Shown: positions 1-64,000 of the stretch, piece after piece | Layout of the letters: every line of letters starts with the position of its first letter | Numbering within the stretch: position 1 is the first letter of the stretch | From: Alphaproteobacteria bacterium | Lineage (GTDB): Bacteria; Pseudomonadota; Alphaproteobacteria; GCA-2731375 | Reading direction: 5' to 3' | Length of the DNA: 64,000 nucleotides | Assembly: GCA_965232515.1 (NCBI GenBank) | Contig: CBDDPY010000002.1 | Coordinates: 5,664,001-5,728,000, forward strand | Translations under genes and position numbers: made by a program | Notes under the pieces: generated by a model | Seen by the model: only the letters and a program-made list of their open reading frames with translations | What the model was told of the DNA's origin: nothing | Database searches by the model: none

Positions 1-554
1 TTTCCATCAAGACATCTGTTATGAATCGCTTTTCTTTCTTTTCATTAGTTTCCCTCCTTATCCGTATTAAATCTTGGGTTTTAGAACTAGAAAACAATGC
101 ATTATGCAAATCCGATGCATGAGTATTTCGCAATCTTGCATAGAAAAAAGCCAAATCTATCTCGCCCATTTCAGCGAAAGCCACGGATATTTTTCGAAAT
201 TTTCTCCCTTCAATTTTGTAAATTCTTGGAGAATACATCATTTCTGCAGATATTTTGTTTTTGTATCGGCTCAGATCAAGATTAGATGATTTTAGCAGAT
301 TGTAGCTTGACGAAAGCAATTCGATTTTTTTTTGCAAACCAATCCTTCTCAACTAAGACATCATTTTCGTTCATAAAAAAGGGACCATAGTTTGTTTTCA
401 TAACGGTATCGAAGTAAGCGGCTACGGCACACATCCGATCTGGAGCTTTGAGGCACTGAAATGTGTAAGATTCTGACCCAGCATGAGGAACAAGAAACGT
501 GTTCAATAGGAAAAAAATTGGAAGAAAAAGATAGTGCTTTATTTTTGTTGTCAT
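1..554 (-). pseudogene. Frameshifted gene for a putative secreted protein that runs off the window edge
   Basis: RBS AAAAGGAGA precedes ATG 554, followed by a signal-peptide-like N-terminus. The frame stops at 282. Removing one base from the T9 tract at 325-333 gives a frame that stays open to position 1. Confidence 0.5.
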
Positions 555-1118
555 GATGTCTCCTTTTGACCTAAGCGGGTCAATCCGATACGGGATCTCG
601 GCGATGAAGTGTCTGGGAATGACGACTTTTGTTGGATAACGAGATCCTTAAAGGGTATTTCGTTGGATAAATTGTTGCTCGGTTCTGCAGGCGTCGCAAC
701 CAACTTCTAAACCCAAGATTGCCGAATCATGCAGAACTCGCATTTTGTAGAATAGATTGATTGTCCAAGATGGCAGTTGTCATTATCGGACTAATCCCGA
801 TTCAGCCGACAGATATTAGGGCTGTTTCCTTGCAGCTTGCGACAGGCCTTACACCGCAGCTTTGTTAGGCTCGATTACCCGCGTATAACCCCGCCAGCGG
901 CGACCAAAGTTATCGGGATGTAATACCGTTCGGTTTCAGCGTTTAACACACACGGCCTCAAAGCGATCGCACTAGCCGAGGTCTTCCAGCCAGACCGCAT
1001 AACGGCTGTCGATGGAGATGTTCTTTATATGTTGCATTCAGGCCGACGATAAGAAAACCGGTACGAGAGGCCAGTGGGTCTTACGCGGACCGGCCCTTTC
1101 CGGGGAAGCTTTGGGGCC

Positions 1119-1430
1119 ATGTGGAACCTCTACAGCCTGACGACCAATCAGGAAGCCATCAGGCGGTTTTTTGAAACGCAACGCGAAGAGGACGGTAACC
1201 TACCGCTTTTCCCGGCTGTCTTTCCGGGAAACGATGCGCCGGCTGTCCGGCTTGCAGAGGATCAGGCCGGCGAGCCGGCGATGATGAGTTGGGAGTTTGT
1301 GCTGCTCCAGCAGGGCAAAACGCCGAAGAGCGTGACCACAAGCTCACGACAAAAAGATTGCAGCCAGCCCATTCTGAAGATTATCCGTCGCCAGCTGCCG
1401 CCGCCTATTTTTTTGATCCGGCGTGCGTAA
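1119..1430 (+). pseudogene. Truncated SOS response-associated peptidase (SRAP/YedK family) remnant
   Basis: MWNLYSLTTNQEAIRRFF...GNLPLFPAVFP...APAVR resembles alphaproteobacterial SRAP N-termini (MCNLYS...). The catalytic Cys2 is Trp here, and similarity ends after about 75 aa. Confidence 0.65.
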
Positions 1431-1514
1431 TCAAAAATCGGCAATAACGTCTAGAATTACCCAAAACTTTTAGTCAATATCAATTGTTCCCTTCAACAAC
1501 GAGGCAGAGTTCTG

Positions 1515-2195
1515 ATGTCCATGTCCGGCGATCATGAGGACTTGCTTATGGAAGAGGCGCGTCTCCGTCACTTGGAATTCGAGGAATTTTTGTCAGACTT
1601 CAGATATTTTAGAACCAACTATGCAGAATTTTTGAAGCCTTTGGAAGAATTACAGAAACAATACTATAAGTCACAACACAATCAATCTGAAAGATACAAT
1701 CTAAAATCTGCAATGCGGCTAAGTCGCCCGATTAATAGAAAAAGCAGCTCTGTAGAATCAGATCTTCTCCGACGCGCAGGAAATGCTTTAAGGAAAAAGA
1801 TGAATGAACGAAGACCATACAATGACGGTGCCTATTTGGAGAATGGCCCTAATGCCATTCAAATGGAAAAGTACATGGAGGAATTTTCTAGTGAATACTG
1901 GAAGGAATTTGCCCTAAAATTGGGCATTGGCGGTAACAAATATGGTGTGATAATTGGCTTGGGAATCTATGTTTTTCTTCATAGTGAAACGGGTAAAGAA
2001 TTTATGGGAAATACATATGGAAAACTTGGATATAAAATGGGTTGGGTAATTGATAATAGATCCGTTATTTATACTAAAATCAGATATGAATACTCAGAAT
2101 CTATTCAGGAAATCTATGGTACTGCCGATTTTATTTTAAGAAATGCTGATTTTGTTTTCTTGCCATACGGCCCGAGCATCTACAGTTCTTACTGA
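1515..2195 (+). CDS. Hypothetical protein (AT-rich)
   Basis: 226-aa ORF in AT-rich DNA with GAGG upstream; no recognisable motif. Confidence 0.65.
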   Translation: MSMSGDHEDLLMEEARLRHLEFEEFLSDFRYFRTNYAEFLKPLEELQKQYYKSQHNQSERYNLKSAMRLSRPINRKSSSVESDLLRRAGNALRKKMNERRPYNDGAYLENGPNAIQMEKYMEEFSSEYWKEFALKLGIGGNKYGVIIGLGIYVFLHSETGKEFMGNTYGKLGYKMGWVIDNRSVIYTKIRYEYSESIQEIYGTADFILRNADFVFLPYGPSIYSSY

Positions 2196-2228
2196 AAATT
2201 CTAAATCAAGTAAATTGGGGGAGTTCTG

Positions 2229-3824
2229 ATGCCAAAAGACTCAAAAACGAAAATTGATGAAACAAATCGAGATTGGCGATTATTGATCAATGAATTCACC
2301 AAATCTTACCAGATTCCGAAAGAAATTGATGATATAATAAAAGGAGAATTCTCGAATAAATTACTTGAACGGCTTGATGTCGACTTCGATTCGTTACCAA
2401 ATGCGGATTACGAGAAATATTCTCCACTTCATTTCGAGCCGTTGCTTGAAGAAGCGATAGAATTATTGGATGGGTGCGCTGCGATTAGAAGTTCTTGGAA
2501 CGAAAATGCAATACAATTAGCCGATTTTATGACGGAGATATTGGAATTCATAAGTAAGGATGTTGTTCAGTCGAAAGAAAGCGATGCTGGATTTTATCGA
2601 CTGAAAGTAGATGAAATTAGATACAAATTTGATTCTGAAAGTGAATTTATTGCTCGGTCTGAAGAAGCATTAACAACTTTGACTGCAAATTTGGACAACA
2701 ATTGGAGTCGCGAAGCGATAGCGGAACAGAAATTAGTGGCAAGCTTGAATGCAGAGGTTTCGTCTAAGGAATTGCATGAAGCGGGCAGTCATAGAAATTA
2801 TGTACAACACGAAACGGAACTTCTTGGTAAAAAAACCAAGCCACAGCATGTCCGGCGATATCAGGAAATCATGTCCGAGCACAGATTAAAGGTCGAACAT
2901 GCTTCGCTAAAGTCGAGAATTCGCTCTTTGGAGGGTGCCATTAGTTCTGCTGCAAAAAGGCGTGATGGCTATGAACAACAGTTATTATATGCTGAAAACG
3001 AGATGAATTTTTTGAGAAGAAGGTACGAGATTGACAAGCGATTGATACAGTTGAAGATGAAAATGCTACTTCAAAAGAACGGTATCGTGAATTACCCAGC
3101 AAGGAAAGCGAGAATGAAGGAGATTTTTGAAAATGATTTTTTGAAATCAATTCAGAAGCTTTTATCTGTTGCAGTCGGAATGAAAGAGATGATGGGATAC
3201 CAAAACGGTTTTCCCAAAAGCGGAAAAGGTAGTTTTTTTGATGAGTGCGAAAAATGGGCAGATGATGCACTGGAGTATTTGAGAATACAATCAAGAGCGG
3301 ATCAGTTATTAGTGTTGCCTATTTCATTGCGCTCATACGAGCAGGATAAATTTAATGCGGGTCGACGGAAAGGCATTTGGGAATTTACGGTGTTTGATGA
3401 AGAAGAACGCGGTACCAACGCCTATCAAAATTCATTGGCCAAATTTCTGAAAAACTTCTGGTGCGTTCGGCTAAGGGGCATGAGTGCGTATGTAAATCTT
3501 TCAAATGGTGGAACCGGCGCCACAGATGCTTGGCAGCTATTGGTTAGGCTACCTGCCAAAGGCTACGTTCGCAGAAAAGATGGGACTCTAGTCAATCTCA
3601 CTGGGCAAGATTGGTTGCCGCCAGTATCTATCGGCAGAGCGATGGGTAGTTATCGTGATTTCGTACCCGACAAGACAGGTGTAAAAGTTTTGCACAATGC
3701 AAGCCCGTTTGGAAAGTGGCGAGTAGAGTTAGCTGATCGATCAACGCACAACAGAACATTGGACAAGGTCGAAGATCTTCAACTAGACCTCCATCTGATT
3801 GTGCAGGCTACATCCCAACCATGA
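2229..3824 (+). CDS. Coiled-coil protein with a C-terminal domain resembling the Tc toxin TcA TcB-binding domain
   Basis: 531-aa ORF with RBS GGGGAG and a long helical middle region. C-terminal pattern: PISLRSY..G.WEF / VRLRGMSAYV / SPFGKWRVEL / VEDLQLDLHL. Confidence 0.5.
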   Translation: MPKDSKTKIDETNRDWRLLINEFTKSYQIPKEIDDIIKGEFSNKLLERLDVDFDSLPNADYEKYSPLHFEPLLEEAIELLDGCAAIRSSWNENAIQLADFMTEILEFISKDVVQSKESDAGFYRLKVDEIRYKFDSESEFIARSEEALTTLTANLDNNWSREAIAEQKLVASLNAEVSSKELHEAGSHRNYVQHETELLGKKTKPQHVRRYQEIMSEHRLKVEHASLKSRIRSLEGAISSAAKRRDGYEQQLLYAENEMNFLRRRYEIDKRLIQLKMKMLLQKNGIVNYPARKARMKEIFENDFLKSIQKLLSVAVGMKEMMGYQNGFPKSGKGSFFDECEKWADDALEYLRIQSRADQLLVLPISLRSYEQDKFNAGRRKGIWEFTVFDEEERGTNAYQNSLAKFLKNFWCVRLRGMSAYVNLSNGGTGATDAWQLLVRLPAKGYVRRKDGTLVNLTGQDWLPPVSIGRAMGSYRDFVPDKTGVKVLHNASPFGKWRVELADRSTHNRTLDKVEDLQLDLHLIVQATSQP

Positions 3825-4376
3825 CAACCACAAACCGATACCCTAGAGATCAGCTTGCAGCATAGAATTCCACTCATCAAACGTCTCAAACAAACGGTTC
3901 GAACTTTCTCCTCCAAGGCGCACCGTCGGGCACTCCATGAATAGGTTCGAGTCCTTGCCTGTCGTCGTGTTTACGCTATGCGCAAGATGTCCCCTGTGTA
4001 TTACGGGGGCATCTTGGCAAGGGAAACCCCTTCGGTTTCCCGTTGCATCCCTTCCCGCCGTGGCGCTTTCAGGCATCGAGCCTTCTTGCGCCAATTCAGC
4101 GTATCGCCGCTTACCACTCGCAGGACGTTTGGCCGCCTGCACCCACCATTCAGGGAGACTTCGCTCTCCCCGAAACCCCATCGACCAGGCGTATGCCGCC
4201 ATGGACCAGCACCAAGGTTTCGCCCTTGGAGGCGACCAACCCTGTGCGGATTGGATGCGCGTCAGCGTTTAGGCTCTGCCCTTCAAGGAGCACCTCTGGA
4301 TACAATTGGTTGTGCATGAAAGCAATTTTCTCTCTTTTTGTTAGAGAAATGTGTATCCACCGGTTACACTACCTGC

Positions 4377-4598
4377 TTGGCAGACAAGGACGTAGGGCTT
4401 CGCATCCGGGTACAGCGAGACCTCCGCGAACGCTTCGCGGAGATTTGCCGTGACCAGGACAAACCCGTCGCGCAGGTAATCCGCGAGTTTATGCGCGAAT
4501 ATGTTGCACGCCACGCCTTAGGACTTGTCGAGCAGCTAGAAGCCCGGCCAAGCACGGAGCATGCCCGGAAAGAGACGGCGAGCAGAGAGCGGGGTTAA
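4377..4598 (+). CDS. Ribbon-helix-helix (CopG-like) DNA-binding protein
   Basis: KDVGLRIRVQRDLRERFAEICRDQDKPVAQVIREFMREYV has a beta-alpha-alpha pattern; TTG start assumed. Confidence 0.7.
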   Translation: MADKDVGLRIRVQRDLRERFAEICRDQDKPVAQVIREFMREYVARHALGLVEQLEARPSTEHARKETASRERG

Positions 4599-4772
4599 CA
4601 ACAACACTAGAGGAGAGTTTTGCCTCAGACCGCTGCGAGAGTTCGGAACGCCAGCTCGTTCGTGTGGTCCATCGCGCAAATCCCTCGCAGCGGGCTTGCA
4701 ATGGTCGAGCAAGGCAAGGGATCAACACCGTTTCACATACTCGCGCAGCTTTTTCCCGGAGGTGCCTGAGCT

Positions 4773-6275
4773 ATGCCTACACCAATCACAGCCTCAATGC
4801 TCTACGATTTGGTCTCATGCCCGCATCGGGTGACCATGGACATCTTTGCCGATCCGGCTGAACGCGACGCGCCAAACGCGTTTGTCGAACTTCTGTGGGA
4901 GAAGGGTTCGATCTACGAGAAGGAGGTCATTGAAGGGCTGGAAGTGCCCCTCACCGATCTCTCCATGTACGCCGGTGACGAAAAAGAGCGGCTAACTCTT
5001 GAGGCCATGGTGCGAGGTGACCCGCTGATTTACGGTGCCCGTATCCAGGCCGAAGGTTTGCTTGGAGATCCCGATCTACTTCGCAATGAGGGTTACGGCT
5101 ATATCGCCGGTGACATCAAATCTGGATCGGGCGAAGAGGGTCCTGAGGACCATTCAAAGCCCAAGAAGCACTATGCTGTGCAACTCGGCCTCTACACAGA
5201 CATTCTGGAACGTAAGGGCCTTTCTGCCGGTAAGCGCGCGTTTATCTGGGATATCAATGGTGACGAGGTCACCTACGATTTCACGGAGCTTCACGGCAAG
5301 AGGAACCCGCGCACGCTCTGGCAAGATTATCAGGACTGCCTTTCTGAAGCAGATGAAATTGTCGAACAGTCCACGGAGACGCTTGCCGCCTACAGTGGCA
5401 TCTGCAAGCTCTGCCACTGGTACAGCGCTTGCGTCTCGCGCTTGAGCGAAGCAAACGATCTTACCTTGATCCCTGAGCTAGGCCGGTCGAAACGCGACGT
5501 ATTGCGGGACCGCGTCAAAACTATCCGAGAGCTCGCGGACGCCGATCCCTGTGATTTTCTGGATGGCAAGAAAACGGTCTTTCCCGGAATTGGTCCTGCC
5601 ACTCTGGAGAAGCTTCATGCCCGCGCGAAGCTGATTACTTCCGGGAAAAAGGCAAAGCCCTACCTACGTGAGCCCGTAACGCTGCCAGTTGCTGACCTGG
5701 AGCTATACTTCGATATCGAAGTCGATCCTATGCGGGACATCTGTTACCTGCACGGCTTTGTTGAGCGGCAAGACGGTAACAACGATTCAGAGCGATTTGT
5801 TGCCTTTTTTGCGGAGGAGCCATCCGAAGAGGCCGAAAAGAAGGCTTTCCAGGATGCTTGGCGCTACATGCAGGAGAGCCAGCCTTGCGTGATTTATTAC
5901 TACTCAAAATATGAGCGAACGATCTATCGAAAGCTTCGTGAGAAATATCCCGATGTTTGTACTGAAGACCAGCTAGAGGCTCTGTTTGATCCCAATCGAG
6001 CCATAGACCTGTATTTTGACGTGGTGCTCAAGGCTACGGAGTGGCCTACACGAGATTTCTCTATCAAGACGCTCGCGAAATATCTTGGTTTTGACTGGCG
6101 CGACACACACCCGTCCGGTGCGGCTTCCATTGAATGGTTTCATAGATGGGTAGAAACGGGCGATACGACGATCCGCCAACGTATTCTTGACTACAACGAA
6201 GATGATTGCCGTGCGACGCGCGTTCTGCGCGACGCCATCGACGGCCTTGCCCGAATGCCGGAGGAGGCCGCATGA
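4773..6275 (+). CDS. TM0106-family RecB/Cas4-like nuclease with a C-terminal RNase H-like domain
   Basis: CPHR; PD-(D/E)xK-type GDPDLL...DIKS...YAVQL; CKLCHWYSAC; C-terminal YFDIE...YNEDD. Confidence 0.85.
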   Translation: MPTPITASMLYDLVSCPHRVTMDIFADPAERDAPNAFVELLWEKGSIYEKEVIEGLEVPLTDLSMYAGDEKERLTLEAMVRGDPLIYGARIQAEGLLGDPDLLRNEGYGYIAGDIKSGSGEEGPEDHSKPKKHYAVQLGLYTDILERKGLSAGKRAFIWDINGDEVTYDFTELHGKRNPRTLWQDYQDCLSEADEIVEQSTETLAAYSGICKLCHWYSACVSRLSEANDLTLIPELGRSKRDVLRDRVKTIRELADADPCDFLDGKKTVFPGIGPATLEKLHARAKLITSGKKAKPYLREPVTLPVADLELYFDIEVDPMRDICYLHGFVERQDGNNDSERFVAFFAEEPSEEAEKKAFQDAWRYMQESQPCVIYYYSKYERTIYRKLREKYPDVCTEDQLEALFDPNRAIDLYFDVVLKATEWPTRDFSIKTLAKYLGFDWRDTHPSGAASIEWFHRWVETGDTTIRQRILDYNEDDCRATRVLRDAIDGLARMPEEAA

Positions 6276-7504
6276 CCAACTCGCAGCCCAAGCAGGATGC
6301 ACAAAAGACGCTCTCAGACCTGAGGGATCATCTCGCCCGCCACGACAAACCAATAGCATTCTTTTTCGGTGCGGGAACCTCCTGCGCGGTTAGGGTCCCC
6401 CACCCGGTTGATAAAGACAAGACGCTGCCGTTGATACCTGCCGTCGCTGGACTGACAAAGATTTGCCAAGAAGAAGCGAGTGGGTTAGGCGAGAAATACA
6501 AAAATGCCTGGACCTCGATTGAGACCAATTGCAAGGAAATCGGGCAAGACCCGAACGTCGAAAACATACTCTCTCGCCTGCGCATGATGCTGAGTGCCGT
6601 CGGTAACACCGATACCTTGTCCGGCCTGAAGAGAGATGAGATTGAAACACTTGAGGAGTCTGTTCGGAAGACAATAGCGAAGGTTGTCACGCCTGACCTG
6701 GACGTTGTTCCGAATGACCATCCCCACCGGAAGTTTGCGCGATGGCTTGCAAAAACATCACGCCAGAACCCGGTCGAGATATTTACCGTGAACTATGATG
6801 TGCTCATTGAGCACGCTCTTGAGGCTGAACGCATTCCAGTTTTTGACGGCTTCGTCGGCAGCTATCAACCCTTTTTTCACTCCGATAGCCTTCGCAGGCT
6901 TGAATCTGCGCCTGGTGTTAACTGGACTCGGCTCTGGAAGATGCATGGCTCTGTCACTTGGCGTCGTATTGAGAAAGACAACCGCTTTCGTGTTGTGAGG
7001 GGCGAACCCGACACGGGCGGAGAAATGATTTATCCATCGTTTGAGAAATACGATGAGTCTCGCCAGCAGCCATATTCCGCCTTTACAGACCGCTTGAGCC
7101 GCTTCCTCGAGCAAGATGATGCACTTCTGATCGTCGCCGGCTTTAGCTTTGGCGACGAACACATAAACAACCTTGTTTTTGGAGCCCTGGAAAACAGGCT
7201 AAGGACACACGTCTACGCCCTTCAGTTTGATGAGCTGCCGGACGATAACGACCTGATCAAGCGTGCGGTCCAGCGGCCAAACATGATTGTGATGGGACCT
7301 AAGACCGGAATTATTGGCGGTCGTCGCGGAGCATGGGCACCTGTCGAAAGCCCGGAATCCATGGGAGTCGCGTTCGAGTTAATAGACTTTGATGCCGCGG
7401 AAGAAAGCGAGGGAGGAGGAGGTGAAGACGCCAAGTCGGGCTTAATGAAGATCGGTGGCTTTGGCTCATTCTGCGATTTTCTTGAATCTATGACAGCGAG
7501 CTAG
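6272..7504 (+). CDS. SIR2-like NADase (SIR2_2) defence effector
   Basis: Motifs FFFGAGTS, TVNYD, KMHGS, GFSFGDEHIN. ATG 6272 follows GAGGAGG and overlaps the upstream stop (ATGA). Confidence 0.9.
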   Translation: MTNSQPKQDAQKTLSDLRDHLARHDKPIAFFFGAGTSCAVRVPHPVDKDKTLPLIPAVAGLTKICQEEASGLGEKYKNAWTSIETNCKEIGQDPNVENILSRLRMMLSAVGNTDTLSGLKRDEIETLEESVRKTIAKVVTPDLDVVPNDHPHRKFARWLAKTSRQNPVEIFTVNYDVLIEHALEAERIPVFDGFVGSYQPFFHSDSLRRLESAPGVNWTRLWKMHGSVTWRRIEKDNRFRVVRGEPDTGGEMIYPSFEKYDESRQQPYSAFTDRLSRFLEQDDALLIVAGFSFGDEHINNLVFGALENRLRTHVYALQFDELPDDNDLIKRAVQRPNMIVMGPKTGIIGGRRGAWAPVESPESMGVAFELIDFDAAEESEGGGGEDAKSGLMKIGGFGSFCDFLESMTAS

Positions 7505-7510
7505 ACCACT

Positions 7511-9382
7511 ATGCCGCTCGCTGACCCTACATATATTGGCCAAGTCGCTTCCGTCACGGGGGCCGTTGTCCGCGTACGTCTTCGTGAGGACATGCCGTCA
7601 ACGCTGGTCATGATCGGCGGTGAATCCTATCGTGTGGGACAGATTGGCGGATTCTTCCGCGTCCCTCTTGGTTACGCCAACCTCTACGCAGTTTGCACTC
7701 AAATCGGCGCAGACGCCGCCCCTCCCGGCAGCGCTGAGGAAACTTTCGGAGCAGCACTGGAAACCGAGACCCAGGCGCGCCTCTCGGGCTTTCGCTGGAT
7801 GACGATTGTCTTATTTGGCGAAGGACTTGGCACCGAATTTGAGCGCGGCGTCGGTCAATATCCGACCGTTGGGGACGAAGTGCACCTTGTCACCAATGAT
7901 GACCTCAAGATCATCTATGGCTGGGCGAAAGGAAAAAAAGGCACGATCTCTGTCGGGCAGATAGCTGCCACATCAGGCATATCAGCCGATGTCAGTGTAG
8001 CCGGACTTGTCAGCCGCCACAGCGCGATCGTTGGTTCTACCGGTGCAGGCAAATCGAACCTCGTCACCGTTCTCATGGAAACGGTTTCTGATGGAAGCCT
8101 GCCCAACGCCCGTGCGATCGTGATTGATCCTCACGGGGAGTACGCGACTGCACTAGGCGATAGAGCAAGAGTGTTTCGTATCAGGCCCGACGAAAAAGCA
8201 GGAGAAAGACCATTATGGGTCCCATTTTGGGCGCTGCCCTTTTCGGAACTTCAGCTGCTTACACTTGGCGGACTCCAACCCAACCACGAAGCTGCGATAC
8301 GCGATCAAGTCCTCGACATGAAGACGGCGGCTGCCGAGCGCCTAGCTATTCCTCCACCGCCTGAGACACTTACAGCGGACTCGCCCGTTCCGTTCAGCAT
8401 CAACAAGCTCTGGTACGACCTTGACTGCTTCGAACGTGTTACGTTTCGAGCAACTGGCAATCAGCAGACAGAGGATCAGGCCTACCCACCAGACGAAGTT
8501 GGGGACGCCAGTCAACTCAGACCTGACCGTTATCCCGCTGCTAGTCCCTATAACGAGGCTCCTTACAAGAACCAGCGAAAGCGGAACCTTGAACGCCACC
8601 TAGACTTGATGCGGAGCAGATTGAAGGACAGCCGGTTTTCCTTCCTTTTTTCACCCGGCGGTGGTTATGAGCCCAATCTGAATGGTGAAATACAAAACGA
8701 TCTGGATGCATTGGTTCGAGAATGGGTTGGCCACGAAAAGCCGATAACAATTTTTGATGTTTCGGGACTTCCGTCCGAAGTGCTCCCGACAATTGTCGGC
8801 ACCATGCTTCGCGTGGTTTACGACACGTTGTTCTGGGCACAGGATTTGCCGATAGGCGGACGGCAGCAGCCGCTCCTTGTCGTTCTAGACGAAGCCCACC
8901 GCTTTGTTCCAGAAGGGGAGGATTCTTCCGCTCATCGCACCCTGTCCACGATTGCGAAAGAAGGCCGTAAATACGGGACAGGCCTCATGTTCGTGACGCA
9001 GCGGCCGTCCGAAATTGATAGCGCCGTGTTGAGCCAGTGCGGTTCACTTATTGCTTTGCGGATAACCAACTCATCAGATCGTAGCAAGGTCAGCGCCGCA
9101 ATACCGGATGACCTTGGCGGGCTAATTGAGCAGCTACCCTCGTTACGAACTGGGGAAGGAATCTTTCTCGGTGAAGTTATGCCTATCCCTTCGCGCGTGC
9201 GGGTGCGCAAGGCGACGGAAAAGCCTGTTGGAGATGACCCCAAACTTCCTGACGTATGGCAAGTGGAAGAACGCCCTGACGGGGGCCTCTACTCCCGTGC
9301 TCTGGCGAACTGGCGTGCGCAATCTACATCCGTGCAGATGGAGAAAAATGGAAACGAAGGGGAGGAACCTGACAATGCCTGA
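7511..9382 (+). CDS. herA: HerA/DUF87 ATPase with an N-terminal HAS barrel
   Basis: Walker A GSTGAGKS, IDPHGEY, Walker B VVLDEAHRF, KEGRKYG, TQRPSEI. Confidence 0.9.
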   Translation: MPLADPTYIGQVASVTGAVVRVRLREDMPSTLVMIGGESYRVGQIGGFFRVPLGYANLYAVCTQIGADAAPPGSAEETFGAALETETQARLSGFRWMTIVLFGEGLGTEFERGVGQYPTVGDEVHLVTNDDLKIIYGWAKGKKGTISVGQIAATSGISADVSVAGLVSRHSAIVGSTGAGKSNLVTVLMETVSDGSLPNARAIVIDPHGEYATALGDRARVFRIRPDEKAGERPLWVPFWALPFSELQLLTLGGLQPNHEAAIRDQVLDMKTAAAERLAIPPPPETLTADSPVPFSINKLWYDLDCFERVTFRATGNQQTEDQAYPPDEVGDASQLRPDRYPAASPYNEAPYKNQRKRNLERHLDLMRSRLKDSRFSFLFSPGGGYEPNLNGEIQNDLDALVREWVGHEKPITIFDVSGLPSEVLPTIVGTMLRVVYDTLFWAQDLPIGGRQQPLLVVLDEAHRFVPEGEDSSAHRTLSTIAKEGRKYGTGLMFVTQRPSEIDSAVLSQCGSLIALRITNSSDRSKVSAAIPDDLGGLIEQLPSLRTGEGIFLGEVMPIPSRVRVRKATEKPVGDDPKLPDVWQVEERPDGGLYSRALANWRAQSTSVQMEKNGNEGEEPDNA

Positions 9383-9590
9383 AATGCATTTGGTTGACTC
9401 ATCAAATATTGAAGCCATCGGTTTTGATCCTGACAATCAGGAACTACATGTGCGGTTTCTGAAGTCGGGTGAAACTTACGTTTACTACGGCGTTGAGGAC
9501 TGGGTTTTTCAGGAATTTTTGCAAGCAGATTCCAAAGGTACTTATCTCAACACCAACATTAAAGACCGCTACCAGTACGGTAAGCTGTGA
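9375..9590 (+). CDS. KTSC domain protein (71 aa)
   Basis: VDSSNIEAIGFD...LHVRF..G..Y.Y..V......A.SKG.Y.N..IK signature. RBS GGAGG; overlaps the herA stop. Confidence 0.85.
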   Translation: MPEMHLVDSSNIEAIGFDPDNQELHVRFLKSGETYVYYGVEDWVFQEFLQADSKGTYLNTNIKDRYQYGKL

Positions 9591-9653
9591 ACCAAAGTCT
9601 GTAAGCTCGTTTTCGTGCGTCCGACATGGCTGTACCCGGTTCTGCTAGCCCGC

Positions 9654-10706
9654 TTACGTCCTTGCATACCAAGTCCCTTTCCTCTTGCCATGCTGGGAAA
9701 GATGATTGGCACTCACCAGTGTTTGCAGGTGTTTCTTGACCGTGTTGCGGTTCGCGCCGGTGGCGGTGACGATCTGGCCGATCGTGATTTTTCCGTGCGC
9801 CCTCGCCAGTTCGAGGATTTCAAGCGACAGGTCCGGCAGGCTATCGACCATAATCCGCTCGCGCTCGATTTTCCGGGCCAACCGGTTTTTTTGCTCTTGC
9901 AAGGCGCGCAGGAAATACGCAACCCACGGCTCCCATTCGGGTCTATCGCTGCGGATGGTGCCTTGCGTCTGCCGTAGGGCGAGGTAGTACCCCTCCTTGG
10001 TCTGCTCGATCACGCTTTCCAGCGAGCTATAAGGCACATAGCCATAGCCGCAACGCAGCAGGAGCAGCGTTGTTAAAATGCGCGACAGCCTGCCGTTGCC
10101 GTCCTGAAACGGGTGGATTTCCAAAAAAACTACCGTAAACACAGCGATCACGAGCAGCGGGTGCAGGCGGCCTTCTGCCAGTGCGGTACGGGTCCAGTCC
10201 ACGAGCTCAGCCATAAGCCGGGGCGTATCGAACGGTGTGGCGGTTTCAAACACCACTCCAATCTCCTTTCCGACGTCATCAATAGCGGTGACATGATTGG
10301 TGGTGGTTTTGTATGCGCCGCGGTGTCGTTCGTCCTTGGCGCTGTGGATGAGCAGATCGCGGTGCAGTTGCAGGATATGGTTTTCGGTTATCTCGATTGC
10401 TTCGGCACTTGCGAAAACCGTTTCCATGACTTCCGCATACCCGGCCACTTCCTGTTCGTCGCGTGTCTCGAACGCCTTGATTTCGAGGTTAGATAAAAGC
10501 CGCTCAACTTCGCGGTCGGACAGCTTGCTTCCCTCGATCCGCGTGGAGGATCCGATACTTTCGATGGTGGCGACCCGGCGCAGCGCTGACAGCCGCTCAG
10601 GGGCCAGCGTGCCGAGGGCCTTCCATGCGCCCTTGAACTCGTCCAGCTCGGCAATGAGGGAGAGGATTTCAGGGGTGATCGTCAAGGTATCGGTGTTTAA
10701 GCTCAT
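9654..10706 (-). CDS. Fic family protein with a C-terminal HTH
   Basis: Fic motif HPFQDGNGRLSR; inhibitory-type motif SSTRIEG. Confidence 0.9.
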   Translation of the reverse strand: MSLNTDTLTITPEILSLIAELDEFKGAWKALGTLAPERLSALRRVATIESIGSSTRIEGSKLSDREVERLLSNLEIKAFETRDEQEVAGYAEVMETVFASAEAIEITENHILQLHRDLLIHSAKDERHRGAYKTTTNHVTAIDDVGKEIGVVFETATPFDTPRLMAELVDWTRTALAEGRLHPLLVIAVFTVVFLEIHPFQDGNGRLSRILTTLLLLRCGYGYVPYSSLESVIEQTKEGYYLALRQTQGTIRSDRPEWEPWVAYFLRALQEQKNRLARKIERERIMVDSLPDLSLEILELARAHGKITIGQIVTATGANRNTVKKHLQTLVSANHLSQHGKRKGTWYART

Positions 10707-10790
10707 ACCCAAAAATATACCCAAAAATATCCATAAATTCAAGATTCGGGGCCTGATACCCGAAAATACACCCATAAATATCCAAAAACT
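10705..10790. repeat. Two arrays of three 11-12-bp direct repeats (ATACCCAAAAAT-like) upstream of fic
   Basis: ATACCCAAAAAT x2 + ATCCATAAATT (10705-10739); ATACCCGAAAAT, ACACCCATAAAT, ATCCAAAAACT (10756-10790). Confidence 0.75.
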
Positions 10791-11143
10791 GTGGATGCCT
10801 CCCCCGCTAATCGCGGGGGCCGTGCTCTATTCCGCTAAGCTCGTTCCTCGCCAAGCTCCACGGAGCCATCGAAGATGTCTCCGCCCATACGGGTAACGAT
10901 CACTGGCGCAAGACAGTGGACAGCTTCGCGAGGGTGTTCTCGTTTCCGCGCTCAAAAGTAGCGCTCCCGCGGGACCACCGGGAACCCCGCTCAAGCTGAT
11001 CGCCGCTTCCCGCCACATTCTGTAGCTCCTTGCAGGCTATCTCGTTTTTGAAGAGCCGTTTCAAACCCTTCCAAAGCAACATTGGGGTAGTGAGCAAGCG
11101 CCACGGGCGGTGATTATTCGGCCCGGTTTATTGTCGGCCTGGA

Positions 11144-11182
11144 ATGAAAACGGCCTCGGGGCGGGGCGAAGGCCGTTTTCAT
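11144..11182. terminator. Hairpin downstream of the relaxase, probable terminator
   Basis: 13-bp inverted repeat ATGAAAACGGCCT / AGGCCGTTTTCAT. Confidence 0.5.
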
Positions 11183-11253
11183 CCCATTCCGAAGCAACAA
11201 ACCTCACACCATGAATGTGGTGGAAAGGTTTTCAAGTCGCTAATCAAACGCTT

Positions 11254-12555
11254 CTATTGCTCAAACTCGAACTTTGTACAGAGGCTGATTGCTCTTTCTC
11301 TTTCCTCATTCACTTTCCGCACGCTTTCATTGCTTGCGCTTGGATCAGACCCCATTGCAGCGTATTCCGAGAGCTGCGCATAGAGGTTATCCAGTTGAGA
11401 GCCGTAGTTCGCTTTGGCCGATTCAAGACGTTGTTGCAGTTTTTGTCGGTGTAGGCGTTGCCGATCTTCAAGCGCCTGTTGCTCCTGTCCGTCCCGTTGT
11501 AGACAGCGCTGTGCGGCAAAATCATTTTCTTTGGCAATCAGAGCATGTTTGCCTGTAATGCGGTGCCATAAACCTCTTAGGCCCTCTGAAAACCGAGCCG
11601 CACGTTCGGCCGCTTCCGCTTGCCAGCGCTCATCCTGTTGCGCTTTGAGAGTTTCGCGCTCCTGCCGATGACGCTGCGTCATTTCTGCTCGCTGCGATTC
11701 AAAAGCGCGCAAATCTTCTTTTGCGGCCTGTGTGACTTCCGCAACATATTTCTCAAGCTTTGGCGTCATGCGTTTGGCTGCCTTCGCCTGGACAGCTTCA
11801 ACACTTGGCAAATCTTGAGGTTCGCCAAGACGCTGCGCCAGTTCGTTGGATTTGACCCCCGACCAGCGGGAGAGCGAGTAAATGTTGCCTTCGTAATCGA
11901 CGCAGACAAATCCCCGCCTATCGCCTTGCGCCAAGAACAGCCCTGATCGCTCCAGCGCTGCCTCAAAGGATTGGCGATTGTCGCTGCAATTCCAGCTTGC
12001 CTTGACATGCTGCTTAAGATGTTTCGGCTGACGTTTGCCGCGTTTGGCCTCCTGATATTCTTCATAAGTGTAGTTCATGGGATCGGACTCCTGACCTTCA
12101 ATAAATCCGGCTGGAATTTCCCACCCGTGTTGAATGAAGAGGTCCAGCGCCAGGCCGTTCAGCTTGCGCTTGGGGTAATCCAGCTTGATAGCCTTCATGG
12201 TTTCGAGACTTATGCGTGACCACACAGCATGAGCATGGGTACGGCCTTCTTTGGTGTGCAGAACAATCGCTCGGCTTTGCCCGTTCAGCCCAAGGGTCAT
12301 TTCCGCCCGGTTAACCGCATCTATGAAATCCTGCCGAGAAACGTCGGCATCGGCGGGCGGGTTGAGACTGAGCGAGTAAAGATACTTCTTGCACTTCGTC
12401 GAGCGGCTAATTGCCTGTACCTCTAGAAATGCATCCATAAGCGTATCGGCGGCAAACCCGCGCATCTCGAGGATTTCGATATGCTCGTTTTCATCCTTCA
12501 TTAGATGAAGGGCGGACTCTGCAGCATTGCCCCTGATGTTGCCGACAAGGTTCAT
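11254..12555 (-). CDS. Relaxase/mobilization nuclease (MOBP/VirD2-like)
   Basis: LYSLSLNPP; HTKEGRTHAHAVWSRI (HUH motif); C-terminal coiled coil; lies directly after mobC. Confidence 0.85.
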   Translation of the reverse strand: MNLVGNIRGNAAESALHLMKDENEHIEILEMRGFAADTLMDAFLEVQAISRSTKCKKYLYSLSLNPPADADVSRQDFIDAVNRAEMTLGLNGQSRAIVLHTKEGRTHAHAVWSRISLETMKAIKLDYPKRKLNGLALDLFIQHGWEIPAGFIEGQESDPMNYTYEEYQEAKRGKRQPKHLKQHVKASWNCSDNRQSFEAALERSGLFLAQGDRRGFVCVDYEGNIYSLSRWSGVKSNELAQRLGEPQDLPSVEAVQAKAAKRMTPKLEKYVAEVTQAAKEDLRAFESQRAEMTQRHRQERETLKAQQDERWQAEAAERAARFSEGLRGLWHRITGKHALIAKENDFAAQRCLQRDGQEQQALEDRQRLHRQKLQQRLESAKANYGSQLDNLYAQLSEYAAMGSDPSASNESVRKVNEERERAISLCTKFEFEQ

Positions 12556-12559
12556 GACG

Positions 12560-12982
12560 CTATCGGCGCAAACCAAGCGCCCGAACAAGCATCAAACGCA
12601 TTTCGCTTACGTGCTCACAGGCTTGCATGAGTTCCCGGCATACTTCTGGCGTCACAGGCAAAGCGCCGGAGTTTGCGGCCTTGGCGAGTTGATTGAGGTT
12701 GCTTGAAAGGCGGGATTGCCCGAGCATCCCCAACGCCTTTGCGAGCGATTTCGCATCGGCCACCGGGCGGGCGTTTCTTGATCGCAATGATCCATCGTCT
12801 TCAAAAAGGAGGCTACGGACATGCACGCCGAGCGGCTTGCCTTTGGCGTCCTCTTGGAGCCGTTTACGCTGCTGGTTCGTTAGGCGAATCGAGAACGGGT
12901 AGGTCTGTTTCCTCTTTTGTGCGGGGCTGGGCGCGCACGCATGCGCCCACACCCCGGCGAGGCCGGGTGTGTCCTTCGGCAT
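12560..12982 (-). CDS. mobC: MobC relaxosome accessory protein
   Basis: PFSIRLT RHH strand and LG...SNLNQLAKAAN motif; start uncertain. Confidence 0.8.
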   Translation of the reverse strand: MPKDTPGLAGVWAHACAPSPAQKRKQTYPFSIRLTNQQRKRLQEDAKGKPLGVHVRSLLFEDDGSLRSRNARPVADAKSLAKALGMLGQSRLSSNLNQLAKAANSGALPVTPEVCRELMQACEHVSEMRLMLVRALGLRR

Positions 12983-13024
12983 TGAAGACTCCTGTTATGT
13001 TGAATGATTTCCACAACAGGATAA

Positions 13025-13060
13025 GAGGCGAGGCTTGCCCACACCCATCATATCCTGCGA
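13025..13060 (+). other. Putative oriT (MOBP-type nick region)
   Basis: ATATCCTG|C at 13050-13058 matches the IncP/T-DNA border core YATCCTG|Y, about 70 bp upstream of mobC. Confidence 0.6.
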
Positions 13061-13108
13061 CTTGCGCAGGATTTGAACCTGCGACGTGCAGGTTAAGTTG
13101 ATTGCACT

Positions 13109-13120
13109 CCCCCGCAACCA
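13109..13120 (+). other. att site: displaced 3' end of tRNA-fMet
   Basis: CCCCCGCAACCA lies at the GC transition and is directly followed by a terminator hairpin. Confidence 0.7.
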
Positions 13121-13130
13121 CCGAAAATCG

Positions 13131-13160
13131 ACGCCCCGGCGCATCCGCGCCGGGGCGTTA
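13131..13160. terminator. Rho-independent terminator
   Basis: Perfect 12-bp stem ACGCCCCGGCGC-atcc-GCGCCGGGGCGT followed by TAGTTGTT. Confidence 0.7.
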
Positions 13161-13235
13161 GTTGTTGCGGTCCTTGCCGCGGATCGGTCGTGCGCCAAAG
13201 GTAATAGGGTCGGGGGCTTGGCGTGCGGCGGTTGG

Positions 13236-14459
13236 TCAGGGCGCGTGCTTGACGACCGTTCCGCCCTGGACGATGAGCTTCAGGTTCGCTTCCGGCGCCT
13301 GCAGCACGCCGAGATCGTCGAGCGGGTTGCCGTCGACGGCCAGCAGGTCGGCGCGGGCGCCGTCGCGCACGACTCCGAACTCGCCCGCCCGGCCGAAGGC
13401 TTGCGCCGCGGTGCAGGTGGCGCTGCGCAGGATGTCGGCATTGCTGACGATCCCCGCGCGCAGCGAGAACTCGTTCAGCTGGTGGACGTGCATGTCGCCC
13501 AGCAGATCCGTCCCGTAGACCAGCGGCACCCCGGCGCGATAGGCCATTTCGAGGGCCCCGGCGCCGGCGTCCAGCACCTCGTAGACCGTGTCGACCATCG
13601 ACTTCGGCATGCCGGCGGCGACGCCTTCGCTGGCGAGCGCGTGATAGGTCGAGAGCGTGGGCACGAGGTAGCCGCCATGCGTCAGGAACGCTGCGCAGGT
13701 CGACTCCTCCAACAGGTTCCCGTGCTCGATCGTGCGCACCCCGCATTCCAGCAGCCGCTCGATCGCGCGGGCGGTATAGGCGTGCGCCATGACGTAGATA
13801 TTGGCGGCGTCCGCCTCCTCGACGACGGCGCGGATCTCCTCCAGCGAAAACTGCGTGCTGTCGATGCGGTCGGTCGGCGAGGAGACGCCGCCCGAGGCCA
13901 TGATCTTGATCTGTGTCGCGCCCTTGCGGATTTCGTCGCGCGCGGCCCGGCGGACTTCGCTGACGCCATCGCAGATGCGCCCCAGTCCGGCGCAGCAGAA
14001 GCAGCCTTCGAACGTGTCCTGGCCGGGACTGCGCATGTCGCCGTGGCCGCCGGTCTGGGACAGCGCCTTGCCGGCGAACAGGATGCGCGGGCCGCGCAAC
14101 CAGCCCTCCTCGACCGCCCGCGCCAGGCCGTGGTCGGCGCCGCCGGCGTCGCGCACGGTGGTGAAGCCGCGCATCAGCATGTCTTCCAGGATCTGTCCCG
14201 CCCGCGCGGTCACGTAGGTCGGCGACCAGGTGTTCAGCAGCGGAAAGTTCGGCGTCGCGGCGGTAACGTGCACATGCCCGTCGACCAGGCCCGGCATCAG
14301 GGTGAGGCCCTTGAGGTCGATCGTCTCGGCGGCGGCCGCCGCCGCGCCGGTATCGATGTCGACGATACGTCCGCCGTCGATATGCACCGTCCGCTCACCG
14401 ATCAACTCGCCCGCCTCGACGTCGAGCACGTTCGCGTTCAGCAGCGCCAGTTCACTCAT
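13236..14459 (-). CDS. Metal-dependent amidohydrolase (Xaa-Pro dipeptidase-like)
   Basis: MPGLVDGHVH, GFTTVRDAGG, QIKIMASGG, MAHAY, IEHG, GTD. Confidence 0.9.
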   Translation of the reverse strand: MSELALLNANVLDVEAGELIGERTVHIDGGRIVDIDTGAAAAAAETIDLKGLTLMPGLVDGHVHVTAATPNFPLLNTWSPTYVTARAGQILEDMLMRGFTTVRDAGGADHGLARAVEEGWLRGPRILFAGKALSQTGGHGDMRSPGQDTFEGCFCCAGLGRICDGVSEVRRAARDEIRKGATQIKIMASGGVSSPTDRIDSTQFSLEEIRAVVEEADAANIYVMAHAYTARAIERLLECGVRTIEHGNLLEESTCAAFLTHGGYLVPTLSTYHALASEGVAAGMPKSMVDTVYEVLDAGAGALEMAYRAGVPLVYGTDLLGDMHVHQLNEFSLRAGIVSNADILRSATCTAAQAFGRAGEFGVVRDGARADLLAVDGNPLDDLGVLQAPEANLKLIVQGGTVVKHAP

Positions 14460-14667
14460 GGCCTCTTTATGCCCCATGCTTGCGTGATGCCGGGCGATCG
14501 CGGGCGCGTCGCCATGTCTCGTCCCGCCCCGTTGTCCCCTGCGTCGTGCAGGGCGCCGCGGCGCGAACCGGCTCAGCGGTAAGGAAAGCAGCAACCGTTC
14601 GTCAGGTTAGCAAGGCCGGTTCGACCGCGTCCAGCGGCGCCGCACCGCCGTCGGCCGGCGGCAGACG

Positions 14668-15801
14668 CTATTCCCGCGTAGCGCCGGGAGGCGGCCTTCG
14701 GCCGAGCAGGCCGGCGGCGATCCCGACGGACATTTGCAGGTGGCGGCCGAGGTCCGGCTTCACCAGCATGCCGGCGGCAAGCCAGAAGAGATAGCGGATC
14801 GTACTGCCGGGGTAGAGGCGGAAGAACCAGAGGCGATTCTGCGCGCTATGCGCGGGCGCGGCGAGCAGACGCAGGGCGTGGGGGGCGTCGTCGACCCTGA
14901 TCAGGTCCCGATGCTTGTCGATCGCGTGCGCGAGGCGGCGACAGCGGTCGCGACAGGCGAAGACCAGCAACAGGATCGCCAGCATGTTGACCGAGACGGC
15001 CAGCAGGTTTTCGCGGCGGCGCGCCTCGAAAAAGGCCGGCCAGTCGATGTCGTCTTCCAGGCAGGTGACGACCGTATGGAGGTCGGCCAGGCTCTTGGCC
15101 CGGACCTTTCCGAGCTCGATGTCGGCGATCAACGACACGATCAGCAGCAGCAGGGAATCCTCGTCCGACAGTACGGCGTAACTGTCGCCGGAAATCGGAA
15201 ACCGTCGCGTCGCCGCCCAGATCCGCGTCAGATCGATGTCGTAGGCCGGGCGCGTGCGGAAACACCAATGCAGGTCGACGGCGACGTCCGCTCGCCGCAA
15301 GCCGATCGCGTGCACGAACCGGCTCGTCAGCATCGCGGGCAGGCGCGGACGACCGTCGTCGTCATAGCCCAATGCCCGCATCGCCGCCCGCAGACGCGGC
15401 AGATCCTCGGGCCGGACCAGAATGTCGAGATCGCGCAGCCGCCGCGCGCCGATATCGCCATAGAAATGCAGGGCGAAGTGGAAGCCCTTGAGCAGGATGA
15501 TATCGATGTCGTGGGTCGCCGCCGTTCGGTGCAGCTCATGCAGTGCGTCGCCCAGCATCCCGGACCGGTCCCGGTCGTTGGCGGCGAAGCCGAGCAGCGC
15601 CATGACCAGCCAGGCGGGCAGGCGGTCCGATGCCTGGCTTCGCTCAATCCGCCAACGCAGATACGCGCCGAGATCGTGGGTCGCGAGGAAGCTGAGAAAC
15701 GCTTCGGACTGGAAGTCCGGCGCCGTGAGCGCGGTCGCGACCGCGTCCCAGTCGCCGCGCGCCGCCGCCGCGATGATCGGAAAATGCGCTTGCCAGGTCA
15801 T
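14668..15801 (-). CDS. Nucleotidyltransferase (NTP_transf_5 family)
   Basis: ILLKG.....FY.....R...DLDILV and VDLHW signatures. Confidence 0.85.
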   Translation of the reverse strand: MTWQAHFPIIAAAARGDWDAVATALTAPDFQSEAFLSFLATHDLGAYLRWRIERSQASDRLPAWLVMALLGFAANDRDRSGMLGDALHELHRTAATHDIDIILLKGFHFALHFYGDIGARRLRDLDILVRPEDLPRLRAAMRALGYDDDGRPRLPAMLTSRFVHAIGLRRADVAVDLHWCFRTRPAYDIDLTRIWAATRRFPISGDSYAVLSDEDSLLLLIVSLIADIELGKVRAKSLADLHTVVTCLEDDIDWPAFFEARRRENLLAVSVNMLAILLLVFACRDRCRRLAHAIDKHRDLIRVDDAPHALRLLAAPAHSAQNRLWFFRLYPGSTIRYLFWLAAGMLVKPDLGRHLQMSVGIAAGLLGRRPPPGATRE

Positions 15802-15831
15802 GGGATCGCCGCGCGCCGCGGTTTCGGCGGG

Positions 15832-16932
15832 CTAGGTCGGGCTCGCGTTTGACGCGGCCTCGGCCAGGATGCGTTTTGCCCGGATCTCCAGGTCGTCCGG
15901 ATCGGCCGCCTCCGCCTGCCGCAGCCATGGAAGTGCGCGCCCGGGCTCGCCCTGGCGCAGCCAGCAAACGCCCATCAGACCCCAGGCCAGCGCGCCGAAC
16001 AGGCGGCGGTCGTAGCCCAGCTCGCTTCGCGCCGGCCCGTCGGGTCCGAACGCCAGCAGCCGGTCGAGGCAGGCCCGCGCCGCGGAAAACCGCCCGGCCG
16101 CCTCATGATGGCGCGCGGTCCACCATAGCACCGACGGGTCGTCGCCGTGGCGGGCGGCGGCTTCGTCCAGCAGCACCGCGGCGTCGGCGAGCGCGACGTC
16201 GGCATCTGATGTGTGCAGGTCCAGCAGATCGGCGTAGATCAGGGCATCGCCGGGCCGGGGATCGCGGCGTCGCAGCACGGCCAGGCCCTGCCGCCAGGCG
16301 CGCTCGGCCGCGGCCGCGTCGCCCAGGCCCCGCTCGGCTTCGCCGAGCGCGTGCCAGAGATAGATCCGCGCCGGATCGGCCTCGACGGCGCGGCGCAGCA
16401 GTGGGTGGTTGCGCCGGTGCTTGGCGTCCAGATTGCCCTCGTAGCCAAGGTGCTCGATGGCCATCGGCGCATCGGTGATCACCGCGTCTTCGGCGGCTGT
16501 GATCCGCTGCAGGTCCGGTACCACGGTTTCGTGGATGACGCCGCGAAACCGGATGTCCGGCCGATTGCGGAACAGGCGGTGCTCGCGATAGGGCGTCAGG
16601 CGGCTGTTGGCGCGAAAGCGGACGCGCGCGGCGACCGCCGATCCATCCCGCAGCACCGGATCGAGCCGGCCATTCAGCGAGACCCGTTCATCGGCGTCGA
16701 TGTAGAGAATCCAATCGCCCGTCGCATGGGCGAGCGCGGTGTTGCGGGCGCGCGAAAAATCATCGCGCCAGGGTTCGCGCACCAGGCGCGCGCCGTGCGC
16801 AACCGCGATGTCGGGTGTACGGTCCCGCGACCCGGTATCGACCACCACGACCTCATCGGCCACGGCGGCGATACTGTCCAGGCAGGGGCCCAGATGTTCT
16901 TCCTCATCGCGGACGATAAGGGCCGCGCTCAG
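15832..16932 (-). CDS. GT2 glycosyltransferase with C-terminal TPR repeats (SunS-like architecture); start uncertain
   Basis: The frame extends upstream of the track ORF as LSAALIVRDEEEHL...DTGSRD...DDFSRARN...YIDADE...IHE, followed by helical repeats. Confidence 0.8.
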   Translation of the reverse strand: MSAALIVRDEEEHLGPCLDSIAAVADEVVVVDTGSRDRTPDIAVAHGARLVREPWRDDFSRARNTALAHATGDWILYIDADERVSLNGRLDPVLRDGSAVAARVRFRANSRLTPYREHRLFRNRPDIRFRGVIHETVVPDLQRITAAEDAVITDAPMAIEHLGYEGNLDAKHRRNHPLLRRAVEADPARIYLWHALGEAERGLGDAAAAERAWRQGLAVLRRRDPRPGDALIYADLLDLHTSDADVALADAAVLLDEAAARHGDDPSVLWWTARHHEAAGRFSAARACLDRLLAFGPDGPARSELGYDRRLFGALAWGLMGVCWLRQGEPGRALPWLRQAEAADPDDLEIRAKRILAEAASNASPT

Positions 16933-16976
16933 CCGTCCGTTTTGGCCGGCCGCGGCGGTGTCACGGTGTTGCGGGC

Positions 16977-17144
16977 TTACGACTGGTTGGAAGCCTGCGC
17001 CGCCGCCGGACGTGACATCAGTCCGGACATGGTGAACGTGGCAACGGCCGGCGCCACGAATCCGGCCTTTGCGACTTTCCGCATGAACTCGCGGCGAGCC
17101 GGTGACACGCGTGAAATCACGTCTTCCCGTTTTACATCAGACAT
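16977..17144 (-). CDS. 55-aa putative RiPP-like precursor peptide with a twin-arginine motif (absent from the ORF track)
   Basis: Hand translation: MSDVKREDVISRVSPARREFMRKVAKAGFVAPAVATFTMSGLMSRPAAAQASNQS*. RBS AAAGGGGG; lies between the kinase and GT2 genes. Confidence 0.8.
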   Translation of the reverse strand: MSDVKREDVISRVSPARREFMRKVAKAGFVAPAVATFTMSGLMSRPAAAQASNQS

Positions 17145-17188
17145 AGGACATGCCCCCTTTACGAGCGGTCAGACAATACAGAAGGCTA

Positions 17189-17217
17189 ATATTACGAGTT
17201 TTCGGCAGATTGCTCAA
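17189..17217 (-). promoter_or_regulatory. Putative sigma70 promoter for the peptide gene
   Basis: TTGAGC-N17-TAATAT on the minus strand, about 45 bp before the ATG. Confidence 0.5.
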
Positions 17218-17218
17218 G

Positions 17219-18040
17219 TCAGCCGGCGAACGCGGCCTCCAGTTGCGGCACGGCGTCGGCCACGTCGCCCAACACCAGTTCGTAGCCGCCGGCCGCGCCG
17301 AGCCGGCTTGCCGATGCGACCAGCACGTCCCCCGCTTCGCCCCAGCCCAGCCAGCTTTCCAGCAGGCGCTGAATGATCTGGAAGGGCGGACAGTGCGTCA
17401 GGCTGGTGGCGCCGCCATGATTGGGCGATATCGAGATCACGGCATCGACCGGACCGAGATCGATGCGCCAGTCGAACCCCTGGACGCCGGGATCGAGGGC
17501 GGAGATGTCGACCTCGCCCATCGACTTGCGCGGCAGGCTGTCGAGCGGCCGCCGCAGTTCCGGCACGTGGCGCTCGGCACCCGGTTTCAGGTGAAAGTTG
17601 CGCGGAAACGCCATGGTCCGGCCATCCCGCTCGAGCACGAACTCGTCGCCGTCGACGCGATGGCCGGCATACAGCAGGCGCGTCGCGAGCGTCGTCTTGC
17701 CCGCGCCCTTGTCGCCCAGAAACAGCAATCGGCGGCCGTTGACGGTCGCGAGCCCGCCGTGCAGCAGGGTCCAGCCGGCGAGGACATAGCGCTCCATGGT
17801 GCGGCGGTGAACGCGGCCGTAGACCACATGCAGCACGTCCTGTGCGGTCGCGACGTCGGCCAGCGGGTCGCCTTCCTCGAAGATCTCGTAAGGACCGATG
17901 CCCCGCACCTCGTAGCGCAGCGTCTTGCGTACGGATACCGGTTGGCGGGCCTTGGTGGCGAGATAGCGGAACGTGTCGGCGAGATCAGGATCCCGGTGCC
18001 CGATCTCGACGCGGCAGCTTAGGATCTGGAACGAGATCAA
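17219..18040 (-). CDS. HprK-related P-loop kinase (peptide kinase-like)
   Basis: LLHGG...LFLGDKGAGKTTL...VDGDEFV...AFPR. Confidence 0.8.
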   Translation of the reverse strand: MISFQILSCRVEIGHRDPDLADTFRYLATKARQPVSVRKTLRYEVRGIGPYEIFEEGDPLADVATAQDVLHVVYGRVHRRTMERYVLAGWTLLHGGLATVNGRRLLFLGDKGAGKTTLATRLLYAGHRVDGDEFVLERDGRTMAFPRNFHLKPGAERHVPELRRPLDSLPRKSMGEVDISALDPGVQGFDWRIDLGPVDAVISISPNHGGATSLTHCPPFQIIQRLLESWLGWGEAGDVLVASASRLGAAGGYELVLGDVADAVPQLEAAFAG

Positions 18041-18044
18041 CCCG

Positions 18045-18326
18045 CTACGCGGCCGAAGTAACGACCAGCACGCCTTCTTCCACGAGCTGCTTCAGCCCGG
18101 TCTCGACGTCGTCCAACGGCGGCGCGTCGAGCGAATGCAGATCGGCCATCGCCGCCGCCAGCTCGGCGGCGCTCGACGCACCGTCACAGAGCTCGAACAG
18201 CGCGCCGGCGGAGAAGTTAAGATGGTGCACGCGGTCGTTCGCCGGATTGAAGACGACGAGCCCATCCTGGGTCTCGTGCACCTCCAGGTCGGCGGCGCGG
18301 GTGTATTTCGGCGCGTCGGCGGACAT
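18045..18326 (-). CDS. PqqD-family protein / RiPP recognition element
   Basis: 93 aa with the pattern DGLVVFNP...VHHLN.SA..LFELCDG......LA...DV...L.QL.EEGVL. Confidence 0.9.
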   Translation of the reverse strand: MSADAPKYTRAADLEVHETQDGLVVFNPANDRVHHLNFSAGALFELCDGASSAAELAAAMADLHSLDAPPLDDVETGLKQLVEEGVLVVTSAA

Positions 18327-18351
18327 GGGCGGTTTACTAGCACAGGAATCG

Positions 18352-19605
18352 CTAATTTGCATCCGGCCCGGCCGCCAGGTCGGCGATGGCGGCGGCGACC
18401 GTTTCGGCGTCGTGGTGGTCCGCGACAAAGCGGGCGGCGTTGGCCGACAGCCGGCCGGCAAGGCTGGCGTCCGTCAGGATCCGCCCAGCGGCGTCCACCA
18501 GGGCCGCGTCGTCGTCCGCGATCAACAACTGATCGCCGTCGCGGATACCGAGACCGGCGGCGGCGGCCGGCGTTGCCGCCACCGGCAGGCCGTGCGCGAA
18601 GGCCTCGAGGATCTTCAAACGGCTGCCGCCACCGGCGCGCAGCGGCACCAGGGCCAGATCGGCGCGCCGGTAAAACGGCGTCAGATCGGGGATGAAGCCA
18701 TGGACCTGGACCCCGGCATGCCCGGCCAGCCGCGTCGCGCCTGCCCCGGCGCCGATGATGTGCAGTTCCGCGCCCCGACAACGGCGGCGCAGGGCGGGCA
18801 GGATGGCGGTGGCGAGGCGCTCGGCCGCATCCAGATTGGGCAGATAGTCAAGGTTGCCAATGAACAGCACGGATGGCGCTCCGTCACCGGGCCGCTGTTC
18901 TTCTGCGCCGATTGCCGTCCCGACAGCATTGGGCACCGTCGTCACAGCGGCCAGGCCGTGACGCCGGCGCAGGGCATCCGACTCCAGATCGCTGGCGGTC
19001 GCCACATGATCGAACCAGCCGAGCGTGTGCTTGGCCAACCTGGCATAGGCATCGGCTTCCGCGGTCGTGCGCGCCGCGGCATCGGCCTCGCCGCGTTGCC
19101 GATGCAGGTCGGCGATGGCGGTCAGGGTTGCTGCGTCATCCTCATCCAGGTCGAGGATCAGGCGGGCGCCGCACCCACGGTACGGCAACACGGTGCCGGC
19201 GATGTAGAGTCGCATGACCCAGACCAGATCGAAGGTCTCGCCGGCGAGTTCGCGGGAGACGGCATCGGGGCAGGCAAGCCGGGCGCGGTTGGGCAGCGGC
19301 TGTGTCGCCGCGACGACGGCGCGGCCGCTCGGGTCGGCGAGCCAGCGGCGCGCGGCGTCCGTCGGCGCCGGCAGCGGCACGAAGAACGCGCGCGCCGAAT
19401 GCTCGGCGGCCCAGCCCATGGACGCCGCATCGGCGCCCGGATCGGAAACGGGCAGCACGGCCGTGGTGAGGTTGTATGCCCGCGACAGGCCCTGTAGCGT
19501 AACGGCGGCCCGCATGGCGAGACCGTTCCCGGTCGGCGCCGGGGCGATGGGGCAGATCAGGAGCGCGCGCGGCCGCGACGACGGCGAACAGTCACGCTGA
19601 ACCAT
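18352..19605 (-). CDS. GT4 glycosyltransferase
   Basis: FIGNLDYLPN, VPLRAGGGSRLKILEAFAHGLPV. Confidence 0.85.
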   Translation of the reverse strand: MVQRDCSPSSRPRALLICPIAPAPTGNGLAMRAAVTLQGLSRAYNLTTAVLPVSDPGADAASMGWAAEHSARAFFVPLPAPTDAARRWLADPSGRAVVAATQPLPNRARLACPDAVSRELAGETFDLVWVMRLYIAGTVLPYRGCGARLILDLDEDDAATLTAIADLHRQRGEADAAARTTAEADAYARLAKHTLGWFDHVATASDLESDALRRRHGLAAVTTVPNAVGTAIGAEEQRPGDGAPSVLFIGNLDYLPNLDAAERLATAILPALRRRCRGAELHIIGAGAGATRLAGHAGVQVHGFIPDLTPFYRRADLALVPLRAGGGSRLKILEAFAHGLPVAATPAAAAGLGIRDGDQLLIADDDAALVDAAGRILTDASLAGRLSANAARFVADHHDAETVAAAIADLAAGPDAN

Positions 19606-20455
19606 GAGTCGAATACCCCGGATCGCCCATTTCGTTTTCGGCCTGCGCGAGCAGCTCGAGCCGTTCCACCTGCTGCATTATCTGGCCATCGAGACCTGCC
19701 GGCGCATCCTAAAGCCCGAGGCCATCTACCTCCACTACCACCATCTGCCGTTCGGCGTCTTCTGGGACGAGATTCGTCCGCATCTGACGCTCCGCCGTGT
19801 CGGCCTGGCGGACGAGGTGTTGAACGCCGACTACGACGAACGGCTGGTGCCCAAGGCGTACCGTTACGCCCACCACGCCGATTTCGTGCGGCTGGAAGCG
19901 CTGGTCGAGTACGGCGGCGTCTATGCCGACATCGATACTGTCTTCGTGCGGCCGCTGCCGGACGCGCTCTATGACGAGAAGTTCGTGATCGGGCGCGAGT
20001 CCGATGTGCCGGACGAACTTACCGGCGCGGTGCGCCCGTCATTGTGCAACGCGCTGCTGATGGCCGAACCGGGCTCGGTCTTTGCCCGTACCTGGCTCGA
20101 CCGCATGGGAGCGGCGATTAACGGCACCTGGAGCAATCACTCGGGCTTCCTGGCCGAGGCCTTGAGCGAAGAGATGCCCGACGAGGTTCGGGTCGAGCCC
20201 GAGGAGTCGTTCTTCGCCGTCCCGTGCACGCCGGAAGGTCTGGAGTCGCTGCTGGGCGAGGGGCCGGTGGACCTGACGCGCAGCTATTCGTTGCATCTTT
20301 GGGCGCATGTCTGGTGGAGCTTCGACCGCCGGGACTTCACCGCGCGGCATGCCGGCGAGATGACCCTGTCGCGGTTGCGGCGGTCGGCCTCGCCGCTGGC
20401 CGAGCTCGTCCGTCCCTATCTGCCCGATATCGATCTCGACGACGTGCGAACCTGA
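19604..20455 (+). CDS. GT32-like DXD glycosyltransferase
   Basis: IPRIAHFVFG, HADFVRLEAL.EYGGVYADID. Confidence 0.8.
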   Translation: MSRIPRIAHFVFGLREQLEPFHLLHYLAIETCRRILKPEAIYLHYHHLPFGVFWDEIRPHLTLRRVGLADEVLNADYDERLVPKAYRYAHHADFVRLEALVEYGGVYADIDTVFVRPLPDALYDEKFVIGRESDVPDELTGAVRPSLCNALLMAEPGSVFARTWLDRMGAAINGTWSNHSGFLAEALSEEMPDEVRVEPEESFFAVPCTPEGLESLLGEGPVDLTRSYSLHLWAHVWWSFDRRDFTARHAGEMTLSRLRRSASPLAELVRPYLPDIDLDDVRT

Positions 20456-20458
20456 ACC

Positions 20459-21655
20459 ATGCCGCAACCGCACGGTCTGAACGTGGTGACGCTGACGCCC
20501 GGCTGCGGCTACGGCGATGCCGGCAGTCAGTATGTCGCGGGGCTGCACACGCTCGGTGTGCCGGTGACCTGGACGCCGACGGTCGCGAACACGGCGGACA
20601 TTCTGCCGTTCGACGATTGCCGCCGCGATCTGCCGAACCCGATCGCCGCCGATCTTACCGCGCTGTGGCGGCGGCCGCTCGATTGCGACGCGATCCTGGT
20701 CAACATCCCGCCGTTCCGTTGGCAGCGCTATTGGCGCCGGGCGGCGCCGGACCTGCGGCCGTTCACCTATATCACCTGGGAGGTCGAGCGTGTGCCCGAT
20801 GACTGGCCGCCGGCGCTCAACCTCTATGACCGCGTCTTCGTGCCGTCGATCTTCAACCGGCAGGCGCTCGTCGCCGGCGGCGTGACGACGGCGGTCGATG
20901 TGGTGCCGCACGTCGCGCGGGACGCGGTCCCGGTTCACGGTGGCCCGCCTTGGGGCAACGTGGCCGACGAGGATTTCGTCTTCTACACGATGGGCATGTG
21001 GACCGCGCGCAAGGCGATGGAGGAGACAATCCGCGCGTACCTGGAGGCGTTCGGCCGCGACGACCCCGTCGCGTTGATCGTCAAGACCGAGGCCATCGAT
21101 CAGATGGCGTACTACGCATTGCCGGCCGACTGGCGCGACAGCGCGCCATCCCAGGTGGCGATGGTCTGGTGGCGCGTGGCGCAGATCCTTGCCGAGTATC
21201 CCGATGCGGCGAAGGTGCATCTGGTCGCGGAACCGGTGTCGCCGCACGAGGTCGATCGTCTGCACACGCGGGGCGACTGTTTCGTGAGTCTGGCGCGGAG
21301 CGAGGGCTGGGGTCTGGGGCCGTTCGACGCGGCGCTGTTCGGCAATCCGGTCATCGTCACCGGCTGGGGCGGACAGCTCGATTATCTCGGTGCCAACGAT
21401 CCACTGTTGGTCCGCTATGAACTGGAGCCGACCTCGGCCTCGGCGCCGGACGGCTATTATCTTCGCGCCGATGACGTCCGCTGGGCGCGCGCCGACCGGC
21501 AACATGCCGGTGCGCTTATGCGCGAGGTGTTCGAGACCAGGGACCGGGCCGGCGCCGCCGCGCGCGAGCGTCAGTTCGAGCTTTGCCGGCGCTACTCGGC
21601 CGACCGCGTCTGCCGGCGCCTTGCCGACCTCATGGGTTACGAGGTCGCCGGATGA
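20459..21655 (+). CDS. GT4 glycosyltransferase (paralog 1)
   Basis: GYG, WE, VPS, RK, RSEGWGL..FDA...GNPVIVTGWGG. Confidence 0.85.
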   Translation: MPQPHGLNVVTLTPGCGYGDAGSQYVAGLHTLGVPVTWTPTVANTADILPFDDCRRDLPNPIAADLTALWRRPLDCDAILVNIPPFRWQRYWRRAAPDLRPFTYITWEVERVPDDWPPALNLYDRVFVPSIFNRQALVAGGVTTAVDVVPHVARDAVPVHGGPPWGNVADEDFVFYTMGMWTARKAMEETIRAYLEAFGRDDPVALIVKTEAIDQMAYYALPADWRDSAPSQVAMVWWRVAQILAEYPDAAKVHLVAEPVSPHEVDRLHTRGDCFVSLARSEGWGLGPFDAALFGNPVIVTGWGGQLDYLGANDPLLVRYELEPTSASAPDGYYLRADDVRWARADRQHAGALMREVFETRDRAGAAARERQFELCRRYSADRVCRRLADLMGYEVAG

Positions 21656-22305
21656 CCGCCGCCACGCAGCCGTTGTTGGCGCCGCGCATCGCCGCCTTCA
21701 TCTCGATCCCGAGAAACGCCAGCCACACGGTCCGAGAGGTCCTTGAGCTGGGCCCCAACCGGGACTTCGAGACCACCGCCTCGCCGGTGATCCACGAGAA
21801 CCATCAGCGAGGCGCGGTGCTTGCCGCGCGCTACGATCTCGAGCCGCTGTTCGTCTTCTGCTTTGTCCGCCATCCCTATCTGCGTTGCCTCTCCTGGTTC
21901 CGCTTTCACCGTGACGTGGAGCCCTATCGACGGTTCAGCTTCGAGCAATGGGTGGCGGCCGGCATGCCGCATCATTGGGGGCGGCAGAACCAGACCGACT
22001 ATGCGGCGAGCGGCGCGACGCCACTGCTGCAGACGACATTCGTTGCCGGTTGCCGGGTTGACTTCGTCGGCCGGTTCGAGACGTTCGACCGGGATCTGCG
22101 GCACGTCGTGGCGGCACTCAACAGCCGTGCCGAAGCCGCCGGGCTTGCGGCGCGATATCGGTATCGGCAGGTTCGCCTCAACAGCACGGTTCCGTGGCCA
22201 CCGCCCGAACGGCTGCTGACGGCGCCGGTGCGTAAAACAATTCAACATTTGCTGGCGGCGGACTTCGAACGCTTCGGCTTCCCTGTCGATACGGTGGTCG
22301 GATGA
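21652..22305 (+). CDS. Sulfotransferase family 2 protein
   Basis: PAPS-binding-like motifs FISIPRNAS and FCFVRHPY.RCLS; DFVGRFE; DFERFG. Confidence 0.7.
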   Translation: MTAATQPLLAPRIAAFISIPRNASHTVREVLELGPNRDFETTASPVIHENHQRGAVLAARYDLEPLFVFCFVRHPYLRCLSWFRFHRDVEPYRRFSFEQWVAAGMPHHWGRQNQTDYAASGATPLLQTTFVAGCRVDFVGRFETFDRDLRHVVAALNSRAEAAGLAARYRYRQVRLNSTVPWPPPERLLTAPVRKTIQHLLAADFERFGFPVDTVVG

Positions 22306-23510
22306 CGGCGACGGGCCGGCCGCCGCGCGGCCTCAAGGTCGTGACACTGACTCCGGGCGGCGGCTATGGCGATGCCGGCTGCCAATATGTCGCGGGCTTG
22401 CATGCGCTCGGGCTTCCCGTTACCTGGACGCCGACCATCCTCGACGCCACCGAACGGCAGGCCGCTGCCCGCAACAAACGCAACCTGCAGAGCGCGATCG
22501 GGCAGGATCTGCTGGCGCTCTGGGATCGGCCGCTCGACTGCGATGCGATCCTGGTGCATATGCCGCCTGTTCAATGGCACGATCATTGGCGGCAGGCGGC
22601 GCCGGATCTGCGGCCTTTCACCTGTATCGCCTGGGAGGTCGCACAGATCCCCGACGACTGGCTTCCGGCGTTGAACCTCTATGAGCGGATTTTCGTGCCG
22701 TCGACGTTCACACGACAGGCGCTTGCCGCAACGGACATCGAGGCGGCAATCGACGTCGTGCCGCACATTGCGCGCGATGTGACGCCGCAATCCGGCGGCG
22801 CGCCCTGGGGCGAGGTGGCCGACGACGATTTCGTCTTCTACGCCATCGGCAGCTGGACCACGCGCAAGGCGATGGAAGAAACGGTCCGCGCCTACCTCGA
22901 CGCCTTCACCGGCGACGACAAGGTCGCGCTGATCGTCAAGACCGGGCCGGTCGACAAGATCGCGCTCTACGCCCTGCCGGACGTACAGCGGCAGAGCGCC
23001 CCACCGCATCATGCGATGGTCTGGTGGCGGCTGGCGCAGATCCTTGCCGACTATGACAATCCGGCCAAGGTGCATCTGATCGCGGAACGGCTGCCCGCCC
23101 GCGAGATCGACCGGCTGCACACGCGCGGCGACTGTTTCGTCAGCCTGTCGCGCAGCGAGGGCTGGGGGCTGGGGTCGTTCGACGCCGTTCTGTTCGGCAA
23201 CCCGGTCATCGTGACGGGCTGGGGCGGGCACCTGGACTATCTGGGCGCGGACTATCCCCTGTTGGTCGGTCATGTTCTGGAAGCGACGTCAAGGGCCGCA
23301 TCGGACGGCTTTTTCAAGGCGGTGCTGGATGCCTGTTGGGCACGCGCCGACCGGGATCATGCCAGCGAGCTCATGCGCCGGGTTTTCGAGGATCGGGCCT
23401 CCGCGCGCGCGATCGCCCGCGAATTGCAGCCGCAGCTTCGGACCCGCTACAGCGCGGACAGGGTTTGCCGGCGTCTCGCCGCGCTGATGGGATTCGAGGT
23501 CGGCGCATGA
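22302..23510 (+). CDS. GT4 glycosyltransferase (paralog 2)
   Basis: Same motifs as 20459-21655 and collinear with it. Confidence 0.85.
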   Translation: MTATGRPPRGLKVVTLTPGGGYGDAGCQYVAGLHALGLPVTWTPTILDATERQAAARNKRNLQSAIGQDLLALWDRPLDCDAILVHMPPVQWHDHWRQAAPDLRPFTCIAWEVAQIPDDWLPALNLYERIFVPSTFTRQALAATDIEAAIDVVPHIARDVTPQSGGAPWGEVADDDFVFYAIGSWTTRKAMEETVRAYLDAFTGDDKVALIVKTGPVDKIALYALPDVQRQSAPPHHAMVWWRLAQILADYDNPAKVHLIAERLPAREIDRLHTRGDCFVSLSRSEGWGLGSFDAVLFGNPVIVTGWGGHLDYLGADYPLLVGHVLEATSRAASDGFFKAVLDACWARADRDHASELMRRVFEDRASARAIARELQPQLRTRYSADRVCRRLAALMGFEVGA

Positions 23511-24505
23511 CGGACAGTCCGATGCCGGCCATTCCCCAGGACCTTAAGTCGACGCGGCTGCTGGTGCTGGCCTGGACCGATCATTTCTTCGGCGCGGACT
23601 ATCTCGATGCGAAGCGTATCGCGAACCCGAACGGGCCCGACATCGAGCTCAGCTTCACCTCCGACCGCGACCGGCTGGACGAGGTCGACGCCGTCTGGTT
23701 CCACGGCCCGTCAATCACCGACCTGCCGCCGCGCAAGCGGCAGCCCTGGGTGCTGATGAGCATGGAGAGCGACGTCAACTATCCGGCCCTGAAGAATCCG
23801 CTGGTGCTGCCTCGGTTCGATCTCTTGATGACCTATCGGCTCGATGCCGACGTGCCGTGCATCTACCCGAACTGGCGGCACTACGGCACGTTTCTCGACG
23901 CCCCGCCGCGACGACGGGGACCGGCCGCGGGCGCGCTGGCCTGCTACATCGCGTCGAACCCGGTCGCGCACCGCGACGACTATGCCGCGGAATTGATGCG
24001 GCACGTGCCGGTCGACAGCCTCGGGTCCTGCCTGCGCAACGCCCGCATCGACGGCTTCGTCGACGGCGGCTGGGCCGACGGCGCCTGGGTCAGCCTGATG
24101 TCGGTGCTGCCGCGCTACAAGTTCTATCTGGCGTTCGAGAACTCGCTCACCACGGACTACGTTACCGAGCGGGTGTTTCACGCGCTGGCCAGCGGGGTGG
24201 TGCCGGTCTACCGCGGTGCCGGCAACGTGCGCGATTTCATGCCCGCCGATGACACCATTATCGACACGGCCGACTTCGCTTCTCCGCGCGAGCTGGCGGA
24301 CTATCTGCGCTACCTGGACCAGGACGATGACGCCTATGCCAAGCATCTGCGCTGGAAGCAGGACGGCTATTCCGACCGGTTCAAGGCTCTGGTCGATCTG
24401 GGCTCGGTCGATCCGCAACACCGAATGGCGGTGAAGCTGGCGCATGGCTGCGATCGTGACTGCCTTTGTGGCGGCCGGATGCGGGCGCCCGGTGTGCTGC
24501 CGTGA
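23507..24505 (+). CDS. GT10 alpha-1,3-fucosyltransferase-like protein
   Basis: SMES, MTYRLDADV, YKFYLAFENS...DYVTER...AL..G.VPV. Confidence 0.85.
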   Translation: MTDSPMPAIPQDLKSTRLLVLAWTDHFFGADYLDAKRIANPNGPDIELSFTSDRDRLDEVDAVWFHGPSITDLPPRKRQPWVLMSMESDVNYPALKNPLVLPRFDLLMTYRLDADVPCIYPNWRHYGTFLDAPPRRRGPAAGALACYIASNPVAHRDDYAAELMRHVPVDSLGSCLRNARIDGFVDGGWADGAWVSLMSVLPRYKFYLAFENSLTTDYVTERVFHALASGVVPVYRGAGNVRDFMPADDTIIDTADFASPRELADYLRYLDQDDDAYAKHLRWKQDGYSDRFKALVDLGSVDPQHRMAVKLAHGCDRDCLCGGRMRAPGVLP

Positions 24506-25284
24506 CGACGGTCCTGGTCAACTATGCGACGGACGACTTCGCGGACTACCAGGCGATCAACAGCCTGACCGGCCGGCTGTTCGGTTTCGACGATTGCCGC
24601 AGCTACGGACCGGACGATCTCGCCCCCGACTTCGCGCGCCGGAACGCCGCAACGCTTGCCGCCGGGCGCGGCGCCGGCTATTGGCTCTGGAAGCCTTACA
24701 TCGTGGCGCGGACGTTGGCGGAACTCGCCGACGGCGATCTGCTGTTCTATGCCGACGCCGCCATGCACTTCGTCAATCCGGTTGCGCCGTTGGTCGATCT
24801 GCTGGACCGGCACGCTCTGGACCTGTTGATCCTGGGCGAGAGCTTCGCAGAGGCGCAGTACACCAAGCGTGACGCCTTTGTCCTGATGCGGGCCGACACG
24901 CCCCAATTTGTCGGCACGCCGCAGCGTTTCGCCAGCTGCTTCATGCTGCGCAAGACGGCCTGGGCCGATGATTTCGCCGCGCGCTACCTCGCCTTCGCCG
25001 AAGACGATCGTATCCTGACCGACCGGGCGAATACCTGCGGCCTGCCCGACTACTCCGACTTCATCGCCCACCGGCATGACCAGTCTATCTTCAGTCTGCT
25101 GAGCAAGCAGGCCGACGTGCCGGTCGTCGCCGCCGACATGATCGCCGGGGGCTTGCCGGATCGCGCGACGCAGATCATCAACCACACCCGCGCGCATCTC
25201 GCGCCAAAGGACATCGTCAAACGCCTGCTGGTGCAGGGCGTGCTGTCGGTCAGCGATCTGGCGGAACTGGCGGCGCCGGCATGA
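24502..25284 (+). CDS. Putative glycosyltransferase-like protein (WKP...HRHDQS; DUF1647-like)
   Basis: RGAGYWLWKPYIV, LFYADA, HRHDQSIFSLL; GTG overlaps the upstream stop. Confidence 0.6.
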   Translation: MTTVLVNYATDDFADYQAINSLTGRLFGFDDCRSYGPDDLAPDFARRNAATLAAGRGAGYWLWKPYIVARTLAELADGDLLFYADAAMHFVNPVAPLVDLLDRHALDLLILGESFAEAQYTKRDAFVLMRADTPQFVGTPQRFASCFMLRKTAWADDFAARYLAFAEDDRILTDRANTCGLPDYSDFIAHRHDQSIFSLLSKQADVPVVAADMIAGGLPDRATQIINHTRAHLAPKDIVKRLLVQGVLSVSDLAELAAPA

Positions 25285-26227
25285 CGTCCGCCAGGGCCGC
25301 GCGCTTGACGCAGACCCAGGGCGTGATGCCGGGCTTGATCCAGTGGCTGTCAGCCGTGCAGCGCTCGAGCCTGCCGCCGCGCCCCTTGATGTAGCCGTTG
25401 TAGTTGAAAGCGATGGCCTCAGGGTTGCGTGTCGCGGCATCCGCGATGGCGGCATGGTCGCCTGGCGCGTATTCCACGTAATCGATGTCGAAGCCGAAGA
25501 TGTCGTGGTTCTCGAACACGGCGTAGCCGTCGATGGGCGCGGGCGGTGGCGGATGCTGAATGTTCCAGATGTTGGTGTGGTGGTGGATGAAATAGAGCAG
25601 GCGCTCCGACCGGATCGCATCGATGGACTTTCCGCCAAGCGCCGGCAGTTGCCCGAGCACATTCCGGCCGCAGACCTTGTCGAGACCGATGATATTGAAC
25701 CGGAAGATGTTCTCGAACAGTCGCACCTGTTTGGTCAGCATATCCGGGCCGGTATTGTTGAAGACATCGGCGAAGGTGACGTCGCGCTCGATCAGGTGCG
25801 ACAGCCGCTTCGTGACATAGCCGAAAAAGGCATGGCCCGGCGGCGCCGCCATCAGGGCGTTGGCGATGATCGTGTCGTCGATGGTCGGCGCGGCCAGCAG
25901 CGACAGATGCACGTCGCCCTCGGCGAGCAGCGGATCGATCGGCTTCAGGCACTCCATGTCGAGGTCGATATAGACGCCGCCATAGTGCAGCAGCATGAAG
26001 TAGCGGACGGCGTCGACCCGCTCGATGTTGTGCTTGTAGCCGTCATAGGTCGGCAGGAACCAGGGATAGTGCTCGGCGATCAGCCGACGGTTGTCCGCGT
26101 CGGTCCAGAGCCAGTGTTGCCAGTCCGGATGGTGCGTCCGCACGGTCGCGCGATGGCGCGCGTAGTCGTCCGGCAGCGTCTCGGTCTTCCAGGTCTGGTG
26201 AATGATCCGGGGGATCGTCTGTTGCAT
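25250..26227 (-). CDS. GT32 (Och1/Sur1-like) glycosyltransferase
   Basis: IPRIIHQTWKT, DAVRYF.L..YGGVYIDLD, TGP. Confidence 0.85.
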   Translation of the reverse strand: MQQTIPRIIHQTWKTETLPDDYARHRATVRTHHPDWQHWLWTDADNRRLIAEHYPWFLPTYDGYKHNIERVDAVRYFMLLHYGGVYIDLDMECLKPIDPLLAEGDVHLSLLAAPTIDDTIIANALMAAPPGHAFFGYVTKRLSHLIERDVTFADVFNNTGPDMLTKQVRLFENIFRFNIIGLDKVCGRNVLGQLPALGGKSIDAIRSERLLYFIHHHTNIWNIQHPPPPAPIDGYAVFENHDIFGFDIDYVEYAPGDHAAIADAATRNPEAIAFNYNGYIKGRGGRLERCTADSHWIKPGITPWVCVKRAALADVMPAPPVPPDR

Positions 26228-26358
26228 GCCGTCGATCTCGTGCGGCGGTCGGCATTGACCGTCGTTCCGGGCATGTCATACCGTCGGCGCGCGCCGCCGT
26301 TCAAGGAGAGTTGACGGCGAGCGATAACGCTGTTCGCGTGTGCGTGGCAGGAGTGGGG

Positions 26359-27339
26359 ATGCGGGAAGGCAAGATCGTCGTCTGCGGTGCGGGCGGCTTT
26401 ATCGGCGGACACTTGGTGAACGATCTGATCCGCCGGGGCTGCACGGACCTCCGGGCGGTCGATGTGAAGCCATTCGACGGCTGGTTTCAGGTCTCGGATG
26501 CGGCTGAAAACATCAGACTCGATCTGCGGCGGCGCGAGGCCTGCCTCGCGGCTCTGGCGGACGCGCGGGTCGTCTACAACCTGGCCGCCGATATGGGCGG
26601 CATTGGCTTCATCGAGTTCAATCGCGCCCAATGCATGCTGAACGTGCTGATCAACAGCCATCTGCTGGAGGCGGCGCAGGAGCTGGGCGTCGCGCGCTAT
26701 TTCTTCACCTCGTCCGCTTGCGCCTACAACGTCGAACTGCAGCGCGATCCCGATGTGACGGCCCTGAAGGAAGCGGATGCTTATCCGGCCATGCCGGAGG
26801 ACGGTTACGGCTGGGAAAAGCTGTTCAGCGAACGCATGTGTCGGCACTTCACGGAAGATTTCGGCCTGCCCACCCGCGTCGCCCGGCTTCACAACATCTA
26901 TGGTCCCTACGGCACTTTTGACGGCGGTCGGGAGAAGGCGCCGGCGGCGATCTGCCGCAAGGTCGCCGAAGCAAAACTGTCGGGGCGGCACGAGATCGAA
27001 ATCTGGGGCACGGGCGAGCAGACCCGCAGCTTCACGAACATCGACGACTGCCTCCACGGCATGCACCTGATCATGGAATGCGATGTGGCCGAGCCGCTGA
27101 ACCTCGGCAGCAACGAGTGTGTCAGCATCAACCAACTGGTCGACATGGTCGAAGACATCGCCGGCGTCCGGCTGGCGCGGCGTTACGATCCGACCGCGCC
27201 GGCCGGCGTCAACGGCCGCAACAGCGACAACAGCCGCATCCAGGCGGTGCTTGGCTGGCAGCCGAGCACGCCGCTTGCCGCTGGCCTGGAGGCGACTTAC
27301 CGCTGGATCTACGACCAGATGGCAGGCAGTTCGGCGTAG
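26359..27339 (+). CDS. GDP-mannose 3,5-epimerase-like NAD-dependent epimerase
   Basis: GAGGFIG, NLAADMGG.GFI, SSACAY, YGWEKL, GGREKAPAAICRK, GRNSDN. Confidence 0.85.
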   Translation: MREGKIVVCGAGGFIGGHLVNDLIRRGCTDLRAVDVKPFDGWFQVSDAAENIRLDLRRREACLAALADARVVYNLAADMGGIGFIEFNRAQCMLNVLINSHLLEAAQELGVARYFFTSSACAYNVELQRDPDVTALKEADAYPAMPEDGYGWEKLFSERMCRHFTEDFGLPTRVARLHNIYGPYGTFDGGREKAPAAICRKVAEAKLSGRHEIEIWGTGEQTRSFTNIDDCLHGMHLIMECDVAEPLNLGSNECVSINQLVDMVEDIAGVRLARRYDPTAPAGVNGRNSDNSRIQAVLGWQPSTPLAAGLEATYRWIYDQMAGSSA

Positions 27340-27344
27340 TGGGT

Positions 27345-29186
27345 TCAGGCCCGGGGGGCCGCGCCTTGCGTGGCGACGAGGTCGTCGATCTGGCGCAGCA
27401 GCGGTTCGTAGTCGGGCGAGTCGGGGCTGGCGTAGTTGAAGTTCTTGAACAGGCCGGTCAGCCGCGTGAAGAAATCGCGGGCCTGCGCCTTGTCGGCAAA
27501 GGCGTAATCCTGTTTGACGATGCGGTAGACCTTGTCGAACGACAGCTTCTGACGTTCCAGCGGCACGGTGGCGTCGACCGCGTCGAACGCATCCTGCTGC
27601 AGATAGACCATGTCGACGAACAGCGCCTTCTGATAGGTGACGAAATCCTCCGCCGTCACGCCTTCCTCGCCGGTCACCTGCATCATCTGCAGCACCGCGT
27701 CGCCGCGGTCCAGCAGATCCAGCATCTCGGCCACGCGTCCCGTCCAGCCGGCCTCCAGATGCGTGTCGAACCATGGCTCGAGCTGCCGCGTATAGCGCGA
27801 CCAGGACAGCAGCGGATCGACGGCGGGATAAAAGCGCTTGTAGGCGCGGTCCGCCGACAGGCCGAGAAAGCACTTCACCGTCGACAGCGTCGATTGCGTC
27901 ACCGGCTCGTCGAAATTGCCGCCGGCCGGCGACACCGTGCCGATCATGGTCAGGCTGCCGACCGAGCCGTCGTTGGTCTCGATCACGCCGGCGCGCTCGT
28001 AGACGCCCTTGATCGAGGATTCGAGATAGGCCGGAAAGCCCTCCTCGCCGGGGATTTCCTCCAGGCGTCCGGACGTCTCGCGCATGGCCTGGGCCCAACG
28101 CGAGGTCGAGTCGGCGATCAGCAGCACGTCGTAGCCCATCTGCCGGTAATACTCGCCGAGCGTGATCCCGGTATAGATCGAGGCCTCGCGCGCGGCGACC
28201 GGCATCGACGAGGTGTTGCAGATGATGATCGTCCGGTCCATTAGCGAGCCGCCGGTCTTGGTATCCGTCATCTTCGGGAACTCGTTGATGGTCTCCACCA
28301 CCTCGCCGGCGCGCTCGCCGCAGGCCACCACCAGGACAATGTCGACCGAGGAATGGCGCGAGATCAGGTTCTGCAGCACCGTCTTGCCGGCGCCGAACGG
28401 GCCCGGGATGCAGGCGGTGCCGCCGCGCGCCACCGGAAAGAACGTGTCGATCAGACGTTGCGTGGTCACCATCGGCTCGTCCGGATAGAGCCGGCGCGAC
28501 AGGCTGCGCTTCAGCAGACCGGCGCTTAACGGCTGCCGCACCGGCCATCTCTGCGTCAGCGAGACGGAGTGCTCGCGGTCGGCCGCGTCGGCGAGGCGCG
28601 CGACGACTTCCTGCGCGTGAAAGCTGCCCTCCTGGATCCAGGCGACCCGGTATTCGCCGGACCAGTCGAACGGCACCATGATCTTGTGCGTGAAGCGGCC
28701 TTCCTGCACCGTGCCCAGCGTGTCGCCCGCCACCACCGTCGCGCCGGTCTTCACCACCGGCACGAACGACCACTTGCCGGTCGAGTCCAGCGCCTCGACG
28801 GCGACGCCGCGCGGCAGGAAGATGCCGTACTGCGCCGCGACCTTCGGCAACGGCGCTTGCAGGCCGTCATAGACCTGGCCCAGCAGCCCCGGCCCCAGAT
28901 CGACCGACAACAGCTGGCTGGACTGTTCGACCCGGTCGCCAATGGCCACGCCCATGGTGCTTTCATAGACCTGGGCATCGGCATAGGCGCCGCGCACACG
29001 CAGCACCTCGGCCTTCAGCCGTTCCTGCTCGCCACGTTCGTTGAGTTCGCTCGGACAGACATAGACCACTTCGTTCTTGACCAGCGAGGCGCGATTGCCG
29101 GCCTCGTCCATCTGGGCCTCGATCTCGACCAGATCATCCTGGACGGCGACGATGCGTGCCGTCGCCGGGGCGTTGGGCGTTGTCAT
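27345..29186 (-). CDS. ntpA: V/A-type ATP synthase subunit A
   Basis: [42 protein letters not shown]. Confidence 0.95.
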
Positions 29187-29878
29187 GATCGTTCCGTGAA
29201 AGTTAGGGTGGCGAACCGGCCGAGGCCCGCTTCGGTCAGGTCCTGAAAGCGGCGGGCCGCGGCCTCCGAATTGTATTTCGTCCAGCGGTCGACGATGTTC
29301 CATTTCAGCACGTAGATCACCACGGCCTCGAAATCGAACTGATGCTCGCCGGCCTGCCGGACCAGCTTCTGCCAGGATTCCTGCAGCAGCAGCCGCTCCA
29401 GGGTCTCGGAGTCGCCGTCCTTCAGCAGCCGGTCGGCTTCCCGCAGCCACGGAAACACGCCGTCCAGTCGGAATGTCGGCTCGGTCCAATGGCGCGCGAT
29501 GTGGTGGACCCAGCGGCCGATGCCCCAGCGCGCGCCGGCCGCCGGCGCCGCCTCGCCACGAAGCCGCCGGCGCAACGCCGCGACGCAGGTACGGATCTCC
29601 AACCGGTCGCGAATGATCCGCGTCAGCACCTCGTTGTCGATCTGCGCCAGTGCTTTCCGCCCGCGGTCGACCACGTCGGCATCGCTCAATTCGATCGGCA
29701 GGTGGTCCCACCGCAGCGCGTCTTCCACCTGTCGCAGGACCGCTGCGTGCCCCGGCGACAGCACGCGCAGACGCTGGTCGAGCCTCAACCGCGACAGGGG
29801 CGTCTGCTTCGCCACGAAAATCGGTTCCGGCTTCGGCAGGCTGGAGATCAGCATCACATAGGCGTTCGGATCGCTCAT
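29183..29878 (-). CDS. V-ATPase-associated DUF2764 / subunit C-like protein
   Basis: Located between E and A; Y.MLISSLP N-terminus, FDFEAV..Y.LKW. Confidence 0.75.
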   Translation of the reverse strand: MSDPNAYVMLISSLPKPEPIFVAKQTPLSRLRLDQRLRVLSPGHAAVLRQVEDALRWDHLPIELSDADVVDRGRKALAQIDNEVLTRIIRDRLEIRTCVAALRRRLRGEAAPAAGARWGIGRWVHHIARHWTEPTFRLDGVFPWLREADRLLKDGDSETLERLLLQESWQKLVRQAGEHQFDFEAVVIYVLKWNIVDRWTKYNSEAAARRFQDLTEAGLGRFATLTFTERS

Positions 29879-29892
29879 CGCCGCGCGCCGCC

Positions 29893-30585
29893 TTATCTGA
29901 CGATGCCTTCGAGGATGGCGCGGAAGCGCGGCTGCAGATGCTTCAGCAGCAGGTCGGCCACGGCCTCGTCGGTCAGATCCACGGTGATCTCCTTCTCCGC
30001 GACGTGGACCCGCACGCCCGATCCCATGTCATCCGATGCCGAAAACGTGACGCCGTCGCGCATCATCTCGCCGGTCAAGCCCAGGACGAAGCCGGTCAGC
30101 CGGCCTTTTTGCAGCTCATCGGGGTCGCCGCGCAATTCCTCCATGCCGACGGCGCTTTCGGGCAGGATCACGTCCAGGGCCTCGGCCTCGTCCAGGCCGG
30201 TCCTGTCCTGGGCGCGACCGGCCACCTCCAGGATCATCCGCCGCAGCATCTCCGGATCCGCCAGGTCGTGCGAGACCAGGCGTTTCACATCCGCGCTGAA
30301 CCGGTCCATCAGCTGCGCCTTCATCTCCAGAACGGCGTCGCGCATGGCCGATTTCAATGCCTGCTCACCGGCGGACCGATAAGCATCGGACTCCCTGTGC
30401 GCGGTCTCCAGCTTGCTCTTGGCCTCGGCCGTCGCCTCGTCCAGGATTCGCTTGGCTTGCGCCCGGGCGTCGGCGACGATCTGCTCGGCGTCGCTGCGCC
30501 CGGCCGACACGCCGTCCTCGCGCAACCGCGCGATCAGGGCGTCGACGCCGCTGGAGACGGGCTCGGCTGGCTGTTGCTTCGCCAT
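29893..30585 (-). CDS. ntpE: V/A-type ATP synthase subunit E
   Basis: LIARLREDGV..G...A..I...A coiled coil; C-terminal LQPRFR.IL. Confidence 0.8.
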   Translation of the reverse strand: MAKQQPAEPVSSGVDALIARLREDGVSAGRSDAEQIVADARAQAKRILDEATAEAKSKLETAHRESDAYRSAGEQALKSAMRDAVLEMKAQLMDRFSADVKRLVSHDLADPEMLRRMILEVAGRAQDRTGLDEAEALDVILPESAVGMEELRGDPDELQKGRLTGFVLGLTGEMMRDGVTFSASDDMGSGVRVHVAEKEITVDLTDEAVADLLLKHLQPRFRAILEGIVR

Positions 30586-31037
30586 CACGCGCCTCCCGGG
30601 ATGCCGGCGCTGACGACCAGCGCGAAGATGAAAGCGAACACGGCGAAGCCCTCGACGATCGCCGCCGGCGCCACCGACAGGCCGAAGATCTCGGGCTTCT
30701 CCTTGAACGCGTTGATCGCCGCCGCGACGGCGCGGCCCTGCCAGATCGCCGTGTAGAGCAGGGCGATGCCGGCGAAGAAGCCGATGCCGAACAGCGCGCC
30801 CGCGTTTTCCGGCGTCACCTCGCGGTTCAGCGTGAACATCACGACGATGCCGTAGATCACCATCGACGAGGGAAACGCCGACAGGCCGACGAAGCGGCCA
30901 TAGCCGCCCTCGGTCTCCAGCATGGCGCCGATGCCGGCCTGGCCGGCGATGGAGCAGCCGATCCCGCTGCCGACCGCGCTGATGGCCATCGGCGAATAGA
31001 TGCCGACCCAGCCCAAGGCAATGACCAGTTCGTTCAC
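30585..31037 (-). CDS. ntpK: V/A-type ATP synthase subunit K (proteolipid, 4 TM)
   Basis: GS.IGC..AGQA, PSSM.IYG, WQG, IVEGFAVF; RBS GGAGG before GTG. Confidence 0.9.
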   Translation of the reverse strand: MNELVIALGWVGIYSPMAISAVGSGIGCSIAGQAGIGAMLETEGGYGRFVGLSAFPSSMVIYGIVVMFTLNREVTPENAGALFGIGFFAGIALLYTAIWQGRAVAAAINAFKEKPEIFGLSVAPAAIVEGFAVFAFIFALVVSAGIPGGA

Positions 31038-32833
31038 GGTTGCACCTCCCTGCGGGCGAACCGGCGGAAGGCCTTGCCTTCCTCGGGCATCGCCCATTTG
31101 TAGAACTCCATGAAGTTGAGCCGTAGGCCATGCACCACGCCGCTCATGATCGAAAGGCCCAGGTTCAGCGTATGGCCGACGAGCAGCAGCAGGATCGCCA
31201 GCAGCAGCCCCAGGCCCGGCACCGCGTCCTTCATCTGCATGGCGAGGCTGTTGAACGTCAGCGCCAGCGACGCGCTCGCGAGCCCGAGCGCGAACAGCCG
31301 CATGTAGCTCAGCACGTCGCCGAACATGCCCATGACACCGGTCAGCGCCTGGGCACCGTCCAGCACCCGCCAGAGATAATCTGTCGGGCGCCCGCCAAAT
31401 GGCCGGTTGCTGGAGAACAGGAACACCGCCACGAGACCGGCGACCAGCAGGCCGGTGCCGACAGTGGCAAGCGTGCCGCCGGCCTCGGCGAAGGCCAGGA
31501 AGAAGCCGCCGAACAGCCCGGCGATCCAGCCGACATTCGCGATCGCAACCGGCCGGCCCCAATTCAGGTAGGCGACGATCGCGTTCGCCAGCACCAGATG
31601 CAGGATGCCGATCACGATGGAGATCATCATCATGGCCTGGTAATTGTTGACATCGAGCACGTGCAGCGCGCCCAACAGCGAACCGTCCGGCGGTGTCACG
31701 CCGAAATAGCTGCCGACCAGAACGCCGTAGACGATGCAGCAGCCGAACAGGCTGAGGCCCAGCAACCGGTAGCCGCGGCCCTTTTCGCTGGCGCCCAGGC
31801 GTTTCCAGCCGACGAGCAGGCCCGCCAGCAGGACCAGGCCGTAACCGGCGTCCGACAGGATCATCGCGAAGAAGACCGAAAACGAGAAGAACAGCACGAT
31901 TGAGGGGTCCCAGGCGCGGTAGCTCGGGATCTGATAGAACATGGCCAGGTCGACGCCGGCCGCCAGCTCCGGCGGTTCCTCGATCAGCGTCGGCGGCTCT
32001 TCGTCGCGCGCCGGCGCTTCGACCAGGCAGGCAAGACCGGCATTCTGAGCGTAGACCTCGACCTCAAGCACGGCCTCGTCCGGCACCCAGCCCTGTACGG
32101 CGACGATGCCGTCGACGTCGCGGGTCTGCTGATCGGCGTGCGTCAACGAGGCGCGGTTCTCGGCTTCGGCAAGATTGACGCTCAGGAGATAGATGTAGCG
32201 GGTCAACGCCTCGCGCCGCGCCACCAGGTCCTCGATCCCGACCTCGGTGTCTTCGAGCTGTGCTTTCAGCTCGCTTGCGGGCAGCGCGCCGGTATGCGTG
32301 CGCGGCACCGGCAGCAGATCGGCCGGCGGCTCGTCATCCGCGATGACCACGACATAGGCGAAGCGGTTGTCCCTGCGCACGATTTCCCAGGGCAGATCGA
32401 CGCGGTCGAGGCTGCTCAGCATGCGCAGCGGCAGCAGGTAGAACCACAGGCGATACCCGGCCAGCTCGTCGTGCGGCGGGAATACCAGATCGCCCCAGGG
32501 CACAAGCTCGCCGATGCGGTGTTGCAGGAAATCGCGCCGGTCGGTGGCGTCCCGCAGCCGCTGTTTGACCTCCAGCGCATCCTCGACCAGCTTCTCCACG
32601 TCGAATGCGGGATCGCGTGTCACCTGCTTGCGCTTCTCCGCCGTATCGGTCAGGAAGCGCAGCGCCTTGTAGGCGGACTCGGCGCGCGGCGACGCCACGT
32701 CCTCGACCTCGGCCGGCGCCGGCCGCAGCGGCAGCAAATGCATGCAGCCGAGTTTCTGCAGTCCCTCCAGGACGTCGCTCTTTTCCTTCAGCAGGCCGCA
32801 GAGCGTGACCTTCCTGAGGGCGACGATGCTCAT
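31034..32833 (-). CDS. ntpI: V/A-type ATP synthase subunit I
   Basis: FFAMILSDAGYG, FGDVLSYMRLFALGLA, VHGLRLNFMEF. Confidence 0.95.
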   Translation of the reverse strand: MSIVALRKVTLCGLLKEKSDVLEGLQKLGCMHLLPLRPAPAEVEDVASPRAESAYKALRFLTDTAEKRKQVTRDPAFDVEKLVEDALEVKQRLRDATDRRDFLQHRIGELVPWGDLVFPPHDELAGYRLWFYLLPLRMLSSLDRVDLPWEIVRRDNRFAYVVVIADDEPPADLLPVPRTHTGALPASELKAQLEDTEVGIEDLVARREALTRYIYLLSVNLAEAENRASLTHADQQTRDVDGIVAVQGWVPDEAVLEVEVYAQNAGLACLVEAPARDEEPPTLIEEPPELAAGVDLAMFYQIPSYRAWDPSIVLFFSFSVFFAMILSDAGYGLVLLAGLLVGWKRLGASEKGRGYRLLGLSLFGCCIVYGVLVGSYFGVTPPDGSLLGALHVLDVNNYQAMMMISIVIGILHLVLANAIVAYLNWGRPVAIANVGWIAGLFGGFFLAFAEAGGTLATVGTGLLVAGLVAVFLFSSNRPFGGRPTDYLWRVLDGAQALTGVMGMFGDVLSYMRLFALGLASASLALTFNSLAMQMKDAVPGLGLLLAILLLLVGHTLNLGLSIMSGVVHGLRLNFMEFYKWAMPEEGKAFRRFARREVQP

Positions 32834-33435
32834 GCCGTTGCCGCCGTCGCGTGCTTGCGTTTGGCGATCTTGGAGCGCACAACAGCGGCCTTCTCCGCGT
32901 CCGACAGATAGATCTGCACGCGTTTGATGTTCCGCCGGGTCTTCGGGATCAGCACCTTGTCGAACAGGTTGACGCGCTGCGTGATGGTCTTGACCGCCGC
33001 GTCGAGCAGCGCCAGGCGTTGCACTTCGACCTGGACCGCGATGCGCAGCTTCAGCATCTCGGTCAATCTCGCCGCGACGGCGTCGACCCAATGCGGCCGG
33101 CCCATCAGCGCATAGGACCTGATCTCGACATCGACCGCCTCGACCACCGGCAGCCGCGTGCCGACGATGTTCTCCGTGCCCAGCCTGACGTCCGTCACCT
33201 TGGCGAGGTCGGTGAGATCGACATCGCGGTCTGCCAGCATGCGCAAACGCCGACCGACGTTCTTCTCCAGCGCCGCGATCTCGGTGCGGGTCGCGGCCAG
33301 CGACCGCGCGGCCTTGGCCCGTTCCGCCATCAGCTGCTGGCGTTTCAAGTCCAGTGACGGCAGGAAACGCTCGAAGGTCGCCAGGCTCTTCCGCTCGCGC
33401 GCCAGCGAGGACTTACTGAGCTGCAGCCGCGCCAT
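32830..33435 (-). CDS. ntpD: V/A-type ATP synthase subunit D
   Basis: [25 protein letters not shown]. Confidence 0.9.
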
Positions 33436-34834
33436 GGCCAGCTTCTTCTTCTGATTCTGCCTCGGTCTCGGACGCGGCCTCGGCCGTCTCGGACGGCGAC
33501 AGGTCGGTGGGGAAGTACTTGTCGATCAGGTCCTGCTTCATCAGCAGCTGTTCCGGCCGGAAACACTCGGCGAGCGTCCGCCAGCTCAGATCGAGCGCGT
33601 CCTCCAGCGGGATCGACACGTCGATGTCCATAAATCGTTCGCGGAACAGGTCGCTGAACTTCAGGAGCTGCTCGTCGTAGTCCGACAGCTCGAAGGCCAT
33701 GGCCTGTTTCTGCTGCGCCTCGCGCCCGCCGGAATAGAACCGGATCATGGTGTTCATGATCTGGCCGTGGTCCTCGCGTGTGACCTTGCCAATCACGTTC
33801 TGCTTCAGGCGCGACAGCGAACCGAAGGGATCGATGACGCCGTCATGCAGATAGAACTGGCCCTCGGTGATGTAGCCCGTGTTGTCGGGCACGGGATGGG
33901 TGACGTCGTCGCCCGGCATGGAGGTCACCGTCAGCAGCGTCACCGAACCGCCCTTGGCGAAGTCGCAGGCCTTCTCGTAGCGCCGGGCGAGCTGCGAATA
34001 GAGATCGCCCATGTAGCCGCGGTTAGACGGCACGCGCTCCATCGAAATGCCGACCTCCTTCAGGGCATCGGCATAGGCCGTCATGTCGGTCAGAAGCACC
34101 AGCACGCGCTTGCCTTCCTCGACGGCGAAGCGTTCGGCCACGGCCAGCGCCATGTCCGGCACCAGCAGCCGCTCGACGATGGGGTCCGAGGCCTGATTGA
34201 TGAACATCACCGTGCGCGAGAACACGCCGGCGTCCTCGAAGTTCTTCCGGAAAGTGAAGTAGTCGTCGAAGATCAGCCCCAGCCCGCCGAACACGACGAT
34301 ATCGGCGTCGGCCTGAATGCCGATGCGAGCCAGGAACGGATTGAACGGCTCGCCCGAGACCGAGAAGATCGGGATCTTCTGGCTCTCCACCAGGCAGTTG
34401 AAGATGTCGATCATCGGCACGTTGGTGCGGATCATCTTGGTCGGTACGATGCGCTCGCACGGGTTCACCGACGGCCCGCCGATCTCGACCTTGGCGTCCA
34501 TCGACAGGTCGGGGCCGCCGTCGATCGGGTTGCCCTTGCCGTCGAACACGCGGCCCAGGATGTTGGGCGAATAGGTCACCTGCATGGGATGGCCCAGGAA
34601 GGTGACGGTCGCGGCCGTCGACACGCCCTTGGTGCCGTCGAACACCTGCAGCGACACGGCGTCGCGGTTGATGTTGATGACCTGCGCCAGCGACGTGCCG
34701 CCGTCGGCCTGCTCGATCATGGCCAGATCGCCGAATCTGACCGCGGCCGCGTCCCCATTGCCGGCCGGCGGCACCTGCACCTTCAGGATATCGCCGACGA
34801 TCTCCAAGACCTTGGAGTAGCGCACAAGTTCCAT
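33413..34834 (-). CDS. ntpB: V/A-type ATP synthase subunit B
   Basis: [44 protein letters not shown]. Confidence 0.95.
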
Positions 34835-34885
34835 ATTCTGCCCCGTCTGTCCCCGTTGCCCCTGTCGGTAATCGTTAGATGGATT

Positions 34886-35104
34886 TCAGTTTCGCTTTTT
34901 CGACTCCGCAGCATTGGATTGGTCGTGGTCCGGCTCGGCCGGGTCCTGCAACCGGTAAATGGTGAACTCGCCCTGCTTGGATGTCAGCAGACCCGCGCCG
35001 GGCGGTATCTCACGGCGGTTGTGCGAGGTGTCGCCGCGCTTGATCTCGACGCCGGCGCAGGCGGCAAGCAGCAGGCAGACGGCGATGGTCAGCCCAACGC
35101 GCAT
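34886..35104 (-). CDS. Small lipoprotein
   Basis: Lipobox LLLAAC after a short hydrophobic signal; abuts the porin stop. Confidence 0.65.
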   Translation of the reverse strand: MRVGLTIAVCLLLAACAGVEIKRGDTSHNRREIPPGAGLLTSKQGEFTIYRLQDPAEPDHDQSNAAESKKRN

Positions 35105-36504
35105 CAGAACTTCACCCGCGTGCCGACGGTGCCCACGTAGATCTCCTCGATGTCAGGATCGCTGTCCCGATCCAGGTCGAAGAAACGGAACTGGGCGTAA
35201 AGCTCGGTGCCGTAGTCCTCGATCAACTGCACGGCGGCGACGCCGAAGCTGGTGCCCTCGTCGTCCTGTTGGATGACGTTTTCGTTGTAGGTCGCATCGA
35301 TGCCGAATCCGGTCGCGCCAAAGCCGAAGAACCGGGTGTCCCAGGACAGCTTGCCATAGAGGTTAAAGGGATTGTCGCCGTCGTCGACCTCATCGGTGCC
35401 GGCCGAGACCGTCAGGCCGAGGCCGCTCGGGTTGTGAATGGCCGAGAACGAGCCGGCGAGACGCCAATCGGCCTCGGCGGTGTTCGGGTCCCGGATCGAG
35501 ACCGCGCCCAGCGTGGTGAACGGTCCGATATCGACGCCGGTCCAGTCGCCGTAGTCGCCGCCCCAGGTCAGCGCGGCATCCTGGCGATCGTCCGAGCCGG
35601 CCGAGACCGAGAGTTGCAGCCCGGGGCCGACCACGGGCGAATCGTAGCGCACCCGGTCCTGGCGGTTGCCGTCGAAATTGAAGAAGGCATCGCCGAGCGC
35701 GATGCCGGTGAGCGCGCCGCCGGCCGTCGTGAACTGAATGCCGCCGACGACGTCCGAGACGCCGGAATACATGATCGGCCCGGCGACCAGCGAGAGGTCG
35801 TACTCGGCCGTATCGTCGGCCGCGGCCGCGCCCTTGCCGAACAGGATTTGGCCATAGGCGTCATTGCGGGCCAGCGCCTCGACCTTGCGCACGTCGATGA
35901 AATCGTCGGCGCTCTGGTTGGTCTGGCTGACGTCGAACGAGTTGTTCGGGCTGAAGGCGATCTCGACCACGGTGCCCAGTGTCGTTTCGTCGGTCACCGC
36001 GGCGGTGCCGACGAAGCGCAGCCGCGAATTCGAGACGTCGTTGTCGACGAAGAAAGCGTCGGTCTCGTCGCCGTCATCGACCACGTTCACGGCCCGGTTC
36101 AACTGACCGGAGATTGCCAGCTTGATGCGGTCGCTGCCCGATGTGATCAAACGCTCGCCCTCGGGTCGGGTCTTCTGCGCCGTGTCGATCGCCTGCCGTG
36201 CGGTCGACTGCGCCTCCGAGGCAATGCTCTGGGTCTCGGTCGAGGTTTGCTCAAGCTGATCGAGACGGGTTTTCAGCGCCTGGATCGTCTGCATCTGCGT
36301 GTTGAGCTGATCGGACTGCTGTCGCAGCTGGTCCGATTGCTGCTGCAGGCGCGTTTCCTGCTGTTCGATGAGTTGCTGCAACTGCTGCAGCAGAGCGGCG
36401 TCGACAGCGACGGTCTGCGCCCGGGCCACGTCCGGCGGAGATACGGTCGCGACCACGATTGCCGCCAGCGCCCCAACGATCGTTGAACGAGATGTTCGCA
36501 TCAT
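35104..36504 (-). CDS. Porin with an N-terminal coiled coil
   Basis: Signal peptide, Gln-rich coiled coil, SRLRFVG strands, C-terminal GTRVKF. Confidence 0.8.
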   Translation of the reverse strand: MMRTSRSTIVGALAAIVVATVSPPDVARAQTVAVDAALLQQLQQLIEQQETRLQQQSDQLRQQSDQLNTQMQTIQALKTRLDQLEQTSTETQSIASEAQSTARQAIDTAQKTRPEGERLITSGSDRIKLAISGQLNRAVNVVDDGDETDAFFVDNDVSNSRLRFVGTAAVTDETTLGTVVEIAFSPNNSFDVSQTNQSADDFIDVRKVEALARNDAYGQILFGKGAAAADDTAEYDLSLVAGPIMYSGVSDVVGGIQFTTAGGALTGIALGDAFFNFDGNRQDRVRYDSPVVGPGLQLSVSAGSDDRQDAALTWGGDYGDWTGVDIGPFTTLGAVSIRDPNTAEADWRLAGSFSAIHNPSGLGLTVSAGTDEVDDGDNPFNLYGKLSWDTRFFGFGATGFGIDATYNENVIQQDDEGTSFGVAAVQLIEDYGTELYAQFRFFDLDRDSDPDIEEIYVGTVGTRVKF

Positions 36505-36544
36505 CGACCCCACTAATCTCATCGTTCCCTCCTAATCCAACTCG

Positions 36545-37483
36545 CTAATCGTGAAAGCTGATGCCGTCGAAGCTCTTGCCGATGCGCGTGCCTTTTTCGC
36601 CGCGCACGATCGCCGGCATGTCGGCGAGCGCACCGATCGCCGCGACGTTCCCTGTGGCGACGGCGAACTGGCAGGCGGCGTCGACCTTCGGGCCCATGGA
36701 TCCGGCGGGAAAGTCGTAGCTCGCCATTTCCGACGGCGTGGCCTCGAAGATGCCCTTGGCCTCGGGCGTGCCCCAATCGACGAACACGGCATCCGCGTCC
36801 GTCGCCATGATGAACAGATCGGCCTCGAGCTCGCGGGCCAGCAGCTCGGAGCAGAAATCCTTGTCGATCACCGCTTCAACGCCGGTCAGCTTGCGGTCGG
36901 CCCCGGGCGCGTACATGGTCGGCACGCCGCCGCCGCCGGCGCAGATCACCACGGTGTTGTGCTCCAGCAGCCACTTGATCGGCCGCATCTCGAAAATGCG
37001 CTTGGGCGCCGGCGACGGCACCACGCGGCGCCATTTGTCGCCGTCGGGCTTGAACACCCAGTCCTTCTGTTCGGCGATCCGGTCGGCCTCGTCCCTTTCG
37101 TAGACCGGCCCGACGAACTTCGTGGGATCCTTGAAGCCGGGATCCTCGGGATCGACCTCGACCATGGTCAGGATGGTCGCGAACGGCACCTCGAACGGCA
37201 GCAGGTTGCCCAGCTCCTGCTCGATCATGTAGCCGATCATGCCCTCGGTCTCGGCGCCCAGCACGTCCAGCGGATAGGCCTCGTCCGGCTTGTAGGCGGC
37301 GCCCTGCAGCGCCAGCAGGCCGACCTGCGGCCCGTTGCCGTGCGAGACGACGAGCTGATGCTCCTCGGCGAGCGGCGCCAGCGCCTCCGCCGCGATGCGG
37401 ATGTTCTCGCGCTGGTTCTCCGCCGTCATGGCCTGACCGCGCCGGAGCAGCGCGTTGCCGCCCAGCGCAACGACGATCCGCAT
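36545..37483 (-). CDS. arcC: Carbamate kinase
   Basis: [40 protein letters not shown]. Confidence 0.95.
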
Positions 37484-37486
37484 GGC

Positions 37487-38488
37487 TCAGCTCCCGATCG
37501 CGGCGACCAGCACGGCCTTGATGGTGTGCATCCGGTTCTCGGCCTGTTCGAACTGAATGCCGGCCGCGGACTCGAAGACTTCGTCGGTCACCTCCATCTC
37601 GGCGATGCCGAACTTCTCGTGCATCTCCTCGCCGACCTTGGTCTCGCGGTTGTGGAAAGCGGGCAGGCAATGCATGAACTTGGTCGAGCCGACACCGGTC
37701 GACGCCATCAGCTCGGCATTGACCTGATACGGCGTCAGCAGCTTGATCCGCTCCTCCCAGACCTCGGCCGGCTCGCCCATCGAGACCCAGACATCGGTGT
37801 GCACGAAATCGCAGCCTTTCACCGCCTCGTGCGGATCCTCGGTGATACTGAGTTTGGCGCCGTAGGTGTCGGCCAGCCGGCGCGCCGCGCTCTCATACTC
37901 GTCGTTCGGCCAGTTCGCCTTCGGCGCGGCGATGCGCACGTCCATGCCCATCAGGCAGCCGGCGATCATCAGCGAGTGGCCCATGTTGCTGCGCGCGTCG
38001 CCGACATAGGCGTACGAGATCTCGTGCAGCGGCTTGTCGGCATGCTCGCGCATGGTCAACAGGTCGGCCAGCATCTGGGTCGGATGGAACTCGTCGGTCA
38101 GGCCGTTGAAGACCGGCACGCCGGCATAGGACGCCAGCTCCTCGACGATTTCCTGTCCGAAGCCGCGATATTCGATCGCGTCATACATGCGGCCCAGCAC
38201 CCGCGCCGTGTCCTTCATCGATTCCTTGTGGCCGATCTGCGAGCCGGACGGGCCGAGATAGGTGACGCCCGCGCCCTGATCCATCGCCGCCACCTCGAAG
38301 GCGCACATGGTCCGGGTCGAGGTCTTCTCGAAGATCAGGCAGATATTCTTGCCTTTCAGATGCTGCTGCTCCGTGCCGGCGTATTTCGCCCGCTTCAGGT
38401 CGCGCGACAGATCCAGCAGATAGCGCATCTCGCGCTGGTCGAAGTCGAGCAGCTTCAGAAAGCTGCGCCCCTTGAGATTGAAAGCCAT
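37487..38488 (-). CDS. arcB: Ornithine carbamoyltransferase (catabolic)
   Basis: [29 protein letters not shown]. Confidence 0.95.
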
Positions 38489-38532
38489 CGTATCGTCTCC
38501 CTAGGTCACCCGGGTCCGACACCCGGTCCGTG

Positions 38533-39765
38533 TCAGTAATCGACCGCGTCACGCAGAACCGGACAGGTCATGCAGTGGCCGCCGCCGCGGCCGCGGCCCA
38601 GTTCGTTGCCGGCGATGGTCACGACCTCGACGCCGGCCTTGCGCAGCAACGTGTTGGTGTAGGTATTGCGCTCGTAGGCGACGACCACGCCCGGCTCCAG
38701 GGCGACGACGTTGTTGCCGTCGTCCCACTGCTCGCGCTCGGCCTCGTAGGCGTCGCCGCCGGTATGCACCCGGCGCAGCGACGACAGGCCCAGCGCCTCG
38801 GCGACCACCGTGGGGAAGTCCTTGTTTTCCTCGGTGATCGAGAGCTCGCCCTCCTTGTCGCCGGGCCGCAGCGAGAACGGCCGGATCGTGTCCACCACGT
38901 CGGGGAACATGTTCACGAGGTCGCGGTCGCAGAAGGTGAACACGGTATCCAGATGCATGGCCGCGCGTTCTTTCGGCATCGCCGCGGCGATCACATGGCT
39001 GGCGCCGCCCTTGGCGAACAGCTGGCGCGCGATCTGCCCCACCGCCTGCGGCGTCGTCCGCTCGCCCATGCCGATCAGCACCACGCCGTTGCCGATGGGC
39101 TGGATGTCGCCGCCCTCGACGAAGGCCATGCCGTGGCCGTTCTCGACGTCGTCGCCCCACCAGAACTCGAACTCGGCCGCCTTGAACATCGGGTGGAACT
39201 TGTAGATCGCCGCCGTGTTCAGCGTTTCCTGCCGTCGCGCCGGCCAGAACATGGGATGCAGGGTCACGCCGCCATAGATCCAGGCCGACGGGTCGCGGGT
39301 GAACAGCTGGTTCGGCAGCGGCGCCAGTACGAATTCCTGCGGCTCCAGAAGCTTGGCCAGCATGCCGTTAGGCTCGAACGGCAGCTCCGCGCGGCTGATG
39401 CCGCCGATCAGATGCACCGAGAGCTGATAGGCGTCCATTTCCATTAGCCAGGCGTGCAGGTCCTGGGCGATGCCGACGCCGACCACGTTCTCGGAGATCC
39501 GCAAGTTCAGCAGCCATTCGCGCGCCGCCATGTCGCGCATGGTCTCCTCCAGCAGCTCACGGAACAGATAGACCTCGATGCCGCGATGGCGCATTTCGTC
39601 GACGAAGGCCAGATGCTCCTGGCGTGCCTGCTTGACCCATAGGACGTCGTCGAACAGCAGCTCGTGGCAGTTGGTCGGCGTCAGGCGCGAGATCGCCAGG
39701 CCCGGGCGATGCACGATCACCTTCCGCAGCTTGCCGATCTCCGAATGGACCCCAAGTTTCGTCAT
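38533..39765 (-). CDS. arcA: Arginine deiminase
   Basis: [38 protein letters not shown]. Confidence 0.95.
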
Positions 39766-41159
39766 GTCGCGTCTCCTTGATTGACCGCCGTCCCCAAATC
39801 GGATGTGTGGTTGCGCCATTTCAGCCAGACATAGACCGGCACGCCGGCGATCAGCAGCAGGAAGCCGTAGAAGACGATCTCTCGGCCGGCCCCATAGATC
39901 GCCCAGGCGGAATAGAGGAAGCCGATCACGGCCAGCCCGAACACGGGCGCCAGACCCTTCCGGGCGACCGTGTGGCCGCGGGTGACATAGATCATCAGCT
40001 CCGCCAGCGCGCAGAACAGGTAGGGCACCAGCGTCGTCAGCGTCGCCAATAGGATGATGAAGACGAATTGGTCGACCAGGCCCTTGGTGAAGTTCATGGC
40101 GATCAGCAGGCTCGCCAGCGTGTTCGAGACGATGAGCGCGAAGACCGGCGTCCTGGCCTTGGACAGGCGGGCGAACTGGCGTGGAAACAGGTCGTCGCGG
40201 GCCGCGCCCAGCGGCACTTGGCCGGTCAGCATGGTGAAGCCGTTCAGCGTGCCGAAGGTCGAGATGCAGGCCGCGACCGCAATGAACGTGCCGCCCGCCG
40301 CGCCCCACATGACCACCGCGACGTCCGCCAGCGGCGCGCTGGAGGTCTGCAGGTCGGTCAGCGGCGCGACGCCCAGCGCGACGATTGTCACGACGATATA
40401 GACCGCGGCCGCCAGGCTGGTGCCCAGGATGGTGGCGCGCGGGATCGTGCGTTCGGGCTCGGCCACATCGCCGGCCGGCACGGTCGCGGACTCCAGGCCC
40501 AGGAAGGCCCACAGCGTCAGCGCGGCGCAGGCGGCGATCGCGGCGGCGTTGCTTTCCTGGCTGACGTTCACGGGCGTGAAGTTGCCGGGTGAAACATAGG
40601 CGAGGCCGATGACAGCGATCAGCAAAAGCGGCACGACTTTCAGGACCGTCGTCACCAGCTGGATCGTGCCGGCCTCGCGCACGCCGCGGATGTTGACCCA
40701 GGTCAGCAGCCAGATCGCGCCGAGCGCCGTCGCCAGCCCGGCGAGCGGGCTGTCGCCGATGACGGGAAACAGAAATCCGACATAGCCCGAGAAGGCCACC
40801 GCGACCGCCGCGTTGCCGGCCCACAGCGCGATCCAGTAGCCCCAGGCGATGAGAAATCCGGCGAAATCGCCGAAGCCCTCCCGCGAATAGGCGTACGGGC
40901 CGCCGGTCTTCGGCACCAGGCGGGCGAGGCGGCCGAAGATCAGCGCCAGCACAATGGCGCCGGTCGAGGTAACGAGCCAGCCGGCGATCGAGATCGGACC
41001 GTAGGCGGCGAGCGCGGCGGGCAGCAGAAAGATGCCCGATCCGATCATGTTGCCGACCACCAGGGCCGTGCACATCCACAACCCGAGCTTGCCGGCGGAC
41101 GCGGCGTCGCCGGGCGCTGGCTTCAGCGCCGCCGCGATCGCCATGTCGTCGTTCGGCAT
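39762..41159 (-). CDS. APC-family amino acid permease (arginine/ornithine antiporter-like)
   Basis: [28 protein letters not shown]; directly upstream of arcA. Confidence 0.85.
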
Positions 41160-41170
41160 GCCGTCCGTTC

Positions 41171-42586
41171 CTATTGCAGCAGCGTCGCGACGCTGATCGC
41201 CGCCATGATGATCACGGTCAGGATCACCAGCAGCGGCCACATGAAGCGCAGCCAGCGCTCGTACGGCACCCGGCCCAACGCCAGGCCGCCCATGACCACG
41301 GCGAAGGTCGGGTTGACCAGGTTCACCAGGCCGCTCGCCGACTGATAGGCCGTCACCACCAGAGCGCGCTGGACATCGGCAAAGTCGGCCAGCGGCGCCA
41401 TGATCGGCATGGTCAGCACGGCCAGGCCGGAGGACGAGGGCACGAAGAACGACAGCGCCACCTCGATCCCGAACATGGCGTTGATGAAGCCGATGGCGGA
41501 CAGGCCGCTGACCGCGCCCTCGGCCCAGAACAGGATGGTGTCGGTCATCTTGCCGGCGTCCATCACCACGACGATGCCGCGGGCGATGCCGATGACCAGC
41601 GCGACGCCCAGCAGATCGCGGGCGCCGTCGACGAAGGTGTTGGTGAAGTCTTCCTCGCTCATGCGGGCGATCACGCCAACGACGATCGCGGCGACGATGA
41701 ACAACCCCGACATCTCGGCCATCCACCAGCCGCCGGCCGACACGCCCCAGATCATCACCGCGAAGCTGCCGGCGAAGATCAGCAGCACGATCTTGCGCGT
41801 CAGCGTGAATTCCAGCAGATCCGAATTCTCGGACGCTTCACGACCCTTCAGGAAATGCTCCTCGTTCGACGCCCGCCGGTCGGCGACGATCGAGCGCTCG
41901 GGGTCCTGCCTTACCCGTTCCGCGTAGCGCATCACGTAGACCACGCAGGCGAGCCAGCACAGGATCAGGATGACGAAGCGGAGGATGATCCCGTCCGTGA
42001 ACGGCACGCCGGCCGCGTTCGCCGCGATCACCGTGGCGAACGGGTTGATGGTCGAGCCCAGCGTACCGACGCCGGCGCCCAGCATGATGATGGCGACGCC
42101 GGTGACGGCGTCGTAGCGGGCCGCGATCATCACCGGGATGATCAGGGTGTAGAAGGCGAGCGATTCCTCGGCCATGCCGTAGATCGTGCCGCCGGCCGCG
42201 AACAGCGCCATCAGGATCGGGATCATCCATTTTTCCCGGCCCCGCAGCCGGCTCATGGCCCGCTCGATGCCGGCGTCGATGGCGCCTGTTTTGGTGACGA
42301 TGCCCAGAAAGCCGCCGATGATCAGCACGAACAAGGCGACGTCGATGGCGCGCGCCTCATAGCTGCCGGGATCGAAGAACCCGGCGATCGGCGCGAGCAC
42401 GATATCGACGAACCCCTGCGGGTTCGGCGCGACCTCCTTATAGGTGCCGGGGACGGGCACGTCCCGGCCCAGCGCTTCGTTCAGTTGCCGGTCGTATTCG
42501 CCCGCCGGCACGAACCAAGTGGCGATGGCGACCACGACGATCAGGCCGAAAAGAATGGTGTAGGCACTCGGAAACTTGAGCTTCAT
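41171..42586 (-). CDS. YfcC family transporter (putative arginine/ornithine antiporter)
   Basis: [33 protein letters not shown]. Confidence 0.85.
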
Positions 42587-42650
42587 GTGATGCGTCCCCC
42601 ACGGACCGGCCGCCGACATCGGCCAGCACGATTACGAAGCTGTCGTCACG

Positions 42651-43568
42651 TCACTCCGGCAGCGCGGTCATGAGAAAACGCCTCACGACGCCGCGACCCG
42701 GGCGTCCGAAGTAACGCGCAAAGATCGGCACGACCTCGAGCGTGCGGTAGACCCTGGACAGGCTCCGATCGACCAGCAATCGGAAGTCCTCGTCCCGTTT
42801 TGCCAGGGCCAGACCGTACGGCTCGTGGGTATACAGCCGCTCGCCGATCACGAATTGATCTGCATCATCGGCCGTCTCCAGCAGGCCCAGAAGGATGGCG
42901 CGATCCGCGAAATAGGCGTCGAGCGCGCCCTCGCCGACCTGTCGAAGGCCGTCGTTGTGGCTGTCGACGGTGACCAGCGTGGCGTTCGAGGCAAGGAACC
43001 TGATGCCGCCGCGCAGCCAGGTTTCCGCCGTCGTGTTGGCGCGCACGCCGAAGGTCCGGTCGGTGAAGGCCTGGAACAGGGCGGCGCGGGCCGGCAGCGT
43101 CGACCGCCGCTTCGCCAGCGTGTCCTGCAGGAACCTTGGCGCATCGGCCCGCATCACCGCCGCGACCCCGGTGCGGAAGATCGGGATCGAGAAAGAGACG
43201 AGTTCGCGCCGTTCGAGCGTCACGGTGCTGGCGCCGCACAGGATGTCGACCCGACCGTCGGCGACGGCCTGGAAACGCTCCTCGGTCGACACCGGCAGAT
43301 ATTCGACGGCCAGCTCTTCCAGTTCGAGCGTGGCCTTCACATCGAGCGCGATCTCGCGGCAGAGTTCGACGGTGTACCCGCTCGGGTCACCGGCCTCGTT
43401 CTTGAAGGAAAACGGCGCCGCGTCCTCGCGGTAGCCGATCTTGAAAACGCCGGCTTCCGCGACGCGTTCCAGCGTTTGCGCGACGGCCGGCGCCGCAACG
43501 AGTGGCAAGAGCAGCGCACTGATGAGCATCGCCGATACGCTAAGTCCGCGTCTGGATGTGACTGTCAT
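42651..43568 (-). CDS. Amino acid ABC transporter substrate-binding protein
   Basis: Signal peptide; IGYREDAAPFSF, DILCG...T.ERR, EPYG. Confidence 0.85.
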   Translation of the reverse strand: MTVTSRRGLSVSAMLISALLLPLVAAPAVAQTLERVAEAGVFKIGYREDAAPFSFKNEAGDPSGYTVELCREIALDVKATLELEELAVEYLPVSTEERFQAVADGRVDILCGASTVTLERRELVSFSIPIFRTGVAAVMRADAPRFLQDTLAKRRSTLPARAALFQAFTDRTFGVRANTTAETWLRGGIRFLASNATLVTVDSHNDGLRQVGEGALDAYFADRAILLGLLETADDADQFVIGERLYTHEPYGLALAKRDEDFRLLVDRSLSRVYRTLEVVPIFARYFGRPGRGVVRRFLMTALPE

Positions 43569-43814
43569 GTCATTCCATCCCGGTCTGCCGAGCTTCCACG
43601 AACGCGAACGGCAACAGTGCGCAACGCTTAGCACCACGACGCCGCCCGACGCCTGACCTATCTCAAAGACAGGCGCCGGATCTGCGGGCTCTCTGAAGGC
43701 ATGTGTTGTTCAGCGGACAATTGTCCTGTTCACCGTCCGATGGTCACAGAATGGTCACAACGTCTGGTTGCGGAACCGGTCGGGGTACGCTGTCGCTAAT
43801 TCTTGAGAGGGGTC

Positions 43815-46181
43815 ATGGCTGACGTTCTGTCGAACGAGGAATTCCAGGCGATCGACGCCTATTGGCGGGCGGCGAATTACCTGTCCGTCGGGCAGATCTA
43901 TCTGCTCGACAACCCGCTGCTGAAACAGCCGCTCGAGCTCGCGCACATCAAGCCGCGGCTGCTGGGGCATTGGGGCACGACGCCCGGCCTGAACTTTATC
44001 TACGTGCACCTGAACCGGCTGATCCGGAACCGGGATCTCGACATGATTTACGTGGCCGGTCCAGGACATGGTGGGCCGGGCCTGCTGGCCAACACCTATC
44101 TCGAGGGCAGCTACAGCGAGGTCTATCCCAACGTCTCACGGGACGCCGGTGGCATGCGGCGGCTGTTCAAGCAGTTCTCGTTTCCGGGCGGCGTGCCGAG
44201 CCACGTGGCGCCGGAAACGCCGGGCTCGATCCACGAGGGCGGCGAGCTCGGCTATGCGCTCTCGCACGCCTACGGCGCGGCGTTCGACAACCCCGATTTG
44301 CTCGTCGCCTGCGTCGTCGGCGACGGCGAGGCCGAGACCGGGCCGCTGGCCACGGCCTGGCATTCGAACAAGTTCCTCAATCCGGCCCGAGACGGCGCGG
44401 TGCTGCCGATCCTGCATCTGAACGGCTACAAGATCGCCAACCCGACCGTGCTCGCCCGCATCAGCGAGCAGGAGCTCGAAAGCCTGTTCGTCGGCTACGG
44501 CTACAAGCCGCATATCGTCGCCGGCGACGAACCCGAACGCATGCACCAGCAGATGGCCGCCACGCTCGACGCCGTCGCCGCCGAGATCCAGGAGATCCAG
44601 CAACAGGCGCGCAGCGGCGGCTTCACCGAACGCCCGCGTTGGCCGATGATCGTCCTACGCACGCCCAAGGGCTGGACCGGGCCGAAAGAAGTCGAGGGCA
44701 AGAAGGCCGAAGGCTCCTGGCGGTCGCATCAAGTGCCGCTGTCCAGTATGGCGGCGAAGCCCGCTAACGTCGGCCTGCTGGAAGACTGGCTGAAAAGCTA
44801 CCGGCCCGACGAACTGTTCGACGAAGCCGGCAGTCTGAAACCCGAGCTCGCGGCGCTCGCGCCCGAGGGCAACCGCCGCATGGGCGCCAATCCGCACGCG
44901 AACGGCGGCGTGCTGCTGAAAGATCTGCGGCTGCCGGACTTCCGCGACTACGCCGTTGCGGTCGACCAACCCGGCGCGGCCAGGGCCGAGGCGACTCGCG
45001 TGATGGGCCAGTTGCTGCGCGACGTCATGGCCGGCAACGAAGATCACAGCAATTTCCGCGTGTTCGGCCCGGACGAGACCGCATCTAACCGCCTAAGCGC
45101 CGTGTTCGAGGTGACGGATCGCGCCTGGACCGCCGAGACCGTCGACGGCGACGATCATCTGTCGCCGGACGGCCGGGTCATGGAGATCCTCAGCGAACAT
45201 ACCTGCCAGGGCTGGCTCGAGGGTTATCTGCTGACCGGCCGGCACGGCCTGTTCTCGACCTACGAGGCCTTCGTGCACGTCATCGACTCCATGTTCAACC
45301 AGCACGCCAAATGGCTGAAGTCGACCAGCCAGGAAATCCCCTGGCGCCGCCCGATCGCGTCCTTGAATTACCTCCTGACCTCGCACGTCTGGCGCCAGGA
45401 CCATAACGGCTTCAGCCACCAGGACCCCGGCTTCATCGATCATGTCGTCAACAAGAAGGCCGACGTGATCCGGGTCTACTTCCCGCCCGACGCCAACACG
45501 CTGCTGCACGTTACAGACGACTGCCTGCGCAGCCGCAACAAGGTCAACGTCATCGTCGCCGGCAAGCAGCCGCAGCCGCAATGGCTGGACATGGACGCCG
45601 CCGTCAAGCACTGCGCCGCCGGCATCGGCATCTGGGCCTGGGCCAGCAACGACCAGGGCGCCGAGCCGGACGTGGTCATGGCCTGCTGCGGCGACGTGCC
45701 GACCATCGAAACGCTGGCCGCGGTCCAGATCCTGCGCGAGCAGGCGCCCGAGCTGAAGGTCCGTGTCATCAACGTGGTCGACCTGATGCGGCTGCAGCCG
45801 CGCGAGGAGCATCCGCACGGCCTCTCCGACAAGGCGTTCGACGTGCTCTTCACCACGGACAAGCCGATCATCTTCGCCTATCACGGCTATCCCTGGCTGA
45901 TCCACCGGCTGACCTACCGGCGCACCAACCACGACAATCTGCACGTCCGCGGCTACAAGGAGGAGGGCACCACCACCACCCCTTTCGACATGGCCGTGCG
46001 CAACGACATCGATCGCTTCCATCTGGTCGAGGACGTCATCGACCGGGTGCCCAAGCTCGGCCCCCGCGCGGCCTACGCCAAGCAGGCCGTCCGCGACAAG
46101 CTGATCGAGCACAAGCAGTACATCCGCACCCACGGCGAGGACATGCCGGAAATCCGCGACTGGAAATGGTCGCTGTCGTAG
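43815..46181 (+). CDS. xfp: Phosphoketolase (Xfp)
   Basis: [42 protein letters not shown]. Confidence 0.95.
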
Positions 46182-46197
46182 GCCGCGCTGGCGGCCG

Positions 46198-46614
46198 TCA
46201 GCCTTCGCGGTCGCAGTTCACCATCCAGGGGATACCGAACCTGTCGGTCAGCATGCCGAAGCGGATCGCCCAGAACGTCTCCTCGATGGGCATGCGCACG
46301 GTCCCGCCGTCCGCCAGCGCGTGGAACACGCGTTCGGCGTCCTCGGCGCTCTCCATCTGCAGCGAGATGGAAAACCCGGTCGGCGTCTGCCGGCGGTCGG
46401 GCGGCGTGTCCGAGCCCATCAGCACCTGATCGCCGATGACGAGGCGGGCGTGCATGATCTTCTCGCCCCATTCCTTCGGCGCGAAGTCCTCGGCGGGCGA
46501 GCCCGCGAACGGCAGCATGGCCTCGATCTCGCCGCCCAACACCTCTTCGTAGAACCGGAACGCCGCCGCGCAGTCGCCGCCAAACTCCAGGTAAGGATTA
46601 ATCCGCATCTGCAT
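46198..46614 (-). CDS. VOC/PhnB-like protein
   Basis: INPYLEF.G, IMHARL, TFWA.RFGMLTDRFG.PW. Confidence 0.9.
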   Translation of the reverse strand: MQMRINPYLEFGGDCAAAFRFYEEVLGGEIEAMLPFAGSPAEDFAPKEWGEKIMHARLVIGDQVLMGSDTPPDRRQTPTGFSISLQMESAEDAERVFHALADGGTVRMPIEETFWAIRFGMLTDRFGIPWMVNCDREG

Positions 46615-46727
46615 TGCCTCCTTCACGACCACCGCGAGCAGTCGATGTTGCGACACAGTTCCGAACCCGTGGTCTCGAATCCTACCAGCTTTACCTTTGA
46701 GTTAGCGCGGTCATGGAAACTGTGTCC

Positions 46728-47630
46728 TTAGTCGATCCGTCTTGCATCGTCGACGGCGAAGGCTTCGACGATGCGGGCATAGCGTTCGCCGTCTCGGAAG
46801 CCACCGTGACTGACCAGGTAGTAGCCGCGCTCCGATGTCAGCGGCTGATCGAAGACGGTCACCAGCACGCCGCTCCGCAGCAGATCGGCGATCACCTCGG
46901 TCCAGCCCAGGGCGACGCCCAGGCCCTGGATCGCCTGATGGATGGCGATGCCGTGGTTGGTCAACAGCGCGCTGTGATCGACAGCGTCGGCGTCGGGCGC
47001 GAACCGGGCCTGCCAATCGTCCCAGGTGAACCAGCGGTTCTCCGGATCCTCGAGATGGATCAGCGGCCCGTTGCGCAGCAGCTCCGCCGGGGTGAGGTCG
47101 CCGAGCCGGGCCCGCAGTGCCGGCGCGCAGACCGGCACCACCGATTCATGAAACAGCAGTTCCGCCCTGACGCCCGGCCAGCTGCCGTCGCCGAATAGGA
47201 TTGCGCAGTCCACATCGTGCGGCGAGATCTCCGCGTCGAGCTCGCTGGTGACGATGCGAACGCTGAGATCCGGACGGTTCGCCCGCAGGCGGGCGAGGCG
47301 CGGCAGGACCCAATACGATGCGATCCCGGGATAGGTGGCGAGCGTGATCGGTCCCGTGTTCCGGCGGTCGCGCAGCCGCGCGCTGGCCCGGGCCAACTCG
47401 TCCAGCGCGGTTGAGACCGTGGGATAGAGCTCGTTGGCCTCCGACGTCGGCACCACGTTGTTGGCTTGCTTGCGGAACAGCCGGGTTCCCAGATCTTTTT
47501 CCAGCGCCCGGATCTGGTGGCTGATGGCGGGCTGCTTGACGTTGAGTTCGCCCGCGGCCTTGGTGAAGCTGCCGAGCCGGTAGCAGGCTTCAAACGCCCG
47601 GACAGCTTTCAAAGGCGGAAGATCCCGCAT
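46728..47630 (-). CDS. LysR family regulator (GcvA-like)
   Basis: LPPLKAVRAFEA...SFTKAA.EL...Q.AISHQIR.LE. Confidence 0.9.
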   Translation of the reverse strand: MRDLPPLKAVRAFEACYRLGSFTKAAGELNVKQPAISHQIRALEKDLGTRLFRKQANNVVPTSEANELYPTVSTALDELARASARLRDRRNTGPITLATYPGIASYWVLPRLARLRANRPDLSVRIVTSELDAEISPHDVDCAILFGDGSWPGVRAELLFHESVVPVCAPALRARLGDLTPAELLRNGPLIHLEDPENRWFTWDDWQARFAPDADAVDHSALLTNHGIAIHQAIQGLGVALGWTEVIADLLRSGVLVTVFDQPLTSERGYYLVSHGGFRDGERYARIVEAFAVDDARRID

Positions 47631-47899
47631 GTCGGCTCATCGATTTTTTCGATAATGGCATGAAGTTTATCGACGTTTATCCGCTAAGCAAGTCCTGTTG
47701 GAATCGGGATCTGGAACGATCGATTCCAATTAGAAAAATAATAGACCCAGGGGACCGCTCCGGTGAGGAGCCATGGCGGTAATGCGCAAGCGATGAGTGG
47801 GTATCGGCACCGCGCGGAGATCTTCCGGATCTGCCCGTGAGCGCGGAATCGGGTGTGCACGACGTCATCGCGTCGGCGCCAGGCTTCGGACCCGATCCG

Positions 47900-49021
47900 A
47901 TGTCGGTGCCGACGATTGCCATATCGCGCCGGACGCGCGCCACGCCATTCACGGACCGGGTGAAGGCCGCCGGCGTCAAGTCGTACACCGTTTATAACCA
48001 TATGCTGCTGGCGACCGTCTTCCGGTCGCTGGAGGAAGACTACTGGCACCTCTGCCAGCACGTTCAGGTCTGGGACGTGAGCTGTCAGCGCCAGATCGAA
48101 CTGCACGGACCGGACGCCGCCCGGCTGGTACAGCTGATGACGCCGCGCGATCTCAGTCGGGCCGTGATCGGGCAATGCCTTTATGCGCCGATCGTCGACG
48201 ACGCGGGCGGTCTGCTCAATGATCCCGTGGTCCTGAAGCTGGACGACGACCGCTACTGGCTGTCGATCGCCGACAGCGACCTGCTGTTTTGGGCCAAGGG
48301 GCTGGCGCTGGGCTTCGCGCTCGACGTCGAGGTCACGGAAGCGGACGTGTTTCCGCTCGCGGTTCAGGGACCGAGGGCGGACGACCTGATGGTCCGGGTG
48401 TTCGGCGAGGCGGTGCGCGAGATCGGCTTCTTCCGCTTCGCCCGGCTATCGTTTCAGGCGCACCCACTGGTGATATCGCGCTCCGGCTGGAGCAAGCAGG
48501 GCGGTTTCGAGATTTATCTCGATGCACCCTCGCTCGGCCCCGAATTGTGGGATGCCCTCATGCAGGCCGGCGCCGACCTCGATGTCGGGCCGGGCTGTCC
48601 CAACCTGATCGAGCGGGTCGAAAGCGGTCTCTTGTCCTACGGCAACGAGATGACGCGCCAGAACAATCCATACGAGGTCGGCCTGGACCGCTACTGCAAG
48701 CTCGACGGCCCCTGGTTTATCGGCAAGCCGGCGCTGCAACGGATCAAGGCCGCCGGACCGGCCCGTCGGCTGCGCGGTATGCGTTTCGAGGGCGCGCCGA
48801 CGCGCGTGTCCACGACGTCCTGGGCGATCCGGTCCGGCGGCGCTCTGGTCGGGCGGCTGCCGACGGCCGTGTGGTCGCCGCGCTTCGGCGCCAACATCGG
48901 TTTCGCCATGATGGAACGGGGTTGGTGGGATGCCGGCACAGAGGTCGAGATTGACGTGGCCGACGGCAGCCTTCGCCGAGGCCGGGTTTGCGATTTGCCG
49001 TTTGCGGAGACCACTGGCTGA
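47900..49021 (+). CDS. dmdA: Dimethylsulfoniopropionate demethylase (GcvT family)
   Basis: YTVYNHMLL..VF...HVQVWDVSC, PLAVQGPRADDLM.RVFG, RSGWSKQGGFEIY and GCPN.IERVESGLLSYGN closely match Roseobacter DmdA as recalled. Confidence 0.85.
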   Translation: MSVPTIAISRRTRATPFTDRVKAAGVKSYTVYNHMLLATVFRSLEEDYWHLCQHVQVWDVSCQRQIELHGPDAARLVQLMTPRDLSRAVIGQCLYAPIVDDAGGLLNDPVVLKLDDDRYWLSIADSDLLFWAKGLALGFALDVEVTEADVFPLAVQGPRADDLMVRVFGEAVREIGFFRFARLSFQAHPLVISRSGWSKQGGFEIYLDAPSLGPELWDALMQAGADLDVGPGCPNLIERVESGLLSYGNEMTRQNNPYEVGLDRYCKLDGPWFIGKPALQRIKAAGPARRLRGMRFEGAPTRVSTTSWAIRSGGALVGRLPTAVWSPRFGANIGFAMMERGWWDAGTEVEIDVADGSLRRGRVCDLPFAETTG

Positions 49022-49144
49022 ACGGGGTGGCCTCGTGCTGTGCGGTTGGACGGAGAGGAAACGGTAGCGCGTTCATCAAGTTAACGGGGCACCGGCGTGT
49101 CTGAGGGCCGCGTCGGCCCGACAACAACATATGGGAGGTTGCGC

Positions 49145-50812
49145 ATGTCAGATGATCGACAAGGCCCGAACGGCTTGGTCGCCGAAACCGGCGTCTTCAA
49201 GGGCCTGCATGCCGGCATGGGGCTGGCGGCCAAGGGCATGGTGGTCGCCTTCGTGGTCTTCACCGTGCTCAACGTCGATTTCGCCAGCGGCATCTATTCG
49301 CAGATCCGCGGCTGGATTGAGGCGTCGCTGAACTGGTACTACATCAGCGCCGTCACCATCATGCTGTTCGTCTGCTTCTACCTGATGTTCAGCCGTTTCG
49401 GGAACATCCGGCTGGGCGACGACGACTCGCGGCCGGAGTTCAGCAACTTCTCCTGGTTCGCCATGTTGTTCTCGGCCGGCGTCGGCATCGGGCTGCTGTT
49501 CTTCGGCATTGCCGAGCCGATGTTCTATTTCGACAACACCCAGCCCTGGGGCTATCCGAATAATCCATTCGCCGACCATCAGGGCGCGACCGCGATGGAC
49601 GAGCAACGCGCCGTCGCGGCGATGCGGGTGACTTATTTCCATTGGGGCTTTCACGGCTGGGCCGTCTACGTGATGATCGGCCTGTGCCTGGCCTATTTCG
49701 GCTTCCGCAAAAAGCTGCCATTGACCCTGCGCTCGGCGCTCTATCCGGTGATCGGCGACAAGATCTACGGCCCGATCGGCCACGCCGTCGATCTGCTGGC
49801 CGTGTTCGGCACGGTTTTTGGCGTCGCCACCTCGCTCGGTCTCGGCGTCAGTCAGATGGCCACCGGCCTCAACGTGCTGTTCGGCGTCGATCCGGGCATC
49901 GTCACGCAGATCGTCCTGATCGTGGTCATATCGATCGTCGCCACGCTGTCGGCCGTTTCGGGCGTCGGCAACGGCATCCGGATCATCTCCGAATGGAACA
50001 TCTATCTCAGCATCGTGCTGCTGGCCTATTTCCTGTTCGGTGGACCGTTCCAGTGGCTGATGGGCTTCTTCGTCACCACCTTGGGCGACTATCTGTGGAA
50101 CGTGATCCCGATGGGATTCCAGACCTTCAACGCGCCGGGTGAGTCGGCCTGGCAGGGCGGCTGGACGATCTTCTATTGGGGCTGGTGGATTTCCTGGGCG
50201 CCGTTCGTCGGCATGTTCATCGCCCGCATCAGCCGCGGTCGGACGATCCGCGAGTTCATGATCGGCGTCATGTTCGTGCCGACCACGATCGCCTTCTTCT
50301 GGCTCTGCATCTTCGGCGGCAACGCCATGTTCCTCGAGCTGAACGCCGAGGCCGGTGTCGGCACCGCCGGTGTCGCCCAGCTCGTGCGGGACTGGAACCT
50401 GCCAGCGGCGCTCTTCGGCACCATAGAGCGGTTGACCGACATCGCCTGGCTGAACTGGATCATGGCCGCGTTGGCGACGTTCCTGCTGGCGACCTGGTTC
50501 ATCACCTCGTCGGACTCCGGGACGCTGGTCATCACGACCATGCTGTCCATGGGCGACGACAGTCCGCCACAGCGGTTCCGTATTGTCTGGGGCTTGGGCG
50601 AGGGCTTCGTCGCCGCCGTGCTGCTCATGGCCGGCGGCCTCAAGGCGCTGCAAACGGCGTCGATCGCCGCCGCACTGCCGGTCAGCGTGATCATGCTGTT
50701 GATGACCTACGGCATCGTCAAGTCGTTGCACGAGGACGCCGCCGCCGTGCCCGACGAGGGCTTGGCGCTGGCGCCCGACGGCACCAGCATGCGGCGCGAC
50801 CTCCGCGCCTGA
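49145..50812 (+). CDS. BCCT family transporter (betaine/DMSP)
   Basis: SWFAMLFSAG.GIG, FHWGFHGW, WTIFYWGWWISWAPFVGMFIARISRGRTIRE. Confidence 0.9.
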   Translation: MSDDRQGPNGLVAETGVFKGLHAGMGLAAKGMVVAFVVFTVLNVDFASGIYSQIRGWIEASLNWYYISAVTIMLFVCFYLMFSRFGNIRLGDDDSRPEFSNFSWFAMLFSAGVGIGLLFFGIAEPMFYFDNTQPWGYPNNPFADHQGATAMDEQRAVAAMRVTYFHWGFHGWAVYVMIGLCLAYFGFRKKLPLTLRSALYPVIGDKIYGPIGHAVDLLAVFGTVFGVATSLGLGVSQMATGLNVLFGVDPGIVTQIVLIVVISIVATLSAVSGVGNGIRIISEWNIYLSIVLLAYFLFGGPFQWLMGFFVTTLGDYLWNVIPMGFQTFNAPGESAWQGGWTIFYWGWWISWAPFVGMFIARISRGRTIREFMIGVMFVPTTIAFFWLCIFGGNAMFLELNAEAGVGTAGVAQLVRDWNLPAALFGTIERLTDIAWLNWIMAALATFLLATWFITSSDSGTLVITTMLSMGDDSPPQRFRIVWGLGEGFVAAVLLMAGGLKALQTASIAAALPVSVIMLLMTYGIVKSLHEDAAAVPDEGLALAPDGTSMRRDLRA

Positions 50813-50856
50813 CGGTTACGGCCCGGTCGCCCGCAAGTGCGGCCGGGCCGCCCCGT

Positions 50857-52077
50857 TCACGCCAGCTCGCAGATCTCCAGGATGGCGATCAGGTAGAGGC
50901 GTACGGCGTCGAGATAGTCGCGCAGCTCGACCCGCTCGTCGGGCATGGTGTTGTACTTACCGCCGGGCCCGCAGACGATGCCCTCCATGCCCAGCATGCG
51001 GTAGAAATGCGCCGCGTCGGTGCCGTAGAAGGCCGGCGGCCGGATCGCGCCCGTGGGCTGGGCCTCGCCGCGCAGATCGCGATAGGCGTCGTTCACGGTG
51101 CGTACGATGCGCGCGTCGGTATCCACCTCGAACGGCGACATCGACGGCTTCTCGGTCTCGACTTCCTGCGCCCGCACGCTGGCCCTGAGGCCGGGAAACT
51201 CGGCCTCCAGCTCGTCCAGCAACTTGCGCATGTCGGCCAGCACCGTTTCCTGGCTCTGTGACGGTGCGTAGCGGGCGGTGCCCGAGAGATAGGCGAAGTC
51301 GGCGATCTGCGGCGGCCGCCATTCGTGGAACTCGCGCGACAGCGCGCCGCGCAGCACGCCGACATTGGCGCGGTTGACCGAGCGGTGCAGGTCGCTCGCC
51401 GCGCCCGAGAAGGTGATGCCGTTGATACGCGGCACCAGGGCCGCGGCCGCGGCGATGGCGTCGGCCGCGTCCTCGCGTTTCGAGATATGGCGGGTGATAC
51501 CTTCCAGTTCGATCACGAAATTGAAGGCGCCGGCATGCAGCGTTAGCGCGCCCAGATCGGTCGGCTCGCAATTGATGAAATAGTCCGCCGTCACCCCCTG
51601 CTCGATGGCCTTGACGGTGCCGACGCCACCCTGCAGTTCGCCCACCACGAACGTCAGCACCACGTCGCCCTTCAGCTTGATGCCGGCCTCGGCCAGCGTG
51701 CGCACGGCGCAAAAGAAAGCGGCGTCGCCCGCCTTCATGTTCGAGACGCCGATGCCGTAGATGCAGTCGTTCTCGACCAGCCCGCCCCAGGGATCGACGG
51801 TCCAGCCCTCGGTCACCGGGTTGGTGTCGAGATGGCCGTTGAACAATAGGCTGCTGCCGCCGCCTATGCCGCGATAGGTGCCGATGGCGTTGACGCGCCG
51901 GTCGACCACCGGCTGCAGTTCCGCGTCGATGCCGAGCCCCGTCATGGCGTCGCGCATGAACACGGCCAGCTCCCGCTCGCCCTCGGTCTCGGTGTAGCTC
52001 TTGTGCCGCACCATCCGGGCCAGGAAGTCGATGCAGGCCTGGTCGTCGATCTTTTCCAGGATCTCGGCGTGTTTCAT
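50857..52077 (-). CDS. M20/ArgE-like hydrolase with atypical metal ligands
   Basis: NGHLDT, GVSNMKAG, VGELQGG, CEPT. Confidence 0.8.
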   Translation of the reverse strand: MKHAEILEKIDDQACIDFLARMVRHKSYTETEGERELAVFMRDAMTGLGIDAELQPVVDRRVNAIGTYRGIGGGSSLLFNGHLDTNPVTEGWTVDPWGGLVENDCIYGIGVSNMKAGDAAFFCAVRTLAEAGIKLKGDVVLTFVVGELQGGVGTVKAIEQGVTADYFINCEPTDLGALTLHAGAFNFVIELEGITRHISKREDAADAIAAAAALVPRINGITFSGAASDLHRSVNRANVGVLRGALSREFHEWRPPQIADFAYLSGTARYAPSQSQETVLADMRKLLDELEAEFPGLRASVRAQEVETEKPSMSPFEVDTDARIVRTVNDAYRDLRGEAQPTGAIRPPAFYGTDAAHFYRMLGMEGIVCGPGGKYNTMPDERVELRDYLDAVRLYLIAILEICELA

Positions 52078-54170
52078 GGGCTCGCGTCCTCCATCTTGCC
52101 GGCCTCGGCCGGCGCGGCCGCCGTCCATATCGGCGGCTCGGTTTGCAGTTCGTTGTCGCTCAGGTGGCACCGCAGCCAGTGGCCGGGGCGCGGTTCGCGT
52201 GTCGGCGGGTCCTCGTTCCGGCAGATATCGCCGATGCGCCGCGGACAGCGGCTTTCGAACGGACAGCCGACGGTCTCGGCCGTGCGCGTCGGCAGCGCGC
52301 CGCTCAGTCGGATGCGGCGCACGTCGATCTCCGGATCGAGCGCCGGCGCCGAGCTCAGCAGCGCCTCGGTATAGGGGTGGTAGGGCGGCATCGCCAGGCC
52401 GTCGGCGTCGCGCAGCTCGACGATGCGGCCGAGATACATGACCGCGACCCGGTCGGCCACGTAGCGCAGCAGATTGAGATCGTGCGTGATGAAAAGGTAG
52501 GCGATGCCCAACCGCGCCTGGATCTCGCGCAACAGGTTGACGACCGAGGCCTGCACCGAGGCATCGAGGCCAGAGGTGATCTCGTCGCAGATCATCACCG
52601 CCGGCTCGGCCGCGACGGCGCGCGCGATCGCCACCCGCTGCTTCTCGCCGCCCGACAGCGCGTGCGGATAGCGCCCGGCATGGTCGCTCGGCAGTCGCAC
52701 CTGCGCCAGCAGGTCCTGCACCGCATCGGCCAGCGCCCGGCCGCTGAGACCGCGGTAGAGCCGCAACGGCCGGCTCAGGATGGTGCCGATGGTCTGCCGC
52801 GGATTGAGCGAGGAGTCCGGATTCTGAAAGACCATCTGCACCCGGCTGCGGTAGCGCCGGTCCATATCGGCCGGCCCCGTGATTTCCCGATCGTCGAAAC
52901 GGATACGGCCCTCGAACAGCCGCAGGCCCGAAAGCGCCCGGGCCAGCGTCGACTTGCCGCAGCCGGACTCGCCGACCAGCCCCAGCGTCTCGCCGGACCG
53001 GACCTCGAGGTCGACATTGCTGACCGCGTGTACGATGCGCGCCTCGCCGCCCAGCAGCCGGCTGACGAAGCCGTGCCGGCCGATGCGCACGGACAGGTCT
53101 TCGACCGCCAGAACCGGCGCGGTCGCCCCCGGCGCCGCGCGCGTCACGGCCGCATCGTCGTCCGGCGCGCGCATCGGCTGGTGCAGCATCTCGCGCCAAC
53201 GGACGCAGGCCGTGGCGTGCACGCCGTCCGTCGTCAACGGCACCTCGGCGCGCCGGCAAACCTCGGCTGCGAACGGGCAGCGCGCGTCGAACACGCAAGT
53301 CGGGCGCGGCCCCAGCCGGTCGGGCACCTCGCCGGGAAAGGTTAGCAGCGTGGCATCGCGTCCCGCCCGCGACGGCCGCGGCAGGCTCGCCAGCAGCGCC
53401 CGCGTGTAGGGGTGCCGCGGTTCCTGGAACAGCGCGTCGACCGGGCTGTCCTCGACGATGCGGCCGGCGTAGATCACGGCAACGCGGTGCGCGATCTCGG
53501 CCACCGTGCCCAGATCGTGCGAGATGAACAGCGCCGCCACGCCGGTCCGCGCCTGCAGCCGGCGGAACAGGTCCAGGATGTTGACGGCGGTGGTCGCGTC
53601 CAGCGCCGTGGTCGGCTCGTCGAACAGGATCAGATCGGGATCGCAGGCGAAGGCGATGGCGATGACGATGCGCTGCTTCTCGCCGCCCGAAACCTCGTGC
53701 GGATACTTCTCCAGCATCAGGTCGGCGTCCGGCAGCCCGACCATGTCCAGCAGACGCCGCGCTTCCTCGGCCGCCGCCGCGCCTTCCAGGTCACGATGCC
53801 GGCGCAGCACCTCGGCGATATGCGCGCCCAGCGTCATGGTCGGATTCAGCGACGCGCCGGGGTCCTGAAACACCAGCGCGATCCGGTTGCCGCGGAGTGC
53901 CTGCAAAGCGTCCGGCGTCTGCGCCATCAAATCGTCGCCGACAAACCGGATCGCGCCGCGCTCGTCGGCGATCTCGCCGAACAGGCTGCGCATGACGGCA
54001 TAGGCAAGCGAGCTCTTGCCGGAACCGGACTCGCCGACCAGGCCAACGACCTCGCCGCGCGCGATTCTCAGGTCGACCCCGTCGAGCACCCGGAATGGCC
54101 CTGCCGCCGTCGCGTAGGACAGCGCGTAGTCGGCGACCTCCAACACCGGTTGTGCGGGCGCGGCGGTCAT
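52074..54170 (-). CDS. Dpp/Opp-type ABC transporter, fused double ATPase
   Basis: Two Walker A motifs (GESGSGKS, GESGCGKS) and two SGGEKQR motifs. Confidence 0.9.
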   Translation of the reverse strand: MTAAPAQPVLEVADYALSYATAAGPFRVLDGVDLRIARGEVVGLVGESGSGKSSLAYAVMRSLFGEIADERGAIRFVGDDLMAQTPDALQALRGNRIALVFQDPGASLNPTMTLGAHIAEVLRRHRDLEGAAAAEEARRLLDMVGLPDADLMLEKYPHEVSGGEKQRIVIAIAFACDPDLILFDEPTTALDATTAVNILDLFRRLQARTGVAALFISHDLGTVAEIAHRVAVIYAGRIVEDSPVDALFQEPRHPYTRALLASLPRPSRAGRDATLLTFPGEVPDRLGPRPTCVFDARCPFAAEVCRRAEVPLTTDGVHATACVRWREMLHQPMRAPDDDAAVTRAAPGATAPVLAVEDLSVRIGRHGFVSRLLGGEARIVHAVSNVDLEVRSGETLGLVGESGCGKSTLARALSGLRLFEGRIRFDDREITGPADMDRRYRSRVQMVFQNPDSSLNPRQTIGTILSRPLRLYRGLSGRALADAVQDLLAQVRLPSDHAGRYPHALSGGEKQRVAIARAVAAEPAVMICDEITSGLDASVQASVVNLLREIQARLGIAYLFITHDLNLLRYVADRVAVMYLGRIVELRDADGLAMPPYHPYTEALLSSAPALDPEIDVRRIRLSGALPTRTAETVGCPFESRCPRRIGDICRNEDPPTREPRPGHWLRCHLSDNELQTEPPIWTAAAPAEAGKMEDASP

Positions 54171-54994
54171 CGCGTTCGCGGGTTCAGAACGTCGCGCAAG
54201 CCGTCGCCCAGCAGGTTGAAGGCGATGGCGACGGTCGCGATGGCGAGACCCGGCCAGAGGATGGTCCAGGCGCTGCGGAACATGAAGCCGCGCGCCTCGG
54301 CGATCATCAGGCCCCATTCCGGCGCCGGCGGCTGCGCCCCGAGGCCGAGGAAGCTCAGGGTCGCCAGCAGCATGATGGCGAAGGCGACGCGGATAGTGCC
54401 TTCGACGATCACCGGCGCCACCATGTTCGGCAAAATCTCCCGTCCCATGATGTAGGCGGCGCTCTCGCCGCGCGCAACGGCGGCCGCGACATAATCGTGG
54501 TTGCGGGCGGCGAGCGTGACGCTGCGGGCGATGCGGGCCATGCCCGGCGCGAAGGCGATACCGATGGCGATCACGGCGTTGACGCCGCTCGGCCCCAGCA
54601 CGGTGACGATCAGCAACGCGAACAGCAGGTTGGGGATTGCCATGGTCGCATCGACCACGCGCATGATGGCCTCGTCCGTGCGGCCGCCGATGAAGCCCGA
54701 GAAAATGCCGATGGCGGCGCCCAGACCTGTGCCGATCAGCGTCGCGGTCAGGCCTAGCAGGACGGTCGAGCGCGCGCCCCAGAGCAGGCGGCTCAGGATA
54801 TCGCGGCCGAACTGATCCGTCCCCAGCCAGAAGTCGGCCGACGGCGGTGCCAGCCGGGCCAGGAAGTGGAACTCCTCCGGATCGTAGGGCGCGATCCAGG
54901 GACCGAGCACGATCGCGAGCAGGAGGATCGTCGCCAGGCCGAGGCCGATGGCGCCCTGCGGATGACGAACCAGGCGCTTCAGCAGCTCAGTCAT
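54167..54994 (-). CDS. ABC transporter permease (DppC-like)
   Basis: WLGTDQFGRD, LSFLGLG.QPP.PEWG. Confidence 0.9.
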   Translation of the reverse strand: MTELLKRLVRHPQGAIGLGLATILLLAIVLGPWIAPYDPEEFHFLARLAPPSADFWLGTDQFGRDILSRLLWGARSTVLLGLTATLIGTGLGAAIGIFSGFIGGRTDEAIMRVVDATMAIPNLLFALLIVTVLGPSGVNAVIAIGIAFAPGMARIARSVTLAARNHDYVAAAVARGESAAYIMGREILPNMVAPVIVEGTIRVAFAIMLLATLSFLGLGAQPPAPEWGLMIAEARGFMFRSAWTILWPGLAIATVAIAFNLLGDGLRDVLNPRTR

Positions 54995-55937
54995 ACTGGA
55001 TCCGCCGGTCCAGATAGGCATAGGCCATGTCGGCCAGCAGGTTCGCCACCGCGTAGGTCATGGCCATGATCAGCGCGCCGGCCTGGATCATCGGCAGGTC
55101 GCGCTGCTGAATGGCGACGATCAGCATGCGGCCGACGCCGGGGAAGGCGAAGATCTCCTCGACGACGATGATGCCGCCGATCAGATAGCCGACGTCGAGT
55201 GCCAGCACGGTGATCGTCGGCAGCAGCGAGTTCCGCAGGGCATGCTGGAACAGCACGACGCCGCGCGAGAGGCCGCGCAGGGTCGCGGCGCGCACGTAAT
55301 CGCTGTGCAACACATCGACCATCTCCGAGCGCACCATGCGCATGACATGCGCCGTCAGGATCACGGTCAGCGTCAACACCGGCAGCGCCAGATGCCAGAG
55401 CGCCCGCAGCGGGTCGTCGCCGAACGGCACATAGCCGCTGGCCGGGAACAGCCCGACATCGGGATGGGTCAGCGCCACCAGCAGCATGGTCGCCAGCACG
55501 AATTCCGGCAGCGAGACGCCGATATAGGAAACGAAGCTGACGCCGACATCGACCGGCCGGCCGCGATAGACCGCCGCGACGACGCCCAACGGAATGGCGA
55601 CGATGGTCACCATCAACAGAGCGAGGCCGGCCAACCCCAACGAGCGGCCAAGAGCGTCCAGCACCGTCGGGCCGACCGGCAGCCCGGTGCGCAACGAGGT
55701 GCCGAAGTCGCCGCTCAGCACGCCGCCGATCCAGCTCAGGTACTGCGCATAAGCCGGCCGGTCGAGCCCGAGCTGGGCCTCGATCGCGGCCAGCGCTTCC
55801 GGCGTCGCGTATTCGCCCAGCAGCATCTGCGCCGCGTTCGCCGGCAGGATCTGGGTGATGCCGAACACCAGCAGCGACACCACCAGCGTCGTCACCAGCA
55901 GATAGAACAGCCGCTTTACCAGATAGGCCAGGGACAT
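54987..55937 (-). CDS. ABC transporter permease (DppB-like)
   Basis: LGLDRP, GDFGTS, HALRNSL.P, VEEIF..PG.G. Confidence 0.9.
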   Translation of the reverse strand: MSLAYLVKRLFYLLVTTLVVSLLVFGITQILPANAAQMLLGEYATPEALAAIEAQLGLDRPAYAQYLSWIGGVLSGDFGTSLRTGLPVGPTVLDALGRSLGLAGLALLMVTIVAIPLGVVAAVYRGRPVDVGVSFVSYIGVSLPEFVLATMLLVALTHPDVGLFPASGYVPFGDDPLRALWHLALPVLTLTVILTAHVMRMVRSEMVDVLHSDYVRAATLRGLSRGVVLFQHALRNSLLPTITVLALDVGYLIGGIIVVEEIFAFPGVGRMLIVAIQQRDLPMIQAGALIMAMTYAVANLLADMAYAYLDRRIQYD

Positions 55938-56012
55938 GGCCGCCTTCCGCCGCCCGTGTCAGCAAGAGAAGCAGGCAGGCCGGCGATGCCGCCGGCCCAC
56001 CCGGTCGTGTCG

Positions 56013-57575
56013 TCAGCCGCGCTTCGGCGCGCCGGCGCCCAGCGAGACCTTCTCCAGGCTGAAGGTAGCGCCGCGCGGATGCAGCTGATAGCCCTCGACA
56101 TAGTCGCGGTGCGCCGCCAACAGGTCGAAGAACACCGGCACCAGCGCCGGCACCTCGGCTCGCATCAGCGCCTGCGCCTCGCTATAAAGCTCGGCCCGCG
56201 CCTTGGTGTCGACCGTGGTCCGCGCCCGTTGCACGAGGTCGTCGAAGCCCTTGTTGTTCCAGCGCGTCTCGTTCCAGGCCGCATCCGAGGTGAACAGCAG
56301 CTTGAAGATCGCGTCTTCGGTCGGCTGCATGTTGTAGAAGCCGACATAGAAGTCGCCCTTCTTCCAGACCTGGTCCAGATAGGTGCTGTGCGCCATGGTT
56401 TGGACCTCGATGTTGAAGCCCGCGGCCTTGGCCATCTCGCGCACCACCACGGCCAGCGTCTGCCGGTAGCCGGGCTTGACCGAGGCGACCAGTGTCACGT
56501 CCAGGCCGTTCGGATGCCCGGCGTCGGCCAGCAACTGCTTCGCCCTGGCGATGTCCGGCCGCTTCAGCGGCGCGTCGGCGTAATAGCGGTACGCCACATT
56601 GATCGGTGAATCGTTGCCGGGCGTGCCGTAGCCCTCGGCCACCAGTTCGATCATCGCCTCGCGGTCGATGCTCAAGGAAAGCGCCTCGCGCACGCGCGCG
56701 TCGTTGAACGGCGGCCGGTCGTTCGCCATGACGATATCGATGAACCGGCCCGACGCCGTGCGCAGGCCGGTGACGCCCGTGGCCCCGCTGACCCGCTTGA
56801 AATCGGCCGGCGGCACCTCCAGCGCCAGGTCGACCTCGCCGGCGATCAGCGCCGCCATCTCGGCCGTGGCGTCGGGAAAGACCATCAGGTTCAGCTTGTC
56901 GAGATAGGGCAGGCCGTCGAGGAAATAGTCCGGGTTGCGCTCGACCACGGTCAGCCGGTCGGGCTCGTAGCTCACCAGCTTGAACGGCCCGGTGCCGATC
57001 GCCTGTCGATCGAGCGGCGCCAGGTCGCCCGACGCAATGTTGGCCGGCACCACCTTGGCGGTCGAATAAGCCAGCGCCACCGGCAGGTCGCCATAGGGCA
57101 GGCTGGTCTTGATCATCACCTTGTCGGCCGACGGCGCGGTGACGGACTCGATGGGGCCGAGGTTGCGCCGGCCGGGCGAGCCGGTCTTCTTGTCCAGCAC
57201 GCGGGTCAACGAGGCCGCCACGTCGTTCGCCGTCACCGCCTGGCCGTTATGGAACGTGACGCCAGCGCGCAACGTGAACGTCCAGACCGTCAGATCGTCG
57301 TTCGGCGCCCACGACTGCGCCAGATCGGGCACGGGCGACATGTCCTGGCCGAGGCGCGTGAGGCCGCTGTAGAGCAGCTCGCCCAGCAGGTATTCCGAGT
57401 TCAGCCGGTGCAGGAACGGGTTCAGCTTACCGGGCGCGCGGCCGATGCTGACGTTCATCGTGCCGCCCTTGTTGGCGGCGAAAGCCGGCCAGCCGGCGGT
57501 GGCGCCCAGCACCGGCAGCGCGGCGGACGCCTTCAGGAACAGACGGCGGTCGAACTGGTTCTTGTCGGTCTTCAT
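56013..57575 (-). CDS. ABC substrate-binding protein, family 5 (Tat signal)
   Basis: DRRLFLK Tat motif; PDLAQSW, LR.GVTFH.G, GTGPFKL. Confidence 0.9.
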   Translation of the reverse strand: MKTDKNQFDRRLFLKASAALPVLGATAGWPAFAANKGGTMNVSIGRAPGKLNPFLHRLNSEYLLGELLYSGLTRLGQDMSPVPDLAQSWAPNDDLTVWTFTLRAGVTFHNGQAVTANDVAASLTRVLDKKTGSPGRRNLGPIESVTAPSADKVMIKTSLPYGDLPVALAYSTAKVVPANIASGDLAPLDRQAIGTGPFKLVSYEPDRLTVVERNPDYFLDGLPYLDKLNLMVFPDATAEMAALIAGEVDLALEVPPADFKRVSGATGVTGLRTASGRFIDIVMANDRPPFNDARVREALSLSIDREAMIELVAEGYGTPGNDSPINVAYRYYADAPLKRPDIARAKQLLADAGHPNGLDVTLVASVKPGYRQTLAVVVREMAKAAGFNIEVQTMAHSTYLDQVWKKGDFYVGFYNMQPTEDAIFKLLFTSDAAWNETRWNNKGFDDLVQRARTTVDTKARAELYSEAQALMRAEVPALVPVFFDLLAAHRDYVEGYQLHPRGATFSLEKVSLGAGAPKRG

Positions 57576-57603
57576 TACGGCCTCCTTGGTTTCTTATCGG
57601 TCG

Positions 57604-58869
57604 TCAGGTCTCGGGTTCGAAGTCGCGGGCGAGGTAGAGCAGCATCGATCGCGCCAGGCCCATCAGATCGGTCATGGTCGTGTGCTCGTCGGCGGCATGC
57701 ACGTTGCGGTCGGGCCGCGCCAGACCGCCCAGCAGGATCTCGCGCACGCCGCCCTGCTGCTGCACCCAGCCCAGGTCCGAGCTGGTCGACGAGCCGTAGG
57801 CCCGGAATGCTTCAGGGTCCCAGCCGAAGCCCTCGGCCAGCGCCCGCTGCCAGCGCGGCCAATGCGGCCCGCCGGGATCGGCGACCGGCGCCAGATGGCC
57901 GACCAGCGTGATCTCGTGACCCAGCAGACCGGTGCCGGCCACGGCGTCGTCGACCGCGCGCCGGATCTCGACCTCGACGTCGGCGGCCGTTTCATCCGGC
58001 GCGTAGCGGCGGTTGACGACGACGTCGAACTGTCCCGGCAGGGCCGAGCCCTTGGCCCCGGCGTGGGCGGCCGTGATGGTCAGACGCGAGCGCAGGGGTG
58101 CGCCGTCATAGTGCGGCGGCGCCGGCATCGGCCAGGCCCGCGTTTCGACCTCGGCCTTGAGGTCGGCGAGCGCGTTCAGTACCGGCAGCGCTTCCTCCAA
58201 CGCGTTGACGCCGCCGACGGGATCGCCGGAATGCGCCGTGCGGCCGTGGAACCGCAGCCGAAAGTCCATGCTGCCGAAGCTGCCGGCATAGATCCGCGGC
58301 ACCGCGCCGCCGTTCAGACAAATCAGGTGGCCCGACAAGTGACCCTCTTCGGCGAGATAGCGGATGCCCGGATAAAGCCCGCCTTCCTCGTCGGTGCAGA
58401 ACAGCAGGCAGGGGTCGTAAGCGAGCGGCAGGTCGACGGCCGCCGCCGCGCGCATGGCCGCCAGCACGGCCGCGATCGTGCCTTTCATGTCCGCCGTGCC
58501 GCGCCCGTAGAGCTTGTCGCCGTCGCGCGTCAGTTCCAGCGGCGGCCGTGTCCAGCCGTCGCCGGGCGGCACCGTGTCGACGTGAAAATAGATATCCAGA
58601 GCCGGCTGACCGGTCGGCCGCCGCGCGATCAGGTTGATTCGCGCGCCGTCTGCGCCCGGCGCCTGCCACAGCGCCTCCGGCACGGTCACGCGTTCGCAGC
58701 CGAAGCCCAGCGGCGTCACGAGCTCTTCCGCCAGATCGGCGAAGGCGCCATAGCCGCGGCCCGGGGGAAAGCTGGTATTGCTCGCGATCATGCGCGCGAG
58801 ATCGGCCGCGATGGTCGTTTCCATCTGCGCCAGGGATTCGAGCGCGGCTGCGATCGCCGTGTCGGTCAT
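57604..58869 (-). CDS. M20/DapE-like metallopeptidase
   Basis: HVDTV, GRGTADMKG, TDEEGG, VHAADE. Confidence 0.85.
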   Translation of the reverse strand: MTDTAIAAALESLAQMETTIAADLARMIASNTSFPPGRGYGAFADLAEELVTPLGFGCERVTVPEALWQAPGADGARINLIARRPTGQPALDIYFHVDTVPPGDGWTRPPLELTRDGDKLYGRGTADMKGTIAAVLAAMRAAAAVDLPLAYDPCLLFCTDEEGGLYPGIRYLAEEGHLSGHLICLNGGAVPRIYAGSFGSMDFRLRFHGRTAHSGDPVGGVNALEEALPVLNALADLKAEVETRAWPMPAPPHYDGAPLRSRLTITAAHAGAKGSALPGQFDVVVNRRYAPDETAADVEVEIRRAVDDAVAGTGLLGHEITLVGHLAPVADPGGPHWPRWQRALAEGFGWDPEAFRAYGSSTSSDLGWVQQQGGVREILLGGLARPDRNVHAADEHTTMTDLMGLARSMLLYLARDFEPET

Positions 58870-58917
58870 GCCGACCACCCCCTCTCGGACCTGAGGTCCC
58901 AACCGATAAGCTTGATC

Positions 58918-58932
58918 CTATAAACTTTATAG
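58918..58932. promoter_or_regulatory. Palindromic operator, probably for the adjacent GntR
   Basis: CTATAAA-C-TTTATAG in the AT-rich gap between divergent genes. Confidence 0.55.
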
Positions 58933-58964
58933 AAATATGTCGAATCGCCGCGTAGAGTGACGAC

Positions 58965-59738
58965 ATGGGGACCGGATCGAAAAACCCTTCCGTGGGCGCG
59001 AGAGCCGACGCCACATTGCCCGAGCTCAAGGCCGTGCCGCTCTACGAGCAGGTCAAACGGCACATCTCCGAGCTGATCCTGCTCGGCGACTGGCCGCCCG
59101 GTACGGTGCTGCCCAGCGAGACCGAGCTTGCCCGCCGGTTCGGCGTCGCCGTCGGCACGGCCCGGCGCGCGCTGTCGGACCTGGCGGCCGAAGGCCTGCT
59201 GACCCGTCGGCGCAAGACCGGCACCGTCGTCACCGGCCGCTCCCCGCACCACTCGCTGCGGTTCTTCTTCCAGTATTTCCGCCTGCACGGCCTCGACGGC
59301 AGCCTGCTGAACTCGACCGTCACGACGCACGCCGCCGAGCGCGGCCCGGCCGACGACGAGGCGGCGCGGCGGCTTGAGCTCGAGCCCAACGCGCCCGTAG
59401 TCCGCATCGGCCGTGTGCGCAAGGTCGCGGGCAGGACGGTCATGCACGACGCCATCGTCATCCCATCGGCGCGCGTCCCGGACCTGCCGCTCAATGCGGT
59501 GCCGGACCGCCTCTACATCTATCTGCTCGAGGAATACGGCATCCGGGTCTCGGCCGCGCGCGAGGTGCTGTCGGCCGAGCTGGCGACCGAGACCGACCGG
59601 CGGCTGATCGACGTGCCGACGCCCGGCGCCGTGCTGGTCATCGACGAGATCGCCTTCGATCAGAACGGCGCGCCGCTGATCTGGGTCGTTCACCGCGCCA
59701 TCACCGACCGCTACCGCTACGTCAACGAGGTGAGCTGA
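58965..59738 (+). CDS. GntR (HutC/UTRA) regulator
   Basis: PLYEQVK...LPSETELA..FGV..GT.R.AL, followed by a UTRA-like C-terminus. Confidence 0.9.
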   Translation: MGTGSKNPSVGARADATLPELKAVPLYEQVKRHISELILLGDWPPGTVLPSETELARRFGVAVGTARRALSDLAAEGLLTRRRKTGTVVTGRSPHHSLRFFFQYFRLHGLDGSLLNSTVTTHAAERGPADDEAARRLELEPNAPVVRIGRVRKVAGRTVMHDAIVIPSARVPDLPLNAVPDRLYIYLLEEYGIRVSAAREVLSAELATETDRRLIDVPTPGAVLVIDEIAFDQNGAPLIWVVHRAITDRYRYVNEVS

Positions 59739-59783
59739 CCGGCGCACGGACAGGGCGACGTTCAATTTTCTGCATTGAATTAC

Positions 59784-59806
59784 ATAGGACTCCTATTTAT
59801 ATAAAT
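59784..59806. promoter_or_regulatory. Palindromic operator(s) immediately upstream of marR
   Basis: ATAGGA-C-TCCTAT overlaps ATTTAT-ATAAAT, ending 3 bp before the ATG. Confidence 0.55.
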
Positions 59807-59809
59807 CGC

Positions 59810-60451
59810 ATGACCAATTCGAACGATCATCCCGGCGAACAGATCGCCACCGGCATCGCCAGGCTCGGACAGTACATCCGCACCGAAAGCTGGCGCAGCG
59901 GCCAGGATCTCGGGCTCACGCCGACCCAGATGCGCATTTTGCGCGAGCTGGCCGCGCACGGGCCCATGCGGGTCGGCGCACTGGCCAAGGCCGTCGGCGT
60001 CTCGCAACCCACCGCCACGGACGCCTTCGAGGCGCTGCGCCGCAAGGGCCTGGCCGAGAAGCGGCCCGATCCCAACGACGGCCGCGCCGTCGCGGCCACC
60101 ATCACGGCGGCCGGTCGGCGCCGGCTTTCGCGTGCGGGCGACCTGCCCGACGCCCTGCTGGACGCCATTGCCGAGGTCGACGACGCCGACCGTGGCGCAT
60201 TCGCGCGCGGCCTGACAACGATCGTTCGCGCGCTGCAACGCCGTGAGGCGATCCCGGTTCAGCGCATGTGCGTCACCTGCCGCTACTTCCGACCACACGC
60301 GCATGACGATCCCGCCGCACCGCATCACTGCGCCTTCGTGGACGCCGCCTTTGGCGATGCCCAGTTGCGGCTCGATTGCGGCGAGCACGTTGAGGCCGAT
60401 ACCGCCGACAGGGAACGGAACTGGAGGCGGTTTTCCGAACCGGCCGAATAG
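59810..60451 (+). CDS. MarR family regulator with a C-terminal Cys/His cluster
   Basis: GLTPTQ..IL, wHTH, D..DGR; then CVTCRYF...HHC...DC.EH. Confidence 0.85.
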   Translation: MTNSNDHPGEQIATGIARLGQYIRTESWRSGQDLGLTPTQMRILRELAAHGPMRVGALAKAVGVSQPTATDAFEALRRKGLAEKRPDPNDGRAVAATITAAGRRRLSRAGDLPDALLDAIAEVDDADRGAFARGLTTIVRALQRREAIPVQRMCVTCRYFRPHAHDDPAAPHHCAFVDAAFGDAQLRLDCGEHVEADTADRERNWRRFSEPAE

Positions 60452-60529
60452 GCGAGCGCCTCGCTCGCGGCCACGAACGAGGCGCTCTTGTTGTCACTCT
60501 CTCTTCGCAAAGAAAGGACGAAACGCATC

Positions 60530-61318
60530 ATGTCACAGAGAAACAATTTCGACCAAGTTGGCAACCGTCCATTGCGGCGGCTGTCGATCGTCGCGGCGCT
60601 CGCAGCCGGTCTCGTATTGCCGGCGGTCGCGCATGACGGCAAGACGCATACCGGCGGCATCCAGGCCGAAAGCGGTAACGCGGCGCTGGCGCCGTTCGAC
60701 GTGATCCACGCCAAGATCTCGACCGAGGGCAATGCCGCCATCTTCCATATGGCCGTCAGCGGGCAGGCCGGCGAGACCAAGCCGACGCCGGTCGGCAAGG
60801 TCGCCAATTCCGACGTCTTCGCCTATGTCTGGCCCACCAGCATTGACCCTTCCGAAGTCGGATTCGAGCCCAAGGCCGGCATCCTGGCGCTCGCCGTCAC
60901 GTCGCATCCCGATTTCGACGACACGCCGCTCTTCGACGAGAACGGCGACGGCGATCTTGGGAACGACGGCGACCTCTGGCACAGCCACTGGGTTGTGTTA
61001 GGACCGGACGCCGCCTGCGGCCCGGGCGCGCTCAAGGTCATCGACATTCCGGAAGGCGCGACGCCCCGCCTGCCGAAGACCTGGCCCGGCTTGCCGCTGC
61101 TGATCGACAGCCCCGGCTGGAGCCCCGTGTTCGACGGCGACACGGTCGAGGTCCGGGTGCCCTTCGACAACATCGCCGTCGTCACCGACGCCTCTTTCGA
61201 CGGCGTCACCTCGGGCCTGCGCGTCAACGCCAACATCCACGCGCCGCTGTTGTGCGTGGTCGATGTGTTCGACGTCGCCTCGGGCGATCTCAGCCTGCCC
61301 GGGAAGGTCAATCACTAA
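60530..61318 (+). CDS. Conserved secreted hypothetical protein
   Basis: RBS AAAGGA; signal peptide ending AVA-H; HPDFDDTP and WHSHWVVL motifs. Confidence 0.7.
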   Translation: MSQRNNFDQVGNRPLRRLSIVAALAAGLVLPAVAHDGKTHTGGIQAESGNAALAPFDVIHAKISTEGNAAIFHMAVSGQAGETKPTPVGKVANSDVFAYVWPTSIDPSEVGFEPKAGILALAVTSHPDFDDTPLFDENGDGDLGNDGDLWHSHWVVLGPDAACGPGALKVIDIPEGATPRLPKTWPGLPLLIDSPGWSPVFDGDTVEVRVPFDNIAVVTDASFDGVTSGLRVNANIHAPLLCVVDVFDVASGDLSLPGKVNH

Positions 61319-61374
61319 CGAATGGACAAGGCCGGCGGCGCGCCAAAGCCGCCGGCCGGCAATGGAGAGAAACG

Positions 61375-61602
61375 ATGCAAACCTGGCTGCCGAGCCTGCG
61401 GACAGAAAACCCCGAACAGGGCTACGAACTCGCCATCAAGCTCGCCCGCGTGGCCGTTAAGAAGATGCAACCCGACGACGACGTCAGGGCCGCGCTGCGG
61501 CAAGATTATGCCAACAACGCCGACAGCCTGACCGCCGCCAGTCACGTCGTCGCGACTCACTTCCAGACGGTCGCGGCCGCGAACGACTATTGGCGGGAGT
61601 AG
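61375..61602 (+). CDS. Hexameric tyrosine-coordinated heme protein (HTHP)
   Basis: TWLPSL...G.ELAIKLAR.AVKK.QPD...Y...VVATHFQT.AAANDYW matches Ruegeria HTHP as recalled. Confidence 0.85.
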   Translation: MQTWLPSLRTENPEQGYELAIKLARVAVKKMQPDDDVRAALRQDYANNADSLTAASHVVATHFQTVAAANDYWRE

Positions 61603-61617
61603 CAACAGGGCAGGGAC

Positions 61618-62343
61618 ATGAAAACCGCTGTAGCCATCCGCCATGTCGGCTTCGAGGACCTCGGCGGCTTTGCGGGGCCGCTGGCGTCAGGCGGTTTCGA
61701 CGTCAGGTACATCGACGCCGGCGAGTACGATCTGACGGCATTGGCGCCGGCCGAGGACGACCTGGTTGTCGTCCTCGGCGGCCCGATCGGCGCCTACGAA
61801 GAGGCGGCGTATCCGTTCCTTAAGCACGAGCTCGGCTTCGTCGATCGGCGCCTGGCGATCGGCCGGCCGATCATGGGCATTTGCCTCGGCGCCCAGCTCA
61901 TCGCCCGCGCCGCCGGCGCCCGTGTCTATCCGAGCGGCGGCAAGGAGATCGGCTTCGGTCCCATCGACCTGACCGAGGCCGGTCATCAGAGCTGCCTCGC
62001 GCCGTTTGCCGCGGCGCCGACCACACTGCATTGGCACGGCGATACCTTCGATCTACCGTCGGGCGCGGTGCGCCTCGCCTCGACCGATCTCTGCGAAAAC
62101 CAGGCCTTCGCCATCGGCGCCAACGTCATCGGCTTTCAGTTCCATCCCGAGGCAACGGGCCGGGACATCGAACGCTGGCTGATCGGCCACGCTGTCGAGC
62201 TCGCTACCGCCGGCATCGACGTCCCGCAAGTGCGGCGCGACGCGACGACGTATGGCGATGAGCTGACGCGAAAGGCCTCCGACGTCGTCTCGGGCTGGCT
62301 CGCTCAGCTCGAGGACGTCAGGTCAGCGTCCGCAGGCGGATGA
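61618..62343 (+). CDS. Class I glutamine amidotransferase
   Basis: LGGP, GICLGAQL, WHGDTF, QFHPE. Confidence 0.9.
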   Translation: MKTAVAIRHVGFEDLGGFAGPLASGGFDVRYIDAGEYDLTALAPAEDDLVVVLGGPIGAYEEAAYPFLKHELGFVDRRLAIGRPIMGICLGAQLIARAAGARVYPSGGKEIGFGPIDLTEAGHQSCLAPFAAAPTTLHWHGDTFDLPSGAVRLASTDLCENQAFAIGANVIGFQFHPEATGRDIERWLIGHAVELATAGIDVPQVRRDATTYGDELTRKASDVVSGWLAQLEDVRSASAGG

Positions 62344-62827
62344 GCGCGATGCGGTGAACTTGGTCGAGGGCCGCGCGGAACTCGGCCGCGGTGTCGTTGG
62401 CGACCCGTGCTTCCAGGGCCGCGAGGATCTGTTGGCGGTCGAGCCCGGCGACGGCGATGATGAACGGAAACCCGTGACGTTCGCGGTAGGCGCGGTTCAG
62501 GCGCTGGAAGGCCGCGAACTCTTCTTCCGTGCACTGGTCGAGCCCGGCGCCGCGCTGCTCGGCCTTGGACGCGTCGGCCATGTCGCCGGCCAGCCGCACC
62601 CGGTCGGCCAGCTCCGGATGCGCCCGCAACAGGGCAAGCTGTTTTTCCTCGCCGGCCGCTTCGACGATCCCTCGCATCAACCCGGCCAGCCCATCGACAT
62701 CGTCATGGGCCGCGCCGAGTGACTCGTAAGCGGCTTCGGCGATCCAAGGCGAATCTTCGTAGATGGCGCTGTACGTCGCGACGAAGGCGGCGCGGTCCAT
62801 ACTCGACGGTGAATTGCTTACGGTCAC
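62318..62827 (-). CDS. uraD: OHCU decarboxylase
   Basis: YEDSPW, LLRAHPELA, S..EQ..AGL, GFPFIIAV, IA.IRL; start may be 62800. Confidence 0.85.
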   Translation of the reverse strand: MTVSNSPSSMDRAAFVATYSAIYEDSPWIAEAAYESLGAAHDDVDGLAGLMRGIVEAAGEEKQLALLRAHPELADRVRLAGDMADASKAEQRGAGLDQCTEEEFAAFQRLNRAYRERHGFPFIIAVAGLDRQQILAALEARVANDTAAEFRAALDQVHRIALIRLRTLT

Positions 62828-62888
62828 GATGGCGCCAGCATACGCCGTCGCCATGGCCGGCGCCACGATCCGGCGTTACGATGGCCGC

Positions 62889-63371
62889 ATGAGCGGAGAC
62901 GACGACCACCAGGCCTATCTGCAACGGGCCATCGACCTGGCGCGGCGGCATATGGACGCCGGCGCGGGCGGTCCGTTCGGCGCCGTCATCGTGCGCGACG
63001 GCCAGGTGCTGGGCGAGGGCTGGAACGTCGTCACCTCGGCGAACGATCCAACCGGCCATGCCGAGGTGCAGGCGATTCGCGCCGCCTGCCGCGCGGTGGA
63101 CGACTTCCAGCTCAAGGGCGCGGTGCTCTACACCAGTTGCGAGCCGTGCCCGATGTGCCTCGCCGCCGCGTACTGGGCCCGCATCGACCGTATCTACTAC
63201 GCCAACACGCGGGCGGAGGCGGCGGCAATCGGCTTCGACGACGCCTTCATCTACGACGAGGTGCCGCTGGCGCCTGATGCCCGCAGCCTGCCCGCCATCG
63301 CGCTGCCCAGCGTCGCCGGCCGCGACCTGTTCGCCGCCTGGGACGCCAAGGAAGACAAGATCCCCTATTAG
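62889..63371 (+). CDS. Nucleoside/guanine deaminase (GuaD-like, CDA fold)
   Basis: GGPFGAVIV, HAEV, CEPCPMC, IGFDD.FIY. Confidence 0.85.
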   Translation: MSGDDDHQAYLQRAIDLARRHMDAGAGGPFGAVIVRDGQVLGEGWNVVTSANDPTGHAEVQAIRAACRAVDDFQLKGAVLYTSCEPCPMCLAAAYWARIDRIYYANTRAEAAAIGFDDAFIYDEVPLAPDARSLPAIALPSVAGRDLFAAWDAKEDKIPY

Positions 63372-63397
63372 CCGATGCCGTCCAGCCCTTCCCAGCT

Positions 63398-63482
63398 GTC
63401 ATGCTGGCGCAGGCCAGCATCCAGCGGCCGCGCAACCTGTTAAGGCGAAACAAACCTGAATCCTGGCCTGCGCCAGGATGAC
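63398..63482. repeat. Alphaproteobacterial REP-like inverted doublet
   Basis: GTCATGCTGGCGCAGGCCAGCATCCA (63398-63423) and the inverted copy TGAATCCTGGCCTGCGCCAGGATGAC (63457-63482). Confidence 0.65.
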
Positions 63483-63544
63483 GGGGGTGGCTGCAGGCGC
63501 GCATCCGTATTGCGTCAGCCCGGCCGCTGCGCTTTGTTAGCGGC

Positions 63545-64000
63545 ATGGAAACGGTGCTCTACGAATGGCTCAGCCTGCTCCTGCGCTGGGCGCATTTCGC
63601 CATCGGCGTCGCCTGGATCGGCACGTCGTTCTTCTTCGTCTGGCTCGATCTCAGCCTGAAACCGAACGGCCGCGACGGCGTCAAGGGCGAGAGCTGGATG
63701 GTGCATGGCGGCGGCTTCTACCACGCGCAGAAATACATGGTGGCGCCGGAACGCCTGCCCGAGCCGCTGCACTGGTTCAAATACGAGGCCTATGGCACCT
63801 GGATCACCGGCATGCTGCTGCTGTTCGTGATCTATTACTGGCAGGCGGACGCCTTCCTGCTCGATCCCGAGAAGGCCGATATCGGCGTGCCGGCCGGCAT
63901 CGCCATCAGCCTGATCGCGATCCTCGGCGGCTTCGCCGTTTACCACCTGCTCTGCAAGTCGCCGCTGCGCCACCGCACCGGCCTGTTGGCGTTCCTCGTG
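63545..64000 (+). CDS. puuD: Urate hydroxylase PuuD, 3'-truncated by the window edge
   Basis: Hand translation: METVLYEWLSLLLRWAHFAIGVAWIGTSFFFVWLD...WMVHGGGFYH...LHWFKYEAYGTW. Confidence 0.85.
   Translation, partial: METVLYEWLSLLLRWAHFAIGVAWIGTSFFFVWLDLSLKPNGRDGVKGESWMVHGGGFYHAQKYMVAPERLPEPLHWFKYEAYGTWITGMLLLFVIYYWQADAFLLDPEKADIGVPAGIAISLIAILGGFAVYHLLCKSPLRHRTGLLAFLV

Follow-up and report, generated by a model that had tools for sequence, protein, structure and literature searches.

The best solved relative of both core proteins considered here is the SIR2-HerA system of Paenibacillus sp. 453MF (cryo-EM structures 8W9L, 8WIV and 8WLD), which PMC11472057 describes as a two-gene system. The Paenibacillus HerA is a single chain of 696 aa whose last ~65 residues form a KTSC domain; in PMC11472057, 'C-terminal arm domain' is the term for residues 576-696 and KTSC is not mentioned. 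The Sir2-HerA (or Nezha) systems of E. coli, types I-III, share the same logic of an NADase combined with a HerA ATPase in abortive infection (PMC13434337; 8SU9 and 8J4U), and the NADase of type III is gated by DNA nicks and ends; the accessible main text of PMC13434337 is without the words KTSC, Cas4 or accessory. A 2022 note (PMC9503650) describes coupling of HerA to genes for a KTSC protein and a DNase, the sirtuin and the DNase being mutually exclusive.

The locus examined here spans positions 4,377-9,590 of a 64,000-nt window (i.e. the whole stretch of DNA that was analysed) from an Alphaproteobacteria bacterium (GCA_965232515.1 CBDDPY010000002.1:5664001-5728000). It contains a known Sir2-HerA system that is new in having a split KTSC gene and a TM0106 double nuclease that is frequent and optional. 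As in the arrangement of the 2022 note, HerA is coupled to KTSC and a DNase, but here Sir2 and the nuclease occur together, and the same combination with HerA and KTSC recurs in at least 26 more loci, duplicates excluded. The features are as follows.

4338..4598, plus strand: small RHH (CopG-like) gene; Pfam RHH_9
4773..6275, plus strand: TM0106-family nuclease, short form, 500 aa; TIGR03491, Pfam RNase_H_2
6272..7504, plus strand: Sir2-like NADase, the Sir2-HerA effector; PADLOC SIR2 PDLC04093, Pfam SIR2_2
7511..9382, plus strand: HerA ring ATPase/translocase; PADLOC HerA PDLC04105, Pfam DUF87 and HerA_C
9375..9590, plus strand: KTSC-domain protein, 71 aa; PF13619

Every junction claimed in the initial annotation is present in the sequence. 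The nuclease stop codon (TGA, 6273-6275) and the Sir2 start codon (ATG at 6272) form a 4-nt ATGA overlap, the Sir2 stop codon (TAG, 7502-7504) is separated by 6 bp from the herA ATG at 7511, and the KTSC ATG at 9375 produces an 8-nt overlap with the end of herA (stop TGA, 9380-9382). Another in-frame ATG is found in KTSC at 9384; relatives conserve the first Met. The nuclease/Sir2 overlap was kept in 19/19 close loci (i.e. those passing filters, a few duplicates included) and the herA/KTSC overlap in 30 of 34 loci (again with a few duplicates). The proposal of a defence operon made up of Sir2, HerA, a TM0106/Cas4-like nuclease in translational coupling and KTSC is supported. The suggested survey of co-occurrence of the four genes recovered the nuclease-Sir2-HerA-KTSC order in several phyla.

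The Sir2-HerA core

Identification of the core proteins, for which a PADLOC check had been advised, was confirmed by strong matches to the SIR2 (3.9e-144) and HerA (3.7e-155) families. Pfam matches were obtained to SIR2_2 (1.8e-18) for Sir2 and to DUF87 (3.4e-30) and HerA_C for HerA, which is encoded directly after Sir2. The best solved relative of Sir2 was the Paenibacillus protein (8w9l_A, 3.5e-63), and N174, D176 and H225 aligned to N163, D165 and H212, the putative catalytic residues of that protein according to the accessible text of PMC11472057. These three NADase residues were invariant in 24/24 homologues. HerA residues 6-606 aligned to residues 11-605 of the 696-aa Paenibacillus chain (8wiv_A, 3e-144), with correspondence of both the Walker A (GSTGAGKS) and Walker B (LLVVLDEAH) motifs.

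The Paenibacillus system and the present locus have in common the Sir2-then-HerA order, the helical 'arm' of HerA extending to ~605 and the KTSC sequence. They differ in that HerA here lacks the C-terminal KTSC domain borne by its Paenibacillus counterpart, such that the C-terminal extension is present but split across two genes, and in that the present Sir2 gene is preceded by a coupled TM0106 nuclease gene. The E. coli systems are much more distant (8j4u; 3.3e-30 for HerA and 4.7e-13 for Sir2). Membership of the NCBIfam equivalogs was rejected, with scores far below the cut-offs for both SIR2_antiphage (NF042942; 78.7 versus 500 bits) and HerA_antiphage_2 (NF042944; 222.5 versus 850 bits); these models describe another subtype. 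Homology places the locus among Sir2-HerA systems of the Paenibacillus sp. 453MF type, with a predicted anti-phage function.

The TM0106-family nuclease and its linkage to Sir2-HerA

The nuclease exhibited a full-length match to the TM0106 family (TIGR03491/COG2251; residues 5-487 of 500, 241.6 bits, cut-off 97.45, 1.6e-71) and combines a PD-(D/E)xK motif, four cysteines and an RNase H-like domain (Pfam RNase_H_2, PF13482; residues 311-488, 1e-27). The cysteines (C16, C211, C214 and C220) have the C...CxxC-x5-C spacing and were invariant in 48/48 aligned homologues, as were K116, Q137, Y141, D314, E316, D318, Y380, E381, D412, Y474, D477 and D478, with D114 being nearly invariant in the same set. 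Foldseek searches with an AlphaFold model (pLDDT 92.7) matched the N-terminal half to Cas4 (7mi4_A, 2.1e-7), AdnAB, MGME1, Exo5 and Dna2 and the C-terminal half to an archaeal PolB (5mdn_A, 1.2e-4). The initial description of a PD-(D/E)xK nuclease with Cas4-like cysteine spacing and an RNase H-like domain is thus upheld by invariant residues, domain match and fold. The N-terminal half is a predicted Cas4/AddB-like PD-(D/E)xK domain with a four-Cys cluster, resembling the Fe-S nucleases of AdnAB, Dna2, Exo5 and Cas4, and the C-terminal half is predicted to have an RNase H fold like that of the 3'-5' exonuclease of family-B polymerases; the linker appears helix-hairpin-helix-like, as read from a GIGP motif alone. 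Both active sites are invariant and look intact. An identity as Cas4 or NurA was rejected, as the Cas4 model (TIGR00372) scored 15.9 bits against a cut-off of 65, the PADLOC Cas4 match reached just 1e-4 and the Pfam scan yielded RNase_H_2 as sole match, with none to the NurA family. The nuclease shares with Cas4 the fold and cysteine cluster but adds an exonuclease domain, and no cas genes were identified among the flanking ORFs scanned.

Synteny of the nuclease with Sir2-HerA homologues, as initially proposed, was found to hold for part of the family. The nuclease adjoins Sir2-HerA-KTSC in 20/80 nuclease-seeded loci, drawn from Alpha-, Gamma- and Deltaproteobacteria and Acidobacteriota, but most of its close homologues (about 55/80 loci) are encoded apart from Sir2-HerA. 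Of the 18 HerA-seeded metagenome loci able to show the nuclease, nine had it at full length. It was absent from six of these 18 loci (L124, L125, L126, L129, L137 and L142) and present as a fragment only in L136. Among a phylum sample of 401 genomes, full-length HerA matches were obtained for six (G000 and five carrying the system) and any TM0106 match for 13 (including G000 and the unpublished G383); these low base rates were counted in favour of a linkage between nuclease and system. In the five distant genomes with Sir2-HerA-KTSC from this sample (36-45% HerA identity), the nuclease query found nothing beside the system (5/5) or elsewhere in the genome.

Linkage has been both gained and lost. 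Remnants of the 3' end of the nuclease gene persist in L125 (~62 nt) and L136 (~410 nt) beside intact Sir2, HerA and KTSC genes, indicating that the system persists after nuclease loss and that this loss was recent in at least two loci. A HerA tree with 38 informative rows required at least seven gains or losses of the nuclease. Within the close clade, divergence of the nuclease tracks that of Sir2 (r 0.89) and of HerA (r 0.82). Four other loci (L009, L026, L028 and L040), in three arrangements, have nucleases of 63-72% identity adjoining Sir2-HerA-KTSC sets of just 33-43% identity, which implies, on sequence comparison, that separate Sir2-HerA lineages captured related nucleases several times. 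The nuclease is a recurrent, translationally coupled and optional add-on and not a core subunit. Sir2-HerA has so far been studied as a two-gene system, and the Paenibacillus system was reportedly validated with two genes. Since close operons differ only in the presence of the nuclease, they constitute a natural with/without experiment in which its contribution is directly testable.

The reading that we consider probable is of a Paenibacillus-type Sir2-HerA system on an island, with KTSC split from HerA and the nuclease as an optional add-on that would degrade DNA ends. By analogy with solved relatives, the HerA ring ATPase would assemble with the Sir2 NADase ring and, upon infection, the complex would deplete NAD+ and attack DNA. 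Driven by HerA as its motor, the nuclease may degrade DNA starting at ends or nicks, much as HerA-NurA, AddAB or Dna2 do, and could add direct destruction of phage DNA and/or supply DNA-end intermediates that activate HerA and Sir2. For the E. coli type III system, activation of the ATPase by DNA ends and release of the NADase are described in the accessible text of PMC13434337.

A possible, though unlikely, alternative is that the nuclease is an independent single-gene module for defence or DNA repair, co-transcribed with defence genes and neither binding nor needing Sir2-HerA-KTSC. Such independence fits the lack of Sir2-HerA near the nuclease in 50/79 nuclease rows and the extreme variability of the flanks, in which 979 neighbouring ORFs formed 767 clusters. 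Zorya, Gabija, CBASS-NucC, type IV CRISPR-Cas and restriction-modification were found among the neighbours, and PADLOC families of many unrelated systems were matched by 34/96 neighbours in 17 of the 22 loci without Sir2-HerA. Spacing was equally tight with an Mrr-like gene, a DUF6765 gene, NucC and HmaA, and Sir2-HerA-KTSC occurs and persists without the nuclease. As the nuclease adjoins many self-sufficient systems, tight adjacency alone is weak evidence for a functional partnership. Against independence, Sir2-HerA-KTSC is by far the commonest neighbour (20/80 loci versus at most ~5-6 for Hma genes), the ATGA overlap is kept in 19/19 of the filtered close loci and related nucleases were gained several times by distinct Sir2-HerA lineages. 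The nuclease module is also recurrently fused to helicases, with an SNF2 helicase as partner in L029 and an SF1 helicase in long plasmid forms, a pattern suggesting that the short form depends on a motor partner. The module also adjoins HmaA-like or ZorD SNF2 genes (at distances of 1-37 nt) and a UvrD-like gene (at 24 nt).

In a broader and rather doubtful reading, offered tentatively, the short TM0106 nuclease would be a portable DNA-end shredder for any adjoining motor or DNA-breaking system, with partners comprising Sir2-HerA, Hma, Zorya, Gabija, CBASS-NucC, restriction-modification and type IV CRISPR-Cas, and would form a bacterial HerA-NurA-like resection machine with HerA. If so, phage DNA would be destroyed by the HerA-nuclease machine, which would also produce the DNA-end signal releasing the Sir2 NADase, i.e. 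a two-tier defence, first direct and then abortive, of a kind not described for Sir2-HerA. HerA-NurA, AddAB/AdnAB and Dna2 are pairs of a DNA motor and a nuclease, as would be HerA and the TM0106 nuclease; the latter is not NurA, however, and its pairing with HerA is a predicted one. In solved Sir2-HerA complexes, the Sir2 ring sits on the N-terminal face of HerA, where NurA would dock. Searches of the literature turned up no biochemical data on either KTSC or the TM0106 family, and defence islands and helicase partners provide a first functional context for TM0106/COG2251.

KTSC as the C-terminal domain of HerA

The small downstream protein matched KTSC (PF13619) over residues 8-66 (7.1e-23; 80.5 bits against a gathering score of 25), with solved relatives in 4rgi_A (7.9e-10) and 7x8c_A (4.9e-7). 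It also aligned to residues 631-695 of the Paenibacillus HerA chain (8wiv_A, 7e-8) and shared 86% identity with residues 625-694 of the fused HerA-KTSC relative P0097 (694 aa). This match and this fusion indicate a split-off piece of HerA, and on sequence evidence KTSC is the HerA C-terminal domain made as a separate polypeptide and not an extra component. The initial suggestion of an added sensor or inhibitor was accordingly not sustained, since the same domain is part of HerA in the two-gene Paenibacillus system and in P0097. Synteny, in contrast, was complete, with KTSC following HerA in 47/47 related loci that extend past HerA (19/19, 5/5 and 23/23). Pairwise divergence across 21 loci was tightly correlated for Sir2-HerA (0.99), Sir2-KTSC (0.95) and HerA-KTSC (0.94). 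The 8-nt overlap with the herA stop suggests coupling by termination-reinitiation, which would produce about one KTSC per HerA.

We consider it improbable that KTSC, freed from HerA, acts as a separate regulatory subunit, either a sensor of phage nucleic acid or an inhibitor of the complex, able to dissociate upon infection. The KTSC domain is described in Pfam as likely to bind nucleic acids. Splitting is the norm within this clade, with a fused KTSC absent from 119/120 close HerA relatives listed (P0097 being the sole exception), and in one locus (L045) KTSC comes after the nuclease without Sir2 or HerA. The accessible part of PMC9503650 likewise calls KTSC a likely nucleic-acid-binding domain. 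Covalent attachment in the Paenibacillus HerA and P0097 means, on the other hand, that the mechanism of the family cannot depend on separate release, and the tight HerA-KTSC co-divergence fits a stable subunit. The environmental clade with a separate KTSC is large, with over 120 protein clusters (>=84% identity) among the matches listed. The domain is unnamed in the structural papers searched, and its occurrence as a separate, always-present gene draws attention to it.

The RHH gene and the mobilisable island

An RHH gene does precede the operon in the window, as initially reported, but was not found to be conserved with it. The gene has a marginal match to RHH_9 (1.1e-5; 25.6 bits against a cut-off of 23.4), is separated by 174 nt from the nuclease start downstream of it and may begin at an in-frame TTG (4377) within the ORF. 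No tblastn match to this gene was obtained in 108 other loci (80 nuclease-seeded and 28 HerA-seeded). The RHH gene is probably a local neighbour outside the conserved cassette.

The locus is carried on an integrated mobilisable island; within the window, a relaxase, MobC, a coupling protein and serine recombinases share this island with the nuclease. That the nuclease serves the island, by processing or recombining DNA in transfer, and not defence is very improbable: such a role would suit this company and the frequency of distant long-form relatives on plasmids (53 records), but relaxases and recombinases are not conserved neighbours (one relaxase match in 80 loci, in L020, and two integrases) and the neighbours of the nuclease are mostly defence genes.

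Gene layout and the Sir2-HerA-KTSC core

Five consecutive genes, running from an RHH-like ORF to a KTSC gene, were located on the plus strand:

4338–4598, plus strand: RHH-like ORF (with a TTG in frame at 4377), ending 174 nt upstream of the nuclease gene
4773–6275, plus strand: nuclease gene, with its TGA stop and the ATG of Sir2 (at 6272) overlapping as ATGA
6272–7504, plus strand: Sir2 gene, separated by a 6-bp gap from herA
7511–9382, plus strand: herA, with an 8-nt overlap with the KTSC gene
9375–9590, plus strand: KTSC gene, followed by a convergent Fic gene

The gene junctions named in the initial annotation were present in the sequence, and its assignments by eye were upheld by profile matches for the nuclease (TIGR03491, i.e. 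the TM0106 family, 1.6e-71; Pfam RNase_H_2, 1e-27), Sir2 (SIR2_2; PADLOC SIR2, 3.9e-144), HerA (DUF87 and HerA_C; PADLOC HerA, 3.7e-155), the KTSC protein (KTSC family, 7.1e-23) and, marginally over the cut-off, the RHH gene (RHH_9). The 4-nt nuclease/Sir2 overlap was kept in 19/19 close loci passing filters and the 8-nt herA/KTSC overlap in 30/34 loci, both sets including a few duplicate loci; the latter overlap would give roughly equimolar KTSC. No homologue of the RHH gene was found in the other 108 loci, and this gene is best seen as a local neighbour. A promoter/terminator scan of 3800–10900 yielded sites no more numerous than in shuffles and an Rfam scan of window positions 1–14000 produced zero family matches. 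Reads on 4300–9700 numbered 0 in four RNA runs labelled as the same species; the strains concerned may lack the island.

The closest solved structures by sequence were those of the two-gene system of Paenibacillus sp. 453MF (SIR2, 8w9l_A, 3.5e-63; HerA, 8wiv_A, 3e-144), whose cryo-EM structures are described in PMC11472057, whereas the E. coli systems were far more distant (8j4u; HerA 3.3e-30, Sir2 4.7e-13). Residues N174, D176 and H225 of Sir2, invariant in 24/24 homologues, aligned with the putative catalytic N163, D165 and H212 of Paenibacillus SIR2, and the Walker A and Walker B motifs of HerA aligned with those of Paenibacillus HerA. The Sir2/HerA pair scored far under the cut-off of the NCBIfam anti-phage equivalogs. 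Judged by sequence similarity, the pair belongs to a Paenibacillus-like branch and not to the E. coli branch, and the core of the operon is an already known system. The source genome holds two further HerA-like genes (C2:4537213–4537914 and C2:2076647–2077978; E 3e-42 and 5e-39, C-terminal half), which are probably other HerA-based systems.

The KTSC protein had initially been put forward as an extra component, possibly a sensor or inhibitor, a view that the following comparisons did not support. The window HerA (623 aa) aligned to residues 11–605 of the 696-aa Paenibacillus HerA and the separate 71-aa KTSC protein to residues 631–695 of the same chain (7e-8). Of 120 listed HerA clusters nearest to the window HerA (84–100% identical), 119 were ~593–625 aa and without KTSC, the one HerA-KTSC fusion being P0097 (694 aa), with residues 625–694 that are 86% identical to the window KTSC. 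A KTSC gene followed herA in every locus extending past it, i.e. 19/19 nuclease-seeded loci, 5/5 HerA-found loci of a 401-genome phylum sample and 23/23 HerA-seeded metagenome loci (five more metagenome loci stop inside herA). Pairwise divergences across 21 loci were correlated at 0.99 for Sir2-HerA, 0.95 for Sir2-KTSC and 0.94 for HerA-KTSC. As read from these alignments, the KTSC gene is a split-off piece of HerA, its own tail, and not an added component. The Paenibacillus alignment, the constant presence of KTSC and the co-divergence thus indicate a conserved unit made up of Sir2, HerA and KTSC. Residues 576–696 of Paenibacillus HerA are named the 'C-terminal arm domain' in PMC11472057, from whose main text the term 'KTSC' is absent, and no statement that this tail is a KTSC domain was found in the literature searched (main texts, mostly outside subscription journals). 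The literature searched on KTSC contained solely predictions of nucleic-acid binding.

In another locus (L045:8001–9713), a KTSC gene (PF13619, 5.7e-24) lay 30 nt downstream of the nuclease, with Sir2 and HerA absent from the next 4.3 kb. This arrangement could have been left behind by the deletion of Sir2-HerA, or could be a genuine pair.

The TM0106-family nuclease and its neighbours

Conservation in the nuclease was examined in an alignment of 48 homologues (55–86% identical). Four cysteines (C16, C211, C214 and C220) were invariant, as were K116, Q137 and Y141 of a RecB/Cas4-type PD-(D/E)xK site, in which D114 was nearly so, and D314, E316, D318, Y380, E381, D412, Y474, D477 and D478 of a DEDD-type exonuclease site. 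An AlphaFold model was confident (pLDDT 92.7); in Foldseek comparisons, one half of this predicted structure resembled Cas4, MGME1, Exo5, Dna2 and the nuclease domains of AdnAB, and the other half the exonuclease domain of family-B polymerases. Zero solved structures were similar to the nuclease by sequence at E up to 1, and membership of Cas4 was rejected as the family score was too low. The nuclease family (COG2251) is entered as uncharacterised in two superfamily surveys (PMC3985635, PMC3424549). A plasmid collection contained distant long-form nucleases only, at ≤27.6% identity.

The flanks of the nuclease were highly variable, with 979 neighbouring ORFs falling into 767 clusters; the possibility that the nuclease is a conserved chromosomal flank of a defence hotspot was rejected because both flanks vary. 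A PADLOC comparison covered 96/258 candidate neighbours (≥200 aa, within 4 kb) from 22/59 loci without HerA. Matches to known or candidate defence proteins (E up to 1e-10) were obtained for 34/96 neighbours in 17 loci, including HmaA, HmaB, HmaC, ZorC, ZorD, GajA, GajB, a CBASS cyclase with NucC, type IV Cas5, Cas6, Cas7 and DinG, JetC, type I, IIG and IV restriction enzymes, and SoFic. Pfam added GmrSD, MmeI, nSTAND3-Mrr, AbiEii, BrxL, HipA and RmuC.

A DNA motor recurs as a companion of the nuclease module. In L029:7908–13184, the module (65% identical) and an SNF2 helicase shared a single unbroken ORF of 1758 aa, and in long-form proteins the module was fused to an SF1 helicase; the phylum sample contained ten TM0106 matches within open frames of 995–1225 aa. 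Elsewhere the nuclease was situated 1 nt downstream of an HmaA-like SNF2 gene (L035), 37 nt downstream of ZorD (L042) or 24 nt downstream of a UvrD-like gene (L017, L019 and L021).

Two other settings were observed. At L032:9579–14264, a short-form nuclease was followed after 81 nt by the type IV CRISPR-Cas genes Cas5, Cas6, Cas7 and DinG (PADLOC). A Cas4-like nuclease here neighbours a CRISPR type that is usually without adaptation genes. Most of the loci L072–L079 (Nitrospirales MAGs) carried a conserved trio upstream of the nuclease, comprising two paralogues of ~375–390 aa and one gene of 160–190 aa, the smaller gene matching zero Pfam families; this trio may be another partner set of the nuclease.

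Association of the nuclease with Sir2-HerA-KTSC

The initial annotation treated the nuclease as part of the operon. Seeding with the nuclease provided 97 relatives in species-representative genomes, the best 80 of which were retained, and Sir2-HerA-KTSC directly adjoined the nuclease in 20/80, so that the adjacency of the four genes is recurrent. Fifteen of these 20 were close sets (Sir2 60–83% identical) with the gene order of the window, one (L012) being cut by a contig end. The other five were distant sets (Sir2, HerA and KTSC 31–46% identical) in three arrangements. Among named environmental isolates, Elioraea tepidiphila DSM 17972 (L019) shares the layout of the window cassette, and its HerA is 89% identical to the window HerA. 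In addition, L031 contained a different Sir2/HerA-like pair 5.5 kb from the nuclease, and L016 and L038 a lone Sir2-domain gene adjoining it. HerA seeding in metagenomes provided 28 loci.

Arrangements of the distant sets and state of the nuclease in HerA-seeded metagenome loci
Distant set, order as in the window: L026, L027, L028
Distant set, upstream of the nuclease: L040
Distant set, convergent with the nuclease: L009
Metagenome, full-length nuclease upstream of Sir2 (9 loci): L118, L119, L121, L122, L127, L130, L132, L134, L138 (HerA of L121, L134 and L138 identical to already-counted genome loci; L118 = L119)
Metagenome, nuclease absent with ≥800 nt of upstream sequence present (6 loci): L124, L125, L126, L129, L137, L142
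Metagenome, nuclease fragment only (1 locus): L136
Metagenome, distant TM0106-like gene (2 loci): L143 (convergent), L145 (frameshifted)
Metagenome, uninformative (10 loci): remaining loci

The nuclease was found beside Sir2-HerA in 0/5 phylum-sample loci (HerA 36–45% identical), and the rest of those five genomes was also negative with this query. Thus, the nuclease stood as a recurrent neighbour with a conserved overlap but not as an obligatory part, being absent from six metagenome loci and all five phylum-sample loci. Its 3' end was kept before an intact Sir2 gene in L125 (~62 nt) and L136 (~410 nt), and these remnants are recent deletions. On a HerA tree of 48 rows, of which 38 were informative, nuclease presence switched at least 7 times. 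In a nuclease tree (79 rows; fragments of <400 model positions and three duplicates excluded), Sir2-HerA-linked rows occurred in at least 5 places, the nucleases of L033 (close set) and L026 (distant set) being sisters. Nuclease divergence was correlated with that of Sir2 and HerA at r 0.89 and 0.82 in the close clade (17 loci) and at 0.63 and 0.58 overall, and the nucleases adjoining distant sets were still 63–72% identical to the window nuclease. The pattern is that of a module repeatedly captured and repeatedly lost.

This repeated capture and loss argues for a selective link and equally shows that the nuclease is dispensable. A full-length match to the window HerA was present in 6/401 genomes of the phylum sample (the source genome and five with the system) and any TM0106 match in 13/401 (the source genome and an unpublished genome, G383, included); chance adjacency is therefore very unlikely at such low base rates. 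The main rival explanation, for which optional presence and varied defence neighbours are to be weighed against recurrent adjacency and the conserved overlap, takes the nuclease for an independent gene of the defence island that is merely co-transcribed with the set, and we regard it as the less likely. A functional tie between the nuclease and Sir2-HerA-KTSC is the reading towards which we lean. Because helicases occur fused to its relatives or next to them, and because the predicted folds are those of end-processing enzymes, the nuclease would use HerA as a motor and attack DNA ends or nicks from either polarity. It may either add direct degradation of phage DNA or make DNA-end intermediates that activate the system. 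For the E. coli type III Sir2-HerA system, PMC13434337 describes activation of the ATPase and release of the NADase by DNA-end intermediates.

As initially suspected, the literature searched (main texts, mostly outside subscription journals) did not describe a Sir2-HerA operon that includes a TM0106 nuclease. The present loci contradict the framing, in PMC9503650, of sirtuin and DNase as mutually exclusive. The frameshift-ridden metagenome contig L145 seems to carry a distant nuclease-Sir2-HerA set in duplicate, as inverted copies (HerA 48% and nuclease ~33% identical).

Genomic setting of the operon

The operon was situated on a low-GC island traced through window positions 1–13050 and into the 20 kb upstream on the same contig (L148), with 37–60% GC as compared to 66–72% after ~13,000. 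Two mobilisation genes were located on it:

11254–12588, minus strand: relaxase
12560–12982, minus strand: MobC

Upstream lay genes for a type IV coupling protein and for two recombination enzymes, namely a large serine recombinase beside a tRNA-Met (L148:3390–3466) and a second resolvase. The island, of ~30 kb or more, is probably an integrative element, either mobilisable or conjugative. At the GC jump, positions 13066–13085 (minus strand) contained a 20-nt exact match, inverted, to the T-arm region of this tRNA-Met, and this match may be what is left of a tRNA at the island end; a tRNA scan of window positions 1–20000 found none and ARAGORN called none at 13066–13085.

The lowest-GC stretch (37–40%) carried two adjacent plus-strand genes (1515–2195 and 2229–3824; 226 and 531 aa) with zero Pfam/NCBIfam families and a weak PADLOC AriA match (5e-4), which may be an undescribed defence pair. 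On the minus strand, convergent to the operon, a gene at 9654–10775 encoded a protein combining a Fic domain with a winged helix at its C terminus (PADLOC SoFic, 1.6e-49); Fic genes also adjoined the nuclease or the Sir2-HerA set in four other loci (L011, L020, L112 and L129).

Follow-up and report, generated by a model that had tools for sequence, protein, structure and literature searches.

A putative Gram-negative relative of the LPP peptide pathway, with a leader resembling a twin-arginine signal, in an alphaproteobacterial genome

Background

In the lasso peptide clusters for paeninodin and pseudomycoidin, HprK-like kinases phosphorylate the C-terminal Ser of the precursor and a nucleotidyltransferase is linked to glycosylation of that phosphoserine; PsmN is required for the hexose on phospho-Ser. 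A preliminary description of the present locus cited these precedents, and they match the papers. The closest known system is that of the linear polyphosphorylated peptides (LPP) of Bacillota (2026), where an RRE, an HprK-like kinase and an NTP transferase occur in glycosyltransferase-rich loci, the clusters being located inside capsule loci. The LPP kinase polyphosphorylates Ser3 of a core starting AQSN, the Tyr hydroxyl of the RRE-binding motif makes a key hydrogen bond, and the clusters carry a dedicated signal-peptidase-like protease and an ABC exporter. RREs of lasso and LPP systems bind the motif [Y/W]xxPx[L/V/I/F/A].

The cassette treated here shares with LPP the RRE, the HprK-like kinase, the NTP transferase and the setting rich in glycosyltransferases, and differs in that the LPP protease and ABC exporter are missing from it. 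It had been put forward as a candidate new system; the LPP family, whose module acts on linear peptides, gives it a precedent.

Gene content of the cassette

The 12.7-kb cassette spans positions 14668-27339 of the window, as we call the whole 64-kb stretch of DNA that was analysed. Some ten of its genes encode enzymes that handle sugars. Pfam and NCBIfam searches reveal a minus-strand peptide operon facing plus-strand sugar genes. The operon opens with a GT4 glycosyltransferase (18352-19605; Glyco_trans_1_4, 1.6e-23) and continues with a discrete PqqD-type RRE (longest ORF 18045-18461; PF05402, 9e-9), a 273-aa P-loop kinase of HprK/PEPCK fold (17219-18040), a 55-aa precursor peptide gene (P0001; 16977-17144) recognized by translation, homologues and synteny, a GT2 glycosyltransferase with TPR assigned by Pfam (15832-16863, with an upstream extension to ~16932), and a 377-aa NTP_transf_5 nucleotidyltransferase (14668-15801; PF14907, 1.3e-38). 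This gene run had been proposed from the sequence and is borne out by both libraries, except that the kinase match lies below the Pfam cut-off, where the fold supports the assignment.

On the plus strand lie a GT32-type (DXD) glycosyltransferase (19604-20455; Gly_transf_sug, 2.2e-9), two paralogous GT4 glycosyltransferases (20459-21655 and 22302-23510) assigned by Pfam and orthologue comparison, between them a Sulfotransfer_2 sulfotransferase (21583-22305; PF03567, 7.2e-6, 26.7 bits against a cut-off of 22) whose true start is probably inside the ORF, a GT10 fucosyltransferase-family protein (23336-24505; PF00852, 1.9e-33; PF17039, 9.7e-11), and a conserved 272-aa protein (24466-25284) that Atlas leads suggest is a GT-A-like sugar transferase. 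The cassette ends with a second GT32-type glycosyltransferase (25250-26227; Gly_transf_sug, 1.9e-22) and an NAD-dependent sugar epimerase/reductase (26311-27339; PF01370, 1e-38) on the plus strand. The facing genes had thus been named correctly as GT32, two GT4, sulfotransferase and GT10; the second GT32, earlier counted with them, is on the minus strand.

Domains of Asn_synthase, transglutaminase, radical SAM, YcaO and Wzx/Wzy/ABC-exporter type number zero in the 20 ORFs of the 13-33 kb region and in 35 other window ORFs, so that their claimed absence holds over this set, and no lasso cyclase or peptidase was found among the scanned window ORFs. The window's sole ABC system, located at 52-57.5 kb, is an importer of the Opp type.

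The kinase and the comparison loci

Sequence models recognize the kinase faintly (Hpr_kinase_C at 2.7e-4, 20.9 bits against a cut-off of 33.3; TIGR04352 at 22.8 bits against 200). Its AF2 model has a pLDDT of 96.1, and Foldseek searches with that model return PEPCK (E 1.6e-7, TMq 0.49-0.57) and HprK/P (E 1e-5, TMt 0.42), by which the HprK/PEPCK fold is confirmed in the predicted structure. Among the 68 homologues from a sequence search with the kinase, 30 carry the label PF27840, named ScmC in the Atlas.

With the kinase profile we retrieved five related loci (L001-L005), which together with the window form the comparison set; they come from an Alphaproteobacteria MAG, Denitrobaculum, an Acidobacteria MAG, Competibacteraceae and Hyphomicrobiaceae. 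Common to all five is a GT32 gene diverging from the order GT4, PqqD, kinase, peptide, GT2/TPR. The arrangement is beyond chance, since the peptide has nine homologues and the whole order recurs in 5/5 loci. The proposal of a RiPP-like module (RRE, HprK-like kinase, NTP_transf_5) tied to a conserved small precursor and lacking lasso machinery is supported, the peptide being present in every locus.

The precursor peptide

The nine homologues of the small ORF were found in metagenomes (E 6e-10 to 8e-15, among 5.8 billion clusters), and in each of the five loci, which belong to different lineages, exactly one peptide match occurs, directly after the kinase. The leader block is under purifying selection, with pN of 0.12-0.35 against pS of 0.52-0.92 and dN/dS of 0.08-0.28 (computable for 11 of 15 pairs). 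Because pN lies well under pS and dN/dS is this low, the substitution pattern argues that the 55-aa peptide is a real, translated gene. A G-rich stretch upstream of its ATG is a possible ribosome-binding site. Pfam has no family matching the window peptide at E<=10.

With RRxF, a hydrophobic region and AxA, the N-terminal ~49 residues resemble a twin-arginine (Tat) signal. In the window peptide RRxF occupies residues 17-20, [F]xxPxV 29-34 and AxA 47-49, followed by the tail QASNQS; the lasso-type RRE-binding motif [F/Y]xxPx[V/I] is thus placed within the hydrophobic region. The preliminary description had proposed looking for a short RRxF..(F/Y)xxP ORF in homologous neighbourhoods, and all five have one. 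A profile search with the leader found 258 representative proteins at E<=1e-3. Among the best 150 of these, 135 have the Tat-type RR motif, and 125 of the 135 have [FY]xxPx[hydrophobic] at +12 or +13 after it; the first position of this motif, Y or W in LPP and lasso systems, is mostly F here (114 F, 11 Y). Of 131 leaders conforming to a pattern that we defined, 121 continue with [AS]xA.

The Tat appearance could be only apparent, the ~50-residue leader serving the RRE, kinase and glycosyltransferase, and the product being exported by an unlinked transporter or retained in the cell, and cut by an unlinked protease; we regard this as unlikely. Conservation of the hydrophobic region far exceeds that of ordinary signal peptides, which could mean that it serves recognition alone: R17, R18, F20, K23, P32, T36, F37, M39 and G41 are invariant in 15/15 aligned peptides, and to find the last five, within the hydrophobic region, so fixed is common in RiPP leaders but not in signal peptides. 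The window peptide also falls below the cut-off of every NCBIfam Tat model, matching the Tat part of TIGR02811 at E 0.02, and RiPP clusters often depend on unlinked proteases. Against it stand RRxF with K, an 18-residue uncharged stretch and AxA in canonical order and spacing, the frequency of RR and [AS]xA among the relatives just given, and TIGR01409 (TAT_signal_seq), which 2 of 22 scanned members pass and seven more match below threshold. The same leader, moreover, heads DUF11-domain proteins (3 of 27 long members), and DUF11 domains are typical of cell-surface proteins. Finally, no exporter or leader peptidase was found in the window cassette or the scanned ORFs of the five loci, whereas LPP clusters carry both; their absence fits use of the general Tat system and signal peptidase.

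The sizes of the best 150 of the 258 relatives (67 of up to 75 aa, 52 of 76-130 aa and 31 longer) bear on a further possibility, that the RRE, kinase and glycosyltransferases serve the glycosylation and secretion of proteins at large, the leader directing them in trans to all that carry it and have N-x-S/T or PNQ repeats in their linker. The 55-aa peptide would then be only the smallest client or a primer. The longer members include DUF11-type and Hint-containing proteins, and 10 of the 131 pattern-fitting leaders have tails with 3-10 NQ copies, most as P/G-N-Q repeats. The window's 64 kb and each locus hold, however, a single leader-bearing ORF, and the kinase search gave fewer relatives than the leader search, a comparison between searches of differing sensitivity. 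We consider such a trans-acting system improbable.

The preliminary description centred on the C-terminal Ser, which comparison shows not to be a conserved terminus: N-x-S closes the chain in only 6 of 15 peptides, the others running 1-14 residues further, while Asn is invariant, within N-x-S/T in 14/15 and with S/T at -1 in 10/15. Since the invariant tail residue is Asn and not Ser, the primary tail chemistry might be on Asn. In the wider family the first tail Asn peaks 13 residues past the F.M motif, and tails show N.[ST] in 81/131 against 47 for [ST].N, and NQ in 47 against 3 for QN.

RRE binding

Homologues indicate the conserved ATG at 18326 as the likely RRE start, giving 93 aa, while the longest ORF reaches 18461. 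The protein scores 29.2 bits with TIGR04353 (cut-off 35); the best PDB match of its profile is the lasso RRE TfuB1 (6jx3, E 0.0013), with LppB (9x8z) at E 0.23 only. The peptide-RRE complex, whose modelling had been suggested, was predicted with a score of 0.53 in 3/3 runs against 0.09 for the best of three controls, with at least 97% contact agreement and partner pLDDT of at least 67. In calibration, 58 of 80 solved complexes passed, as did 2 of 110 mismatched pairs; passing scores of <=0.60 came from only 7 of the 80, plus both of these mismatches, so that 0.53 is a pass in the weak band. As lasso RRE-leader complexes are already solved, the pass may reflect memorization by the predictor. 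The prediction weakly suggests that the RRE binds the peptide.

Sugar enzymes

The GT2/TPR gene lies directly downstream of the peptide gene and has orthologues of 51-65% identity in 5/5 loci. No ATG, GTG or TTG precedes the conserved N-terminal motif in the window copy, only a CTG at 16932. Its PDB sequence matches, GmaR (5.8e-21), ThuS (1.3e-13) and SunS (2.8e-13), show its resemblance to protein/peptide glycosyltransferases. The nucleotidyltransferase, placed in the tailoring module by the preliminary description, is present in the window and poorly conserved among loci. NTP_transf_5 members occur in L001, L002 and L004, whereas the 2 kb that follow GT2/TPR in L003 show none; a PDB relative was not found by sequence. 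Because identity is 24-32% over partial lengths, and position and strand shift between loci, it is a looser cassette member than kinase, RRE, peptide and GT2/TPR.

The operon's GT4 has orthologues in 5/5 loci, as has the first GT32 (64-79% identity). GT10 is found in L001, L002, L004 and L005, the sulfotransferase only in L004, and the 272-aa protein (51-62%), second GT32 and epimerase in L002, L004 and L005. A branched, sulfated glycan, as envisaged in the preliminary description, is a speculative product, the sulfotransferase occurring in the window and one of the five loci only. The 272-aa protein has no Pfam or NCBIfam match and a poor AF2 model (pLDDT 60.7); its Atlas leads are capsular polysaccharide synthesis, a Glyco_transf_34 cluster (0.96) and a DUF1647 cluster (0.93), the latter being the sole basis for its earlier label 'DUF1647-like' and the lower of the two. 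Likewise, of 'GDP-mannose epimerase' only the epimerase/dehydratase family stands, the nearest NCBIfam model being GDP-L-fucose synthase (NF047922), far below threshold (123 bits against 500).

Genes for GT4, GT2, GT32, GT10, sulfotransferase and epimerase are frequent in EPS/LPS loci, the best NCBIfam match of the operon's GT4 is a PEP-CTERM/XrtA-system glycosyltransferase (TIGR03087, 113 bits against 316), and LPP clusters, too, are merely located in capsule loci. The locus might accordingly make an ordinary lipid-linked or soluble glycan, with peptide, RRE and kinase as a separate neighbour, such as a small Tat-exported regulator. This is the least probable of the alternatives. No priming phosphoglycosyl transferase, flippase, polymerase or ABC exporter was found in the window cassette and the scanned ORFs of the five loci; glycosyltransferase genes and peptide module move as one block between flanks that are unrelated to one another, in distant lineages; the peptide gene lies between the kinase and the GmaR/SunS-like enzyme in all five; and the two operons have overlapping start codons, those of the GT32 on the plus strand and the GT4 on the minus strand (CATG, 19603-19606).

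Proposed pathway

We give about an even chance to a Gram-negative RiPP pathway of the LPP kind whose leader also acts as a twin-arginine export signal. The observed base is the genes, families, folds, synteny, selected peptide and motifs; what we infer on it, from RRE binding through every chemical step and the modified residue to Tat export and cleavage, would run as follows. The 55-aa precursor would be made in the cytoplasm, where the RRE would bind [F/Y]xxPx[V/I] within the hydrophobic region, probably masking the Tat signal as Tat proofreading chaperones do, and offer the tail to the tailoring enzymes. The kinase would phosphorylate a tail Ser/Thr adjoining the invariant Asn (-1 or +2), and the GT2/TPR and/or NTP_transf_5 enzyme would add the first sugar. 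GT4, GT32, GT10 and GT-A-like enzymes would extend the chain, probably with fucose, and in some loci the sulfotransferase would add sulfate. Thus phosphorylated and glycosylated, the bulky product would exit by the general Tat system, and housekeeping signal peptidase I would cut after AxA to leave a glycopeptide of ~5-15 residues.

The earlier idea of the peptide as primer and export tag fits the sequence. The cassette is most likely an undescribed Gram-negative cousin of the LPP family, and its product most likely a small exported peptide decorated with sugars.

Gene content and layout

The cassette lies in DNA of 65–69% G+C. ORFs were chosen by the pattern of G+C across codon positions and then scanned with Pfam and NCBIfam. 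In transcription order, the minus-strand run begins with a GT4 gene (GT4a, 18352–19605), followed by a PqqD-family gene (longest ORF 18045–18461, PF05402 at 9e-9; a homologue-conserved ATG at 18326 gives 93 aa), a gene for a P-loop protein with a sub-threshold HprK match (17219–18040), the 55-aa precursor ORF (16977–17144), a GT2 gene with TPR repeats (15832 to about 16932) and lastly an NTP_transf_5 gene (14668–15801). We refer to the PqqD-type protein as the RRE (RiPP recognition element) and to the P-loop protein as the kinase. The plus-strand run starts from the CATG at 19603–19606 and encodes a GT32-type protein (GT32a, 19604–20455), a GT4 (20459–21655), a Sulfotransfer_2 protein, another GT4 (22302–23510), a GT10 and a 272-aa protein without a family. 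A second GT32-type gene (GT32b, 25250–26227) follows on the minus strand, and the last gene of the cassette, beyond it, is an NAD-dependent epimerase.

The 55 window ORFs scanned contained no lasso cyclase or peptidase, radical SAM, YcaO, flippase, polymerase or exporter domain. The preliminary description had likewise reported no lasso cyclase, radical SAM, YcaO or exporter, and its gene list was correct save three details. PF00733- and PF13471-type domains were found neither in these 55 ORFs nor in the scanned ORFs of five related loci. Among the scanned ORFs of these loci and in the cassette there was also no peptidase domain, the SipW-type signal peptidase I included, and no MsbA-like ABC exporter.

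The divergent GT4 and GT32 genes begin on opposite strands inside the single CATG, and their starts overlap at the equivalent position in loci L001, L002 and L004 (tblastn). Such shared starts leave zero intergenic space for promoters, which must therefore be within the neighbouring coding sequences. A promoter and terminator scan of 14400–20600 gave nothing above shuffles (0 promoters versus 0.6 expected; 2 terminators versus 2.7).

Conservation of the block

A kinase profile from a 12-sequence alignment, run against one genome per species, yielded five loci (L001–L005), the window's genome not among them. The hosts are an Alphaproteobacteria MAG, Denitrobaculum, an Acidobacteria MAG, a member of the Competibacteraceae and one of the Hyphomicrobiaceae. 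When window proteins were used as tblastn queries, GT32a (64–79% identity), a gene of the type of the two plus-strand GT4s, GT4a, the RRE, the kinase and the peptide were all found in five of five loci, as were GT2/TPR orthologues (51–65% identity). Two contigs end early, that of L003 inside the plus-strand-type GT4 gene and that of L005 within GT2/TPR. By tblastn, GT10 was present in all four loci extending that far; the 272-aa protein, GT32b and the epimerase in L002, L004 and L005; and a sulfotransferase orthologue in L004 only, among the five. NTP_transf_5 (PF14907) occurs in the window, L001, L002 and L004, at 24–32% identity over partial lengths and with varying position and strand; none was found in L003 within 2 kb up to the contig end.

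The flanks differ in each locus, including cbb3 oxidase, sirohaem and molybdopterin genes and a GntR regulator, with an amidohydrolase and a V-type ATPase in the window, and no exporter or peptidase was found among the flanking genes of the window or any of the five loci. Judged from these alignments, the cassette travels as one block.

Some loci carry additional genes. In L002 an AT3 acyltransferase fused to an SGNH domain (13435–15360) lies beside the cassette; AT3-SGNH fusions acylate glycans outside the cytoplasm. An FkbM-type methyltransferase lies between GT2/TPR and NTP_transf_5 in the accessory region of L001 (12844–14016).

In the window itself, positions 1–13000 have a G+C content of 41–55%, as against 65–69%, and hold mobile-element and defence genes: an RNase_H_2-domain protein (4773–6275), SIR2_2 (6206–7504) adjoining a HerA-type ATPase (7511–9382), Fic (9654–10775), a relaxase (11254–12588) and MobC (12560–12982). 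The stretch resembles a mobilisable element that has integrated a single gene away from the cassette. A V/A-type ATPase gene set (A, B and I subunits, DUF2764) directly adjoins the cassette at 27345–34834, and an arginine deiminase pathway cluster lies at 36545–42619 (carbamate kinase, ornithine carbamoyltransferase, arginine deiminase and a DcuC-type carrier). For the ATPase A subunit (788 aa) and for arginine deiminase (848 aa), the longest ORF probably starts too far upstream.

The precursor peptide

The 55-aa ORF encodes MSDVKREDVISRVSPARREFMRKVAKAGFVAPAVATFTMSGLMSRPAAAQASNQS. Nine homologues of 54–62 aa (E 6e-10 to 8e-15) were retrieved from 5.8 billion protein clusters by a word-indexed search. 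The preliminary description proposed to look for a conserved short ORF in homologous clusters, and one is present in five of five loci, directly after the kinase gene and 21–36 nt before the GT2/TPR gene. In six-frame translations, a 15-peptide profile hits each locus, and likewise the window, exactly once (E 2e-30 to 5e-26; next E 2.9). In the leader block, pN is 0.12–0.35 against a pS of 0.52–0.92 per site, and dN/dS, computable in 11 of 15 pairs, is 0.08–0.28. By this comparative evidence the small ORF is a genuine gene, and a conserved one.

Nine residues are invariant in the 15-sequence alignment: R17, R18, F20, K23, P32, T36, F37, M39 and G41. The N-terminus consists of a polar, charged n-region followed by S/A-R-R-x-F-[LVMI]-[RK]-K; after the RR motif come 18 uncharged residues, in many cases a c-region Arg, and finally A-x-A, usually with Gln next. 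The window peptide, with A-R-R-E-F-M-R-K, 18 uncharged residues and AAA, matches the Tat-type pattern applied in this analysis, which follows TATFIND: S/T-R-R-x-F-L-K, an uncharged h-region and an AxA site. Library models respond less clearly: Pfam at E ≤ 10 gave no TAT_signal and no meaningful family for the 15 peptides, while TIGR01409 (TAT_signal_seq) gave no match for the window peptide, two of 22 family members above the cut-off and seven sub-threshold. The only NCBIfam response of the window peptide is to TIGR02811, over its Tat part (E 0.02). The Tat consensus is SRRxFLK, according to the part of the source consulted (PMC3712460).

Within the hydrophobic stretch lies F/Y-x-x-P-x-V/I. 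The motif bound by lasso and LPP (linear polyphosphorylated peptide) RREs is given in the excerpted source as [Y/W]xxPx[L/V/I/F/A] (PMC13381572).

The tail after A-x-A has 4–17 residues. Its Asn is invariant; N-x-S/T is found in 14 of 15 peptides, with S/T at −1 of the Asn in 10 of 15. The C-terminal Ser, which the preliminary description took as the target, is not conserved, since the peptide ends exactly in N-x-S in only 6 of 15. Two candidates for the modified residue can be set beside known systems. Modification of the Ser at −1 of the Asn would parallel the LPPs (AQ-S-N); alternatively, it could fall on the S/T at +2, which is better conserved, is terminal in 6 of 15 and would parallel the targets of lasso kinases. 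The invariant Asn, for its part, may serve recognition or may itself be the residue that is modified. A role of the tail as an N-glycosylation site for NGT/GT41 or an oligosaccharyltransferase is retained as a variant only, there being no GT41 or OST gene in the cassette.

Cassette enzymes and the predicted RRE complex

The kinase was modelled from a 31-sequence alignment with pLDDT 96.1 and pTM 0.92. Its fold matches ATP-dependent PEP carboxykinases (E 1.6e-7, TMq 0.49–0.57) and HprK/P (1kkl; E 1e-5, TMt 0.42), which SCOP places in one PEP carboxykinase-like P-loop superfamily. By sequence it scores sub-threshold against the HprK models of Pfam and NCBIfam, and its profile reaches HprK only at E 0.0039. 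The precomputed annotation of 30 of 68 kinase homologues includes PF27840, labelled ScmC in the Atlas, where a neighbouring cluster reads 'putative HprK-related kinase A'; ScmC is a name linked to the SynChlorMet cassette.

The GT2/TPR protein is similar in sequence to GmaR (5.8e-21), ThuS (1.3e-13) and SunS (2.8e-13), which glycosylate proteins or peptides on Ser, Thr or Cys; against the SunS equivalog model it scores 46.6 bits, where the cut-off is 350. At the start of its gene (16863–16977) there is no ATG, GTG or TTG ahead of the conserved N-terminal motif. All five orthologues start at an ATG that precedes the equivalent Leu by 2–3 codons; the window has GGA CGG CTG there. Possible explanations are initiation at the CTG, a sequencing error, or a gene that is impaired. 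NTP_transf_5 had no PDB relative by sequence. The 272-aa protein gave a poor model (pLDDT 60.7, four sequences) and, on Atlas leads only, is probably a GT-A-like transferase.

The best PDB match of the RRE profile was the lasso RRE TfuB1 (E 0.0013), ahead of PqqD proper (0.08), LppB (9x8z; 0.23) and TbiB1 (0.59). Complex prediction for the RRE and the peptide, as suggested in the preliminary description, scored 0.53 in three of three runs with own alignments (A5, A4), against 0.09 for the best of three controls; at least 97% of contacts coincide between runs, with a partner pLDDT of at least 67. Of 80 solved complexes 58 attain the pass mark, and of 110 mismatched pairs 2 do; the present prediction attains it as well, but in the weak band: only 7 of those 80 solved complexes pass at or below 0.60, as do both passing mismatches. 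Because similar lasso complexes are already solved, the pass may also be a matter of likeness only. The model weakly suggests that the RRE binds the peptide.

A wider leader family

Searching 1.84 billion representatives with a leader profile gave 258 hits at E ≤ 1e-3, nine of them at E ≤ 1e-10. Among the best 150 of the 258, a Tat-type RR motif was present in 135 and the aromatic-xxP motif at +12/+13 in 125 (F 114, Y 11); 67 were of up to 75 aa, 52 of 76–130 aa and 31 longer. The family so defined comprises at least 258 sequence clusters and has no name in any of the scanned libraries.

A stricter leader pattern was matched by 131 of the best 150, and the other 19 were excluded from tail counts. 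[AS]xA follows within 20 residues in 121 of the 131. In the tails, N.[ST] occurs in 81 versus 47 with [ST].N, and NQ in 47 versus 3 with QN. The first Asn falls 6–30 residues past the F.M motif in 114 members, with a peak at 13; S/T is at +2 of it in 60 of these 114 and at −1 in 31. Ten of the 131 have 3–10 NQ copies, most as P/G-N-Q(-S/T) repeats, and such tandem tails suggest a repeated modification site.

Repeat units include FPNQT, GNQT and PNQH, with up to 10 NQ copies (P0129, P0196, P0125, P0176, P0104, P0165 and others), and one relative has Trp-rich GPW repeats between GNQT units. A domain scan of 27 long members found DUF11 in three, Hint in one and nothing in 23. Nine relatives of about 190–210 aa (P0127, P0133, P0137, P0146, P0175, P0192, P0212, P0223 and P0226) share the leader and a common downstream G-Y-V-G-P segment; they have no Pfam family and appear to form an unnamed family of secreted proteins. 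P0079 and P0087 weakly match TIGR04117 (Cys-Xaa-Xaa-Xaa repeat radical SAM target protein) in the leader region (E 0.017 and 0.066), which may link the leader to other PqqD/ScmC-type cassettes or may be chance.

Comparison with known systems

LPPs were described by Popov et al. (Nat Commun, May 2026; PMC13381572). Their precursors, of 35–200 aa, combine a conserved YxxP leader with C-termini that vary, and the kinase polyphosphorylates Ser3 of a core starting AQSNWK; the family is said to be restricted to Bacillota, and the final product was left unidentified in that study. In the same text the terms Proteobacteria, Pseudomonadota, twin-arginine, Tat and signal peptide never occur.

In both systems the precursor is linear, with an N-terminal leader that is conserved and a C-terminus that varies. 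Both also have a discrete lasso-type RRE (beside the precursor in five of five loci here) with an aromatic-xx-P motif as its established or putative target, an HprK-like kinase and a locus rich in glycosyltransferases, and both lack a lasso cyclase. The cassette kinase, HprK-like by fold, is set beside LppK by description; the PF14907 gene is a candidate counterpart of the uncharacterised NTP transferase of LPP clusters (LppN) and of PsmN. Leader removal by signal-peptidase chemistry, putative in the cassette, is another likeness, and the LPP core AQSN with phospho-Ser3 resembles the cassette junction A-Q-(A)-S-N. By analogy, the cassette appears to have LPP logic.

LPP loci have a SipW-like peptidase and an MsbA-like exporter, whereas the cassette has neither; the LPP leader reads YxxPxVLxHQxIxFETxxS, whereas the cassette leader has only aromatic-xxPx[V/I], mostly with F (114 of 125, the others Y), lacks VLxHQxIxFET and looks like a twin-arginine-type signal. 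The core has 4–17 residues versus 45 in LppA, the RRE is remote from LppB (E 0.23), a GmaR/SunS-like GT2/TPR and a fixed GT set belong to the conserved block, unlike in LPP, and the hosts are Proteobacteria and Acidobacteria rather than Bacillota. Because three defining LPP features were looked for and not found (the SipW-type peptidase, the MsbA-like exporter and the leader motif), we keep the cassette outside LPP, and it is best filed as an LPP-like variant.

Lasso kinases phosphorylate the C-terminal Ser of the precursor, the addition of one or two hexoses to that phosphate depends on PsmN, and some Firmicute lasso clusters also have a putative sulfotransferase, as far as the excerpts of these papers extend (PMC8498205, PMC6993621). 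The cassette resembles paeninodin and pseudomycoidin in its HprK-homologue kinase, putatively acting on a precursor Ser, and in having an NTP transferase gene, and resembles lasso clusters in its B1-type RRE and the occasional sulfotransferase. Lasso clusters have an Asn-synthetase-like cyclase, a B2 peptidase and an ABC exporter, of which the cassette has none; its product must be linear, unlike lasso peptides, and the lasso terminal Ser contrasts with an N-x-S end in only 6 of 15 of its peptides. The observation in the preliminary description is confirmed and the feature real; its interpretation, a lasso-type tailoring module acting on a linear peptide, is supported in part, the terminal Ser not being conserved.

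SunS, ThuS and GmaR share with GT2/TPR a GT2 catalytic domain followed by a helical or TPR region, and a gene adjoining the presumed peptide substrate. In glycocins, however, the acceptor is a Cys or Ser in a disulfide-stapled helical peptide served by a C39-ABC transporter; the cassette has no such transporter, and its peptide has no Cys and no helix-loop-helix core.

The HPr-rel-A system (TIGR04352–04355) and ScmC also combine an HprK-related P-loop protein, a PqqD-family protein and a small peptide. The window proteins score below its cut-offs (kinase A 22.8 versus 200; PqqD_rel_X 29.2 versus 35), and the window cassette lacks the radical SAM/SPASM partners. No literature on SynChlorMet, ScmC or HprK-related kinase cassettes was found among the matches listed.

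The signals served by the Tat chaperones TorD, DmsD and NapD have the same SRRxFLK-type motif (PMC3712460, PMC3316669, both in part). The analogy would have a small cytoplasmic protein hold the hydrophobic core of the signal until maturation ends. The proposed chaperone of the cassette has a PqqD/RRE fold, not a TorD fold, and its predicted cargo is a few residues plus a glycan rather than a cofactor enzyme.

Interpretation

The two LPP parts missing here, protease and exporter, are just those that would become dispensable if the Tat signal and its AxA site were genuine. Tat carries folded, bulky cargo and would suit a peptide bearing a glycan built in the cytoplasm. Tat chaperones bind the h-regions of signals, according to the excerpted source (PMC3316669). 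With the RRE motif placed within the h-region, a bound RRE would in addition mask the signal until the tailoring steps are complete.

A joint reading, which we hold to be possible but rather doubtful as a whole, is that a Tat signal has been recruited as a RiPP leader and a PqqD-type RRE serves as proofreading chaperone. A phospho-, fuco- and sometimes sulfo-glycan would be built by a multi-enzyme line in the cytoplasm on a tail of 5–15 residues at [SAGP]-N-x-[ST], and Tat would export the finished glycopeptide with no lipid carrier, flippase or dedicated exporter; hundreds of small proteins would share the leader, some with tandem PNQ[ST] repeats. Literature searches joining Tat signals with RiPPs, HprK with RiPPs, PF14907, or cytoplasmic glycosylation with Tat left this arrangement undescribed, and the RRE survey literature, in the parts covered by term search, gave no kinase- or Tat-linked cluster.

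Packing of precursor, RRE and kinase with a fixed, co-inherited GT set makes the cassette a compact system for reconstituting a complete product. If the leader does function as a Tat signal, no RiPP leader in the searched literature would precede it in taking the general Tat route; the glycan would be put together on the peptide before leaving the cytoplasm, with no lipid carrier involved, and an RRE would act as a Tat proofreading chaperone. Should the joint reading be true, Gram-negative bacteria would have a widespread but so far overlooked way of glycosylating and secreting products under the direction of a leader.

Follow-up and report, generated by a model that had tools for sequence, protein, structure and literature searches.

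The window examined here is a stretch of 64,000 nucleotides from an alphaproteobacterial genome. Its minus strand contains a small open reading frame for a peptide of 55 residues (P0001), which lies among genes for a peptide chaperone, a kinase, a nucleotidyltransferase-like protein and several glycosyltransferases (Table 1). Translation of the minus strand reproduces the 55 residues quoted in a preliminary description of this DNA and ends at TAA; the ATG start codon occupies 17144-17142 (hand count). Residues 1-49 form a leader that consists of an n-region, RREFMRK at residues 17-23, a weakly hydrophobic stretch and then SRPAAA. The twin arginines are residues 17 and 18 (RREF, in the context A-R-R-E-F-M-R-K), the weakly hydrophobic stretch contains F29-x-x-P32-x-V34 and TFTMSGLM, and A47-A48-A49 precede Q50. 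Cleavage at this point would leave a tail of six residues, Q50 to S55 (QASNQS), which includes N53-Q54-S55; at an alternative site, A49-Q50-A51, the tail would be SNQS. The RRxF motif, the weakly hydrophobic stretch and the AxA site that would free QASNQS, as named in the preliminary description, are all present in the translation. That description overlooked the glycosyltransferase, kinase and nucleotidyltransferase context.

Table 1. Position of the peptide gene, its upstream signals and the surrounding genes in the window.
Feature	Position	Strand	Basis or remark
NTP_transf_5 nucleotidyltransferase-like protein	14668..15801	-	family models
GT2 + TPR protein/peptide glycosyltransferase	15832..16932	-	closest solved relatives GmaR, SunS
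55-aa precursor gene (P0001)	16977..17144	-	translation, family alignments
GGGGG Shine-Dalgarno-like run	17153..17157	-	8 nt before ATG (hand count)
TTGAGC-17-TAATAT promoter-like element	17189..17217	-	8/12 to sigma-70 consensus
HprK-like P-loop kinase (GDKGAGKT)	17219..18040	-	far under HprK_rel_A cut-off
PqqD-family peptide chaperone (RRE), 93 aa from ATG at 18326	18045..18326	-	family models
GT4-type glycosyltransferase	18352..19605	-	first gene of minus-strand operon
DXD Gly_transf_sug glycosyltransferase	19604-20455	+	divergent pair kept with cassette
GT1/GT4-like glycosyltransferase	20459-21655	+	divergent pair kept with cassette
Window-specific additions	21583..27339	mixed	sulfotransferase, second GT1-like gene, GT10 fucosyltransferase, 272-aa protein of no known family; also a second Gly_transf_sug (DXD) gene (minus strand) and an NAD-dependent sugar epimerase/dehydratase

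The gene for the PqqD-type chaperone lies two genes upstream of the peptide gene. Downstream, the GT2-TPR protein has GmaR (E 6e-21) and SunS-type S-glycosyltransferases (E 1e-13) as its closest solved relatives, and its likeness to both resides in the first 170-190 residues, chiefly the catalytic domain; enzymes of the SunS and GmaR types glycosylate peptides and proteins. Its gene has no ATG, GTG or TTG at the homologous start position, where CTG at 16932-16930 is a possible start. Apart from a patch in the NTP_transf_5 protein, no protein of the cluster contains a 19-residue hydrophobic segment, and no protease, transporter, flippase or lasso cyclase was seen in the window cluster.

Conservation of the cassette and of the peptide gene

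Pattern scans, which for metagenomes used alignment A1, located related peptide genes at 11 further loci. Five of these are in species genomes (a Pseudomonadota bacterium, two Acidobacteriota, a Halieaceae bacterium and a gammaproteobacterium) and six in metagenome contigs; together they carry 12 peptide genes, two of them in tandem at one locus (L019), and each locus has an intact small ORF. Synteny was established by tblastn and ORF reading over all 11 loci. The kinase gene is directly upstream of the peptide gene in every case (11/11), with the PqqD gene upstream of the kinase at the nine loci that reach that far (9/9). The GT4 gene and the divergent DXD glycosyltransferase gene are likewise constant (8/8), and so is the GT2-TPR gene, with the same N-terminus, downstream of the peptide gene (9/9). 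An NTP_transf_5 gene follows downstream at five of seven loci, and was not found downstream at the two Acidobacteriota loci. Three or four glycosyltransferases besides the GT2-TPR protein complete the set. A short precursor gene beside a PqqD-like RRE and tailoring enzymes is thus conserved as a unit.

Beyond this unit, the flanks at six loci consist of unrelated housekeeping genes, which points to a mobile cassette that is complete in itself and in which neither an exporter nor a protease is conserved. The preliminary description had remarked that neither a protease nor an exporter is encoded nearby; this is true of the window cluster as well as of the flanks of the six related loci, and neither a protease nor a transporter is conserved among the 11 loci. 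Judged from its gene content and distribution, the cassette is compact and horizontally mobile, comprises eight or nine genes and is found across phyla.

The peptide family itself is rare. A word-indexed search of 5.8 billion proteins with P0001 as the query returned nine relatives of 54-62 residues with 60-70% local identity, and an exhaustive phmmer search over 1.84 billion representatives (E 0.001 or better) returned 28 proteins, of which 25 are true relatives once three long tandem-repeat proteins (P0011, P0031 and P0036) are dropped. With the genes from the loci, some 45 small relatives of P0001 were found in all, and wherever a source gives one of them a name, it is 'hypothetical protein'. 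Neither a P0001 search of 40 relatives nor a comparison of alignment A1 with 400 genomes sampled from the phylum gave a true homologue outside the window's genome. Within that genome there are seven weak matches to P0001; six are not N-terminal signals and are due to chance, and the seventh is a second locus, described below. Among 128 candidates from the word-indexed database, no longer or fused form of P0001 was found at E 0.01 or better, which is weak evidence.

That the ORF is maintained as a coding sequence is indicated by how it varies. Start and stop are both intact in the 11 other loci. Between the peptide genes of L020 and L026 there are eight synonymous and no amino-acid differences (46 codons compared), and between those of L021 and L024 five synonymous and three amino-acid differences. 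In a ~97.5% identical strain, known from an RNA-library assembly, both differences within the ORF (17013 and 17064) fall at third codon positions (hand count). The window has 64% GC and is full of spurious overlapping ORFs, so that a chance ORF in GC-rich DNA had to be considered; the start, stop and ribosome-binding site kept across phyla, together with the synonymous excess, already contradict this reading, and it can practically be dismissed. By these comparisons, the 55-residue ORF, whose presence the preliminary description had pointed out, is a real gene, conserved, under purifying selection and tied to its neighbours.

The ribosome-binding site proposed in the preliminary description corresponds to the GGGGG run, and purine-rich runs stand at the same place, shortly before the start codon, in related loci (by reading of the gap sequences). 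In the case of the promoter that the same description had assigned to the peptide gene, the outcome is mixed. The element is present: it begins just past the kinase stop codon TGA (17221-17219), with TTGAGC at 17217-17212, a spacer of 17 nt and TAATAT at 17194-17189, and 44 nt separate TAATAT from the ATG. However, its match to the consensus falls below the 9/12 needed by a promoter scan of 14500-20000, which found no promoter-like site.

The same region was compared across 12 loci by seeking the best −35/−10 pair in the interval from 110 to 16 nt ahead of the start. In 11 of them, a like element occupies the same position: TTGnnn (TTTnnn in one), 16-18 nt, and a −10 hexamer whose second base is A and whose sixth is T. 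These elements score 8-10 of 12, and their −10 hexamers end 27-46 nt before the start codon. When windows are drawn at random from the same loci, 0.5-15.5% of them reach the observed score; since L021 and L024 are near-duplicates, as are L020 and L026, the loci are not fully independent of one another. At L025, no promoter-like element was found under the same rule. The intergenic gaps before the peptide gene measure 30-121 nt and are clearly AT-richer than their locus, except at L018 and L023. These comparative data support a dedicated promoter for the peptide gene, short of proof.

The RNA library of the ~97.5% identical strain yields one contig over 16452-18820 with flat depth like that of the neighbours; it gives no strand, start or level, and carry-over of DNA is possible. 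A terminator scan of 14500-20000 returned two terminator-like sites, both inside genes and within shuffle expectation, and the hairpin between the peptide and GT2 genes is no better than shuffles (z −1.5).

Features of the leader and tail

Motifs were counted in 46 unique family sequences, namely 12 from the loci and 35 from the databases, less one duplicate. Every one of them has the twin arginines, a hydrophobic residue at +3 after RR and K or R at +4 or +5; phenylalanine at +2 is present in 42. An AxA-like site follows 28-37 residues past RR in 45 of the 46 sequences, and in 41 the tail beyond this site is 25 residues or shorter. The preliminary description had made its proposal depend on conservation of RR and AxA among homologues, and both are conserved. 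It had also singled out FVAPAV as a distinct element, which the family bears out: a Pro-centred motif is universal (46/46) and takes the form [FY]xxPx[VILA] in 41 sequences. In a closer subfamily, TFTM-GLM and PAAAQ are invariant. The hydrophobic stretch of the family is far more conserved than in ordinary signal peptides.

P0001 has a motif of the S/T-R-R-x-F-L-K type near its N-terminus, followed by an uncharged, moderately hydrophobic stretch and an AxA-type signal peptidase I site. The stretch comprises 18 uncharged residues (A27-S44); its hydropathy averaged over 15 residues peaks at 1.52, and over 19 residues it stays below 1.6 throughout. Across the family, the succession of SRRxFLK, uncharged weakly hydrophobic stretch, Pro- or Arg-containing c-region and AxA is a complete and conserved match to the layout of a Tat signal.

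Profile models give a less uniform picture. P0001 does not match the TAT_signal_seq model TIGR01409 (cut-off 16.7 bits) at E 10 or better; its only NCBIfam match is to TIGR02811 (E 0.02), and it lies below every Tat model threshold. Among 33 family members compared with NCBIfam, weak matches were obtained to TIGR02811 (8/33), to TIGR01409 (6/33) and to TIGR04117, a model for a predicted radical-SAM target peptide (12/33). At the signal-bearing end of the family members, the NCBIfam matches are to Tat-type models, and one member, P0030, exceeds the TIGR01409 cut-off (17.6 bits vs 16.7). Among the named clusters of a protein atlas, the nearest are Tat-signal N-termini, which serves as a lead only. 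Two relatives are of particular use here, since P0038 has a PEP-CTERM tail above its cut-off and P0037 a DUF11 surface repeat; with such surface domains as tails, these two must have leaders that direct export. The window's genome encodes TatC at another place. The cargo of P0001 is 4-6 residues at most, which counts against Tat export; the Tat translocase accepts bulky substrates, and can also carry small unstructured hydrophilic peptides.

The Pro-centred element resembles the YxxPxL motif to which the RREs of lasso systems bind. A co-fold of the PqqD protein with the peptide, run with two alignments, reached an ipSAE of 0.58 as against 0.02 for the best of three controls, a result graded as weak support and not counted here as a demonstration of binding; structures of chaperone-leader complexes have been solved, and the model's memory of them may explain this pass. 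The runs show contact agreement of at least 95% and a partner pLDDT of at least 67. Of 80 solved complexes, 58 pass the mark used, as do 2 of 110 mismatched pairs; the score obtained here lies in the low band of 0.60 or under, to which only seven of those 80 complexes belong, along with both passing mismatches.

The preliminary description had also overlooked a conserved N-x-S/T in the tail of 4-20 residues. This triplet occurs within the first nine tail residues in 35 of the 46 sequences, whereas 2000 shuffles within the tails gave it in 10 sequences on average and in 21 at most. All 12 locus peptides have it. Asn is found in the tail of 42 sequences, and 15, like P0001, end in Ser.

Twin-arginine leaders are also encoded beside a second type of kinase gene. 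At the second locus of the window's genome, a 60-residue ORF (P0039) has DRRKFLKK, an ATAPAV element and AAAG, and passes TIGR01409 (20.5 bits vs the cut-off of 16.7). Upstream on the same strand lie a GMC oxidoreductase gene and a gene for a 405-residue fusion of PqqD with an HprK_rel_A-like kinase, and a second NTP_transf_5 gene converges on P0039. A loose detector that had been fixed beforehand (small ORF, RR-x-hydrophobic-hydrophobic, then at least 13 uncharged hydrophobic residues) gives 141 matches in the 7.39 Mb of the whole genome. Around 12 PqqD-HprK fusions in other genomes, it finds 14 RR-leader ORFs in 156 kb where about 3 are expected (Poisson P ~3e-6), with the window-genome rate as background, genomes that differ in composition and two loci that are congeneric and not independent (L072 and L074).

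A stricter motif, post hoc in that it was written after the peptides had been seen, gives six matches at 5 of the 12 fusion loci (0.1 expected) and five in the window's genome, where the convincing two are the window peptide and P0039; the weight accordingly lies with the loose detector. At seven fusion loci the peptide has an RRxFLxK ... P-x-V layout, and its gene is mostly directly upstream of the fusion gene. Almost nothing follows the hydrophobic stretch in these fusion-class relatives. A third locus of the same genome holds a bona fide HPr-rel-A pair, and at 30 bona fide HprK_rel_A loci no RR-leader peptide is present within 1.5 kb. The window type and the fusion type thus share the link to such peptides, and no link of this kind was found for the curated HprK_rel_A family.

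Proposed maturation and export of the peptide

The peptide gene always sits among genes for a peptide chaperone, a kinase and sugar-adding enzymes, and for this reason its product is probably a substrate of these flanking enzymes. The reading preferred here is that P0001 is a RiPP-like precursor whose leader would serve both for chaperone recognition and for Tat export, and whose N-x-S/T tail would receive phosphate and/or sugar in the cytoplasm before its release by signal peptidase I. This composite proposal is given about an even chance of being correct. The preliminary description had already put forward one leader for RRE recognition and Tat export, with signal peptidase I as the leader peptidase, and the present comparisons support this in part.

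In the scheme as we infer it, which concerns binding, chemistry, the modified residue, Tat dependence and cleavage, residues 1-49 would perform two overlapping jobs. For recognition, the PqqD chaperone and the tailoring enzymes may read the [FY]xxPx[VIL] element, the invariant TFTMSGLM block and the n-region. For export, SRRxF(L/V)(R/K)K, the weakly hydrophobic uncharged stretch, the basic or Pro-containing c-region and AxA would act as a twin-arginine signal. The chaperone would hold the leader first. The part to be modified would be the short tail, (Q)-x-N-x-S/T. By analogy with the tailoring of lasso peptides, the kinase may phosphorylate a tail Ser or Thr, which in P0001 would be Ser55 at the C-terminus; a sugar may then be added by the GmaR/SunS-like GT2-TPR protein, the nucleotidyltransferase-like enzyme or both, and the other soluble glycosyltransferases may extend it. 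In the window's genome, the sulfotransferase and the fucosyltransferase may attach additional substituents. Export of the bulky glycopeptide would be the task of the general Tat translocase, followed by signal peptidase I cleavage past AxA. A protease and an exporter of their own are usual in RiPP pathways, and the few such pathways with a general secretion signal rely on Sec. Reliance on the cell's Tat and signal peptidase systems fits a cassette that has neither protease nor exporter, and would further explain why it has no flippase and no enzyme to prime a lipid carrier. Several features count against the proposal, namely the 11 of 46 sequences in which N-x-S/T is absent, the minority that end in Ser, the NTP_transf_5 gene missing at two of seven loci, and the non-canonical start of the GT2-TPR gene. 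To these are added the strong conservation of the hydrophobic stretch, the very short tail, the position of P0001 under the Tat model thresholds, the 30 bona fide HprK_rel_A loci without an RR-leader peptide, and the weak grade of the co-fold.

A more specific version, offered tentatively and with more doubt than confidence, is that of a peptide-primed glycan pathway. Soluble cytoplasmic enzymes would assemble an oligosaccharide, phospho- or O-linked and possibly Asn-linked, at the final few residues of a peptide that is otherwise all Tat signal, the product would be exported by Tat, and signal peptidase I would free a tiny glycopeptide. If true, this would amount to glycan export without a lipid carrier, a flippase or a dedicated transporter.

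Other readings keep the gene and its setting and assign the leader a different role. The RR leader could be a recognition handle only, for the PqqD chaperone, the kinase and the glycosyltransferases; its Tat likeness would then be convergent, and the peptide would stay in the cytoplasm or leave by an unlinked route after the action of an unlinked protease. The unusual conservation of the hydrophobic stretch and n-region agrees with this, as does the position of P0001 under all Tat model thresholds. The fusion-class peptides lend it further weight: they end right past the hydrophobic stretch with hardly any cargo, so that their RR leader could be an enzyme-recognition element instead of an export signal. 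Against it stand the completeness and conservation of the SRRxFLK/uncharged stretch/AxA layout, the PEP-CTERM and DUF11 surface domains that require the export of relatives with the same leader, and the two peptides, one from the family and one from the second locus, that pass TIGR01409. On balance, a leader that serves recognition alone is considered unlikely.

A further reading retains Tat insertion and dispenses with cleavage, so that the peptide would remain as an N-in C-out anchor, with its glycan or phosphoglycan exposed at the outer surface of the inner membrane. The very short tail would suit such an anchor, and the conserved hydrophobic stretch could function in the membrane; yet this stretch is only weakly hydrophobic by the values given above, and the AxA-like site is kept in nearly every sequence, which makes retention in the membrane distinctly unlikely. 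Very improbable, finally, is a Tat signal without cargo that is no enzyme substrate at all and acts as a hitch-hiking escort or regulator of another protein, or titrates the translocase or a chaperone. Small proteins that consist of a Tat signal only do exist (the family named in the TIGR02811 match is one), and the neighbouring proteins have no signals of their own; the conserved N-x-S/T tail and the fixed place of the gene between those for the chaperone and kinase and that for the peptide glycosyltransferase nevertheless point to a substrate. The preferred reading thus remains that of a modified precursor exported by Tat, and its closest counterparts are found among peptides that share one or another of its parts.

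Relation to known systems

The comparison of FVAPAV with YxxPxL in the preliminary description hints at a lasso peptide. The presence of an [FY]xxPx[VIL] motif is in keeping with this, and the PqqD-type chaperone, the HPr-kinase homologue and NTP_transf_5 occur in lasso clusters too. A lasso core, however, has some 15-25 residues and an Asp or Glu at position 7-9 for the ring, whereas QASNQS has six residues, none of them acidic, and a tail of 4-6 residues without Asp or Glu is too short for a ring. Moreover, neither an asparagine-synthetase-like cyclase nor a transglutaminase-like B2 protease is among the Pfam/NCBIfam matches of the window cassette genes or conserved in the 11 loci. The lasso hint is thereby already contradicted, and the probability that P0001 is a lasso-peptide precursor is vanishingly small.

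The enzymes that may tailor the peptide are nonetheless shared with phosphorylated and phosphoglycosylated lasso peptides, such as paeninodin and pseudomycoidin. There, too, a chaperone of the PqqD type is found with an HPr-kinase homologue and a nucleotidyltransferase of the NTP_transf_5 type. According to PMC8498205, the Ser at the C-terminus of lasso precursors is phosphorylated by homologues of HPr kinase; in pseudomycoidin, a nucleotidyltransferase then attaches one or two hexoses to the phosphate group. The same residue type is available here, since P0001 likewise ends in Ser. Unlike lasso systems, the window cassette has no ABC exporter besides lacking cyclase and B2 protease, its leader is Tat-like, and it has at least four extra glycosyltransferases.

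The order of a PqqD gene followed by an HprK-like kinase gene is common to the window cassette and the HPr-rel-A system (TIGR04352, HprK-related kinase A; TIGR04353, PqqD chaperone). The window proteins fall below the cut-offs of both models (kinase, 22.8 bits vs 200; PqqD, 29.2 vs 35), and the 30 bona fide loci differ from the window cassette in having no RR-leader peptide nearby. A literature search gave no paper on the HPr-rel-A system, an HprK-related kinase, TIGR04352 or TIGR04353; the reference paper for PF14907 has phosphonates as its subject.

With glycocins of the sublancin/SunS type, which are O- and/or S-glycosylated RiPPs, and with the flagellin O-GlcNAc transferase GmaR, the cassette shares a GT2 catalytic domain followed by TPR-like helices, and the glycosylation of peptides or proteins. 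The window GT2-TPR protein scores 46.6 bits on the SunS equivalog model TIGR04195 (cut-off 350). Glycocins use double-glycine leaders and a peptidase-transporter, and the window cassette has neither. The cassette is not a lasso system and, by the cut-offs of the respective models, neither a curated HPr-rel-A nor a glycocin system; it mixes parts of all three with a Tat-like leader. It is unannotated, and offers a candidate substrate class for widespread, unexplained sets of PqqD, HprK-like and NTP_transf_5 genes.

The idea that a single signal peptide may serve two purposes has precedents. According to PMC3712460, Tat signal peptides double as binding sites for cytoplasmic maturation chaperones, so that export is held until maturation is done (NapA/NapD), and overlapping export and chaperone-binding functions are described for the signal peptides of redox-enzyme maturation protein substrates in PMC3316669. 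The proposed leader would share with such systems one signal peptide for export and chaperone binding. The difference lies in the partners: NapA/NapD-type systems pair a large cofactor enzyme as cargo with a NapD or TorD-like chaperone, whereas the window encodes a cargo of a few residues and a PqqD-like chaperone.

Bufferins are closest in the use of general machinery, as these RiPPs have Sec signal peptides, a property that their authors describe as rare (PMC11626156). They share with the proposed system a RiPP precursor on a general secretion signal and the use of signal peptidase, with no dedicated exporter or protease. In the same account, they depend on Sec and not on Tat, have Cys-containing cores of 60-70 residues that are modified by MNIO enzymes, and do not need their signal peptide for modification; the authors also consider that bulky peptides would be poor substrates (PMC11626156). 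A literature search outside supplements and subscription journals gave no paper that pairs a RiPP with a twin-arginine leader, and none on such a precursor or cassette. If the peptide-primed version is correct, this would be the first RiPP-like system in which a twin-arginine signal doubles as a leader read by an RRE. Recognition of a Tat-signal leader by PqqD would join RiPP leader recognition with Tat proofreading by signal-peptide chaperones, and would suggest an exit route for a bulky, cytoplasmically glycosylated peptide without dedicated machinery. On the peptide-primed version, the RR-leader peptides beside PqqD-HprK fusions would make the window cassette one branch of a wider, undescribed class.

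Start of the GT2-TPR gene and strain variation

The position at which homologues of the GT2-TPR protein begin lacks ATG, GTG and TTG alike in the window gene (16863-16935, minus strand). Homologues read M-[RL]-L-S-A-C-L-I-V there, and the window G-R-L-S-A-A-L-I-V. Were translation to begin at GTG 16863, the first start listed, the catalytic domain would lose its first strand. CTG 16932-16930 could be the start codon. RNA-library contigs from run X1, covering window 14600-19700, represent a related strain, with differences at some 2.5% of positions; 5' of this CTG the differences are mostly replacements by our codon count, a pattern expected of non-coding DNA. The same strain also has two deletions, of 3 bases at 15353 and of 9 bases at 18712, whose lengths would keep the reading frame.

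Surroundings of the cluster

Just beyond the cluster, window 7511-12588 encodes an HerA-like ATPase, a Fic protein and a MobA/VirD2-type relaxase. This stretch may mark a mobile-element boundary, because all three genes, unlike those of the cluster, fail a filter of GC3 > 0.75. The glycosyltransferase cluster is immediately adjoined by genes for a V/A-type ATPase, comprising the A and B subunits, subunit D and subunit I (27345-34834, minus strand).

Further loci in the same genome

Two further loci lie elsewhere in the genome. The gene for P0039, a second small Tat-like peptide, adjoins genes for a GMC oxidoreductase, a PqqD-HprK_rel_A-like fusion and a second NTP_transf_5 protein. At the third locus, a bona fide HPr-rel-A pair is followed by a 357-aa protein without a family match and by lgt; here the detector, a search fixed beforehand for small ORFs with an RR leader and an uncharged hydrophobic stretch, gave no hit to such a peptide within 1.5 kb.

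Second and third loci in the genome of the window
Feature	Genome coordinates	Extracted locus	Strand	Family model
P0039, second small Tat-like peptide	G000:C2:4149224-4149406	L034:8225-8407	-	passes TIGR01409
Third locus, HPr-rel-A pair	G000:C2:6232588-6233427	L077:8550-9819		TIGR04352, 365 bits; TIGR04353, 55.6 bits

The leader in relatives and possibly in another target family

In the Halieaceae locus L019 the peptide gene is present as two tandem copies (4258-4428 and 4578-4745); across 46 codons, 5 differences between them change the amino acid and 7 are synonymous. Among the database matches, the family leader is joined to a PEP-CTERM sorting tail (P0038, 98 aa), a DUF11 repeat domain (P0037, 164 aa) or a 190-residue domain of unknown family (P0032, 245 aa). 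The NCBIfam model TIGR04117, 'Cys-Xaa-Xaa-Xaa repeat radical SAM target protein', is matched weakly by 12 of the 33 family members. The matches fall in the N-terminal and central region of the model (positions 12-65 of a 98-position profile), which hints at a similar leader in another predicted RiPP target family.
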